A DNA stretch of 64,000 bases from Eledone cirrhosa (GCA_964016885.1 OZ024742.1:84506001-84570000); one strand, 5' to 3'. Counted from the first letter of the stretch, positions 1-64,000 are shown. Translations and numbers: made by a program. The notes: generated by a model from the sequence alone, not told the origin.

Positions 1-2610
1 AACACCTAAATATTTGTATCCTTCTTCAGTGTCAATTTCCTTTATCATCTCACCTGTTGGTACCTGGATTCCGTTGCTTCTGCTCAATTTCCCCCTCTTC
101 ATCACTAGGACACCACCCTTATTAATACCAAATTTCATACATATATCATTTCTGAAAATACGGACAGTGTAGACACGTACATCCAACTCCTCACTCTTAC
201 CAAATAGTTTAAGATCGTCCATGAAGAGGAGGTGATTGATGGAAAGCTCTTCTTTTCCCAACTTGTATCCTGCTGTCACCTTTCGCAGTATAATGGTCAG
301 GGGTATCAGGGCAAGGACAAACAACAGAGGGGACAAACTATCTCCCTGGAAGAAACTTCTCTTGATCTACACGCCTCCCAAGGATTCTTCACCGGATGTT
401 AACTCTTTTTCCCAGGACTTCATACTTCTGGTCAACAACAGTCTGATGTTATCTGCCAGCTTGAAAATCTCTAGGCTTTTGGTTATCCAAGAATGAGGTA
501 CCATGTCGAATGCCTTTTTGTAGTCCATCCATCCCATGGCAAGACCAGTCTGTCTGCTCTTGAAATTCCTCATCACCATCTTATCAATAAGTAACTGGTC
601 TTTTGTACCACGGGACTTCTTTCAGCATCTTTTCTGCTAGTACGGCAACAAGTTGTTTATGTGGAGGTGATGGTAGATTTCCTCAGACACAATGCTTGTT
701 AACAGCTTCCACAATACGGACAGATAGGTTGTAGGTCTATAGTTGGTAACATCATTACCCTTGATTCGGTCTTTCATTACCAGAACTGTCGTACCTTTTG
801 TCAACCACTCTAGTGCCTCACCCGACATCAAGCAGCCATTGAACATGGTTGTCAGTTTCGGGTGGAGGGATGTTATATATGTAACCAATACCCCTGCACA
901 CCATCTGGGCCTGGTGATTTCCAGTTGGTTAGTTTTTTGGCCTGCCCTTAAGAGTTTAAACTGTGATACTCAAATCAGTTTGTTGGTGTGCCTGTTCACT
1001 AATCTCCTGTTGTACTGTTTCATTCCACACTGCCTGATCATTATGTTCAACATCCTGCTCCCATATTCCACTCCAGAATGTTTTAGTCTGTTCCGCCTCA
1101 GGGATCAAGTCGTTGCCTCTTTATCTCCCTTCAAGCTGTCCAAACAACATCTGGTTGTTGTCAAACATGCGGTTCTGTCTATACTGACTGACTCTGCTCT
1201 CATACCGCCTAATCTCTGCACTCTTTGCTACAATTCAGTTCCTCTATGATGATATTTAGCTTTTTCCTCCTAGTTTTGTACTTTATTTCCAGTCTATTTT
1301 TAGTATCTATGTTTTGTAGTGTCCCATTCAGTAGGGACACAAGCTTTCCAATGTCATTTCTCATTTCCTTGATTGGACCATTCAGTCGTTTCTTCCACCA
1401 AGGTTCTGATCTTTCTTGTTTGTTGTTTCCTCTCGTTTTTATGCCAAGTAATTTCCTCACCGCATTTGCTGTTGCATTGAGGATACTGTTGCATTGGTGA
1501 AGGTTCTTCGCCTCAAGGTATGGGATGACTTTGTTTACCTTTGCTGTTGTTTCTTTTAACTTTTTCCTGTCTACAAATCTGAGGTTCATAGGTTTCCCAC
1601 TATCATTGTTCATTTCACCTACGACTAAGTTTAGGATATCAACCAAATCTTGTCCTAGCCCGTCAGCATTATATTTCCTCAATGGCGGTATCTTTTTTCC
1701 AGATGTTATTTATTTCAGCATTCTGATCATTGTCTGCTTCCGATGCTTCCTTCGGTCTCTCAACCTCTTCACCTTCATTTCCCTCTGGCTCGTTTGCCTG
1801 GCATACTCCACTCTCCATTTCTAAGCTAATCCCTCTGCTCAGTTCCTCCAGTTCCAACTCGCTTATCCATCCATTAGTTCTTATTACCCGAGCCTGCCCT
1901 GCCAATTTTTGTTCTTCTAATTTAAATAGACCAATCTCGTTCCAAATGTTATGCATCCGTTTCCTATACCCTTTTTTATTGGGGTTACCCTTCAGGTAAC
2001 ATTCCATGACAGTTCTATTCAATTCTTTCGTCCAGTTGGTTCTTGTCCCTTTCCTTCTTCTTCTTCCTCCAACATCAGCAGTATTTGGATGACAGCCAGG
2101 TCCCTGCTGCTGGACCAGGGGGCACTTGTTGGGTGAGAGTCTGTCACATGACGTTCCAGTCTCCTCTTCACCGTTATTCGAACTGCTTAGGTTCGACATT
2201 TAAACACTCATATCGAGGATTGGTGAATGTATGGTTACATCACCATAGGTGATTTCATCACCCCCAGTTATTTTATCAACCCGGTGATTTTAGCGTGGCA
2301 CCACCACGCTGTAGACGGACATACATAAATAAACAAATAAATAGATAAACACTTAAAAAAATAAACATATGTTTCATTGTATGTTTGAATGTCTGACTTA
2401 GTTTTTTTTGTTTGTTTTTGTTTTTTTTCCTTTACGTTTTTCGTTTTTCAAGGCCAGTAACATCGGTTACTAGTGCTGTTGTTGCTGCTGTGCTGTTTTT
2501 GATTTTAGCTACGAGGGAAGTGAGGGTTGTTAGGTTCAAAACCTTTGAAATTTGTTTTTGTTGTTGGATTTATTTTTGTCTGTGTTCTGTTCTATAATCT
2601 TTCGCGTTGT
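1..2610 (-). mobile_element. R4/Dong-clade non-LTR retrotransposon, family A older subfamily, degraded; 3' part runs off the window start
   Basis: ORF pieces 1669-2199, 1209-1682, 637-888 and 367-579 align to the intact 1130-aa ORF with stops and frameshifts. The 5' leader 2200-2610 ends at a TTA tract. Confidence 0.92.
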
Positions 2611-2629
2611 TTATTATTATTGTTATTAC

Positions 2630-3299
2630 TCTTTGAGTCTCAGTCATTGATGTTAGTTAACTGGAAAGTTTAGTGAAATGAATATCAAGCCACTACCTGC
2701 AGCCTCAGATATTCAGGACGTATCGGAGGGTTCTTGCTGTTCCCAGCAAGCATGCCTTTTGAAGCGTTCAAAAAGCGTGAAGGGGCCAATTTTCTTTAAC
2801 CATCCCTGGAAACTTTTTGAGATAGTCCCTAGTGCGCCTATGACAATCGGGATCACTTTGACTTCATGGCAGTTCCAAATCCTTTTTATTTCCCACTTTA
2901 AGTCCTGGTATCGGTTAATTTTCTCCCTCTCCTTCTCTTGCACTCTCGTGTCGAATGGGCAGGCCACATCCACAATCAGGCACGATCTTTTTTCTTTGTC
3001 CAAAACCACCAGGTCAGGTCTATTGTGTTCCAGTTTCTTGTCCGTCTGTATCCTAAAATCCCACAGCACCTTCACGTGATCGTTTTCTATCACCGCCTCT
3101 GGCTTATGCTCATACCACTTCTCAGAATGTGGTAAATTGTTTACTTTGCATAGGTGCCAGTGGATTACCTGCCCATCACATCATGTCTCCAGCCCTTATA
3201 GTGAGTCTGGGCTAGGTGTTTACACTCGGATACAATGTGAGCCACAGTCTCCTCTCTCTCTCCACAGATCCTGCACAGTGGGCTAGCCTCCTCCTTGTA
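2630..3299 (-). mobile_element. 5'-truncated Dong family A copy (CCHC + RLE endonuclease + 3' UTR)
   Basis: ORF 2713-3093 (RPDLVVLDKEKRSCLIVDVACP), with the same 3' UTR as the full copy; flanked by TTA repeats. Confidence 0.95.
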
Positions 3300-3302
3300 T
3301 TA

Positions 3303-3347
<45 letters not shown>

Positions 3348-3348
<1 letters not shown>

Positions 3349-6300
3349 AGTTGCATTTATCTTGCTTTATGTTCATACGAGTTATCACCAAGTCACAACC
3401 AGTGACCTCAAGAGACAACAAGGTCCGCCATGTTCAAGAAAGAACATACATACTCACACATGCATCTTTAGTGTTTAGACTTGTGATGTACTTATATTGA
3501 CAGAATCTTCCTTAGTATATGGGCAGTTCCCATTAGTACTATCTTTTGTATTTCTCCTATACGCGGGTTTCTTGGGATTTGCGATAAGTAATCAATAGAC
3601 CCCTTAGGTATCATTCCCAGAGCGCCTACAACCACTGGTATTGTTTTAGTTCTCAATTTCCACATTTTTCCAATTTCTATCTCCAGATCCTTATACTTGC
3701 TCAATTTTTCAAATGTTTTTATAGATACATCCTTGTCTATTGGAATAGAAATATCAATTAGCAGGCATACCCTCTTTTTAAAGTCCTTCAATATTATATC
3801 AGGTCTATTTGCATCTATTTTTCGGTCTGGTTGGATGCTAAAGTTCCACAGGATTGAGATGTGATCTTTTTCAAGTATGGGAGGTGGTTGATGCTCCCAC
3901 CAATTCTTTTGATGGGGCAGGTCAAAATGCTTACACATTATCCAATGTATGTATTGTGCAGCTATGTCATGCCTGTTTAGGTATTCGGTTGGAGCTATAG
4001 GACTGCACATTGAAATTATATGGTCAATGGTCTCTGGTTGTTTTTTGCATACACGGCATAATGGGCTGCATCCATTTTTTATTATGTTGGCTTGGTAATT
4101 TTTTGTTGGCAGACACTGATCTTGTGCTGATATAATCAGTCCTTCAGTTTCCGATTTCAGTCCAGAGGATGCCAACCACTGATGGGTTAAAGTTTTGTCA
4201 ACATCAGGATTGTTAGCCCGCTCTGGTTATTTTCCATACAGAGGCTTTTCTTGCCATTTCTTAGCCAGTTTCTGTAGCAGTTCTTTCTTTGCAGTTACTT
4301 TTACCTGCTTTGCTTTTTCTGTGTTTTCCATTTCTGCAGTAAATGGGACTTCTGAAATTTGTAGTCCATTACTGTATCTTTGTGCATCTTTTGTAATGGA
4401 ATATGATCTTTTGATGCTTTCTTGTTTCCAAACGAGTTTGATCATCCAATCATGTGATTCTCTTAGATATGTACATAATCCAATTGTCGAGTGCTTGATT
4501 CCGTCTCCTTCACAAACACCTAGATATTTGTAAGTTTTTTCTTGATCAAGTTCTCTTATCACGTTCCCCCGATCAAGATTAATGTCTGAACTCTTCAGTA
4601 GCTTTCCTCTGGTGAACGTTGCTTTGGCGCATTTATCTAGTCCAAACTACATTTTAATGTCATCACTGAACTGCTCCACAGTGGATAATAGCCCTTGCAA
4701 TTGTTCATCATTTTTTGCAAATAGTTTCAGGTCATCCATGTAGAACAGGTGATTAATGGTTTTGTCATACACTTTATATCCATGTTTTGTTTCTTTGAGC
4801 ATTTTACTTAATGGTATAAGCGCGATGCAGAATAAAAGCGGTGATAAAGAGTCACCCTGAAAAATTCCACAATTAATATTAACTTCTCCAGCTTCCAGTG
4901 ATTTTGTTTCACTATTCAAAAGGAGTGTCGTTTTCCATGTCTTCATACTGAATGACAAAAACCTCCTGCAACGGGGGATATTTTGAAAATCTCTAAACAT
5001 TTTTCAATCCAACTGTGTGGCAAACTATCGAATGCTTTTTTATAATCTATCCAAGCAATCGATAGATTTTTGTGTCTATTATGACAATCTTCCAGTATCA
5101 TTTTGTTAACCAGAAGCTGATCCTTACAGCCATATGAGCCTCGTTTACACCCTTTCTGCTCAATGGGAAATAGGTCATTTGTTATCAGGTGGTCATATGT
5201 GTATTCAGTTAGGACTGATGTTATAATTTTATACATTGTGGTCAAGCAAGTTATCGGTCTGTAATTTTTGGGATTGTTTGTCTCATCATTCTTCGGAAGC
5301 AGGAATGTAATGCCGTTAACTAGCCATGATGGTATCTTTTCTGGCTCCTTAACTACTTCATTGTAAAGTTGGGCTAACAGCTCATGAGATTCTGTGAAGG
5401 CATTTATCCAAAAGTTTTGTATTTTGTCTTTTCCCGGGGATTTCCATTTGCTGGTTTTTCTTAGAGCCAAGCGCAACTGTTCAACTGTTATATTTTCCCA
5501 TATTTGTTCCTCAAGGTGCGCTGTATCTTTCATTTGTCTGTCTATCCATGGGGCATGTATGTTATGAACTTTTTCTTCGGCCCAGATCTTTTCCCAGAAT
5601 TCTTGCACTTCCTCCTTGGGTGGTATTGATTTAGCAGTTATTGTTGACTTACCAATTTTTCTGTAGAAGTTTCTTTGGTTGTTTTTGAACATACTATTGT
5701 CCTTATAGAATCTAGATCGTTTTTCAAAGCGCCTTATACGAGCAGCTTTGGCCGACACTTTTTGCTTGATTATTTCTATCAGCATGTCTATGTCACATGT
5801 TGATTTCATACTGTACTTTTTTTTTAATTTTCTAAGTTTAGTTTGTTTAACATGTTCACCTACTTTATAGTTTGTTAAAATTTCTATGTCAGATCGGAGA
5901 AGGTTTATTTGGCGATTGATGTTCTCTTGCCAAGTAGATTTCTTGTTGGAATTTCTTTGTTTTTTCATCTTCACTCCACATAAGTGAGTGGTGACTTTAG
6001 CCAATGCATAATAGAGATGATTTAAATCAGTAATGTTTAGTTTGTTTGTGATGATAATGTTTTTGAGAATTATGTTAGTCTTGTGTATTATCTTTTGGTT
6101 CTGTTTGGAGTTCTGGATCTTAGGGAGGGTGTCTCGTTGCGCCATGTCAGATTCTTTCATTTTCATCCATTCGATCATAATTTCATCCTTCAATTTGGCA
6201 AGTTTATTCTCATTCATTTCTTTATCATTTACGATCTCATTATTTTCATTTGGGGTTTCATCCTGAGCATGCACTCCCTCCACTTTTTCGATCCTTTCTT

Positions 6301-7901
6301 TAATTTGTTCTGTTGCCAGTGATTCCGCCCCAACCCTGGGGTTCGAAGTGTTACAGTTTACCTCATTTTCACTGACACATGTTTCATTTTCCCTTCGCTG
6401 ACTTTGTGCTAATAGCTTGATCTGATCAATTTCTATATCAGTTAGTAACTTTTTTCTTACAATATTTCTTCGTATATTGGCTAGTTTGTTACTGTCAATA
6501 TAGCCTGTTTTCGGGATGTTTCTTTTTCCAGTTGATATATGTCTGTTCTGTATTCGATGTATCTGATGGGTAGTACATGGCAGTGTAGAAAGCCTCAAGG
6601 ACTTCTTTATTATCTTCCCTTGACCATTTTTCTCTCTTTTTCTTTGGATTTCTTGGTGGTGAGCATGGAGGGCCAACAGTAGGAGTATTCCGGTTATGGG
6701 AGGTCTCCATTAGCTGATTTTTCGACCCCAGTCTGGTTCCTCTCTGAGGGACGCGGCCCTTTTTTACCGGGGTGACGGCCGATCCGGTATGAGATTTTAT
6801 CATTAGACATTTACTTTATTTTGTCGCGTTTTATCCTTATCCGCCAAGGGGTAATCATTTCGTGTTACCACTTCTAGAACGAGTGTCAACCAAGACTAGA
6901 GGGGTCGTTCTCCCCTAGAGACACGGCTATTCCCCGCCGGCCCCCATCCCGGTATTTCTTGGTCACGGGGTTTTCTTTTTGTTGTTTTTTTTAAATTGTT
7001 ATTATCATGAGTGGTTCCTTAATGTGAGCATTGCGTGGCTTAAGAATGAAATTATTAATAATTGTCTCCACTCCAGGCACAAGGCCAGCAATCACCCAGT
7101 GAATTACAATAATATAATATACTTTTTGCTGTAGTTGCCTGTTATTGTTGTAGGCTATGTCGGTGGTGGTGCCGGGGCTTTTTATATTGTTGGTGAGGAA
7201 GGGGTGAGCCAGCAGTCCCATAGTTGTTGATGTTGACGTTTGGCCGGTGGCCAGGTCACTAAGTCAATCTATTTATATCTTTTGCCAGCCTCTCCCTTGT
7301 CTAGTGATACCGCCACCTTCCCCTTTCTCTCTCAAGTTAACAGGGGAATAGTGGTGGTGGCAATGAAGGAGTGGTGGCGGCGGTGGCGTTGTGGTTACTG
7401 GGTTTTGTGATATGTAGTATCTATGAGTTTGTGTTCGTATGTTTAATATATATTGTGTTGACATATTCCCGTAAAATTGGGATTAAACATTTTGTTAAAA
7501 TTTGAGACAATAATAATAGTAATTATTATTATCATGCCGGGATTGATGGTGGTGGTGGTGAAATTGCCGTTATCTGGCTGTTATATTTAGTGTGATGGGA
7601 TAGGTGGTGTATCAACTTTCTGGTGTTGGTGAAATTGCTGTTATTTGGCTGTAGACAGAGGGTGTTTTCTTCCATTTATAACCATTTTCTTTTTTTGAAT
7701 ACAAAATATATAATACAAAATTGAATATTTGAGCGATATAACAATATAATATGGATCCGAAATTGTATGGGACTTCATTCGGTGGATTATGCAACATTTG
7801 TACTAAGAATTGTTATTTCACAATTGATTTAAATATGTTAAAAATCAAAAACTTACGGGAGCGATTTCATGACCTTCTACCACCTCGTGCGTCTTCTTCC
7901 C
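3348..7901 (-). mobile_element. R4/Dong-clade retrotransposon, divergent family B, near full length, frameshifted
   Basis: RT motifs (KSPGKD, YRPITCL, WIDYKKAFDS, IFQGDSLSP, FYMDDLKLF), CRVC..H....C knuckle, RHD, RPD..D..K RLE motif. 3' UTR 3348-3491 differs from family A. (TTA)n on both sides. Confidence 0.93.
3492..6810 (-). pseudogene. Disrupted RT-RLE polyprotein of Dong family B
   Basis: Split over ORFs 6495-6803, 4943-6676, 4647-5000, 4227-4562 and 3492-4175, with an apparent internal deletion near 4490. Confidence 0.9.
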
Positions 7902-7936
<35 letters not shown>

Positions 7937-7948
7937 ATTATTATTATA

Positions 7949-8014
<66 letters not shown>

Positions 8015-8015
8015 G
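7902..8015. repeat. (TTA)n microsatellite, target tract between elements
   Basis: Direct reading. Similar tracts at 3300-3347, 8242-8274, 13148-13201, 14220-14268, 17760-17816, 23702-23753, 58968-58999 and 62689-62727. Confidence 0.99.
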
Positions 8016-8016
8016 T

Positions 8017-8241
8017 TCTTTGAGTCTCAGTCATTGATGTTAGTTAACTGGAAAGTTTGTTGAAATGAATATCAAGCCACTACCTGCAGCCTCAGATATT
8101 CAGGACGTATCGGAGGGTTCTTGCTGTTCCCAGCAAGCATGCCTTTTGAAGCGTTCCAAAAAGCGTGAATGGGCCAATTTTCTTTAACCATCCCTGGAAA
8201 CCTTTTAAGATAGTCCCTAGTGCGCCTATGACAATCGGGAT
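8017..8241 (-). mobile_element. Severely 5'-truncated Dong family A copy (~225 bp)
   Basis: IPIVIGALGTI...RYVLNI C-terminus plus 3' UTR, between TTA tracts. Confidence 0.95.
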
Positions 8242-8349
8242 TATTATTATTATTATTATTATTGTTGTTGTTATTCCTTGAATCTCAGTCATTGATGTTG
8301 GTTAACTGGAAAGTCCGTTGGATTGAATATCAAGCCACTACCTGCAGCC

Positions 8350-11300
8350 TCAGATATTCAGGACGTATCGGAGGGTTCTTGCCGTTCCAAGCAAGCATGC
8401 CTTTTGAAGCGTTCCAAAAAGCGTGAAGGGGCCGATTTTCTTTAACCATCCCTGGAAACCTTTGGAGATAGTCCCCAGTGCGCCTATGACAATCGGGATC
8501 ACTTTGACTTCATGGCAGTTCCAAATCCTTTTCACCTCCCACTTTAGGTCCTGGTATCGGTTAATTTTCTCCCTCTCCTTCTCTTGCACTCTCGTGTCGA
8601 ACGGGCAGGCCACATCCACAATCAGGCACGATCTTTTTTCTTTGTCCACAACCACCAGGTCAGGTCTATTGTGTTCCAGTTTTTTGTCCGTCTGTATCCT
8701 AAAATCCCACAGCACCTTCACCTGATTGTTCTCCATCACCGCCTCTGGCCTATGCTCATACCATTTCTCAGAATGTGGTAGATTGTTTACTTTGCACAGG
8801 TGCCAGTGGATCACCCTGCCCATCACATCGTGTCTCCAGCCCTTATAGTGGGTCTGGGCTAGGTGTTTACACTCGGACACAATGTGAGCCACAGTCTCCT
8901 CCCTCTCTCCACAGATCCTGCACAGTGGGCTAGCCTCCTCCTTGTAGATATGGTGCTTCAACCACTTCGTTTTGAGGGCCTGCTCCTGCGCAGCCATTAG
9001 CATTCCTTCTGTAGCCTTTTTGAGGTCTCCTCTTCTCAACCAGTTCCATGTCTGTGGATCTCTAAATTCAGTTTTCTCAAAGAAGGTACTATGAAGGGAT
9101 TTTCCCTTAAGGCTGCTCTTCCTCCTTGATGTTATTTCCTCCTTGGGTATCCCCTGGCCTACTGTCCCCTCCTTCAGTACAGCTCTGAGCATTGGCTCCT
9201 TACTATAGGTCACGTATTTGTATAGGTTGTTTTTCTCCATCTGAACACAGTCCTCTATGCTGATAAGACCTCTTCCACCCTCAGATCTCCTTAGGTAGAG
9301 TCTATCGACATCACTCCTCTTGTGGAACATGTTGTAGATAGTCAATAGCTTCCTAGTCTTCCTATCCATTTCTTTTTGTTCAGCAACATTCCATCTCAGA
9401 ATTCCCGCACTGTACCTAATAATAGACACAGCTCGGGAATTTACTGCGCTTATGGCATTTCTGCTGTTCAGATGTGACTTCAATACGCTCCTTACTCTCC
9501 GAATGTATTCAGTTCTTAACAATTCCTTCATTTTTTTGTTCTTTATGCCATCAGCCTCCAGAACGCCCAAATACTTGTATCCTTCCTCAGAGTCAATTTC
9601 CTTTATCATCTCACCTGTTGGTATCTGGATCCCGTTACCTCTGCTCAACCTACCCCTCCTCATCACAATGACTCCACATTTACCAATACCAAACTGCATA
9701 CATATATCACTGCTGAAAATACGGACAGTGTCAACAAGCACATCCAACTCCTTCTCACTTTTCCCGAAGAGCTTAAGGTCGTCCATGAAGAGGAGGTGAT
9801 TGATGGTAAGCTCTCCCCTTCCCAACTTGTATCCTGCTCTCACTTTTCGCAGCATAATGGTCAAGGGCATCAGGGCAAGGACAAACAACAGAGGGGACAG
9901 GCTATCTCCCTGGAAGATACCTCTCTTGATCTTCACGCTTCCCAAGGACACTCCAGTTGATGTCAACTCTGTCTCCCAGGACCCCATACTCCTGCCCAGC
10001 AACTGTCTGATGTTATCTGCCACCCTGAAGATCTCCAGGCTTTTGGTGATCCAGGAATGAGGCACCATGTCAAATGCCTTTCTGTAGTCTATCCATCCCA
10101 TGGCAAGATCAGTGTGTCTCCTCCTGCAATTCCCCATTACCATCTTATCAATAAGCAACTGGTCCTTTGTACCACGTGACTTCTTTCGGCATCCTTTCTG
10201 TTCGTCCGGCAACAAGTTGTTTGTGTGGAGGTGATGGTAGATTTCCTCAGACACAATGCTCGTCAACAGTTTCCACATTACGGGCAGACATGTGATAGGT
10301 CTATAGTTGGTGACATCATTACCCTTGATTTGGTCTTTCATTATCAGAACTGTGGTACCTTTTGTCAACCACTCTGGCACCTCACCCGACACCAAGCAGT
10401 CATTGAACATGGCCGTCAGCTTCGGGTGGAGGGATGTTAGATGTTTAATCCAATACCCCTGCACACCATCTGGGCCTGGTGATTTCCAGTTGGTTAGTTT
10501 TTTGGCTTGCCCCTTAAGAGTTTCAACTGTGATACTCAAATCAGTCTGTTGCTGTGCCTGCTCACCGATCTCCCTCTGTACTGTCTCAATCCACCCTGCC
10601 TGGGCATTGTGTCTAACATCCTGCTCCCATATTCCTCTCCAGAATGTTTTAGCTTGTTCCGCCCCAGGGATCAAGTCGTTGCCTCTTTCTTTCCCCTCAA
10701 GCTGTCCAAACAGCATCTTCTGGTTGTTGTCGAACATGCGGTTCTGTTTATACTGACTGACTCTGTTCTCGTATCGCCTGATTTTGGCACTCTTTGCTAC
10801 AATGCGTTGCTTCAATTCCTCTATGATAATATTTAGCTTTTTACTCCTAGTTTTGTATTTTATTTCCAGTCTATTTTTAGTGCCTATGTTTTTTAGTGTC
10901 CCATTCAGTAGTGACTCAAGCTTTCCTATGTGATTTCTCATTTCCTCGATTTGCCCACTCAGTCGCTTCTTCCACCACGGCTCTGCTCTTTCTTGTCTGT
11001 TGTTTCCTCTCGCTTTTATACCAAGTAGTTTCCTCACCGTATTTGCTCTTGCTTTGAGGATATTGTTGCACTGGTGAAGACTCCTCGCCTCAAGGTATGG
11101 GATGACTTTGTTTACCTTAGCTGTTGTTTCTTTTAACTTTTTCCTGTCTACAAATCTTAGGTTCATAGGTCTCCCACTATCATTGTTCAACTCATCTACC
11201 ACTAAATTTAGGATGTCAACCGAATCTTGTCCTAGCCCGTCAGCATTCATCTCCTCAGTGGCCGTATCTCTGTTCCAGGTATTATTTATCTCAGTATTCA

Positions 11301-11742
11301 GATCATTGTCTGCTTCGGGTGGTTCCTCCGTTCTCAGGACCTCCTCACCTTCATTTCCCGCCGGCTCGCTTGTCTGGCATACTACACCCGCCATCTCCAA
11401 GCCATTCTCTCTGCTCAGTTCCTCCAGTTCCAGCTCGCTTATCCACCCATTAGTTCTTATTACCCGAGCCTGCCCGGCCAATTTTTGTTCATCTAATTTA
11501 AATAAACCAATCTCGTTCCAGATGTTATGCATCCGTCTCCTGTAGCCCCTCTCCTTGGGGTTACTTTTCAGGTAGCATTGCATAACAGTTCTATTCAATT
11601 CTTTCGTCCAGTTGGTTCTGGCCCCTTTCCTTCTTCTTCTTCCTCCAACATCAGCAGTATTTCGTTGACAGTCAGGTTCCTGCTGCTGAGCCAGGGGGCA
11701 CCTGTTGGGTGAGAGTCTGTCACATGACGTTCTAGTCTCCAT
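8350..11742 (-). CDS. R4/Dong-type single-ORF protein: N-terminal Myb-like region, reverse transcriptase, CCHC knuckle, PD-(D/E)xK restriction-like endonuclease (1130 aa)
   Basis: KSPGPDG, YRPITCL, QKGC, WIDYRKAFD, GIFQGDSLSP, LFMDDLKL, YKYLG, GGRGL, CRICGEREETVAHIVSEC, RHD, RPDLVVVD..IVDVACP..KINRY. Confidence 0.97.
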   Translation of the reverse strand: METRTSCDRLSPNRCPLAQQQEPDCQRNTADVGGRRRRKGARTNWTKELNRTVMQCYLKSNPKERGYRRRMHNIWNEIGLFKLDEQKLAGQARVIRTNGWISELELEELSRENGLEMAGVVCQTSEPAGNEGEEVLRTEEPPEADNDLNTEINNTWNRDTATEEMNADGLGQDSVDILNLVVDELNNDSGRPMNLRFVDRKKLKETTAKVNKVIPYLEARSLHQCNNILKARANTVRKLLGIKARGNNRQERAEPWWKKRLSGQIEEMRNHIGKLESLLNGTLKNIGTKNRLEIKYKTRSKKLNIIIEELKQRIVAKSAKIRRYENRVSQYKQNRMFDNNQKMLFGQLEGKERGNDLIPGAEQAKTFWRGIWEQDVRHNAQAGWIETVQREIGEQAQQQTDLSITVETLKGQAKKLTNWKSPGPDGVQGYWIKHLTSLHPKLTAMFNDCLVSGEVPEWLTKGTTVLIMKDQIKGNDVTNYRPITCLPVMWKLLTSIVSEEIYHHLHTNNLLPDEQKGCRKKSRGTKDQLLIDKMVMGNCRRRHTDLAMGWIDYRKAFDMVPHSWITKSLEIFRVADNIRQLLGRSMGSWETELTSTGVSLGSVKIKRGIFQGDSLSPLLFVLALMPLTIMLRKVRAGYKLGRGELTINHLLFMDDLKLFGKSEKELDVLVDTVRIFSSDICMQFGIGKCGVIVMRRGRLSRGNGIQIPTGEMIKEIDSEEGYKYLGVLEADGIKNKKMKELLRTEYIRRVRSVLKSHLNSRNAISAVNSRAVSIIRYSAGILRWNVAEQKEMDRKTRKLLTIYNMFHKRSDVDRLYLRRSEGGRGLISIEDCVQMEKNNLYKYVTYSKEPMLRAVLKEGTVGQGIPKEEITSRRKSSLKGKSLHSTFFEKTEFRDPQTWNWLRRGDLKKATEGMLMAAQEQALKTKWLKHHIYKEEASPLCRICGEREETVAHIVSECKHLAQTHYKGWRHDVMGRVIHWHLCKVNNLPHSEKWYEHRPEAVMENNQVKVLWDFRIQTDKKLEHNRPDLVVVDKEKRSCLIVDVACPFDTRVQEKEREKINRYQDLKWEVKRIWNCHEVKVIPIVIGALGTISKGFQGWLKKIGPFTLFGTLQKACLLGTARTLRYVLNI

Positions 11743-12311
11743 TTCACCGTTATTCGAACTGTTTATGTTCGATATTTAAACACTCTTATCGAGGATTGGC
11801 GAATGTATGTTTACATAGCCATCTGTGGATCCGCCATCCCACTTGGCCCTTGTGTGGCATTATCACCACGCTGTATACGGACACACATAAACAAACAAAC
11901 ACACGGGCAGAAAGGGCCCCAAAAATGAATAAGCATAAGTTTCATTGTAATGTAGTATTCGAATGTCCGACTTAGTTTTTGTTTTTTAAGTTTTACTTTT
12001 CCCCCCCTCTTCTCTGTCCGTCCGCCTGCTTCTCTCTTCATTCTTATTTTCTTTACGTTTTTGGGGTTTCTTTTTTTGTTTTTGTTTTTCTCTGTTTTTC
12101 TCGTTTTTTACTGTTGTTGCTGTGCTGCTTTTGTTGTTTGTTTTTTCTTTTTTCTTTTGAGTCTATCTATATATTTTGATGCCTTCCTCTTTGTTAGTAG
12201 TAGGAATTCTATAATGTGGAAGTGGTAGCCAGCAGAGACTAGCGGCGTTGGCGATACTGAGACAGTGGTGGCGGTGATGTCGATACCGAGGCAGCGGTGG
12301 CGGTGATGCGA

Positions 12312-12982
12312 CCGTATTACTGTAGTGATGGTGCTGTAGCGGTGGCAGCAGCAGTGAAGGAGTCAGGGGGTGGTGGCGGCGGTGATGGGACAGCGGTGGC
12401 AATGATGGCCGTAGTGAGCGGTGGCGGTGAAGGTGAAAATGCTGTTGTGTTTAGTGTACACAGATGATGGGGTGGGTGGTGTATCTAGTTTCTGGTGTTG
12501 GTGAGTTTCGCTGTCCTATATAGTGTAGCCAGAGGAGAGGAGGGGGGGGGGGTTCTTCTTCTTCCATTTATAGCCATTTTATTTTATTTATTTATTTTTT
12601 TTTTTTTTTTGGATATACAGTGTACAATACAAAGTTGAATATTTGAATATTTGAGCCGTATTACTGTAGTGATGGTGCTGTAGCGGTGGCAGCAGCAGTG
12701 AAGGAGTCAGGGGGTGGTGGCGGCGGTGATGGGACAGCGGTGGCAATGATGGCCGTAGTGAGCGGTGGCGGTGAAGGTGAAAATGCTGTTGTGTTTAGTG
12801 TACACAGATGATGGGGTGGGCGGTGTATCTAGTTTCTGGTGTTGGTGAGTTTAGCTGTCCTATATAGTGTAGCCAGAGGAGAGGAGGGGGGGGGGGGTTC
12901 TTCTTCTTCCATTTATAGCCATTTTTTTTTTTTTTGGATATACAGTGTACAATACAAAGTTGAACATTTGAATATTTGAGCC
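12312..12982. repeat. Tandem direct duplication (~340 bp x2) in the Dong A 5' leader
   Basis: Units 12312-12655 and 12656-12982 both start ccgtattactgtagtgatgg and end gaatatttgag; they differ mainly in G and T homopolymers. Confidence 0.95.
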
Positions 12983-13147
12983 TTATAACAATATATTTTG
13001 GGTCCGAATTTTTTGGGGCTCAAGCCGGGTGCTTTACGTAGCATTTGTACTAAGAGTTGTTATTTCACAAATGATTTAAATATGTTAAAAATTCAAAACT
13101 TACGGGAGCGATTTCATGACCTCCGTCACCTCGTGCGTCTTCTTCCC

Positions 13148-13193
<46 letters not shown>

Positions 13194-13201
13194 GTTGTTA
13201 T

Positions 13202-14217
13202 TCCTTGAATCTCAGTCATTGATGTTGGTTAACTGGAAAGTCCGTTGGAATGAATATCAAGCCACTACCTGCAGCGTCAGATATTCAGGATGTATCGGAG
13301 GGTTCTTGCTGTTCCAAGCAAGCATGCCTTTTGAAGCGTTCCAAAAAGCGTGACGGGGCCGATTTTCTTTAACCATCCCTGGAAACTTTTGGAGATAGTC
13401 CCCAGTGCGACTATGACAATCGGGATCACTTTGACTTCATGGCAGTTCCAAATCCTTTTCACCTCCCACTTTAGGTCCTGGTATCGGTTAATTTTCTCCC
13501 TCTCCTTCTCTTGCACTCTCGTGTCGAAAGGGCAGGCCACATCCACAATCAGACACGATCTTTTTTCTTTGTCCACAACCACCAGGTCAGGTCTATTGTG
13601 CTCCAGTTTTTTGTCCGTCTGTATCCTAAAATCCCACAGCACCTTCACCTGATTGTTCTCCATCACCGCCTCTGGCCTATGCTCATACCATTTCTCAGAG
13701 TGTGGTAAATTGTTTACTTTGCACAGGTGCCAGTGGATCACCCTGCCCATCACATCGTGTCTCCAGCCCTTATAGTGGGTCTGGGCTAGGTGTTTACACT
13801 CGGAAACAATGTGAGCCACTGTCTCCTCTCTCTCTCCACAGATCCTGCATAGTGGGCTAGCCTGCTCCTTGTAAATATGGTGCTTCAACCACTTCGTTTT
13901 GAGGGCCTGCTCCTGCGCAGCCATTAGCATTCCTTCTGTAGCCTTTTTGAGGTCTCCTCTTCTCAACCAGTTCCATGTCTGTGGATCTCTAAATTCAGTT
14001 TTCTCAAAGAAGGTACTATGAAGGGATTTTCCCTTAAGGCTGCTCTTCCTCCTTGATGTTATTTCCTCCTTGGACATCCCCTGGCCTATTGTCCCCTCCT
14101 TCAGTACAGTTCTGAGCATTGGCCCCTTACTATAGGTCACGTATTTGTATAGGTTGTTTTTCTCCATCTGAACACAGTCCTCTATGCTGATAAGACCTCT
14201 TCCACCCTCAGATCTCC

Positions 14218-14219
<2 letters not shown>
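13202..14219 (-). mobile_element. 5'-truncated Dong family A copy (~1.0 kb)
   Basis: ORF 13277-14167 matches the last 296 aa of the intact ORF. Confidence 0.96.
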
Positions 14220-14268
<49 letters not shown>

Positions 14269-17200
14269 GGCAACCTACGTAGTAAATCGTATCATCGTGA
14301 GCTCCGCAAAGGTTTGTTATTTTCAGTTATTTAAATTTGCCATTTATGGAAAATGTTTATTGTTAACTATATATAAGTGCACATACATTGATTTCTGAAA
14401 AGGACACTCAAAAATATTGGGGCCTTGAGCCCAAAATTTAAACTTTTTATATTTATCAAACAAAAATTTTTTTCTTTGAAAAATAATGGATGACTCAGAT
14501 TCACTCCTTCCTCGCAATCCAACACCTCACACCGACACCACCATTTTAAACATTGCTACGTTTGCCAACACTGGAATTGTAAGCAGTAGCAATATTTAAA
14601 ATTTGTCTCAGGCAGACGTTCATTTACCGCCATTACCAATGACTGCAGGTGTTAAAGCCGCCACCACCACCACCACCACCGCGACAACCGCCATACAGCG
14701 ACAATAGAAATAAAAAAAAAAAATTAACTCATGATATCGAAATGAATTCAACCAAAATGAACTATTCCACACCGAACACCACTGACGCCACCACCACCAC
14801 CACCACCACAACTGAAACTAAAATTAACAATAGCAAAAATAACGATAATAACAACAGCAACAATGAAATTAAGAAAACTACCCTGAGTTTTGCCAGAGTA
14901 GCAAAAACGTGCGAAGCGATTCAGGTAACTCAGGAAGAATTAGACGAAGCCAAAGGAATGGTAAAGAAAGATGGGTACGGGGTCAGCCTCACCCCCCACA
15001 CCTAATAAAATGGAGCAACGTCGCCTATGCACGGTGTCTTATCGGACAATAAACATAAAATCGCGCCGAGTGGAACGGGCATCTGAGTCCCAAATCCCCA
15101 AAACTTTGGGACATGTGTGGGCAAAGAAACCCACATCAGACGTGGGCAGAAGTATGGAACCGTGGACGTGTTCTTTGAAACACCACAGGAGGCCAGAGAA
15201 CACTCCATGGCCCAATTAAGAAGTGACGACTTCACACTCATCCCAAGCTATTGTGGCCAGAGACTTGTGAAGATCAGGGTGACCCACGTTCCACCGGCCA
15301 TCGAAATTCCCAGGCTAATGGCTGCCGTTGTCGCCGACATCGAGGCCAACACCAAAATAATAGAAATAGCAAAAGAGAAGTAGAACTGGTCCGGATCTGG
15401 GATGGAGCTCCTGATCCAAGCGGACCATAAAAGCATTGAAGAGATCCCAGAGGTAATAGACCTCAGTGACGGCAGCCACCTCACCGTAATCGTCGAGGGC
15501 AGAAGACCTAGGTGTGTCGTTTGTGGTGAAGGAACCCACCTAAGGGCTTTCTGCCCTCAGGCTAAAAGGTTGAGGCTACCTCTCTTACCCACCCCAGTGA
15601 CTCAACCATCAATACCACCAGCAGCAGAAATAGTAGCAACAACTGTAGCAGCAACAACAGAAGCAACTGTAACAGCAACAACCCCAGCAACAGTAGCAAA
15701 ACCAACACCACCACCACCCAACGCCCCATAACTAGCACCAGTGCCTACACCATCCACCAGGCCACAACAAAAACCAACGCCTCTGGAGGATTTTCCACTC
15801 CCCGGCTTATCGCAACTGGAGACAGATTGTGACGACTAGGAGTGGGAAACGGTATCAGGGAAAAAGAAAAAAAAGAGAAACCAAAAAAGAAAAAATCTCT
15901 TCCTTCCCCCTCAAAAAACAAAATACAGAAGGAAACAAATAAATTGTCGAACAAGAAAGTTAAGACAGATATGCCACCATCCACACCAGCATCATCAACC
16001 CCATCACCACAAACTACAACACCATCACCATCATTAACCCCAACACCATCTTCACCAACACCACAACAGTCACCAAAAAGCGTAACAGAAACAAACCCAC
16101 AACAAACGCAAACAAAACAAAAACAACCAAAACGATACACACTACACAGCATTAAATTTGAACAACAAGCAATTATTACACTACATGCAACACAACACCA
16201 GCATCACAGAAAAAGACTACACAACAAGCCAAAAGTTCACACCACCTCCACACATACAAATCACTCGCATCACACAGAAAACGTACACGACACTAAAACA
16301 AAAATTCCCCAAAGACATCGGAGACTTCCGACAAACACTCTCCAGGAGGATTTATAAGGACATCCTTCCGGAGGAGGCCACAAGCAGTGAAAAGGATGGA
16401 CAAACCATCCTTCCTCTACGAGAAGTAAGGTAAGTGGTCTTTCCCATCTTTTCCACTCCGTTCAACATAACCTCACTCAGAATAGGCAGCATAAATGCTC
16501 GTGGCTTGGGGTCGTCATGGCAGCAGGGCCATCTGCTCAACGACCTCAGGTCACTAAACATAGATGTAGTGGCCATCAGCGAGACCAGAATCTCCGAAGC
16601 ATGGGCCTTCGCACCGATCTTCGGCGGCTACGATATGTACGCATCTCCCAGCCGTCCTGGATCGGGGGGAGGAGTTGCTGTGCTTTTTCGGAGAGGTTTG
16701 GATCTTGCCACACGGGCCATCTTCCTGGACCCAGTGGGTAAGTTGGTGGTGCTGGACGTGACCAGCGGAGACGAGCAAGCTTTCAGGCTAGTGGCCGTCC
16801 ATGCCCCGACAGGAGCAGGGCGGCCTGATTTCTTCCGGCGTCTGAAGACCTTTCGTGGAACGTCCCGCTCTTTAGTGTTAGTGGGAGACTGGAACGGGAT
16901 CTTAGATGCGCACTGGGACTGTGTGGGATTAGGGAATAGGGGTGGAGGGTGCAAGAGCCTCGCCAACATGCTCAGGCATTTTGAACTGTCTGACAGGTAC
17001 CGATTGAATTTCCCGAATGTGCCAATGTGGACTTGGACAAATCGCATAGGGTCATCCAGATCATATCTAGATAGAGTATTTTGTAGGGAAATAGATAGGT
17101 CTAACATAGGCTGTCCACAATTCAAGATAGTCAGCTACACGGATCACAAATTCGTGATCTGTGTACTTGACTTCGATAGGCTTCATAGACGAGGACCCGG

Positions 17201-17757
17201 CTACTGAAAGCTAAACGCGTCCTTACCAGCGCGCAAGGCCTACAGAGACCGGATTAGCGAACTAGTTAAGCGGACGTTGACGGGGGCCATCGTCAACGAC
17301 AAGTGGTGGTTTGCTCTGAAAAGAGCAATTAGAATAGAATCCATTAGGTTTAGCAAGGCTTTAGCAATAGAGAAAAATAGAGCAGAGGGAGAACTAGTTA
17401 GAAAATTAGACGAGGCACTTAGCAAAGGCATCGCGACCGACGTGCTTGCGGCGAAATTGGCCCTTGACCAATTCTTCAATGCAAAGCACGAAGGCTGCGT
17501 TGTCAGAGCTAGGGTGCGTTCAATGGGCCCGAGTGGCGGAGGCGCGTTGTGGCAACAAAGCCACGATCCGGTCTTTGGTGGACCACGACGAGCGCATGCT
17601 ACTCGATCCCGGGCAAATGTGTGAAGCTTTTTTGTTCTATTATTACATCCTCTGTTTCTTTTTTTTACACGCAGAAATGCCCATTTCTACCGTCCTGTAT
17701 TGTCCTGCACTGTCCTTAATGTCTACTTTATGTAAACCCTTGTTGTTAATAAAGAAA

Positions 17758-17759
<2 letters not shown>
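14269..17759 (+). mobile_element. Tx1/L1-clade LINE, internally deleted copy retaining both ends
   Basis: Same 5' end and 3' UTR as the copy at 17817-23701. ORF1 has stops, the APE domain spans 16434-17207, and ~2.35 kb including the RT is missing at ~17630. Confidence 0.93.
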
Positions 17760-17816
<57 letters not shown>

Positions 17817-18025
17817 GGCGACCTACGTAGGAAATCGTATTATCGTGAGCTCCGCAAAGGTTTGTTATTTCCGTTTGTTTAAAAATTGCCATTTATGGAA
17901 AATTTTATTGTAAACTGTTTATAAGCACACATACATTGTTTTCCGAAAAGGACACCCAAAAAGATTGGGGCCTTGTGCCCAAAATTTTAACTTTTATTAT
18001 TATCCAAAAATTTCTTTGAAAAAAA

Positions 18026-20003
18026 ATGGCTAATTCCCCTCTGCACGAAGCAGCTGAAAGCCTTCCTCACAAAATAACACCTCACACCGACACCACCATT
18101 GTAAATGTTACTACGTTTGCCAACACAAAAAAAAATATAAGCAGTAGCAATATTTTAAATTTGTCTCAGGCAGACATTCATTTCCCGCCATTACCAATGA
18201 CTGCAGGTGTTAAAGCCTCCACCACCACCACCACCGCGACAACCACCACCACCACCGCGACAACAGAAACAAAAGAAGAAAAAAATAAATTAACTCGTGA
18301 CGTCGAAATGAAATCAAGCAAAATGGACTCTTCCCCACCAAAGACGACTGACGTCAGCACCACCACAACTGAAAATAAAATTAATATTAACGATAGCAAC
18401 AACAACAACAATGACATTATAAAACCGACCCTCAGTTTCGCCATCGTAGCAAAACAATTCGAAGCGTTCACGGTAACTCAAGAAGATTTAGAAAATGCCA
18501 AACAAATGGTAAAGAAAGATGGGTACAGGGTCAGCCTCAACCCCCACCTAATAAAATGGAGCATCGGCGCCTGTGCACCGTGTCGTATAGAACAATAAAT
18601 GTAAAATCGCGCCGAGTGGAACGGGCATCCGAGTCCCAAATCCAAAAAGCTTTGGGACATGTGTGGGCAAGAAAAACCCACATCAGACGTGGGCAAAAGT
18701 ATGGAACCGTGGATGTGTTCTTTGAAACACCAGAGGAGGCTAGAGAACACTCCATGGCCCCATTAAAAAGTGACGACTTCACACTCGTCCCAAGCTATTG
18801 TGGCCAGAGACTCGTAAAGATCAGGGTGACCCATGTTCCACCGGCCATCGAAATTCCCTGGCTAATAGCGGCTGTCATCGCCGGCATCGAGGCCAACACG
18901 AAAATAATAACAATAGCAAAAGAAAAGCAGGAAAACTTGTCCGGATCTGGGATGGAGCTCCTGATCCAAGCGGACCAAAAAAGCATTGAGGAGATCCCGG
19001 AGGTAATAGACCTCACTGACGGCAGCCACCTCACGGTAATTGTCGAGGGCAGAAGACCTAGGTTTGTCGTTTGTGGTGAAGGAACCCACCTAAGGGCTTT
19101 CTGCCCTCAGGCTAAAAGGTTGAGGCCACCTCTCCTACCCACCCAGTGACACAACCATCAACACCACCAGTAGCAGAGATGGCAGCAACAACTGTAGCAG
19201 CAACAACAGAAGCAACTATAACAGCAACAACCCCAGCAACAGTAGCAAAACCAACACCACTACCACCACCAGCAAAACCAACACCACCACCACCCAACGC
19301 TTCAGAACTAGCACCAGCGCCTACACCATCCACCACACCACAACCAAAACTAACGGCTGTGGAGGATTTTCCACTACCCGGCCTATCACAACTGGAGACA
19401 GATTGTGACGACGAGGAGTGGGAAACGATATCCGGAAAAAAAAAAAGAAACCAAAAAAGAAAAAATTCTCTTCCTTCCCCCTCCAAAAACAAAATACAGA
19501 GGGAAACAAATAAACTAAGAAACAAAAAAGTTAGGACAGATATGCCACCATCCACACCAGCATCACCAACCCCATCAACCCAAACACCAACACCATCACC
19601 ATCATTATCCCCAGCACCACCATCACCTACACCACAAAAGTCACCAAAATGCGAAACAGAAAGAAACCCACAACAAACGCAAACAAAACAAAACAACCAA
19701 AACGATACACACTACACAGCATTAAATTTGAACAACAAGCAATTATTACACTACATCCAACACAACACCAGCATCACAGAAAAAGACTACACAACAACCC
19801 CAAAATTCACACCACCTCCACACATACAAATCACTCGCATCACACAGAAAACGTACATGACACTAAAACAAAAATTCCCCAAAGACATCGGAGACCTCCG
19901 ACAAGCACTCTCCAGGAGGATTTATAAGGACATCCTTCCTGAGGAGGCCACAAGCAGTGAAAAGGATGGAAAAGCCGTCCTTCCCCTACGAGAAGTAAGG
20001 TAA
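18026..20003 (+). pseudogene. Tx1 ORF1 (gag-like: RRM-like region, CCHC-type knuckle, Pro/Thr-rich linker), split by two 1-nt C-run frameshifts
   Basis: ORFs 18026-18598, 18556-19149 and 19146-20003. Knuckle (C/F)VVCGEGTHLRAFCP is CVVC in copy 1. Confidence 0.85.
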
Positions 20004-20037
20004 GTGGTCTTTCCCATCTTTTCCACTCCTTTTCAAC

Positions 20038-23000
20038 ATGACCTCACTCAGAATAGGCAGCATAAATGCGCGTGGCTTGGGGTCGTCATGGAAGCAGGGC
20101 CACCTGCTCAACGACCTCAGGTCACTAAACATAGATGTAGTGGCCATCAGCGAGACCAGAATCTCCGAAGCACAGGCTTTCGCACCGATCTTCGGCGGTT
20201 ACGTTGTGTACGCATCTCCCAGCCGTCCGGGATCGGGGGGACGAGTTGCTGTGCTTTTTCGGAGAGGTTTGGATCTTGCCATACGGGCCATCTTCCTGGA
20301 CCCAGAAGGTAAGTTGGTGGTGCTGGACGGGACCAGCGGAGACGGGCAAGCTTTCAGGCTAGTGGCCGTCTATGCCCCGACAGGAGCAGGGCGGCCTGAT
20401 TTCTTCCGGCGTCTGGAGACCTTTCTTGGAACGTCACGCTCTTTAGTGTTAGTGGGCGACTGGAACGGGATCTTAGATGCACGCTGGGATTGTGTGGGAT
20501 TAGTGGATAGAGAAGGAGGGTGCAAGAGCCTCACCAACTTGCTCAGACGTTTTGAACTGTCTGACAGGTACCGAATGGATTTCCCGAATGTACCAATGTG
20601 GACTTGGACAAATCGCATAGGGTCATCCAGATCATATCTAGATAGAGTATTTTGTAGGGAAATAGATAGGTCTAGCATAGGCTGTCCACAATTCAAGATA
20701 GTCAGCTACACGGACCACAAATTCGTGATCTGTGTGCTTGACTTAGATAGGCTTCATAGACGAGGACCCGGCTACTGGAAGTTAAACGCATCCTTACCAG
20801 CGCGCAAGGCCTACAGAGACCGGATTAGCGAACTAGTTAAGCGGGCGTTGACGGGGGCCATCGTCAACAACAAGTGGTGGTTTGCTCTGAAAAGAGCAAT
20901 TAGAATAGAGTCCATTAGGTTTAGTAAGACTTTAGCAATAGAGAAAAATAGAGCAGAGGGAGAATTAGTTAGAAAATTAGATGAGGCGCTTAGCAAAGGC
21001 ATCGCGACCGACGTACTTGCGGCGAAATTGGCCCTTGACCAATTCTTCAATGCAAAGCACGAAGGCTGCGTTGTCAGAGCTAGGGTGCGTGCTCTCAGAC
21101 ACGAGGGGACAAAAGCCGTTCAATGGGCCCGAGTGGCGGAGGCGCGTCGTGGCAACAAAGCCACGATCCGGTTTTTGGTGGACCATGACAGGCGCATGCT
21201 ACTCGATCCCGGGCAAATGTGTGAAGCTTTTCAGCGATACTTCGCTCAACTGTTCGGGAGCAGTGGCGGGCCGGATCGAGGGATGGACTTTAGTGTCTAC
21301 CTCGACGGAATGCCGCGGCTTTCGGCCACTGAGGCGGAGTGTTGCGAAAAGCCGATAACAACCGCTGAAGTACGGGATGCAATGACTAGTTGCACAAGGG
21401 GTAAATCGCCTGGTTTGGATGGTCTGCCCTATGAACTTTACGTACAAATGCCAAACTTGTTCGGAGGCCTCTTGGCGGACGTCTACTGCAACTGGCAACA
21501 GAACGGGAGAATTCCCAGCTCTGTGAGCCGAGGAGCGGTGGCGCTGCTGAGAAAGGATCCGAACAAGGGGGATAACATAGATAATTTTAGGCCCATAACT
21601 CTGCTAAACACAGAGTTCAAGATTTTGGCCAAGGTGCTAGCAAAGAGGTTGGCGCTTGTCGTTGGTGGTCTGGTGGGAGAGGCACAGACATGCGCCATTC
21701 CCGACAGATCCATCCACGACAACCTCCACCTCATGCGATACATCGTAGAGAGGGTAGCTAGGGAACCTGGCACGGGTGGGTCTTTGATCAATTTAGATCA
21801 GTCGAAAGCCTTCGATAGGGTCGACCATCGTTACCTAACGGCAGTCCTGAGGGCGGCTGGCTTTGGGCCCGTCTTCAGAGGCTGGATCGCTGCCATGCAC
21901 AGCGACATCTGCTCTGTAGTGAGAGTGAACGGTCACATTTCGGAACCGTTCAACATCATGCGCTCGGTCCGCCAAGGATGTCCCCTCTCGTCCCTATTGT
22001 ACGTATTGACTCTCGAGCCATTACTGCACAAACTGGAGACGTTGAGGGGGGTCCCGCGCGAACTAGGATGCGGAAGATCCGTGTCAGCATATGCCGACGA
22101 TGTCACCGTAGTGGTGTCGAACGCCAAACACATCGAGGCGATCGGCACTACACTAAGAGAATACGAAGCGGTGACAGGAGCAATGATCAACCAGGAAAAG
22201 TCAGTGGGCCTGCAGCTCGGCACCTGGAGAGGCAGGTCCATGCCGTCCAACAGCGTCGTCGGGCGCTGGACGGACGGACCGGTTAAATTGCTAGGGGTCT
22301 GGTTCGGTCCAGACCTCCAGACGGACAAAAACTGGGACGAGGTGACGAGCAGGGTGGCCTCTCTCACCCAGAAATGGGCCGAGAGGAAGCTATCCCTGAA
22401 AGGTCGAGCGGAGGTGGCGAGTGCGTACATCGCATCCGTCATCTACTACCGCCTGACCGTCGTACCTTGTCCTAAGCCCCGCCTCACTGCGCTGGAGCGT
22501 TTGCTCTTTCGCTTCTTGTGGAAGGGACGTGCTCCGATGGTCAGGCGGTCCATCTGCTGTCAACACCCGCTACGTGGAGGGCTGGGCATGCCGTGGCTGA
22601 TGATGCGCAGACACGCGCTCAGGCTACGACATCTCCACCTCTTCCTCGACGGTGATCAGGTGTGGTCGCCGTTTGCAAGACACGTTTTTCCCCAGCTCGT
22701 CTCCTTGACGGAGCTGCAGTCCTGGGTCAAGCGAAGACCGAGAGGGAGCGCTTGGAGACTGGAATGTCTTCAGGCGCTCACAGCCCTCGACCAATCGGGC
22801 AATGTGATCGGTGGAAACTCCACCTTGGCGTTCTATAGGGGATTAGTGGAGGGGAAGAGCGACGACGTACTTGGAGAAACTCTAGGCGTCGACGAAAATC
22901 AACTAGCCAATCTCTTCGGAAGGACTTTCGGGCCGGGGCCTATGGACAACTTCCAGAAATCCCTGGCCTGGCAGTGCTACCGAGGAGCTTTGCCAGTTCG

Positions 23001-23457
23001 GGATAAACTCTACAGGCATGGAGGTGCCGTCAGCCGGGCATGTCCGAGATGCGCGCAGGGCGACGAAACCGTCCTGCACGCACTCGTCCAGTGTCCGAGC
23101 ATTGCTGACTTGTGGGTTTATTTCGAACACCTGCTGTCACGTGTAGGACGGATCCAGCTATCAGCTGAGTCCATCGTGAGGATTTCCCCGCCCCCTTCCT
23201 TTAGCCTGGAAGGGCAGGCAGTTTTTATCTGTCTGGTGGCCATGGCGAAAGAGATAGTATGGTGGACACGTTTGAAAGGGCTGAAGACGAGCACTTACCT
23301 CTTCGGTGATGCCCTGATTAACTTTTTCAAATTTCATTTGAAAAGGAAAATCAGGGTAGAGAGGGAAGTGCTCTCTTCCCAGCATTTTGTTGAAAGATGG
23401 GTGAGAGAAGCAAGTATGGCCCGAATGAATGGGCCTTCTCTGAGTATGTGTCTGTAA
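20038..23457 (+). CDS. Tx1-type ORF2: APE endonuclease + reverse transcriptase + C-terminal CCHC (1139 aa)
   Basis: GSINARG, SET, VYAP, GDWN, YLDRVF, TDH (APE); KSPGLDG, FRPITLLN, LDQSKAFDRV, VRQGCPLS, YADD (RT); CPRC..ETVLHALVQC. Confidence 0.97.
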   Translation: MTSLRIGSINARGLGSSWKQGHLLNDLRSLNIDVVAISETRISEAQAFAPIFGGYVVYASPSRPGSGGRVAVLFRRGLDLAIRAIFLDPEGKLVVLDGTSGDGQAFRLVAVYAPTGAGRPDFFRRLETFLGTSRSLVLVGDWNGILDARWDCVGLVDREGGCKSLTNLLRRFELSDRYRMDFPNVPMWTWTNRIGSSRSYLDRVFCREIDRSSIGCPQFKIVSYTDHKFVICVLDLDRLHRRGPGYWKLNASLPARKAYRDRISELVKRALTGAIVNNKWWFALKRAIRIESIRFSKTLAIEKNRAEGELVRKLDEALSKGIATDVLAAKLALDQFFNAKHEGCVVRARVRALRHEGTKAVQWARVAEARRGNKATIRFLVDHDRRMLLDPGQMCEAFQRYFAQLFGSSGGPDRGMDFSVYLDGMPRLSATEAECCEKPITTAEVRDAMTSCTRGKSPGLDGLPYELYVQMPNLFGGLLADVYCNWQQNGRIPSSVSRGAVALLRKDPNKGDNIDNFRPITLLNTEFKILAKVLAKRLALVVGGLVGEAQTCAIPDRSIHDNLHLMRYIVERVAREPGTGGSLINLDQSKAFDRVDHRYLTAVLRAAGFGPVFRGWIAAMHSDICSVVRVNGHISEPFNIMRSVRQGCPLSSLLYVLTLEPLLHKLETLRGVPRELGCGRSVSAYADDVTVVVSNAKHIEAIGTTLREYEAVTGAMINQEKSVGLQLGTWRGRSMPSNSVVGRWTDGPVKLLGVWFGPDLQTDKNWDEVTSRVASLTQKWAERKLSLKGRAEVASAYIASVIYYRLTVVPCPKPRLTALERLLFRFLWKGRAPMVRRSICCQHPLRGGLGMPWLMMRRHALRLRHLHLFLDGDQVWSPFARHVFPQLVSLTELQSWVKRRPRGSAWRLECLQALTALDQSGNVIGGNSTLAFYRGLVEGKSDDVLGETLGVDENQLANLFGRTFGPGPMDNFQKSLAWQCYRGALPVRDKLYRHGGAVSRACPRCAQGDETVLHALVQCPSIADLWVYFEHLLSRVGRIQLSAESIVRISPPPSFSLEGQAVFICLVAMAKEIVWWTRLKGLKTSTYLFGDALINFFKFHLKRKIRVEREVLSSQHFVERWVREASMARMNGPSLSMCL

Positions 23458-23700
23458 ATTAAAGGTGGAAAACTGGGAGAGGGCACTTGCCCTGGTGGTC
23501 AGGGCCACTGTGGTCTTTTAATGGGCTTTCTCCACAAATGTCCCTTGGAAGTCTCCCCCCTATTGGGGAATTTTTCTTTGTTATTTTATTTCAACCTCTG
23601 TTTTTTTTACACGCAGAAATGCCCATTTGTACCGTCCTGTATTGTCCTGTACTGTCCTTAATGTCTACTTTATGTGAACCCTTGTGGTTAATAAAGAAAA

Positions 23701-23736
<36 letters not shown>

Positions 23737-23977
23737 CATCATCATTATTATTAATATGGATATATTGTAATTATATTTGCAAGGCCTCCACATATTTAAT
23801 CTCTTCATTATCTCTATCATCGATATATCAGATTATTTGTTTTTCAAACCGTTGCTATTGCTATTTTCATAGTTGTCAAGGTTTTTATTATGTTATCTCT
23901 AACGAACTCCGGACTCGATAAACTAGATGGTTTGGACTCGTCTCTCCACGGTTTAAATTCGAAGGCAATGATGATGT

Positions 23978-24039
<62 letters not shown>

Positions 24040-24716
24040 GCGCGCACACACACACACACACATACACAAAAACACACAAACACACAAACACGTGTATATA
24101 TATACATGTACAGTTACTAAGAAAAACTATGCAGGATAAAGTGAAATCGAAAGATACATTTATTACACTACTGGTTTGCTAAAACTTATTTCAACGGAAT
24201 AACGCAATCCCATACGAAAGCTGAATAATTACATATTTCATAATCCACTATCTCACACGCTGTATTTTTCACGTCTCTGATGCGTATGACTAGATAAAAT
24301 AATTTAATAATAATGGGGCCTATACGTCTACTGGACTGAATAAGATGGACGTCAGCATACATGGTAGCCAAATTCTCCGGCAAACAAGAGATGTGAGTTT
24401 GACCCCCATGTATTCTGATGCCCATCTACAATCAGTAGGCTTCTACGCACCGTTATTATTAAACTGTATTATATATTCAATGACACGTGGATCACTAATT
24501 CAATCTAATTCCATATATATAGAGAGAGAGAGGGAGAGAGAAAAGATGTAGTTGGAAATAGCACGGGAGATATGTTTAAGGGTCTGTTTTTCTTTTTTGA
24601 TTCGTCAAAGTGACATTATTGAAAAGATAGTGTTATTAAAAAGATAGTGTTATTAATAAAAGAGAGGGACAATTCTATTTTGAAAATTTTTTTATGAAGT
24701 ATAAAAAGCGTATGAG

Positions 24717-24761
24717 AAACTTACCGGTTTCGATGTATTAAGATCCATCTTGTCAAAGTCT
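24717..24761 (-). ncRNA. Minimal type-I hammerhead ribozyme, U3-A8 variant
   Basis: Minus strand: agact-TTGACAA-gatg..catc-GAAA-ccgg-TA-agttt. Stems I and II pair, stem III is palindromic, GUA site. Confidence 0.75.
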
Positions 24762-25199
24762 GTGAAAAAAGTTAATTAAAAAGGGAGTAAAAAAGGTTTA
24801 AAATTAAAATCAAAACGAATGTTTGAGTAAAATGTCTTCCATCATGCCTTCTGAAAAGTTGGCACGGATTAGCTCCACCAGTCGGAGCTGCGGAAATTCT
24901 CTGGATGTTTTAGGAAATAACACGCAGTTTCGGTACATATTCTCTCATCAGGTGCGGAGTGTAGTGATGAAACGGCGGGGTCCGGAGCACCGACTTATTT
25001 TAATTCCGCACAACACCGTTTATTCCACTAAGTAACACATTGTCTCCACCACTGATATACAGCTTTGTATTTGCAAAATATGATTTCTGTAAAATCATGC
25101 AGTGAGTGGCAAACAATGATCTTGGACGAATTCTATTTGTCTGATACTTTAAAATTAATATTTGCCTCTCCCCAGTAACAGATTTGCCTATGATCGTAA

Positions 25200-25490
25200 G
25201 TTGACTGTTATCCACGGTGATAGTACAGATACCAGGGGCTTTGTGGTTTTTGAGTTTCTTCAGGGCGGCTCTGTCTTGATCGGGTGTGCGGGAGTCTTAG
25301 CTGAAGCCATGTCTGCGGTGGTGGTTAGGCTGGGATCGACTGGGACTGGTGGGTACGGCAAAAGTAGACTGAAATAGTCCTTCCAGCGTTCGAGGCAGGT
25401 GGTTTCAGTGGTGATGACGTTGCCATTAGTAGCTTTCACCAGGGCTGTCTTGATCGGGGAGTGACACGAACTCTGTGGTGTCTGTTGAAT
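25200..25490 (-). mobile_element. RTE-clade LINE fragment
   Basis: VKATNGNVITTETTCLERWKDYFSLLL..IKTEPP resembles the RTE linker before the RT. Confidence 0.7.
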
Positions 25491-25646
25491 CATATATATA
25501 TATATATAAGCAAAAGGGATATTCAATTTGTTGGTAATTCAACAAATATAATTGTTTATAACTAATTCAAAGCACTCAACAGATTTTCGGGAGTATAATA
25601 TTCAATGATATTAAATAAATGGAAACTATATTTATAAAACCAGATT

Positions 25647-25707
25647 TATTCTATTATATATATTTCAAGGGTACCACAACTTTGGTACGCCCTCATCAGA
25701 GAAAATA
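25647..25707 (-). ncRNA. Type-I hammerhead ribozyme in a ~330-bp element between (TA)n tracts
   Basis: Minus strand: tattttct-CTGATGA-gggcgtacca..tggtaccctt-GAAA-tatata-TA-atagaata. Confidence 0.75.
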
Positions 25708-25832
25708 CAAAGTTTGTTTTATAAATATTGACATAAACAGGAAGAAGAACTTAATGGTTCAAGTTTTTCTTGGATTATCCAGGAAAAACTTAAACCGTTA
25801 AGTTCTTCCTGGTTATGTCATTGGTACACTTG

Positions 25833-25903
<71 letters not shown>

Positions 25904-25938
25904 TAGGAATCACCAAAGAGTGCTTAGAAATACATTGT

Positions 25939-25997
25939 TTTATTAGCTAACAGTGTTTCATCTATACCTCTTGGCAGGGTTCATCAGAGCCTATACA
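25939..25997 (-). ncRNA. Hammerhead motif, left arm copy
   Basis: taggct-CTGATGA-stem II-GAAA-cactg-TT-agctaataaa on the minus strand. Confidence 0.6.
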
Positions 25998-27561
25998 CAA
26001 CAGTATCTCAATAGTTGCATGCTCCATCTAACTGCGTTACCAGAACAAGGTTAAATGACTAGCAGGGGGGTTCCGAGGCCAGCGCTATATGGAAAAAGTC
26101 AGAATACACGATGCACATTCTGTCATAAAATGTCTTTAAAAGTTACATCAAAAATTAAAAATTAAAAATTATACCAAAAATGTATCACTTAAATGGTGCA
26201 ATAGATGATAAAGACGTTGGGGGAGGGTAGCAAAGGATGAGTGAAGGTATTACTCAGCACGATCAGAAACAATAAAAAAATAATAAAAAAGTACAAAAAT
26301 ACAGAGATAACAAAAGAGATAAATATAAAGATGCAAAACAATAAAGGAACAAAAAGCCCGAAACCCCCCCCCCCCAAATATAAAACAAAGCAAAGAATAG
26401 ATACATCAAAGCACAAGCAGTGCAAAAACAGGGTGTACAGGCAAATTAAGAGAGTTTGCAAGCATGAGTCTGTGAGAAGAATAGTTGGTTAGCACTGGTG
26501 CAGCCTTACATGTATGATAGTCCATATGCGGGATAGTGTACCCCAATTATATCGCCTTGTAACAGGTCGAATCTCCTTATCATATCAGCACCCTACGAAC
26601 CACATCGATATGTTCCAGTTCAGAACGTTAAGTGAGATAACACTAATTTTCCAAAACATATACCCAGGGGATTTATCACCATAGGCGGTCTGGGATATAC
26701 ACCTAAAATCAAAAATAAAAAATAAAAGAAAGTACGATGAGTTAAAGAAATGTATGGTACATGTACAGCCGGCACACAAGTGAGGAAATTGAAAATACGC
26801 CAGGTCCGCTATAACTGACATTCCCCAAAGTCCTCACGTTCGGTCGCTCAACCCAACGTCCCAGGTGAAATTTACTGTATGTCCGAGTTGGCGTCTAACC
26901 AATGTGTCGTACCGTATACAACTATACCACAGTAAATGTAAATCGTGATGGCTATCCCGTAACATAGAGAGAAAATGTATATAGGAAACTCCGCTTCCAG
27001 AATCACATATGACAGAGTGAGCAGATATTGTTATAATAATAGTCGGGTTTATTAGAGTGAGTGCAAATTTCTGTAGAATATATATATATATATATATATA
27101 GAAGAGAAAACTCACGGCCAAACCTGTAAATGACAGCTATGTTATTTATATGTCCGCCACGTGGTTTTCGTATAGATTATTGACTCCGGAGGTTGCAATC
27201 CATTCACAGTCGGGAGTGACCCCTCCTGAGTCGGCCGGAGTTCAATATCCATTGTCGCACATTGCCTTGAGTGTGGTTCTATAATTCATCAGTGCTGGAT
27301 CACAAAGCTGAGTAATACCTTCACTCATCCCTTGCTACACTCTCCCAACCTCTTTATCATCTATTGCACCATTTAAGTGATATATTTTTGGTGTAATTTT
27401 TAATTTTTAATTTTTGATGTAATTTTTTAAGACATTTTATGACATTATGCGCATCATGTATTCTGTCTTTTTCCATATAGCGCTGGCCTCGGGATGCTGA
27501 TCCTTTAACCTTGTTCTGGTGACGCAGCTCGATGGAGCATGCAACTATTGATATACTCTTG

Positions 27562-27620
27562 TTTATAGGCTCTGATGATTCCTGCCATGGGGTATGGATG
27601 AAACACTGTTAGCTAATAAA
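27562..27620 (+). ncRNA. Hammerhead motif, right arm copy
   Basis: tttataggct-CTGATGA-ttcctgccatggggtatggat-GAAA-cactg-TT-agctaataaa; stem I pairs 9 of 10. Confidence 0.65.
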
Positions 27621-27844
27621 ACAATGTATTTCTAAGCACTCTTTGGTTATTCCTATAACCAAAGAGTGCTTAGTAGTATACTAGTTATCCTACATTGAGC
27701 TAAAAGCACACTGTCATACCAAGGGCAATTTATCTGCGTGTCTGGGTATATTGATATATTTGTCAATGAAAGTATATATATATATATGTGTGTGCGTGTG
27801 TCTGTGTGCCCGCGCGCGTGCGTGTGTGTGTGTATTTATTTATA

Positions 27845-28440
27845 TACGAGGTCTTTCTGAAAAGTAACGGGGCTGGTGCCACAAACAATTTATATTAATT
27901 CCATACAAAAACTACATGGTTTCCCCTTCTAAGTAATCTCCTTAGAGTCTCATGCAATTCTCCATCCTTCTCTTCCACGCTTCTATGCACTGCTGGAAGG
28001 ATTCATGTGGGTTATCCCTCAGCTCCTTCGTTATGTCACTCTTAAAGGCCTCCACGCTATCGAAACGGGTTCCTTTGATAACCCCATTGATTTGGGGGGA
28101 AAGAAAAATGTCACACGGAGCAAGATCAGGTGAATAAAGAGGTTGTTCCAGTACGTCATATCTCTTCTCTGGCAGGAACAGTTGGATGGTCAGGACGTTG
28201 TTAGAGATCGATTTTTCGCATGCCTAAATATTTTGTGATGATCTCCAAACTTTGTCGCAGTTCATGCCCAGCTCACTTGTTATCAGTCAACCAGTCGGCC
28301 GACGTTTGCAACGCACCACTTGCCTAACACGTTCAATGGTGGCGTCATTCCTGCGCGACGAAGGCCTCCTGCTCCCTTTAAACCTTTTGTGCCACTCGAG
28401 AATACATGAGTGCCACATCGTCCCATCTCCATACATTTGC
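27845..28440 (-). mobile_element. Mariner-type DNA transposon remnant
   Basis: tacgaggtct..aaaagt TIR-like end. Minus translation gives YSPDLAPCD and WKRRMENCM..GDYLEG. Confidence 0.85.
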
Positions 28441-28546
28441 GTCAAGTTAAACTCGGCGGGATTTGAACTTAGATCATAAAGAGCCGTAACTCTATGCTGC
28501 AAAATATGGCGTCCGACCCTCTACCGATACTGGCAATCCACCGCCC
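28441..28546 (-). mobile_element. tRNA-derived SINE head fragment
   Basis: Matches the heads of the SINEs at 37708-37887 and 43008-43193 (A box and gttcaaatcc B box). Confidence 0.8.
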
Positions 28547-28589
28547 TATCCTCGTGTAAAATAATGATTTAGAATAGTGAATGGAAAGA

Positions 28590-28654
28590 GAGTAATCCAT
28601 CATCAACGTATGGATCAATGCAATTCACTATATATACGTGTGTAAATACGCACG

Positions 28655-28686
<32 letters not shown>

Positions 28687-28767
28687 CACACACATGCATG
28701 CACACATGCATGCACACACACATATATGTATAATCATGTATGTATGCATGTATGAATGTGTATGTGT

Positions 28768-28842
<75 letters not shown>

Positions 28843-28903
28843 CGTATTTACACACGTATATATAGTGAATTGCATTGGTCCATACGTTGATGATGGATTA
28901 CTC
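28590..28903. repeat. Inverted repeat (~75-bp arms) enclosing CA/TG microsatellites
   Basis: gagtaatccatcatcaacgtatgg... pairs with ...ccatacgttgatgatggattactc. Confidence 0.9.
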
Positions 28904-29011
28904 AATTCTGACTTTATAATACAAAAAAAAACGCTAATTATAATAATAAATGAAAATAAAAAATACACTTTTATGAAGGAAGATAAATTCTATGACATAT
29001 GTTGAAGGAAA

Positions 29012-30075
29012 TTATTTAAGAGCTTCTAGGTAAACAACATTCTTTGTTTTCTGGTTTGAAGTATAGACAAATAAGTATTGTAAACTACCTAACCTGGAGC
29101 AACAAACACAAAGTTGACCTTGATAAAAGAAAGGCCCAATTAAGTGCAAGCCAGTAGATTTCAAAGTCTGACTTGAAGCTTTATTAATAGACATTGCGAA
29201 GCAAAGTCGTAGTGGGAAATGTGTTCGTTTGCACCCAAATGTTATGTCTGTTGGTTTGATTGGAATTTTTGTAATGAAAACATCTTCCCCAGAGACACAT
29301 CCAGTGATAATCGTAGCTTCTATCGCATTAGGTGATAATCTCTCCACAAGTGGAGGAGTTCCAGGTAGCTCAAGAGAATTAAGGAACTCTATTGGGTAGT
29401 GGACAGCTTGGTTTTAATCAATGACTGAGTCAACTGATTTGTACTCCATAATGACCATAAGGTCCCAATGCTCATTATTTTCTAAAATACCTTGTTGATA
29501 GCATGCTTCCCTATATGTTTCACACACATGACCATTTACCCTCTTCTTGGAATTAATTGGGACCACGTAGTTAATGCAAAAGGAGTTTTGTTGCATCTTC
29601 ATCTTCTTGACACAACTTAAAAGAGGTGGTAAGGGTAGTTTCCTTTGGAGAAAGTGCTTGTTGAAAGGCTGTTTGTTTTGTAAAGATAACCCTTTGGCCA
29701 TTCTCTATTTGGACACTGAGATGAATGCTGGCTGGGTGCTTCTCATGAATGGGAAAATTGAAGATGCGCCCAAAAGACTCATTGCTATTGATGTTTCTTC
29801 CTCTATCATACTGTGCAACTTCCTTATTTTTCTTTATTTGCTGACTGCCATTATGTTACAGTATTAAACCTTTGTTTATATATATTGCAATCATACTTAA
29901 TAGACTTAACAGAGTTGCAGCAGCTCTCCTCCGGTTGTTTTCATGTCTTTGCTGTCGTTGTGCAGGGGCCTCTAGTGACCTTGCTCTGGATACCTGTACT
30001 TGTCTTTGCTTCACTGTAGAATACTGATCATCAACATTTACCCCGTCTCCTCGTGTAGAGAGTGAGAACATTTTT
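29012..30075 (-). mobile_element. Helitron Rep-Pif1 helicase remnants
   Basis: FPLRLCFAMSINKA..QTL..GQL.V.CSR..TKNVVYLEAL (Pif1 C-terminal motifs) and VNGHVCETYREAC. Confidence 0.88.
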
Positions 30076-30551
30076 CTCGGAAACCTTTTTGAAAATTAAA
30101 ATGGGGATTAAATGGAAAAATGAATGAAAGTTACGTGAATATCTTCACATGAGTGATTGAAATAAATGGCGATTGTGGAACGCTGCACGCACATACACGC
30201 GCGCACAAGCACGTGAACGCACACATGCACGCACACTCACATACGAACACACTCACACATGTTAATAGATTTTACTTTCTGTGGAATGCCGCACACACAC
30301 ACACGCGCGCGATCACGTACACACACAGACGCACATGTTAATAGTCATTGCTTTCCTTCTCTTATTTCCACACACACATCACACATGTATCTACACTGAC
30401 ATATATACATACAGTATCAAACACAGTCTCTCTCTCTCTTTCTCTCTCCCGCTATTCCCCTCTCTTTCAACTTCTATAGAAACTTATTCTCTCTCTTTGA
30501 GTTTCTTTCTCTCCCCTCTCCCTCCCTCATTGGCATATAAATACACAGACA

Positions 30552-31113
30552 TCTGCTACTATATATAGAGAGATAGATAAAAGATTGCAACTTCCATCAT
30601 TCTTTTCAGAAACGTGGACCCCCACGTCTATGAATTGACACGCGCTTTAAAGACAGCTGGAAGGTGAACCGTCTCCTAGAGGCCACAATTGGAGGCAAAC
30701 ATCAAGGAGAAAACGAATTATTCCCAAGCTTCCCACCATCCTTTCCTCTACCGAGCTGCTATTCAAATTCTCAAGACTACAGTTTCCTGTTAGAACCACT
30801 TTTGTATGGCCATAAATAAAGCTCAGGCTTAAAGTCATAAAGTTGTAGGATTGCAAGCAAGGGAATCACGTTTTCACGAGTGGGAACGCCTAGAAATCCT
30901 CGTATACTATGCACGAACCGTTCGTACAAAAAACAGTAAAACATTCTGGTGTATCTGGAACAATGTTTTACTGTTTTTTGTTTCTTTTATCACATACACC
31001 CCATGGTTTCGCCTCATACTGTAAACCGGACAACGCATCCAATACAGTCATTTTCTCTTTTACCTGTCTTCTCTGATCATCTGTACCCGGGCGAAGATGG
31101 ATGCATCAGCTAG
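30552..31113 (+). mobile_element. Non-autonomous Helitron
   Basis: a|TCtgctactat 5' end and cccgggcgaag...cagCTAG|t 3' end, inserted between A and T. Confidence 0.65.
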
Positions 31114-31875
31114 TAGATATATAGTCGATACCTTTGTTCCGAATAACGTCGACGTCGGAAATGTATTGCATACAATATATTCTAGATATTAGAGACAACT
31201 ATGAGATGTTTCGATCTCTACAGAAAGAGACAGTAAGTCTGTTCTGGTTGAGTGTATATAAGACAAGAGATTATAAATTTGGGATCACTTGGATGACGTT
31301 TGGAGCCAATTGTAACCCGATGATATCGAGTTATATGTTTTCTAGACAAATATCTAGTTACAGTAGGATTATCAGTCAGTCGAACATATTTATAGTTGAA
31401 GTTAATCTTTTGTTGGGATATATGATTAAACATATTTACGATAGGAAACTGATAATTAATCGCTTCAAATATTGCCTAGGAATGCGAAATAAAATAATTC
31501 TAAATTTGTTGATCACTAGCTTGCAACTGTGGCAGCTGCATTGGGCTTAGGTGAATCTTTAATGAATATTTTCATTAATTTATTGAGTTATAGTTTTTCG
31601 ACAAGTTTACATGCTGGATGATCCACTAGCTATCTAATCATTTTTACTTTTGTAGTGGTCGTTATATATTTATCAATTTACATTGTTTTCGTTCGGCTTT
31701 GTTTGTACAACACAGAGAATGGAAGGGTTTTCTTTGACAGCATACTGATCAATAAAGTATTTAGGAGGTCCTGGTTAGTGTCAACCACAGAAGCTGCACA
31801 TATTAGATCACTTGGTCATCAATCTTTTACCGTGAGCAGATATGGGCAGTCTTTGTCTAAGGGTATTTAGAGTGG

Positions 31876-32040
31876 GAGCGTAGGGAATTGGCTGAATCGT
31901 TAGAAGGTTGGAGAGACTGCTTTACGACAGTTGTTTCGGCTATCTGCTCTCTCAGTTTAAATTCCGCCGAGATCAACTCTGCCCTTCATCCATTCCAGGT
32001 AAATAAAAAAAATACCAGGCAAGTACTGAGGTCGATTGAT
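31876..32040 (+). mobile_element. Degenerate tRNA-derived SINE
   Basis: tggctgaatcgttag A box, B-box-like aattccgccgag, and gcccttcatcc..aataccag core. Confidence 0.75.
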
Positions 32041-33840
32041 CCTCTACCTCTCTTTCTCATGTCTATTCCCTCATTATCTATCCTTCTTTGGAAGAGATTT
32101 GCTCTGTTCAGACCTGGGGAAGTGATAGGCTTCGTCAGGTTTAAAAACTCCCTAGAAACGCCACATCTCAATACGGTGCCCTTACGATTCCTCCATGATT
32201 ACGGAAATTAAGTAGGAGTTGACATGAAGCGTTATTGTATTAGTTGTCAGCGTAGCACGTGACACGTGAAGGTGCGATTTACAATACTCTAACTATTTCA
32301 TTGTAATTTGCTTTCAAATTTCTGATTGTTAATACATATTTGTTATCCTATATAATTGATAATTTAAGGAGCTATTTAATTGTAGTATAATTTATTCCTA
32401 AAATATTTTAATATCTGTTGTTTTAATTTATTTTTGCGCATCTTACTTAATTTTGTTTGATAAGATTGTTTATTTTTCTAATTGGCATGTTAATGATTAC
32501 GTTAGGGAATCTGCTTAACAGGGCTAGATGTTTTGATATTTAATTACAGTCCTTTTTTTCCGTTTTATTTGATTATTAAATGCATTGTTCATTTGGAGAA
32601 AATTATTTGATTTTTTGCGTAATTGATAATTACGAAATTTTGATAACTGTCAGTTCTCTTAAATTTAATCGTTAAGTGAGTGGTTTATTTTAGTGTGTTT
32701 AGGTAATTTCTGGTTAGTTTTCAGTTGTAAGGATTTCTTTATCGATATCAGTCTACCCAGCTTAATATAATATTATATCATATATTTTTGTATTGAATGC
32801 GGCGAAAGTGTGTTAATTTAAGTGAGTGATATGATTAAATAATGTATAGCGTTGCAGTTGGATTTTGGTTGGCTTCCACTTTAAATGAATATTAAGTTAA
32901 TTCTTATTTAAGGAGATTATTTATCTCTTTTTACGGTTTATGGCACATATTGATATATTTCAGGGGTAAATGAAGCATCAGACAACGTTGAAATTGAAAA
33001 ACAAACCAACAGTTTTGCCTACTCGGAGTAACCTAATGACAAATTTTGTACAAAGTTTTAATTTCCCCTATTATTAAATACGGAAGCATCTATGTTTTTA
33101 TTACATTGTAATAATGTCTTCTCATGACTTGTGAATCTACGCGGATGTTATCAGTATAAATGAATTAAATATATTCGATTCTATTTCATCCCCATACTTG
33201 AAAAATGTTTCAACGTTTAGGACGCCATAGGTTATATATTGCTCTATAGGAAAACAATAGATTGGCGTATTTCACCCATCCATTGAAAATAGATGAAAAA
33301 AAGCTTCAATGATTGAAATGCACCTTGTTGAACACATTGGCATGCTAATGGTTTTTCTTTCCTGTGTTACCCATCAATGTTACGCAACCATCGTTCATAA
33401 ATATTATACAATTGCTGCCGATAAACATTCCAATTATCAAATTCGTAAATGAAAGAAGATAGGATGCTGCAATTTATAAAGTGAGTTCATTACTTTGGAA
33501 AACATATTAACGTGCATTAGGAAAATGATTTTGAAAAAAAAAACTTTCCTAACATAATCTATTATGATTTCGTCAACCAGGGAAGCATCAGTAATAATTC
33601 TTACACAAACAAAGCAAAAGAAGGTTTTTAGATTTCGAAATGTAAAATACAACATAAATGTGTAATACATCATAGATATTATTAAAATGTATTAAATTGA
33701 AACGAATAGACAAACTTATTATCATGTATTCCATGGGCAAATATATTATATTGTGTTAAGTGTGTTAAAAAGTGAAATAATTAGCAATATATATAAACGA
33801 ACAAAAGACGTAATTCGATATATATATATATATATATATA

Positions 33841-34782
33841 GTAATAATAATAAAATTGAGGACTAAAATCCAAAGAGGAAAATATATATCAAATATATAA
33901 AAACCGTAGAGCAAATATTTATTAAAATAACCGATTAAAGTTTAAGCAAAGAATAGCTGCTTTCACCCTTAACGGGATCTTCTGAAACTAACAAAGTCAA
34001 TCTGTAAACGCAGAACTGGATATTTCAAAAAACGTTGCAACCGGAGGAAGACAGGAAGACGATACTTTGGTTCGTGGAAACGTTCGCTGGCAAAGACCGG
34101 GAAAAAACGAATTATACGTCATTAATAGGAGCGGTGAAAAACAATTACGCGCAAAGACAGAACCACGTTTATGGTATAAAAGAGGTCGTAGACTAATGTT
34201 ATCTTAGGTGGTGCATAGAGACGTTTTCTGGCAATGAACGAAAAAACGAAGATAATAAGTCATATGTGGAGCGTGGAGAACAATAGCACGCAAAGACAAA
34301 ACCACGTAAATGGTATAGCAGAAGTCGTAGACTAAAATTCTAACTAGGAGACCAAATGAATCTCCGCTACAGAGTTAAGAACAAAGTAAATAAATACAAT
34401 ACAGAAGTAATAGAAACAAATAAATACATACGCGTAAACAGATACGTACATACACAAGCATACGCAAAACCTTACCATGGGTATACAAAACCACGCACAT
34501 ATAAATATGTGTGTGTGTGTATGCTTGTGTACAAATAAATAAATAATTATATAAACGTATATAAGTAAATAAATACGTATATAACAAGCGCACACACATA
34601 CCTACAAATAAATACACGAATGTTCGGAGACGTAAGTCAACTAAAACAAGAAGTACACATATACACACACGTACCATACGTACGAACCTGCATACACACG
34701 CAGACGCAAAACTCCCGTATACCCGTTAAGGGTGAAAGCAGCGATTCTTTGCTTAAACTTTAATCTGTTATTTTAATAAATA
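33841..34782 (-). mobile_element. Penelope-pLTR-like element with a 62-bp inverted terminal duplication and a hammerhead-like motif
   Basis: 33915-33976 is repeated inverted at 34721-34782; internal ~125-140-bp tandem unit; homologous to 57277-58030; (TA)n flanks. Confidence 0.7.
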
Positions 34783-34835
34783 TATATATATATATATAAT
34801 ATAAGATCAAAAGATGGTTAAAGGAGTTCCATGTA

Positions 34836-34902
34836 TTTTATTATGCGCATTTCAAAAACAAACATCATCATGCAATAATATTTGTGTTTTCATCAGATAA
34901 AA
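34836..34902 (-). ncRNA. Type-I hammerhead ribozyme (left arm, minus strand)
   Basis: Exact reverse complement of 35017-35083. Confidence 0.85.
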
Positions 34903-35016
34903 CAGGAGAACATGATATGAAGGCTAAAAAACACTTGTGGATAGTGCAGTTTGATATGTTGATTTAAAACTGCACTATCCACAAGTGTTTTTTAGCCTTC
35001 ATATCATGTTCTCCTG

Positions 35017-35083
35017 TTTTATCTGATGAAAACACAAATATTATTGCATGATGATGTTTGTTTTTGAAATGCGCATAATAAAA
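35017..35083 (+). ncRNA. Type-I hammerhead ribozyme
   Basis: ttttat-CTGATGA-aaacacaaatattattgcatgatgatgtttgttttt-GAAA-tgcgca-TA-ataaaa; predicted cut after 35077. Confidence 0.85.
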
Positions 35084-35295
35084 TACATGGAACTCCTTTA
35101 ACCCTCTTTTGATCTTATATTATGCATACTCCAGTCCTACAAACTGTAGAGTGCTTCTTATCCGATATCTGCATTGCTTTATTGTACTACAATAAAACTC
35201 ACCTCCCACATTATATATATATATATATATATATTAGAAAGTGAGGTTTTTTTTACAAAATGAAAAATAACCGAGGTGTCCTACACGAGGGAAAG

Positions 35296-35370
35296 TATAA
35301 AGAAAAAAAGATGAAATCGAAAATGCAACTGGAGTCTTATTTAGTTGCATTTTCGATTTCATCTTTTTTT

Positions 35371-35377
<7 letters not shown>
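35296..35377. repeat. Perfect 35-bp hairpin in a 140-bp unit between (TA)n tracts
   Basis: Arms 35296-35330 and 35343-35377. Confidence 0.9.
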
Positions 35378-35443
<66 letters not shown>

Positions 35444-35519
35444 GCAAACCAACTGCTCAAAACATTAAGCCGTGCATCTTCACACACGCATGTATACATG
35501 TGTATGTCTGTGTATGAGT

Positions 35520-35790
35520 GAAGGTGAATAACTTAATGTTGAGAACGTTAGGGTTACAATCATGAAGTTGTGAGTTCGATTCCAGGACCAGATGATGTGT
35601 TTTGGCCTTGAGCAAAAAACTTTATTTCATATTGGTCCAGTTCACTATACTGCGAACTAACTGATTCTAAGCTGTATCGGCATTTGCCTTTGCCTTGGGC
35701 ATCATCCGTTACGTTTCGATGAGTGACTATTATGCCTGGGTGACTTGTGGCCTTTGGTGCAAAGCCCATAGTCATTCGTGACTGAATGTG
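35520..35790 (+). mobile_element. Second tRNA-derived SINE family, degenerate
   Basis: gagttcgattcc B box followed by a gccttgagcaa...acttt core. Confidence 0.6.
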
Positions 35791-35918
35791 TCTTTTAATG
35801 ATACTCTTTAGTCGCGTATGTCAATACGGAAAGTTCTATTCAAATTGTTTGTATGGAATCGAATCCTGTCCAGGAATCGAATACACGACCTCAAGATTGT
35901 TAATCCACGCGCCTTGTG

Positions 35919-36063
<145 letters not shown>

Positions 36064-36114
36064 TAATAAAAACAATGAATAAAAACAAAGAAACAGTCCC
36101 TTATATTAAAAAAT

Positions 36115-36250
36115 TCATCATTTTACGATCGTTTCTAGGATATATATGTGTGTGTGTATGTATATCATATAGATCTATGTACAATTTTTACAAACTATCA
36201 GAGGGAATATACATACCTACACATATATATGCTGTCTTCAGAAATAATGA
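36115..36250 (-). ncRNA. Type-I hammerhead ribozyme with ~99-nt stem II
   Basis: Minus strand: tcattattt-CTGAAGA-[long TA/TG-rich hairpin]-GAAA-cgatcg-TA-aaatgatga; 9-bp stem I. Confidence 0.8.
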
Positions 36251-36999
36251 TATTTGTTTATTGAAAAAAAACAACAAGGATTTAATATAAAAGGTCTGTT
36301 TGGGAACAGGTTTTGAATTGACCAATAGAAAAGTAGTAAGTGGTCAAGTTGATAGAACAGTAGTAGTAGGCATTTAATTGAAGGGTAGAGGAATGCAGAC
36401 TTCAGTTTTGAATAGAAAGAATACTTTGAATGAAAAGATTACTTTGGGGATGAAAAAAGGTCAACTCGGTGATAGGTACATGAAAATTTGATGTTATTAA
36501 AGAATAATTCTAATATTAAAATCGAAGGAGAATAAAAGTTTAGGGTAAATGTATTAGTGAGAAATACCAATCTTATTTAAAACACAAGAATTAAATTAAT
36601 TTAATTGATAGGTATACTTATGGGGATAAATTTATATTAATTCATATAGATGTGATAAAGAAGAGTTAGATTTTTTTAAAGAATGTTGTTAAAAACGAAG
36701 GAAAAAAAATTGGGGGGATAAATGTATTAGTGAGAAATGACAAACTTATATAGACTACAAGGAATTTAGATTCATAACAGGAAATTAAAATAGTTTATAT
36801 GTATACTTATAGGTATTAATTTTAGGAAAAGAGAGATGTAAAAGGGAAATTAAATTATGAAGTTCTCAGTAGTAAAACACTAATTATAGGTTAACTAATT
36901 TAAAAATTAAAAAAACTAATAATTTGTAAACCATAAGTGTAAGGTGTATATTAATTAGGTTTATAATATATATATATATACATATTTATACACACACAA

Positions 37000-37032
<33 letters not shown>

Positions 37033-37079
37033 CTATCAGACCTCCCGCCCTTTCCTGCTGGCTTTACTGAGCTGAAATA

Positions 37080-38320
37080 TATTTATAAGGCACCTATTGC
37101 AATCTGCCGTAATGTCCATTTTCCTTAGAATAATAGGTATTAAAAGGCATTTAAATAGTGCAATGTTAAGGATTCATTTAGAATATCTTAATACAGAGAG
37201 TAATATCGAAAGTCATAGAAAAATATATTGTACGACAATCAGACAACATTTGCAGAACTTCAGTATACATAATATTTTTAGCGTCGATAATTTATTAGTC
37301 TGTCTACCCCAAGGGATCATTTGTGAGATATTTTATTGTTGGCATTCATTTTGATGATTTTAGAGGCAATCATTACAGTTTCCCACAGCCACTCCTAATT
37401 GGAATGGTGGATTTGTAAATTGGGGACCACTTAATTAATTAAGCTCACAATATTTTCCATAGCAGTACAACATAATGAAAGATCAAAACATCCTTCAGTA
37501 CAGTAACAAGGGATTGATTTGAGGGATTTAGGTGATGGCATTCACTGATGTTTTTTGGGGTGTGGGTGGGGTTGGGGGTGGGGGGTGTTGGTGGGGGCAG
37601 GGATTGCTCATTCGCAGAGTCATTCCTCATTGGAATGGTGGATTTGTAAATTGGGGAACACTTTATTTATTAAGCTTGTAGCACTTTCCACAACAGTACA
37701 AAATAATTGTTTCTACTTTAGGCACAAGGCCAGCAATTACCCAGTGCATTACTGGTACTTTATTTTATCGACCCCGTAAGGATGAAAGGCAAAGTCAACC
37801 TCGGCGGGATTTGAACTCAGATCGTAAAGGGACGTAACTATGCTAGAAAGCATGGCGTCCGACCCTCTACCGATACTGCCAATCCACCAGTACAAAATAA
37901 TGACGGATCAAAACATCCTCTGCATCAAAGGATTTCTTTTCTATAAATTGAAACAGCTGAGAGTTGCTCATCTGTAACTCCCAGTGTTCCCATCCCTTCC
38001 TGCCTTTGTTATTCGAACCGAAATCTCCCAAGCAGTGAACATCCGTGGGTTCTCTCTCACATCTCCCATTTCGGAAAAAGAAGGCAATTGCAAACTTATC
38101 AGAGGTCAAATTAGTTGAAAACACAGGAAAAAGAAACCTAGGTAAACAAATTTCTTTACGATTCGCGGGTGGTTTTTGATAGATTCAAACGACTTAGAAG
38201 TGCTTATTTGTAACACAGATGGTCCGCCTCACTCCCTGCCTCGTTGCTCGGAAAAAGAAGTCGTTGGCGAGTGAGTGATTGTCTGTCTGTCCGTTTCTGA
38301 TAGAGGAAAGCGTATTGTAG
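37080..38320 (-). mobile_element. Old Helitron Pif1 helicase remnants, with a local duplication and a SINE insertion
   Basis: Minus-strand translations FCTVVESATSLINKVFPNL, WLWETVMIASK and LGDF resemble Helitron helicase motifs. Confidence 0.55.
37708..37887 (-). mobile_element. tRNA-derived SINE with 14-bp TSD
   Basis: TSD cagtacaaaataat at 37694-37707 and 37888-37901; A and B boxes; gcctttcatcct..gggtcgataaaat core. Confidence 0.92.
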
Positions 38321-39509
38321 TAGCATTTCCATTCCATGAGTTGTTATAGCATACGTTAGGATGAGCTCAAGAGAAGATTGAAATATCTCAAATAAGTGTA
38401 AAATATAAGGAAAATACAAATTTAGAAACCTCTAATAAAAAATATAAAATGTGAATAAACCGAATAAATAAATACTAGAATAAGAATGGGAATATTTGAA
38501 ACGTCTAGATAATTAACTTTAATTGCTTTCAATGGCGTTTAGGCATTTTCCGTTGCATTCAAAATAAAATTAGTCGTTCTTTTCTAGTCACTAATAGACA
38601 ATTTCATTAAGTGACAGAAATAAAATGTATTGTGTTCCAGTAAAATGTTCACATTTATGAAGTCACAACGCTAAGAAAAGAAAACTAAATTCACTTGCCT
38701 TGCAATCAACGTAAAATGAAAAACAGGAAAAAAAAAAAGATACAAATCAGAAGAAAGAGCAACTAACAAATAGATAGAAAAACAAATAAATCAAACATTT
38801 CTTTCGGGAATTGATTAGGAAATTGCATTGCTGCAGAGTATCTACAAGTGGAATGTAATCATTAGACTAGAAGTCTCACTAATAAAATAAAGAAGTGAAA
38901 CGTATCGATCAGAATCGATTGAAAAGTTGAATTTCTCTAGCCATATAACAACGCTAATAAATTAAATTTATTGATAATGCATCAATGACTTTGTATTACT
39001 TACAGCTATAACTTTAATATCTCACTTGTTTGATTTAGTAAATTAAACAGAAATATGAAACATGACTCTCTGCAGTATAGACCATTTACCAATGTCCATA
39101 CTAGGTAAAATTAAACGATATAGAAGTGCATTTCACGCCAATTTCGGTCTATTTCTAAAGAACAGAACATAAAGCCAATTGGATTGAAATTAATTTCGAC
39201 GAGGAAAATTCATTAATAGTCTGGAATATTAAATTATGATGTTAACGGCAGAAGTAATAAATGGTAAGTATTAAACAGAGTTTAGTATTAAACACAACTT
39301 CATTAGCTTTAGATTCTTCGATCATATCACACCCACATTTGTGTTTTGGTCTTGGGCATTAGTAAACATTTTCGATACATAAACAACTCTCAGAATTACC
39401 AGAAACATTATACGGAAGTCTGGAATGGAAAGGGTTTTATTTCGTGGAAAATGCTTTTCACGCTTTTCTTGCACATAATTACGTCAAGAATGATATTATT
39501 AATTTGGTG

Positions 39510-39608
39510 GTTAACGTTGCCTTTCATCCCTATGGGATCGATAAAATAAAGCACCAGTAATGCACTAGGATAATTGCTGGCCTTGTGCCAAAAGTAGAAA
39601 CAATTATT
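39510..39608 (+). mobile_element. 5'-truncated SINE of the same family
   Basis: gcctttcatcc..gataaaataaagcaccag..tgctggccttgtgccaaaagtagaaacaatt. Confidence 0.85.
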
Positions 39609-39971
39609 AAATTGGAACAGTTATTTTATATAGAATGCATTTCCATTTCGACATAAGGCTTTATTCTAATCCATTCAAACAGCTACAGGTGAATTTGTCA
39701 TATCTTTAGAATATATTTTCCGAGTGTTCTAAACACAAGAAATCATTTCGAGGTTTGGTTATATAATGAGAAATGTTTGAAATATATTGATTTATTTTAG
39801 TTTTCAAATGTTTATAGTATTGTTTTTATAATTTAGATTGCATACGTAGATATTCCGTCTTGTCATGTCAGACGTATTAATTTTCTATAACACAAAATAT
39901 ATTCATTTCATACACCATAAAGTGTTGACTTCAAAGTAAATGTAAACAAAATGATTTTTCTTCTTTTGTAT

Positions 39972-40146
<175 letters not shown>

Positions 40147-41262
40147 TGTGTGTGTGTGTGATATATATATATCAGCAATATATTCAGCGAGAAACTAGCT
40201 GAGATGAAATGAAAATAGAAAAGAATGAGGTTAAATATATCAGAGAGAACCCACGGTGAGAATATGAATATTACATAAATAAACTTATATTTCAAAGCTG
40301 AAATAGAAATGCGTTACGTCAAAATCTTCATATTCTCTCGAGAATTAAAATGACATCAACAGAATACCAATAAATGAAAACTTAGAAACGTAAATGTTAC
40401 ATATAAATATTACAAATAAAAAAAAAAAACACATACAACTGCTTAGGGAGTATCAACAACTATAAGAATATTGGATAAATTTCACATATATGGAAACTCA
40501 TTAATATATATATACAAATTCCCAGATTTATAAGACGAAAATTGTAATTGGACTCATACATTTCTACATATAGAGTTAACCTACGCTGTACAGTCTGAAT
40601 AGTAACTAAAGAATTTTACAACATGCAGATTATATTTTCCTATTATAAAGGTAAGTATGGTTCTATGGTTAAGTGTTGAGCGACATATTGGTAAATTATC
40701 TTCCCCTCTGTTTTTAGTCGGCAATGCTGCCTCAGGTTTGAAAACCACTGTTCACCAGTTGTCTTGGATTCGAAAATCTCCCAACTTCTCTTTGGTAGAC
40801 ACATAGCATAGACGTTATCGAGGAACACGCGTCAGCCAGAAAACACCTCCACGAGCTCAATTTCCTCCTCCCCAGAGCACTTGGCATATTTGAGGTCTTT
40901 AAATGACCTGATGTGTACCAGTAAAGCACTGTGATAATTGGCAATTATTTTATGACGCAGTTTCATAACTACAAGCTTATTATCTCATTGAGTGAGTGTG
41001 GCCGGAAATCGCTGAAATAAATTCGGTGATTGTCGGGTATTACCACAACAGAGGTACGACCAGCTTTTGATTCCAGAGCCGAGCCAGATACAGATCGAAC
41101 CTTGAGATGATCAATAGTGAAACGCGCGTCACTGCTCAATAAACGTAATGAAGACATAACAAATCATCCTTTTATTATACACACACGCACACACACACAC
41201 ACATACACACACACACATATATAAATATATATATATATATATGTATTATATATATATGTATA

Positions 41263-41335
<73 letters not shown>

Positions 41336-43007
41336 TATATATATATGTATATGTATTATATATATATGTATATATATGTATGTATATATATATATATATA
41401 TATATATGAAAATATATGTAAGTAAGTATGTACATATACTATGCTAGATACATCGAAGATCCATTTAAAAGTGCTTTCATTCAATATCGATCGTTGCCCA
41501 GTATGGTCACTGCTTACTGACAGAGAGCATTAAAGTAATAACCTAAAGCGTTAACTTTACTGATCTCATAACCCTATTGCCTTGTCCTTAGTCAGCACAC
41601 ATTGAAGGCATGGCAACACGTTTTCTGAACATTATCAGCGAAATATTCACTTATGTTATTTCTTTTATTTTAGAGTTTCGACCAAGTAACTATAGATAAA
41701 ATATAAGTGTTGCATGGATCTGGTTTACATTTCTCCTGATTTGTGTCCAAACGTCAGTTTCAATTCCTTCTTTGTGACATTTACATTAGCTTAGGTTTTA
41801 GAAAAGCCAGGAACCTCACATATACTCATTATATAAGACACCGGCGCCCACACTCAAACAACAATCTCACACACACATTGTCAGAAGAACGCACGAATAC
41901 CCGCACTTACACACAGAGTAAGTGTGTGGTGTGTGCGTGCGTGTGCGTGCAATATATATATATAAATACACATACACACACACACACACAATCACTCACA
42001 CACACATATACATATATATATTATATATACATACATAATTCCAGATGTCTTATGTGGAAAATAAACAGTAACTTGAGCCGTGGTATATTATCATAGTTGG
42101 AATGATTCCAGTTCTTTTTATGTGGAGCTAACTTAGTTCAGTTTGCAATCAGCTCTAATGCGATAAATTAAATTCCTAGACTTCTACTTGCGTGGATTTC
42201 ATATTCGTTTAGCCTTGTTTTCTTTAACATGTTTCAACCAAAAGACTGCAACAATACTTGGGCTACCCCTTGACTTAGTCAAACAAAAGACATTTTTTCA
42301 AGGATTGTACATATTTTATCATTCATTTTTTATTGAACTGGGATATAAAACTAGACGTAGTAACATGAAAATATACACAAACACACACACACATAAAGAC
42401 ACACACAGACACACGCACACACACATACACACACATACACAGACACAAAAACACATGCTCCCACAGTATATACATACACACATGCATACACACCCATCAT
42501 CAGTAATTTTTAAAATCCACATATGTAGAGGCATAAGAAACAGCAATCTTTCTCGGCAGATAGGCTTCGAATAGAAATACGTCATAAACATTTCCGAATA
42601 GTTATTAGCATCTTTAATACACGCTTTATGTTCAAATTAACGTACATTACTATCCATTCACAAGTATGTTAATATTATGTTTTCAAAATCTAAACTAATA
42701 TATTTACAACTTGAAGAAACCCATGCTAATGATTTTGATAATTGTTCCAAAAAATGTGTTTAGGAAATATATCACAAAAACAGGTATAATTTTGAAAAAA
42801 AAGCAGGGTACTATTGTTTGCATAAATGAATAATAATATATATACCATATATTGGAAATAATTTGCTGATAGATGATTCAGTCAAAGTGAAAGTAGTGAC
42901 TTTAAAACCATGATTATATGTATCTGTGCGTGTATTTATACCTGTGTTTCGTTGTGTGTGTGCTATGTCTTTATGGATAAACCAATACACTGCAACAGTG
43001 TAATAAT

Positions 43008-43358
43008 TGTTTCTACTTTTTGGCACAAGGCCAGCAATTTTCAGTGCATTACTGGTACTATATTTTATCGACCACGTAAGGATGAAAGGCAAAGTTAACC
43101 TCGGCGCGATTCGAACTCAGAATGGCAAGGGCCGTATATCTGTGCGTCAAAGCATAGCGTCCGACCCTCTACCGATACTGCCAATCCACCGCCAATAAAA
43201 TTGTATGAAGGAAATAATTGTTTCTACTTTTGGCACAAGGCCAGCAATTACACAGTGTATTACTGGTACTTTATTTTATCGACCCTGTAAGGATGAAAGG
43301 CAAAGTTAACCTCGGCGGGATTTGAAGTCAGAATGGCAAGGGCCGTAACTCTAACGAT
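43008..43358 (-). mobile_element. Head-to-tail SINE dimer
   Basis: Copies at 43008-43193 and 43217-43352; agtgtaataat is repeated at 42997 and 43359. Confidence 0.88.
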
Positions 43359-43634
43359 AGTGTAATAATATAATCGAAACAAACGACAATGACCACAAGT
43401 AACGGAACACATCTTTTAAGAACCAACAATCTAACACGCTAACTCGATCTGTGAACTTGAACCAACTTTGTCTATAACACACGAATGGTGGAACTAGTAC
43501 CAACTTGCCCACTTACTCAGGCCACTACTATTTATATGTAGTGGTCTATCCCACTCTCGCCACGGGGGCGTCGTACTCTCGCACAACGGTGTGTTTGTCT
43601 GTTTGCATGTCACACTGCACACACAAACACACAT

Positions 43635-43714
<80 letters not shown>

Positions 43715-43772
43715 CGTTTCTGAATTTGTTTAGCAAAATTCTTTATCTAAAATCGTGTGTTGAAACCGATAT

Positions 43773-44160
43773 TGTTATACTTTGGGAGGGTACGTAAATA
43801 AATAAATATATAAATAAATAAACAAATAGATAAATGAACACAAACACACACAGACACCCGGATGTGGCGCATGCGCAAACTGAGCACACAACACACAGAA
43901 ACAAAATGGCGTAGGATAGAAGAAAGGAAAGGCACAGAAACAAAGAAAGGAATCCCCAGTCACTGAAGAGGTCACAGAGTGTGTGACGAAAGGACTATGA
44001 CTATATATAAACAACTATCTGGTTGTGGAACCAACCAACCAACCAGAAATTTATAAGTTTGTAGATTTGTAAATTTATAAATTTATAAATATATAATAAA
44101 TTGAAGTGAAAGCAACTGGTGCGTGTGTTTCTTATTGGCAACATGACCCTCCCAAAGTAT

Positions 44161-44164
<4 letters not shown>
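43773..44164 (+). mobile_element. Solo LTR (or TG..CA MITE), 392 bp
   Basis: TGttatactttgggagggt ... accctcccaaagtataaCA 19-bp terminal IR, ATAT 4-bp TSD, internal TATA and AATAAA. Confidence 0.75.
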
Positions 44165-44205
<41 letters not shown>

Positions 44206-44392
44206 AATCATGATAGAACATGTTTACAACTCGTTAGGCCATTACTTAACAGAGTATTCAATACATTTTCGTAGTAAAGTATGGCTATATTATAAAGCGT
44301 CGTGAGCCGACGGCTGAGCTCTTGTCGTTTCAATATCTAGTGTGGAACTAATTCTTGACAAGGCAAGCGCTCAGCCGTTGGGTCCCAACTCT

Positions 44393-44458
<66 letters not shown>

Positions 44459-44461
<3 letters not shown>

Positions 44462-44939
44462 TTGTATTCCTGTCTGTTTGTTTGTTCACGAACTCCTCCT
44501 ATGGTTTTGTAGATAGAGCCCCATAACCATATATATTATGAAACTACATTGCTCAGGGTACTTGGATAAGTATATATCATTTTAATCAAAGGGTTCTCCG
44601 GGTTTAATCAAACCCCCTCTGGATGAAGATTTATATGAAATTTAAACCATAAGTAAATGACAAGATATGATGCCTATTCACAAAAGCTTCGAATTGACAT
44701 TTAAAAAAAATATATTTACAAGAAACAGAATAAGAATAAGATTTAATAATGTAATTTTGATTTGATATAATACAAAAAAATTATGTTTTCAAATTTTGCA
44801 TGCAATACATTTTACATTGAGTAATATTGATAAGCACAGTTTTTCTCCATAAATTATATCACTGATTTAAAATCAATCCTCATTTTCTTACAAAAAAAAA
44901 AAAGTGTGAAACGCAGCAAGGCGCGGGTAATTCGGCTAG
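44459..44939 (+). mobile_element. Non-autonomous Helitron
   Basis: 3' end acgcagcaaggcgcgggtaattcggCTAG|t; tgtctgtttgtttg near the 5' end; start hidden in (TA)n. Confidence 0.7.
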
Positions 44940-47900
44940 TACAGTACATACATACCTACTCGTATATATATATATATATAACGTTGTATACGTAAGTGTG
45001 CGCGTTTAATGTTACATGTGCAAGTTTGTCTCTGCGTTTGCGTGAGTGTGTGTGAATGTGTGCATCTGCTTATGCGGGTTTTTTGTGCGTATGAGCACCT
45101 GTGTGCGTTAAATTATGTTTTTAAAATGATTTAAACCAAATATAAAAATAATGATAAAATTAGATAAATAAATTGATTGTTTCAGAAACAATTGTATTAA
45201 GACTTTAAACAAAAACATTTTCAAATCACTTTCTGTCACTCCTTTCACTATCAAATGCATAAAACATAAAATAAATTAAGAAGATAGAAAAATGAAGGAC
45301 AAATTAACCAAATGAACAATTATAAGGAAAAGTATGTCGAAGATGAAACTCTGAAATTAAGTAAAAAAATTAGAAGAAACATTAAAGTTCTAATAAATAC
45401 CCCATTTTAATACTTAAATATCAGGAAAAGCTTTACAATGATAAAATAATGACGCAATTAGTTTATTGAATATAGATGATAGTGGAGGGATAGTAAAATA
45501 ATTGAGACGGTATGAAATAAAGTCCATTACATAAAGCTGGTTAAGTATAATACGTTTTACACTGTATACATTACATTGTTCTCATATTATTTAACCTGAT
45601 TAGAATGTATGGTGATAGAGCTGCTTGTAATCGTACATATTACTTAAATCTGTTTAAGTATTATTTGGTTACAAGATTTGTTCGGAAAGAATCTGTACAA
45701 ATGATAAAGCTCTGTTACATTATTGCTATTATTAAAGAGATTATGAGTTAACATTTTACTAGGCTATTGATGACATGCATCAGATTAGCAAGAAAAACGA
45801 ATGGGATGTTTATATGTTCATTATGATAGGTGAGAATTACTAAATGATTTAAGGGTATATCCATGGATGGGAAACGTTGGATATGCCATCAATGTTGTGG
45901 CTTGGAGTGACGGGTGCTTTGCTTCGTCCTAGTAACCCTAGTGAAGTTTGCTGAACATAGCAGGAATGCATCTTCTCTCCTAGCCGTTTATGCGACCGGC
46001 ATTCCACGCTAACAATAGTTAGGTCCAATAAAATGAGCAATCTAATGAATTCGGAAAACATAATTAAGTATGGTATGACATGAAACTCTTATGTACAAAC
46101 ATTTACTATGTCGTTATTGTAACTTTCTATTTTCCTGTGAGTTTTAACTGAATATAAAAATATTAATTTGATTCAATTATTAAATTCTAAGGAAGTTTTA
46201 CAAACAAATAAGAAGTTCTACATTGCTTTTGTCTCGTGAAATATGATGGATATAAGGCATCAAATGTTATAATCCAATACACATATATATTTCATAGGTT
46301 TGCGTCCTATTTATCAAATGGATATATCTCTATATTTACGTGAAATCTCGGCAAATACTTCGGCAACTTTCGTAAATAAAATTGAAACTCAAGCTTTCAA
46401 TACATATGCTTAGAGTATGAAACTTTTACACTGTAATAATACGCATCCTCTAATGCGTGTGTCAGTTGACTTACTACCTCAGCTTTTTCAGATCAATACA
46501 TTTTGACCAAGTTTTTTTATGTTTTGGCAATTATTCGTTTTCATAGCCATATCTTTATTCAGGTTTCTCCTTTATATGTTTAAATATCTTTTATGCATTA
46601 TATTGCGAACCATTTTTTCTCATTTTTATATCAAAAAGCTAAAAACGTTTATATCTATTTGGGCTATCAATCTCTCTCACGACCTCACCCATCTTTCATT
46701 CTTATATTACATAGTAATAGAATTTCAGTTTCTCTTTCTGTGAATTCTCATTAATCTGTTATTGTTTCACCTTGCTTCCATTTCCATCGACACAATTTTG
46801 TATTGTTTTAACATCCCCACATTCTTTTGAGGATTAATGGTGAAGCATTTTATGTTTCTAAAATAACTAACCAACTATAACATGTTGATAAACTTGTTTA
46901 TCCACTCATTTTGAGTCTGCTTACACACTTCTAACTCTTGTCTTCCCTGGCATATTTTCCCTTTTTTATCATTTTCACCTCTACTCTCTCTCTCTCTCCC
47001 TCTCTGTCTCTCTTACTCTGTATTTGTACATTTTTGGAAGAATCTTGGAAATTTTCAATCATCAAACAGAAAAAAAAGAACGCTTATAATTCTGATAACC
47101 CTGTATTGGGAATAAACTGCACATTGCAGAAGGTACGGATAGAAAGCTTCAGGTCATTTGATAACCTGACGTTTGCTACCTTTCGTGGAGTTAATTACGA
47201 AGTAGAAATTCAAACGAGACACTATAAAAATGGCTCAATCTTTTGAGACGACAATATTACTACATCCTGAATTGTTACTAGTTAAAAGTAATGATGGCCT
47301 TCCAGCAGCGGTCCGTTGATATACGATGGAGAGCTACACTCAGAAATAATGCATCTAGAGCCGCGTTATCGGATGGTTATATGTCGTGTCTCTTTCTCTC
47401 TTAGTTCATCTTCGCCACCGTCATTCGGGAGAGTATTTCAAAAGTCCAGGTCAAGGCCCTTCAAGCTACTAATGGTTACCTGAAACATACATTTTATAGA
47501 GTGGCAAGACAACCATGGAACCACTTGATCTGTCAAATTCACCAAGAAAAATACATATTAGAACCCGTCGTCCTAATATTCCCCTAAAAATGAGATAATC
47601 TGTTGAGAGAATGCACTCAATGTATGGTCTGTTGGAATAAATTTGATTTTTGTCCAAATAAATAATCCCGCTACACAAAGGGTTTGTGATAACTCGAGGT
47701 ACGTGATTTACCATTCTTTCCCCACAACAACAAAATCAACTATATATTATCATTAATTAATATACGTTGATTTCAGTCAAAACCATACCGTAAACAGCAT
47801 ACATTATTCCTTGCTGATAAGCATTTATCTAATTATCGATGTATGCTGCCATGTTTCAAATCCCTCAGAATATTGATGTTTCTACGTGTAGACAATCCGT

Positions 47901-48597
47901 CTTTTTAAAACCAACATTCTTCACCGACTTAAAGATTTGGCATGGAAAAAAGTCCTCCTCCTAGCACGTGGGCTACAACCAAGAACAAAAGAATGTAGCA
48001 GAGAAAGTAAAGGTGTCAAAAGTTAAGAAGTGGGAAGACTGTCAGATAAATATGCAATTCAACTTCAAATCAGCAAATATGGTTTTATGGTGGACCATCC
48101 ACCGACGCTGTAATAAAAAATTCTCCTCAACGCCTGTTACCGGGAACGTGTATAGGGTTCTCTACTCTAAGTGGTCCGGTCTCACGAGGTGGAAAAAATA
48201 ATTTATTGATACCCCAAACCCTGTCACAATAGCATGTTTTGAAGAGCACAAGGTGCAACTCAGGGCAATGACTAAATTGTCGGAGACTTAGATCACTAGA
48301 ATAATTAACGTGCTCAAATATGACAAGTCCAGTGAGAATGATGAAATTCAGCCCTTGATGTTGGAAGCCTCAAATAGAGAAGGTATTCTCTGGTTGACTC
48401 ATGTGTGATTTAAAGTATAATTATGCGTGTGTGTACTTGAGCGTGTATTCATTTATACGTATCTCGGTGTGAACTGTTCTGAGGAATTCGTGGATTTGTA
48501 ATATTATGTGAAATTGGCTGTTAAGCTTATTGTCATATGTTAAAATATCCTCAAATTTCTCTCGCAATCTTTCTCTCCCTTCCTCTCTAGTTTTCAC

Positions 48598-48642
<45 letters not shown>

Positions 48643-49529
48643 ATTTCTATCTCTCTCTCTATATATATATGCATATATATATATATACGTGTGTGTGTGT
48701 GTGTGTATGTGTGTGTGCGTGTATGTATCTGTGTGTTTGTTTGTATATGGTTTTGTATACGAATGTATTGCTATTCTCTATCTATGGGATGACATGCAGA
48801 ACTCTGATAGTAGAAGATGTGTACACAGTTATATACGTGCTGGGATCAAGATTAAATTGTAACATGCAATGAAACGGAAGCGCTACTTTTGAATACATAT
48901 CGAGGAGAATAGTTTCAGAATCAATATATAAATCATTATTAATATGTTTTTGAAATTACTCTGGCCACTTCAATATGACTTTAATAGAAATCATTTTAGG
49001 TAGAATCTCAAAGTATAGCTAAAGAATTAAAATAGGATTACATGGGATTGCTAATGCTCCAATAAGTATGCAATAAGTTTCAGGTAAGCCGTAATAATCC
49101 GCGTAGCTATAAATAATGAAGCATGCTTAAAAATAATCTTTTCCTTCGTGCTTGTCTGAATTTCATGAATAAAATGGGTTAAACTCCTATGAACACCAAT
49201 CCGATTTCTGCTGCCAGTAATGTATCATGAACTCCTCAATTGTGGAATTCAATGCCTCTTATCTGAAATGAGCGTTTCTCTTTAGCTGTAATAGAATGTT
49301 GTAATATTTGATGTGGAATAATTAAGATATTACGGTTTCAATTTATCTACATATCCAAGATAAATAAATGCACATTATCTATTGCTTTACATATGTCATA
49401 AGACTGCAGGGGAAGCAAGACCTGCTCATCAATCCCATAATCCTGCAGGACCTTCCACAACAGGTATTCAAAACAAGAACTTACCTCTTGGCAATACATC
49501 CCTGATTCATCCAAGACATGGTGCAGATG

Positions 49530-49960
49530 TGTTTATACGGTCATACGGTCAATTGTGGTGCGTCCAGGGCGAAAGTTACACTGGTCATCAGCTAGCCTGA
49601 ACTCGATAATCTCCCTGCATATCTTTGTCAAACACTTTGCATATACGTTACTGGGGAGGCTTAACAAGGAGATCTCTCTGTAATTGGAACACTCTCTCTT
49701 GTCTACCTCAGCTCTTTGAAAATTGGGACGGTCACCCTCGATTGCCATTGCTTAGGTGCATTTCCAAAGATCCAGGCCACCCGGGACAAACTAGTCAGCG
49801 ACATAATACCTTCTCTGTTTAAGGCATTTAACATCTCGGGCCAAATTTCATATTCCACAGCGGTCTTGCCACATTCGAGATTTCAACTGCTTTTTGACCT
49901 CAGCTTGCATCGTTCCAAGATACACTTTGTCTGCATCAGATGTTGTGATCCGGTTTAGGA
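49530..49960 (-). mobile_element. RTE-clade LINE RT fragment
   Basis: DKRECSNYREISLLSLPSNVYAKCL..DDQCNFRPGRTTID. Confidence 0.85.
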
Positions 49961-52900
49961 GATCAGCTAAGTATGCTCTCAAACTCGAAAGGATGCACAT
50001 CTCTGAAGAGACGAGAACCTCAGACTCGTTCCTGATAGATATAACGTTGTCTAACGTCCTATTTGCATTTGTATACTGGTATTACTTATGTTGTGTGTTT
50101 AGAAGGTATAAAGCATTTTGTATTAGAAGCATTTGCCCAGCTGATCTGAAAGGAAGGATTCCAGAATATTTTAATATATTTGTGTTGCGAAAATGCTAAT
50201 TTAAAAGAGCAAGGCATTTTTCATATATGTTTGTCTTAATGATTAATGTAACACAAGCGTCAGGAGCAACTAGCCGGAGTTTCTTGGTTAGTTTCTGGAT
50301 ACTTTGCGGAGTACAAAAAGTATGTGGAAAAATTTGTCTTTGAAGATTTTATCTTGTAAGAACTTATGAAAGAAATCCCCTTATCGAATGTGGGCCGTGT
50401 GTGGCTTTGGATTCATTCACCCCATTTTATTTAAGTTACTGTAACTTGTGTTATTTCTTGTAAATTATAGATTGTTGTAAGTCCTAGATTTTTGAGTATG
50501 TATTTATCTGCAATGTTTTCTATTATTTCCAAGTCACGTATTATCATAGTAATTATATATTTCAATCTTTAAATTCGGGTAGTCTCTACTTCTAGATATT
50601 TATTTCAAGATGATTGCTAAAATTTCATCTGTTGGTAATGCTATTAAAATCCTAAGATAATATCATGTATCTCTATGTATCCGTATATTGGCGTGTCATA
50701 AAATTGGATCATTTTGACATGCTTAGAGCTATTTACTGATATACGCCTGCGCAATCTCTTTCCAGTTATCGTTTTAACATTCTGACATAACCTTTTGTAT
50801 TTGCAAGTCCGATCTGTCTCAAGCCATTTCATGCGTTAATTCTCAACCAGTATGCAATGGAATTGTAATTACTCGGAAGTGGAAAGTGGATGCCAAGTGC
50901 AAGAAAAATATCTGAAACAAAGAGTTCACCTCACCAAAATCTAACAAAATGAATGTGAAGGTCTTTCCGACATATGAGATTATATCCATTCCCCGATAAG
51001 AAAGTGGTTCATGAAATTGATTCGTCAAGCAACTCACAAAACACCTAAACACCTAAAGTGCTGATCGAGAAGGAAAAATGATCAGCCTTTTGAGTACATG
51101 GAGTAGATAGGTAATTAGTAACTAGTTCCTGAAACGTCTTGAAGGAATCGAAGTACACTATCGCTAACCTCCCACTCTAACCACCAAAAATTCATCTCGC
51201 ACGGTTCTGAAATAACGAAGAGTGATACGTTTTGTAAGAAATACGGAGATATATGTGTTTGATGTATTTTATGTCGTTATGTGACTTGATCATTCAGGTA
51301 GCTTTCCTTCTTCTGCATTGTTATCATAAACTTCGAATTTATATCCTTCATATAATTTAGTCCTCCGAATGACCACTACCGTCGTCGTTGTTTCATCATT
51401 GTTGCAATATAAAAAAGACGTTTTCACTGCATAGCAGATTAACCAATGTACATGTATGTACATGTAACCAATGTAGTATTCATACTACTCGGAATATATG
51501 GAATGAAATTTTGCAAGTTGTGTATATAAATAAATCCTGTCATCTCTTACTTTAGACTTTTACATAATTCTTAGCTATTCTATTGCTATGCCGCTTCATA
51601 ATTTGGAGATTGTAAATTTAGCTGAGACAAGCAGAAATGTGCTGAGATATTTCTGGCAGCAAAATGTTTTCTTTCATATTATCAGCATGATTTACCTGTT
51701 TTAAACATTTTTGTGATTCTAGAGTAGATCCCATATAATACTTTTATAATTTCAGAATAATTCTACTTTCCAGTTTTCTGAGGAAATATATGTACAAGTT
51801 TGCTGTTCATTCCGAATAGAATAAGATAGTTTTCTTTTCTATTTGTTAGTAATAATTCATCTTACTTTCAATTGAATATCTTACAATGCCATACTATTAT
51901 ACAAGTAATGTATTATGGTAAATATCCTAATATTAGCACTTAGTTCGTTTCCGAATAATATCTCGAGGTTTTTTATAAGATACTTTTACAATGATCAACT
52001 ACATTATGATCTCGCAATTATAATATAGCTAGTTGAAAAAACAAACTTAAGTCAACTTAGATTATTCTAATAATTAGTAGTCAAAATATTAGAAATCCTC
52101 AGTAAAACTTATTCTATCCAGGTGGAACGAAAAAATGTGATTGATTTGAAAGAATTTAAGATTACATAAAATCAGAAAAGCAACAAACGATCGATATAAC
52201 TCAAGTAAAATCAATATTCTAGGGCAAAGTATAAGACATAAATTGAAACTGATCTGGTTTCCAAAGGCAACTGATGAACTGAACGAAGCATATTTTACTC
52301 AGATGGCAGCAACAAGAATGATAAATGTATATATAGATTAAAGTAAACGCAGTCTCATTGATTATTAAAATAAACAAAATGACTAAGAGAAAAAACCCCG
52401 CACAATGAATAGATATAGAGTAAAGTCTCTATCAGTTTTCCTTTCAGTTTTGATATTCTAAACATCCATCGGGTATAATTTTATCAACCAATTGTTTTGA
52501 TAATCTCAGTTGATCAACGTTTTTCAACTCACTACACTATATGTTTAAGTCCATAGAACGTTTGTTCTATGGACTTGTCAATTATATATTAATAACCAGT
52601 GTCGAAACAATTTCCTCTATTTCGATATTTATTGATTCCTCTTATTTCAACAAGTGACCATTTCCTTCTTCATTTGGCTTTAGCAATCAGATCCACTTCG
52701 ATCTCCATCGTCTATATTACTCACAAAATGACACACAACTGATCTTATTGGATGTATTGAAGTATCTCCCTTGTATGGACTATTAAAATCAAGAGATTAT
52801 TTTTGTCATAGCTACTCGGATCATTTTCAGTTGAACAAAGTTTCTCAACACACGGCACACGACATAGCATATGTCATACCATACTTATAGTAAGTATGCA

Positions 52901-53984
52901 GAATGAAGCCCAATCCGAGGTAATTTCATTCAACCAATTTGTTAAAGTATATATAATTATGTGTTTTTAAATTAATTGTGACTTAATCCTCAAAATAATT
53001 TATTACTCTTTTTTTCAACTTCAAATTAACTATGGCGTAATCATTTTTCTTCTCAAATTTTCTTCCCTCTAGATGTTAAATAATTTCTTAGTCTAGTCTT
53101 CTTCAGTACTTTGATTATAGATCTTAATGTAAGAGAAAATAGTTTAAAAAACTTTTACTGTAAAGGATTGATTTAGAATATATTGAATTAATTATTGAAT
53201 TATTGTTGCCTTCCATGAAACTGGGCAGTACTTTGACCCCCCAAACTTAATATAGAATGTGTTAATAACCCATGTGTAGTGAACACAGCCAATTTATATC
53301 TGTTATGGAATCCAAGATATACATAGATTTTAATTTTTTAAAGTTTTATATTTGTTGATTTGTAATACGTCTTTGCAATCATAAGTATAATTTTCACTTG
53401 CGTTTCGTTTATAACAATATGCTGTTTCTATCAATGATTGCTTTTACCATACGTGCAATGATTTTTATAGATCTATATAGATTGCAATCAAATATGTTAA
53501 AGTATATGTCACAGAGATGTTTATTTTTCTTCATGATTTGAGAAGGAATATAATTTCTCATGTATATCATTGTTCTGATTACGATATCGTTATCTAGGAT
53601 TACATATTTGTCATGGTGGTATATACCTAGGCACAAGTAGATACAGGCACATATAGTTGCAGTACAACGATAGGCCTTTAGAGATTTTATTTCTTATTCC
53701 CATTTAAATGTTTATTTAAAACACTAGATTATTTATAAAAATGGTATTTAATTGGCATCTTTTGCAAAACATATCTATGCATCAGCTAGCAGGTGTTTTC
53801 ACGGACTATGCGTTCGATCTTGTAATTCATATTTAATATAGCTAATTAGTCAGTCTTTCAAATATCGATGAATGAGAGATAACCGAACGCACTTTAGCAG
53901 AGTCTATGCCATTCATAGACTGTCTTTTAAACATTGTAGTATTAGTTATGACCATATTTATCTATATGGTAGCGAATTGATTTT

Positions 53985-54085
53985 GTCGTTACAATATCAA
54001 TTATTTAGCTCTATGCTCTCTGCTCACTGTTGTCTGAGTTCAAATATAGCCGAGTGCACCTTTCGTTGTCGTACCATTCAGGTAC
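53985..54085 (+). mobile_element. Degenerate SINE fragment
   Basis: ctgagttcaaatatagccgag B box followed by a cctttc core. Confidence 0.5.
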
Positions 54086-56387
54086 TACGTATAATTCATT
54101 TCACATATAATTCATTTCACCATGTGAACGATCGTGGAATAAATGAAGAAGGTTTCTTGAGGAGTTGGGAGCTAACTATCACAGTAAAACCAATATCTTA
54201 TAAGATTCATACAAGATGAAGTACAGCACGAAAAATAAAAAAAGAAGTATTATTAATAGTATAGCTTTAAAGCCATAACTACTACTTTGGTATTCTTATT
54301 GCCTGGTGAGATGTTACTTTGTATTTCAGCAACTTATGTAGCCGTTATGGGAATGTTGATATGATTAGGTAATCAATTTGTTATTATGATGGTTTCTTGT
54401 TTTCTCAAATATACTTGTTCTAATTGAGAGAGTGTATCAGGTTATGGTGCGATTGAATCAGACGTGCGAAAATATATTAATACGAACAATGTATTTTGGT
54501 AGTTGGCTGAGATAATTAAGTAAGTTCTCGTGTTATAACATATTATCGTATTTTATTCTTCAATATTCCACTGTTCATTTCCTATTGTTCTATCCACGGA
54601 TATATTCCTTTACGTTAGCACATTAGCCCTTATTTTAAAATTAGTCTGTTTGTTATGTGGGTTTCATGTGATTCATGGTATACTGACTTTTCATTGTAGA
54701 ATTCGAGGTTGATTGAAAGTCGTTAGATAGTCGGGAAAATGCTTGCCAGGATATGTTCTTGTCTTTTCCCCTACGCTCCCATTTCAAATACAATAACAAT
54801 TATGTCTTACATCATTCCCATGTCGATAAAATAAAGTACCACTGAAATACTGGGGTCTTACTATTTTCCCCATATTGCTAAACTTATGCTCAATTTAGTA
54901 ATCATTGTACGAGTAGCATTGTTGGCATTTTTTGAAATATATACTTCGACTGTTTTTATTTCATCTACAAGGCTATCTGTTAACTTCAGAAATTAAGTAC
55001 AGATTAGTCTCTCATTGTATGAACATACATTTAAAATGTCTATTTGTATGCAGATATTGTATTAGCTTTCCTGATATAGCGTCCAGTAATCTGTAATTTA
55101 TATACAATAATTGAAACTTGTTTTTGTATATTTCTATTACGGTTCTGTCGTGATATTTATGAGTTAGTACTGTATATTGTAACCCTGTACGACGTATAAA
55201 GAGAAGGTCTGTTGCTGTTTGGTTTATACTTGAATTTTGCCGTCCGAGATGAAATTTCGTTCCTGAAAATGTCTAGTAATCATGGACTACCAGTTTTAAA
55301 TAGCAGAAATTCCCCTCACATACACACACAAACTTACACTCACACACACACACACACTAACACACACACACGCAGACACGCACGCACGCGCACACGCGCA
55401 CACACGCACACACAAGCACACACACATACACACACATATATATATATATATGATGTTTACATGATTTCATACGAATGAAACAGTTCTAGGCTTGTAGAAT
55501 TCATTTGTATCTTTCTCTCTCATATTAGAAGTAATGGAAATTGTTTCTGGATTACATTTAATATTTAATATATATATATAAATATATATATATCTGCCGC
55601 CCAAAATCATCCCAACTTTAGAATCTTTACCCTCTACAAATTTAAAGATAATGCCACCCACACCCAGCGCATCAACAAGGAATCTCACTTAATGAACAAA
55701 TACGGACCCCCTTCAAAACACTTCTTCCTAAGACGAACCCACAACATACTCACGTTGACATACATACCTACATCAGCATACATCCTACATAAATTTCTAT
55801 CCACATATAAACACAATGACATACGTAAACACACATGTTCTATGGTGCAACACAAATATACACAAATTCGCATACCTTCTGATGTTTATAGATATACACG
55901 TGCCGACACGCACACATACACATACGCACACATGTATTGCACATTGATGGGTGCATACATATTTGTACACGAGTATTCCATACGGCAGGGCCTAATAGAT
56001 TCCCCTTGCAGTAGTACAATCTGGACACTCACACACACCTTGGTGTTATGACAATACCATACAAAATTTCACCATTTATTATTGATGTTATTGATGTTCT
56101 TTTGAGAGAATCGTTTTTGCAAATGACTGAAAATATCGAATAATGTACGCCATTTTTACCAGTAGCACAAAAATACTGGTCCAATCACATACACACACAC
56201 GCGCGTGCATGCACACACGAACACTAACATATGGACAGACATACGCACACACACACACTTCTCCGTATAAGACAAACAAGAGCTGAAAAATATGTTTCAA
56301 CATGTTAAAATACCCCCCACACACACGTACACACACATTGCTACTGACCGATTCATTTCCATTATCACAACAATTACCCACTTTGAT

Positions 56388-56453
<66 letters not shown>

Positions 56454-57063
56454 TTGTCTTAATAGACACCTGAACTGTTGACCTCTCAACATGACTGCAA
56501 CTTCAAGCAGAAACCGGTTCGCGCTAAAATCAATTTAAACATTCACGTGACTTCTACCGACCAATCAAAATTGTTTTGACTACAAGAATTTGTGCAACAC
56601 GAGTTGGCACGAAATTTATAGTGCTTATTCATGTGACATTCAACCAAATCTTAATAACTCCCAAGCCACTTTTTTCACATAAAATAGGAAGAATTTCCAA
56701 AACTGATCAGATTAGAGCAAAAACACAAGCACCCTAACTCAACATTATTTTTGAAAAGCATAAGAAATGCGCAACCGGTAAACATTTAAAACTAAAACTG
56801 AATACTAACTAATACTTATTACTAATTTATACTTATTCCAAATTGAACTATTTTTCACTGGGAAACATTTGTCACCATTTTCTTTTCCTTTTTACTAATA
56901 TATATATATATATATATTAATTTATCATTCTAACTTCTGATGAAATACTAGCGCCCGAAACGTGAATTCCTTTTCCTACTGTATAAAACGTAAAAATAAT
57001 AATATATTTCTTCATTGTATTGTGTCGTTTCCTTTGTTATTTACGTGTGTCTTTTGCATATAT

Positions 57064-57114
<51 letters not shown>

Positions 57115-57276
57115 TAATACAATAACAGAGAAAGCTTTACGCTAAACTCCGACTGGTAACCATCTCACTCAACACACATTAGGTTATACGTTAGTATAAA
57201 CCCAATTTAGTGTCTGGGGTGCCAACTATATGTATTTTGTGGAAAGCCAGTGGTATTATTTTATATGAGATATAAT

Positions 57277-58030
57277 TTTATTAAAATAACAGATTAAAGT
57301 TTAAGCAAAGAATCGCTGCTATCACCCTTAACGGGATCTTCTGAAACTAACAAATTAAATCTGTGAACACAGAAATGAATCTTTCAAAAAACGTTGCAAC
57401 CGGAGGAAGACAGGAAGACGATACTTTGGTTCGTAGACACGTTCCCTGGCAAAGAACAGGAAAAAACGAATATAATACGTCATTATTTGGAGCGGTGAAA
57501 AACAAACACGCAATGACAAAACCATGTTTATGGTATAAAAGAAGTCGTAGACTAATATGGTTTTATCTTTGCGTGCAATTGTTCTCCACGCCCCACATAT
57601 GACGTATTATCTTCGTTTTTTCCGTTCATTGCCAGAGAACGTCTCTATGAGCCACCTAAGAGAATATTACACTACGACTTCTTTTATACCATAAACGTGG
57701 TTTTGTCATTGCGTGTAAATGTTTTTCACCGCTCCAAATAATGACGTATTATATTCGTTTTTTCCCGTTCTTTGCCAGGGAACGTTTCCACGAACTTAAG
57801 TATCGTCTTCCTGTCTTCCTCAGGTTGCAACGTTTTTTTTGAAATATTCACTTCTGCGTTCACAGATTGACTTTGTTAGTTTCAAAAGATCCCGTTAAGG
57901 GTGAAAGCAGCGTTTCTTTGCTTAAACTTTAATCTGTTATTTTAATACATATTTGCTCTACGGTTCTTATATATTTGATATATATTTAACCTCATCCCTC
58001 TTTGGATTTTAGTCTTCAAATTTATTAATA
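57277..58030. mobile_element. Large inverted-repeat (fold-back) copy of the 33.8-kb element
   Basis: 57279-57555 pairs with ~57665-57946, and 57558-58030 is the reverse complement of 33845-34305. Confidence 0.85.
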
Positions 58031-58040
58031 TTACTATTAT

Positions 58041-58967
58041 TCCTTGAATCTCAGTCATTGATGTTAGTTAACTGCAAAGTCCGTTGGAATGAATATCAAG
58101 CCACTACCTGCAGCCTCAAATATTAAGGACGTATCGGAGGGTTCTTGCTGTTCCCAGCAAGCATGCCTTTTGAAGCGTTCCAAAAAACGTGTAGGGGCCG
58201 ATTTTCTTTAACCATCCCTGGAAACTTTTGGAGATAGTCCCCAGTGCGCCTATGACAATCGGGATAACTTTGACTTCATGGCAGTTCCAAATCCTTTTTA
58301 CCTCCCACTTTAAGTCCTGGTATCGGTTAATTTTCTCCCTCTCCTTCTCTTGCACTCTCGTGTCGAATGGGCAGGCCACATCCACAATCAGGCACGATCT
58401 TTTTTCTTTGTCCACAACCACCAGGTCAGGTCTATTGTGTTCCAGTTTCTTGTCCGTCTGTATCCTAAATCCCACAGCACCTTCACCTGATCGGTCTCCA
58501 TCAGTGCCTCTGGCTTATGCTCATACCATTTCTCAGAATGTGGTAAATTGTTTACTTTGCACAGGTGCCAGTGGATCACCCTGCCCATCACATCATGTCT
58601 CCAGCCCTTATAGTGGGTCTGGGCTAGGTGTTTACACTCAGATACAATGTGAGCCACAGTCTCCTCTCTCTCTCCACAGATCCTGCACAGTGGGCTAGCC
58701 TCCTCCTTGTAAATATGGTGTTTCAACCACCTCGTTTTGAGAGCCTGCTCCTGCGCAGCCATTAACATTCCTTCTGTAGCCTTTTTGCGGTCTCCTCTTC
58801 TCAACCAGTTCCATGTCTGTGGATCTCTAAATTCAGTTTTCTCAAAGAAGGTACTATGAAGGCATTTTCCCTGAAGGCTGCTCTTTCTCCTTGATGTTAT
58901 TTCCTCCTTGGACATCCCCTGGTCTATTGTCCCCTCCTTCAGTACAGTTCTGAGCATTGGCTCCTTA
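58041..58967 (-). mobile_element. 5'-truncated Dong family A copy with one frameshift
   Basis: ORFs 58388-59017 and 58116-58475. Confidence 0.95.
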
Positions 58968-58999
58968 ATTATTATTATTATTATTATTGTTATTGTTAT

Positions 59000-61900
59000 T
59001 CCTTGAATCTCAGTCATTGATGTTGGTTAACTGGAAAGTCCGTTGGATTGAATATCAAGCCACTACCTGCAGCCTCAGATATTCAGGACGTATCGGAGGG
59101 TTCTTGCCGTTCCAAGCAAGCATGCCTTTTGAAGCGTTCCAAAAAGCGTGAAGGGGCCGATTTTCTTTAACCATCCCTGGAAATCTTTGGAGATAGTCCC
59201 CAGTGCGCCTATGACAATCGGGATCACTTTGACTTCATGGCAGTTCCAAATCCTTTTCACCTCCCACTTTAGGTCCTGGTATCGGTTAATTTTCTCCCTC
59301 TCCTTCTCTTGCACTCTCGTGTCGAACGGGCAGGCCACATCCACAATCAGGCACGATCTTTTTTCTTTGTCCACAACCACCAGGTCAGGTCTATTGTGTT
59401 CCAGTTTTTTGTCCGTCTGTATCCTAAAATCCCACAGCACCTTCACCTGACTGTTCTCCATCACCGCCTCTGGCCTATGCTCATACCATTTCTCAGAATG
59501 TGGTAGATTGTTTACTTTGCACAGGTGCCAGTGGATCACCCTGCCCATCACATCGTGTCTCCAGCCCTTATAGTGGGTCTGGGCTAGGTGTTTACACTCG
59601 GACACAATGTGAGCCACAGTCTCCTCTCTCTCTCCACAGATCCTGCACAGTGGGCTAGCCTCCTCCTTGTAGATATGGTGCTTCAACCACTTCGTTTTGA
59701 GGGCCTGCTCCTGCGCAGCCATTAGCATTCCTTCTGTAGCCTTTTTGAGGTCTCCTCTTCTCAACCAGTTCCATGTCTGTGGATCTCTAAATTCAGTTTT
59801 CTCAAAGAAGGTACTATGAAGGGATTTTCCCTTAAGGCTGCTCTTCCTCCTTGATGTTATTTCCTCCTTGGATATCCCCTGGCCTACTGTCCCCTCCTTC
59901 AGTACAGCTCTGAGCATTGGCTCCTTACTATAGGTCACGTATTTGTATAGGTTGTTTTTCTCCATCTGAACACAGTCCTCTATGCTGATAAGACCTCTTC
60001 CACCCTCAGATCTCTTTAGGTAGAATCTATCGACATCATTCCTCTTGTGGAACATGTTGTAGATAGTCAATAGCTTCCTAGTCTTCCTATCCATTTCTTT
60101 TTGTTCAGCAACATTCCATCTCAGAATTCCCGCACTGTACCTAATAATAGACACAGCTCGGGAATTTACTGCGCTTATGGCATTTCTGCTGTTCAGATGT
60201 GACTTCAATACGCTCCTTACTCTCCGAATGTATTCAGTTCTTAACAATTCCTTCATTTTTTTGTTCTTTATGCCGTCAGCCTCCAGAACGCCCAAATACT
60301 TGTATCCTTCCTCAGAGTCAATTTCCTTTATCATCTCACCTGTTGGTATCTGGATCCCGTTACTTCTGCTCAACCTACCCCTCCTCATCACAATGACTCC
60401 ACATTTACCAATACCAAACTGCATACATATATCATTGCTGAAAATACGGACAGTGTCAACAAGCACATCCAACTCCTTCTCACTTTTCCCGAAGAGCTTA
60501 AGATCGTCCATGAAGAGGAGGTGATTGATGGTAAGCTCTCCCCTTCCCAACTTGTATCCTGCTCTCACTTTTCGCAGCATAATGGTCAAGGGCATCAGGG
60601 CAAGGACAAACAACAGAGGGGACAGGCTATCTCCCTGGAAGATACCTCTCTTGATCTTCACGCTTCCCAAGGATACTCCAGTTGATGTCAACTCTGTCTC
60701 CCAGGACCCCATACTCCTGCCCAGCAACTGTCTGATGTTATCTGCCACCCTGAAGATCTCCAGGCTTTTGGTGATCCAGGAATGAGGCACCATGTCAAAT
60801 GCCTTTCTGTAGTCTATCCATCCCATGGCAAGATCAGTGTGTCTCCTCCTGCAATTCCCCATTACCATCTTATCAATAAGCAACTGGTCCTTTGTACCAC
60901 GTGACTTCTTTCGGCATCCTTTCTGTTCGTCCGGCAACAAGTTGTTTGTGTGGAGGTGATGGTAGATTTCCTCAGACACAATGCTCGTCAACAGTTTCCA
61001 CATTACGGGCAGACATGTGATAGGTCTATAGTTGGTAACATCATTACCCTTGATTCGGTCTTTCATTATCAGAACTGTGGTACCTTTTGTCAACCACTCT
61101 GGCACCTCACCCGACACCAAGCAGTCATTGAACATGGCCGTCAGCTTCGGGTGGAGGGATGTTAAATGTTTAATCCAATACCCCTGCACACCATCTGGGC
61201 CTGGTGATTTCCAGTTGGTTAGTTTTTTGGCTTGCCCCTTAAGAGTTTCAACTGTGATACTCAAATCAGTCTGTTGCTGTGCCTGCTCACCGATCTCCCT
61301 CTGTACTGTCTCAATCCACCCTGCCTGGGCATTGTGTCTAACATCCTGCTCCCATATTCCTCTCCAGAATGTTTTAGCTTGTTCCGCCCCAGGGATCAAG
61401 TCGTTGCCTCTTTCTTTCCCCTCAAGCTGTCCAAACAGCATCTTCTGGTTGTTGTCGAACATGCGGTTCTGTTTATACTGACTGACTCTGTTCTCGTATC
61501 GCCTGATTTTGGCACTCTTTGCTACAATGCGTTGCTTCAATTCCTCTATGATAATATTTAGCTTTTTACTCCTAGTTTTGTATTTTATTTCCAGTCTATT
61601 TTTAGTGCCTATGTTTTTTAGTGTCCCATTCAGTAGTGACTCAAGCTTTCCTATGTGATTTCTCATTTCCTCGATTTGCCCACTCAGTCGCTTCTTCCAC
61701 CACGGCTCTGCTCTTTCTTGTCTGTTGTTTCCTCTCGCTTTTATACCAAGTAGTTTCCTCACCGTATTTGCTCTTGCTTTGAGGATATTGTTGCACTGGT
61801 GAAGACTCCTCGCCTCAAGGTATGGGATGACTTTGTTTACCTTAGCTGTTGTTTCTTTTAACTTTTTCCTGTCTACAAATCTTAGGTTCATAGGTCTCCC

Positions 61901-62687
61901 ACTATCATTGTTCAACTCATCTACCACTAAATTTAGGATGTCAACCGAATCTTGTCCTAGCCCGTCAGCATTCATCTCCTCAGTGGCCGTATCTCTGTTC
62001 CAGGTATTATTTATCTCAGTATTCAGATCATTGTCTGCTTCGGGTGGTTCCTCCGTTCTCAGGACCTCCTCACCTTCATTTCCCGCCGGCTCGCTTGTCT
62101 GGCATACTACACCCGCCATCTCCAAGCCATTCTCTCTGCTCAGTTCCTCCAGTTCCAGCTCGCTTATCCACCCATTAGTTCTTATTACCCGAGCCTGCCC
62201 GGCCAATTTTTGTTCATCTAATTTAAATAAACCAATCTCGTTCCAGATGTTATGCATCCGTCTCCTGTAGCCCCTCTCCTTGGGGTTACTTTTCAGGTAG
62301 CATTGCATAACAGTTCTATTCAATTCTTTCGTCCAGTTGGTTCTGGCCCCTTTCCTTCTTCTTCTTCCTCCAACATCAGCAGTATTTGGTTGACAGTCAG
62401 GCTCCTGCTGCTGAGCCAGGGGGCACCTGTTGGGTGAGAGTCTGTCACATGACGTTCTAGTCTCCATTTCACCGTTATTCGAACTGTTTATGTTCGATAT
62501 TTAAACACTCTTATCGAGGATTGGCGAATGTATGTTTACATAGCCATCTGTGGATCCGCCATCCCACTTGGCCCTTGTGTGGCATTATCACCACGCTGTA
62601 TACGGACACACATAAACAAACAAACACACGGGCAGAAAGGGCCCCAAAAATGAATAAGCATAAGTTTCATTGTAATGTAGTATTCGA

Positions 62688-62688
<1 letters not shown>
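59000..62688 (-). mobile_element. Dong family A copy with intact ORF, lacking the distal 5' leader
   Basis: Matches 8275-11963; (TTA)n on both sides. Confidence 0.96.
59075..62467 (-). CDS. R4/Dong-type RT-RLE protein (1130 aa), second intact copy
   Basis: 10 aa differences counted relative to 8350-11742. Confidence 0.97.
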   Translation of the reverse strand: METRTSCDRLSPNRCPLAQQQEPDCQPNTADVGGRRRRKGARTNWTKELNRTVMQCYLKSNPKERGYRRRMHNIWNEIGLFKLDEQKLAGQARVIRTNGWISELELEELSRENGLEMAGVVCQTSEPAGNEGEEVLRTEEPPEADNDLNTEINNTWNRDTATEEMNADGLGQDSVDILNLVVDELNNDSGRPMNLRFVDRKKLKETTAKVNKVIPYLEARSLHQCNNILKARANTVRKLLGIKARGNNRQERAEPWWKKRLSGQIEEMRNHIGKLESLLNGTLKNIGTKNRLEIKYKTRSKKLNIIIEELKQRIVAKSAKIRRYENRVSQYKQNRMFDNNQKMLFGQLEGKERGNDLIPGAEQAKTFWRGIWEQDVRHNAQAGWIETVQREIGEQAQQQTDLSITVETLKGQAKKLTNWKSPGPDGVQGYWIKHLTSLHPKLTAMFNDCLVSGEVPEWLTKGTTVLIMKDRIKGNDVTNYRPITCLPVMWKLLTSIVSEEIYHHLHTNNLLPDEQKGCRKKSRGTKDQLLIDKMVMGNCRRRHTDLAMGWIDYRKAFDMVPHSWITKSLEIFRVADNIRQLLGRSMGSWETELTSTGVSLGSVKIKRGIFQGDSLSPLLFVLALMPLTIMLRKVRAGYKLGRGELTINHLLFMDDLKLFGKSEKELDVLVDTVRIFSNDICMQFGIGKCGVIVMRRGRLSRSNGIQIPTGEMIKEIDSEEGYKYLGVLEADGIKNKKMKELLRTEYIRRVRSVLKSHLNSRNAISAVNSRAVSIIRYSAGILRWNVAEQKEMDRKTRKLLTIYNMFHKRNDVDRFYLKRSEGGRGLISIEDCVQMEKNNLYKYVTYSKEPMLRAVLKEGTVGQGISKEEITSRRKSSLKGKSLHSTFFEKTEFRDPQTWNWLRRGDLKKATEGMLMAAQEQALKTKWLKHHIYKEEASPLCRICGEREETVAHIVSECKHLAQTHYKGWRHDVMGRVIHWHLCKVNNLPHSEKWYEHRPEAVMENSQVKVLWDFRIQTDKKLEHNRPDLVVVDKEKRSCLIVDVACPFDTRVQEKEREKINRYQDLKWEVKRIWNCHEVKVIPIVIGALGTISKDFQGWLKKIGPFTLFGTLQKACLLGTARTLRYVLNI

Positions 62689-62734
<46 letters not shown>

Positions 62735-62809
62735 GTGTGTGTGTGTGTGTGTGTCTGTGCATGGGTGTGCGTAATGGTGTGTGTATGTGTTGTGTGTGTG
62801 CACGTGCGT

Positions 62810-62847
<38 letters not shown>

Positions 62848-62888
62848 TTATAGATAAAGTAATAAGTATTTGAAGATAAACCTAATAT

Positions 62889-62993
<105 letters not shown>

Positions 62994-63529
62994 CTTTTAT
63001 AATACAGAACGAAAAAGAAAGAAATTGTGCCCCCCCCCCACACACACAAAAAAATCAGTTCTTATCTTTATAATTCAGCGATAACTGATAGCATTACTTT
63101 AATACTATATTCCATCTTGCTGATTATACTGAGTAATAGGTAATATATGATCTAGAAAATTTAATATTGTGTTTGTCTACATGTTTCTGTATATTTACTT
63201 TTTAAAATATAGTTGCATTTAAGTAGAAACTTGAAGTTTTCTTTTCTAATGTGTGTATGTATGTTTACATTTGAACTTTTATCTGATAGTCGACCACCAA
63301 TAACTTATGTTTTAGGTCATTTTGCCGGTAAAAGAAAGATACACGTCGAGTTAAAGAACAAATCAGTATGTAAATAATATCACAGATCAAGAGTTAAAAT
63401 TTACGGCAATAATAGGAGATCGTTGGAAAAGATAGGAAGCATGAATGATTGAAAAGCATCTATATTGAAAAGCGTTAAATAAATATATACATATATATCA
63501 GGATCTGAGCATAGTGGAATCAAATTCCC

Positions 63530-64000
63530 ATTGTCACTGCCTCCAACGCTCTCACTCTCCTCATCTCTCACTGTGATAAGCAAATGTAGGCCCACGCACT
63601 GGCCATACTGCATTTCTACGGAGAAAGGTGAAGGAAACACGTTGGTAGAGGTATTCAAGCTCGTAGGACTCACACCTGTGGGTAGCCAATTGCATACCTA
63701 GGGCCAAGGACAACAAAGGTATCCACTGCTAGAGGCTCTCCCTCACATCTGTCGGAGAGTGTCTGATATTTGGAGTGTACACCCTCCTCGGTCGCATTTC
63801 AGCAGAGCTTAAACCTAATCCTAAACATAAACACCGAGTCCACCACGCTGACCGCGGCCCAGAAATCACCCTCACTTAATTTGGCATTTACGTGGTCGTG
63901 TAAATGCTTTGTGCTGGATTCAGGCGTGGATGATTGAGCGCAGCTGAAAGCAGAGGTTTGGCGTTCATGGGGACACTTGGATGGGCTCTTGCCGAAAGGA
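63530..64000 (-). mobile_element. Probable RTE LINE 3' fragment
   Basis: GC-richer block; minus translation QLSEG..GRGQRGG resembles the RTE C-terminal region. Confidence 0.45.

Follow-up and report, generated by a model that had tools for sequence, protein, structure and literature searches.

RLE elements (R2, R4, and Dong) are generally held to be promoterless and to be cut from host transcripts by a ribozyme, and internal promoters are typical of APE elements. In a 64,000-nt stretch of Eledone cirrhosa DNA (the whole stretch analyzed, hereafter the window), a first-pass annotation proposed that the 5′ end of a Tx1 element (APE; 14269–14495) is homologous to the 5′ module of a Dong element (RLE), and that an internal promoter was exchanged between the two clades. 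We asked whether these 5′ ends share descent, in which direction the sequence moved, and what it may do for Dong.

Composition of the Retrotransposon Nest

In the first part of the window (1–24 kb), non-LTR retrotransposons lie nested within (TAA)n/(TTA)n tracts (Table 1). The target orientation differs, being TAA for Dong and TTA for Tx1. The 5′ end of Tx1 copy a directly abuts a (TTA)n tract, and the (TAA)n target of Dong in sense orientation holds in the flanks of 30 copies. The labels of Tx1 as APE and Dong as RLE were borne out by domains and closest proteins. In the DongA ORF, Pfam RVT_1 was present, Exo_endo_phos (APE) was absent, and the best PDB matches were R2 proteins. C-terminal CCHC and PD-(D/E)xK endonuclease motifs were seen by eye in the Dong translation, and zf-RVT fell below the cut-off. 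R4/Dong is the probable assignment, on the basis of domains and target. Tx1 ORF2 showed APE and RT domains and was closest to human L1 ORF2p, and the L1-group arrangement of ORF1 followed by an APE-RT ORF2 was found. We presume that these elements belong to the Tx1 clade and not to L1 proper, following the first-pass annotation and the target specificity.

Table 1. Features of the window, with positions counted from its first letter
Feature	Position	Strand	Remark
DongC, partial	1–2610	minus	
DongB, second Dong lineage	3349–7901	minus	broken frames
DongB 5′ module	7538–7901	minus	
DongB 5′ end	7865–7538	minus	donor profile, E 7.9e-13
168-nt GT-AG segment missing from spliced-type DongB copies	7689–7856	minus	
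DongA (R4/Dong, RLE), full length	8243–13147	minus	putative assignment
DongA open frame	8350–11775	minus	first in-frame ATG 11742
Rest of DongA leader	11776–12889	minus	C/A-rich, closed frames; native Dong pre-ORF region
DongA 344-nt tandem duplication	12312–12664 / 12656–12989	minus	3′ part of module and ORF1 relic
DongA 5′ module	12890–13147	minus	UTR and ORF1 start (second ATG 12912), almost certainly from Tx1
DongA 5′ end	13111–12890	minus	donor profile, E 2.2e-13
Dong conserved motif	13098–13109	minus	consensus 5′ splice donor, GT at 13103–13102
(TAA)n/(TTA)n target tracts	7902–8014; 13148–13202; 14219–14268; 17760–17816		
Tx1 copy a (family T1)	14269–17759	plus	internal deletion, broken frames; self-BLAST and BLAST of L043
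5′ UTR of Tx1 copy a and ORF1 start codon	14269–14488	plus	start codon 14486–14488
Tx1a 5′ end	14257–14716	plus	donor profile, E 4.5e-15
Conserved +33 motif of Tx1 UTR	14301–14311	plus	counterpart of the Dong motif
GC hairpin of Tx1 UTR	14419–14436	plus	alignments
Tx1 copy b, full length	17817–23701	plus	
Tx1 copy b, 5′ UTR	17817–18025	plus	
Tx1 copy b, ORF1	from 18026	plus	frameshifted
Tx1 copy b, APE-RT ORF2	19999–23457	plus	
Tx1b 5′ end	17830–18127	plus	donor profile, E 4.6e-12

DongA and the window-type Tx1 are young and abundant in the genome: first-look searches gave 1429 DongA and 2181 Tx1b candidates, and the 40 scored copies of each were essentially identical. The proteins of DongA and DongB were 34 to 47% identical, with no match at the DNA level. 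The DongA module ran on into the DongA ORF in all 30 fetched copies and is therefore the true 5′ end of the family. The 5′ ends were uniform, with 32 of 34 starts sharing one three-G end, a figure partly selected by the query. The 344-nt duplication was missing from at least six of 30 copies and therefore marks a DongA subfamily.

Several other features of these elements were observed. The first Dong bases were repeated within the upstream TAA tract in L002, L014, L017, L023, and L034, which suggests stuttering at the 5′ junction, and B-type copies were often preceded by (GAA)n. Nest debris, in the form of antisense Tx1 3′ tips of 40 to 150 nt, was found in the Dong leaders of L280, L282, and L361, and a similar tip was recognized by eye only in the window DongB, the leader of which also contains what we take to be a fossil SINE-like tail (7000–7107, minus strand). 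Elsewhere in the window, a second, 5′-truncated DongA (58022–62689, minus strand; 99.5% identical to 8243–11964) has an intact ORF, lacks the module, and adjoins another truncated copy. Long inverted repeats at 25900–27659 and 34791–35128, with arms of 165 to 186 nt and a 167-nt near-perfect hairpin, are probably MITE-like. An unrelated repeat unit was tandemly arranged at ∼10.4-kb spacing in L394 to L396 (G000:C25:608586-632399), with a further copy at L385.

The Window Tx1/Dong Pair Alone Gives a Weak Signal

The strings quoted in the first-pass annotation lie where it had placed them, with block 1 at offsets 32 (Tx1, 14301) and 38 (DongA) and start codons at 18026 and 12922. Its alignment of three collinear blocks was correct for block 1, but blocks 2 and 3 were out of register. 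In block 2, the Tx1 stretch is the GC hairpin (offset 152), whereas the Dong look-alike (offset 121) pairs with another part of the Tx1 UTR; in Dong, the true counterpart lies ∼35 nt beyond that look-alike and is decayed. Block 3 was off by 10 nt, as the Dong ATG corresponding to the donor ORF1 start is the second one (12912) and not that at 12922.

The Tx1a and DongA modules were 61.5% identical, and the outcome of shuffle tests on the window pair varied with the scoring scheme. With blastn-like scores, three of the four Tx1/Dong window pairs were not significant (p 0.19–0.91) and one reached 0.02; with scores of 5/−4/−16/−4, both DongA pairs passed and both DongB pairs did not; and with lenient gap costs, all four passed. 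The pairwise test was rejected as proof, being scoring-dependent and not decisive. The signal was also weak with a profile built from three Tx1 UTRs of the window type, in which DongA scored 3.1 bits, a value reached by 15 of 300 dinucleotide shuffles. Because the window pair was borderline, other Tx1 families were gathered without the use of Dong, and their addition made the profile signal clear.

Tx1-Only Profiles Recognize the Dong 5′ Module

The other Tx1 families were obtained by an APE-domain search and upstream fetches in which Dong played no part. The UTR lengths were alike: 215 to 226 nt in 10 Tx1 UTRs from seven families, and 222 to 231 nt to the first ATG in five Dong modules. The profile of these 10 UTRs scored DongA at 21.1 bits and DongC at 29.8 and 20.2 bits, values reached by none of 500 shuffles of two kinds each. 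A second B-type module scored 6.9 bits (4/500 shuffles), and the window DongB was missed, its score being reached by 437 of 500 shuffles. The best match outside Tx1 and Dong 5′ ends was 6.0 bits in 863 kb of loci. When Tx1 families were held out, they scored 26.2, 0.2, 17.2, 40.0, 43.8, 28.0, and 7.0 bits. Because these scores range from 0.2 to 43.8 bits, Dong behaves like one more Tx1 family.

The Tx1 families also differed among themselves. In the young family S4 (L147, L150, L151, L158, L159, and L237), ORF2 was 95 to 96% identical to that of Tx1b, and ORF1 and the 5′ UTR were different, so that Tx1 families have exchanged their 5′ parts, joined here close to the border between ORF1 and ORF2. 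In family S3, the 5′ end of L140 (G000:C2:225560500-225566131) follows a (TA)n tract and not (TTA)n, and the Tx1 element L144 sits in a (TACC/TATC)n tract.

An Old Tx1 Lineage Lies Nearest to the Source of the Dong Module

The first donor copies came from a pattern search for the shared, Dong-like motif in a non-Dong context. Among its 132 matches were old TTA-side elements much closer to Dong. The set was widened by two DNA searches, which also returned early Dong modules, and the donor-lineage copies were mostly 67 to 83% identical to the query copies. In the extended loci, the ORF1 core was found in 9 of 10 and the APE end of ORF2 in 6 of 10, on the same strand; in L351, the UTR, ORF1 core, and ORF2 follow in that order. 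A living Tx1 element that carries the young Dong module exactly, on the TTA side, was also sought and rejected: genome-wide, the TTA-side matches to the Dong module were only three, all of them DongA copies beside mixed tracts, and the donor copies are instead old and decayed.

Selection on the Dong-like motif was controlled by removing the 13-nt motif before the shuffle tests. After this removal, L271 and L272 beat 1000 of 1000 shuffles in all 12 pairs with Dong modules, L274 passed five of six Dong pairs, L278 one of six, and family S8 none of six. Furthermore, the donor copy L321 matched the early Dong modules L327, L328, and L329 at 74 to 78% over 161 to 220 nt (E 7e-30 to 2e-29). Donor L325 and Dong L361 aligned over ∼280 nt, through the ORF1 start and ∼110 nt of ORF1; the match stops at a TAA-like run, and L361 reads on into a DongA-type ORF. 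Identity to L321 was 75 to 80% for early Dong modules, 68 to 70% for DongA/B, and 61% for the window Tx1, and the window Tx1 is therefore a cousin of the donor and not the donor. Over its initial 30 nt, the young Dong module differed from the donor sequence.

A profile built from 12 donor-lineage Tx1 copies gave four full-length matches in the 64-kb window, which were both Tx1 and both Dong 5′ ends (Table 1), and three short low-complexity matches inside Tx1 ORF1. Its UTR part reached at most 4.0 bits across 65 control stretches (265 kb), consisting of CR1-like and RTE-like upstream regions, pattern noise, and 31 kb of the window.

We consider it almost certain that the Dong 5′ module descends from a Tx1 UTR. 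The decayed Tx1 lineage is nearest to the source of the module, and the Dong families likely captured their front end there. The proposed homology thus stands as common descent through the wider Tx1 families and the donor copies, with the window pair alone being weak evidence for it, and the window Tx1, although related, is a distant cousin in place of the partner that had been named. A sister Tx1 lineage that the annotation had predicted does exist, though in decayed form. Its suggestion of a vestigial Tx1 ORF1 in Dong was upheld at the DNA level for the start and ∼110 nt and failed at the protein level: the conserved ORF1 core (RNA-binding/zinc-knuckle) was absent from Dong leaders, in which the ORF1 profile met low-complexity parts only.

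The Module Probably Passed from Tx1 to Dong and Then Among Dong Lineages

In a tree of 42 5′ ends, rooted only at the midpoint, a branch (82/72, not starred) set apart the 15 Dong-labeled rows, which adjoined the donor copies and three of which (L284, L328, and L346) showed no attached RLE ORF in the stretch read. The Dong rows formed a ladder from early to young, and the Tx1 UTR branches were much longer (up to 0.57, versus 0.02 for the Dong stem). The GC hairpin was intact in most Tx1 families and in early Dong modules and decayed in young Dong. It is highly probable that the transfer ran from Tx1 to Dong, because Dong carries a useless ORF1 start, the hairpin decays along the Dong ladder, and Tx1 diversity is deeper. 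The exchange across clades envisaged at the outset looks like a one-way transfer, followed by swaps among Dong lineages.

The DongA and DongB modules were sisters, 90% identical over the first 120 nt. Older modules were found on A-type ORFs (L279, L281, L282, L289, and L361), on B-type ORFs (L277, a fragment, and L280), and on a third Dong lineage (L363 and L365) that is 27 to 51% identical to the A and B types. In L365, an early module was joined straight to the native Dong pre-ORF region without an ORF1 remnant, and in L096 and L097, B-type modules were stacked onto C-type modules. The module therefore moved between Dong lineages more than once.

A Conserved Motif Likely Doubles as a Rarely Used Splice Donor

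The best-kept motif of the module lies at +35 to +45 and has the splice-donor consensus in Dong and in most Tx1 families; Tx1a and Tx1b (T1a/T1b) have the conserved motif without the GT donor form. A junction-pattern search gave 21 matches, four of which were DongB copies joined from the motif donor to the ATG region. In L168/L227 and L170/L228, which are full length, on different contigs, and of different variants, exactly positions 46 to 213 were lost; the missing segment begins with GT and ends with AG, and its two sides have no letters in common at the joint. In the tandem pair L166/L167, the joint falls 5 nt short of the AG and does not follow an AG. A pattern without a fixed donor gave 83 matches, and all four module-derived ones broke at the same donor base; an extra match, L221, was set aside as unrelated. 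The exact GT-AG loss was thus present in two of ∼548 DongB-type copies, of which 544 were unspliced. The exact joint was also found in a contig of run X1, but as the four runs belong to one study and the sample is possibly the assembled one, this is not independent support. The DongB acceptor is weak.

No spliced DongA or DongC copy was found by the junction patterns. For T1, the pattern gave 46 matches, and the 25 examined comprised point variants, members of other Tx1 families, an internal deletion, and an unrelated RT; a further search gave none, and no UTR joint was among the joints listed. No spliced S2 copy was among the 12 of 49 matches examined, and a broader junction pattern gave 13 matches, one of them Dong, with four others examined and unrelated. 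The whole 1.2-kb DongA leader was also considered as a single intron ending at the acceptor-like site at ∼11871 and was rejected, as no joined copy was among 21 matches to a pattern that misses exons starting with G or having T second, and a quarter through its last letter. The exact GT-AG losses indicate that the module is likely a rarely spliced Pol II leader; splicing points to Pol II transcription and not to the start site.

Further splice-like signals were noted outside the module. The DongA pre-ORF region has a putative, conserved acceptor-like site near 11871 (minus strand). In Tx1, ORF1 ends within a perfect splice-donor consensus, with the stop codon inside it in most families read (window 19995–20040, plus strand; also L133, L135, L137, L140, L144, and L150, upstream of ORF2), and a pyrimidine-rich spacer of ∼40 nt separates this donor from the ORF2 start. 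This predicted donor may control ORF2 expression or yield ORF1-only RNA.

Proposed Capture Route and Alternative Explanations

With reasonable confidence, we favor a nested capture of the Tx1 5′ UTR/promoter by Dong and its later spread. A Dong copy would have inserted into a TAA-like low-complexity run early in Tx1 ORF1 and, because of that target, in the Tx1 sense direction; this site is suggested by the run of that kind at which the Tx1/Dong match stops. Transcription from the Tx1 promoter would then extend through the Dong ORF, and the chimeric RNA would be copied in full, up to its 5′ end, by the Dong protein. The promoter would be kept as the ORF1 remnant decayed, and later versions of the module would pass between Dong lineages by template switching or renesting. 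As in human L1, the +35 to +45 motif likely has two roles, one in the promoter and one as a splice donor that is seldom used.

The insertion route is drawn from one junction type, which template jumping fits too: the Dong RT could have jumped end-to-end onto a truncated Tx1 RNA comprising the 5′ UTR and first ORF1 codons. Jumps of this kind by R2, onto U12 and tRNA, occur in vivo (PMC3414825), and the direct join in L365 may be a second, independent one. However, in most early modules the match stops at a TAA-like run, which is what Dong targets, and the antisense Tx1 3′ tips in L280, L282, and L361 are target-tract debris as expected of a genomic nest; we hold this route, the main alternative, to be possible but less likely. 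It is more doubtful still that Dong acquired the module and gained no promoter from it, being expressed as before by host read-through, with the leader kept for RNA processing, translation, or no reason. Splicing indicates Pol II transcription and not where the start lies, and decay of the hairpin is seen in the young and abundant families, but the 90% identity of the first 120 nt spans lineages with proteins only 34 to 47% alike, copies have a single start base and no detectable ribozyme, and duplicated or stacked modules recur (the DongA duplication and the B-on-C pairs).

The source itself could be otherwise, with Tx1 taking its UTR from Dong, or both taking it from a host gene. The tree is unrooted, and L1 families recruit 5′ UTRs from unknown sources according to PMC3600994; yet Dong retains an unusable Tx1 ORF1 start, Tx1 UTR diversity is far deeper, and the hairpin is intact in Tx1, which makes such an origin very improbable. 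That host core-promoter or splice signals evolved separately at similar spacing in AT-rich DNA is scarcely credible. The best-kept motif is indeed a general splice-donor consensus and the window pair is only 61.5% identical, but collinear identity to donor copies is 74 to 80% over 160 to 280 nt and extends into ORF1, CR1-like and RTE-like upstream regions score low, and a graded series of intermediates exists, so that this explanation is already largely refuted.

Beyond the favored nested capture, a broader reading is put forward tentatively, as a serious possibility: an autonomous RLE lineage would have left ribozyme-dependent read-through once nesting in a microsatellite niche common to both clades had brought it the Pol II promoter of an APE element, and this promoter would then have passed around three or more distant Dong lineages, persisted longer than its donor, and enabled the large Dong expansion, leaving in the genome a complete graded fossil series that extends from the donor to the young families.

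Probable Promoter Function and Comparison with Known Systems

There is good reason to expect that Dong uses the captured module as a promoter, and the module likely serves in place of the ribozyme known from silkworm Dong. The Bombyx mori element of the Dong/R4 clade resembles the one described here in its single RT-RLE ORF and (TAA)n target (PMC3774820, PMC7998251). It is reported to carry a self-cleaving HDV-like ribozyme at its 5′ end (PMC3774820), whereas the Dong elements here have a 0.9- to 1.4-kb leader with a Tx1-type UTR head and no detectable ribozyme: no Rfam ribozyme match was found at the Dong 5′ end at E up to 5, and an HDV descriptor had no fit in the Dong leader. Before the DongA-type ORF (11745–11870, minus strand), an L3-like motif and two possible stems were seen, which may be a decayed HDV-like remnant, with a misfit of P3, P1.1, and the catalytic base.

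Parts of this account have parallels elsewhere. In mammalian L1, as here, a young 3′ part gains the 5′ UTR of another element, and modules move between families there as they do among Tx1 families in this genome; the exchanges described are within the L1 clade or from unknown sources, whereas here the recipient is RLE and the source APE (PMC3600994). The Drosophila R2/R1 hybrid SIDEs are likewise RLE/APE chimeras of clades sharing a target locus, in which one clade supplies the 5′ expression signal and the other the 3′ end; they are described as non-autonomous, with an RLE ribozyme on an APE 3′ end, in contrast to the autonomous, abundant elements here with an APE UTR on an RLE ORF (PMC3414825). 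Human L1 SpIREs are, like the spliced DongB copies, rare retrocopies of RNA spliced inside the 5′ UTR. Their donor is kept as part of a motif needed by the promoter and lies in a RUNX3 site with tested function, whereas the two exact copies here have a putative one (PMC5860796). Kibi and Koshi are two-ORF APE elements of the Tx1 group in microsatellites, as here, but with (TC)n and (TTC)n targets in place of (TTA)n (PMC4494074).

Thus, 5′ UTR recruitment within L1 and non-autonomous RLE/APE hybrids were known, and an APE UTR on an autonomous RLE Dong appears to be new; the literature searched, a body that excludes Repbase notes and subscription journals, contained no description of an APE-derived UTR on an autonomous RLE element. 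The available text of octopus repeat papers lists Dong-R4 and L1-Tx1 as active or present and makes no mention of the leader (PMC13282606, PMC9115989). In the octopus annotation, Dong-R4 is given as the most numerous recently active LINE group, with 1129 insertions in five families, and the captured leader may bear on this abundance (PMC13282606). The module offers a candidate promoter of ∼230 nt in which one motif is kept across more than ten families, and it represents a natural case for a promoterless element gaining a promoter. The traceable transfer of a UTR from Tx1 to Dong shows that even the deepest LINE divide can be bridged by expression modules.
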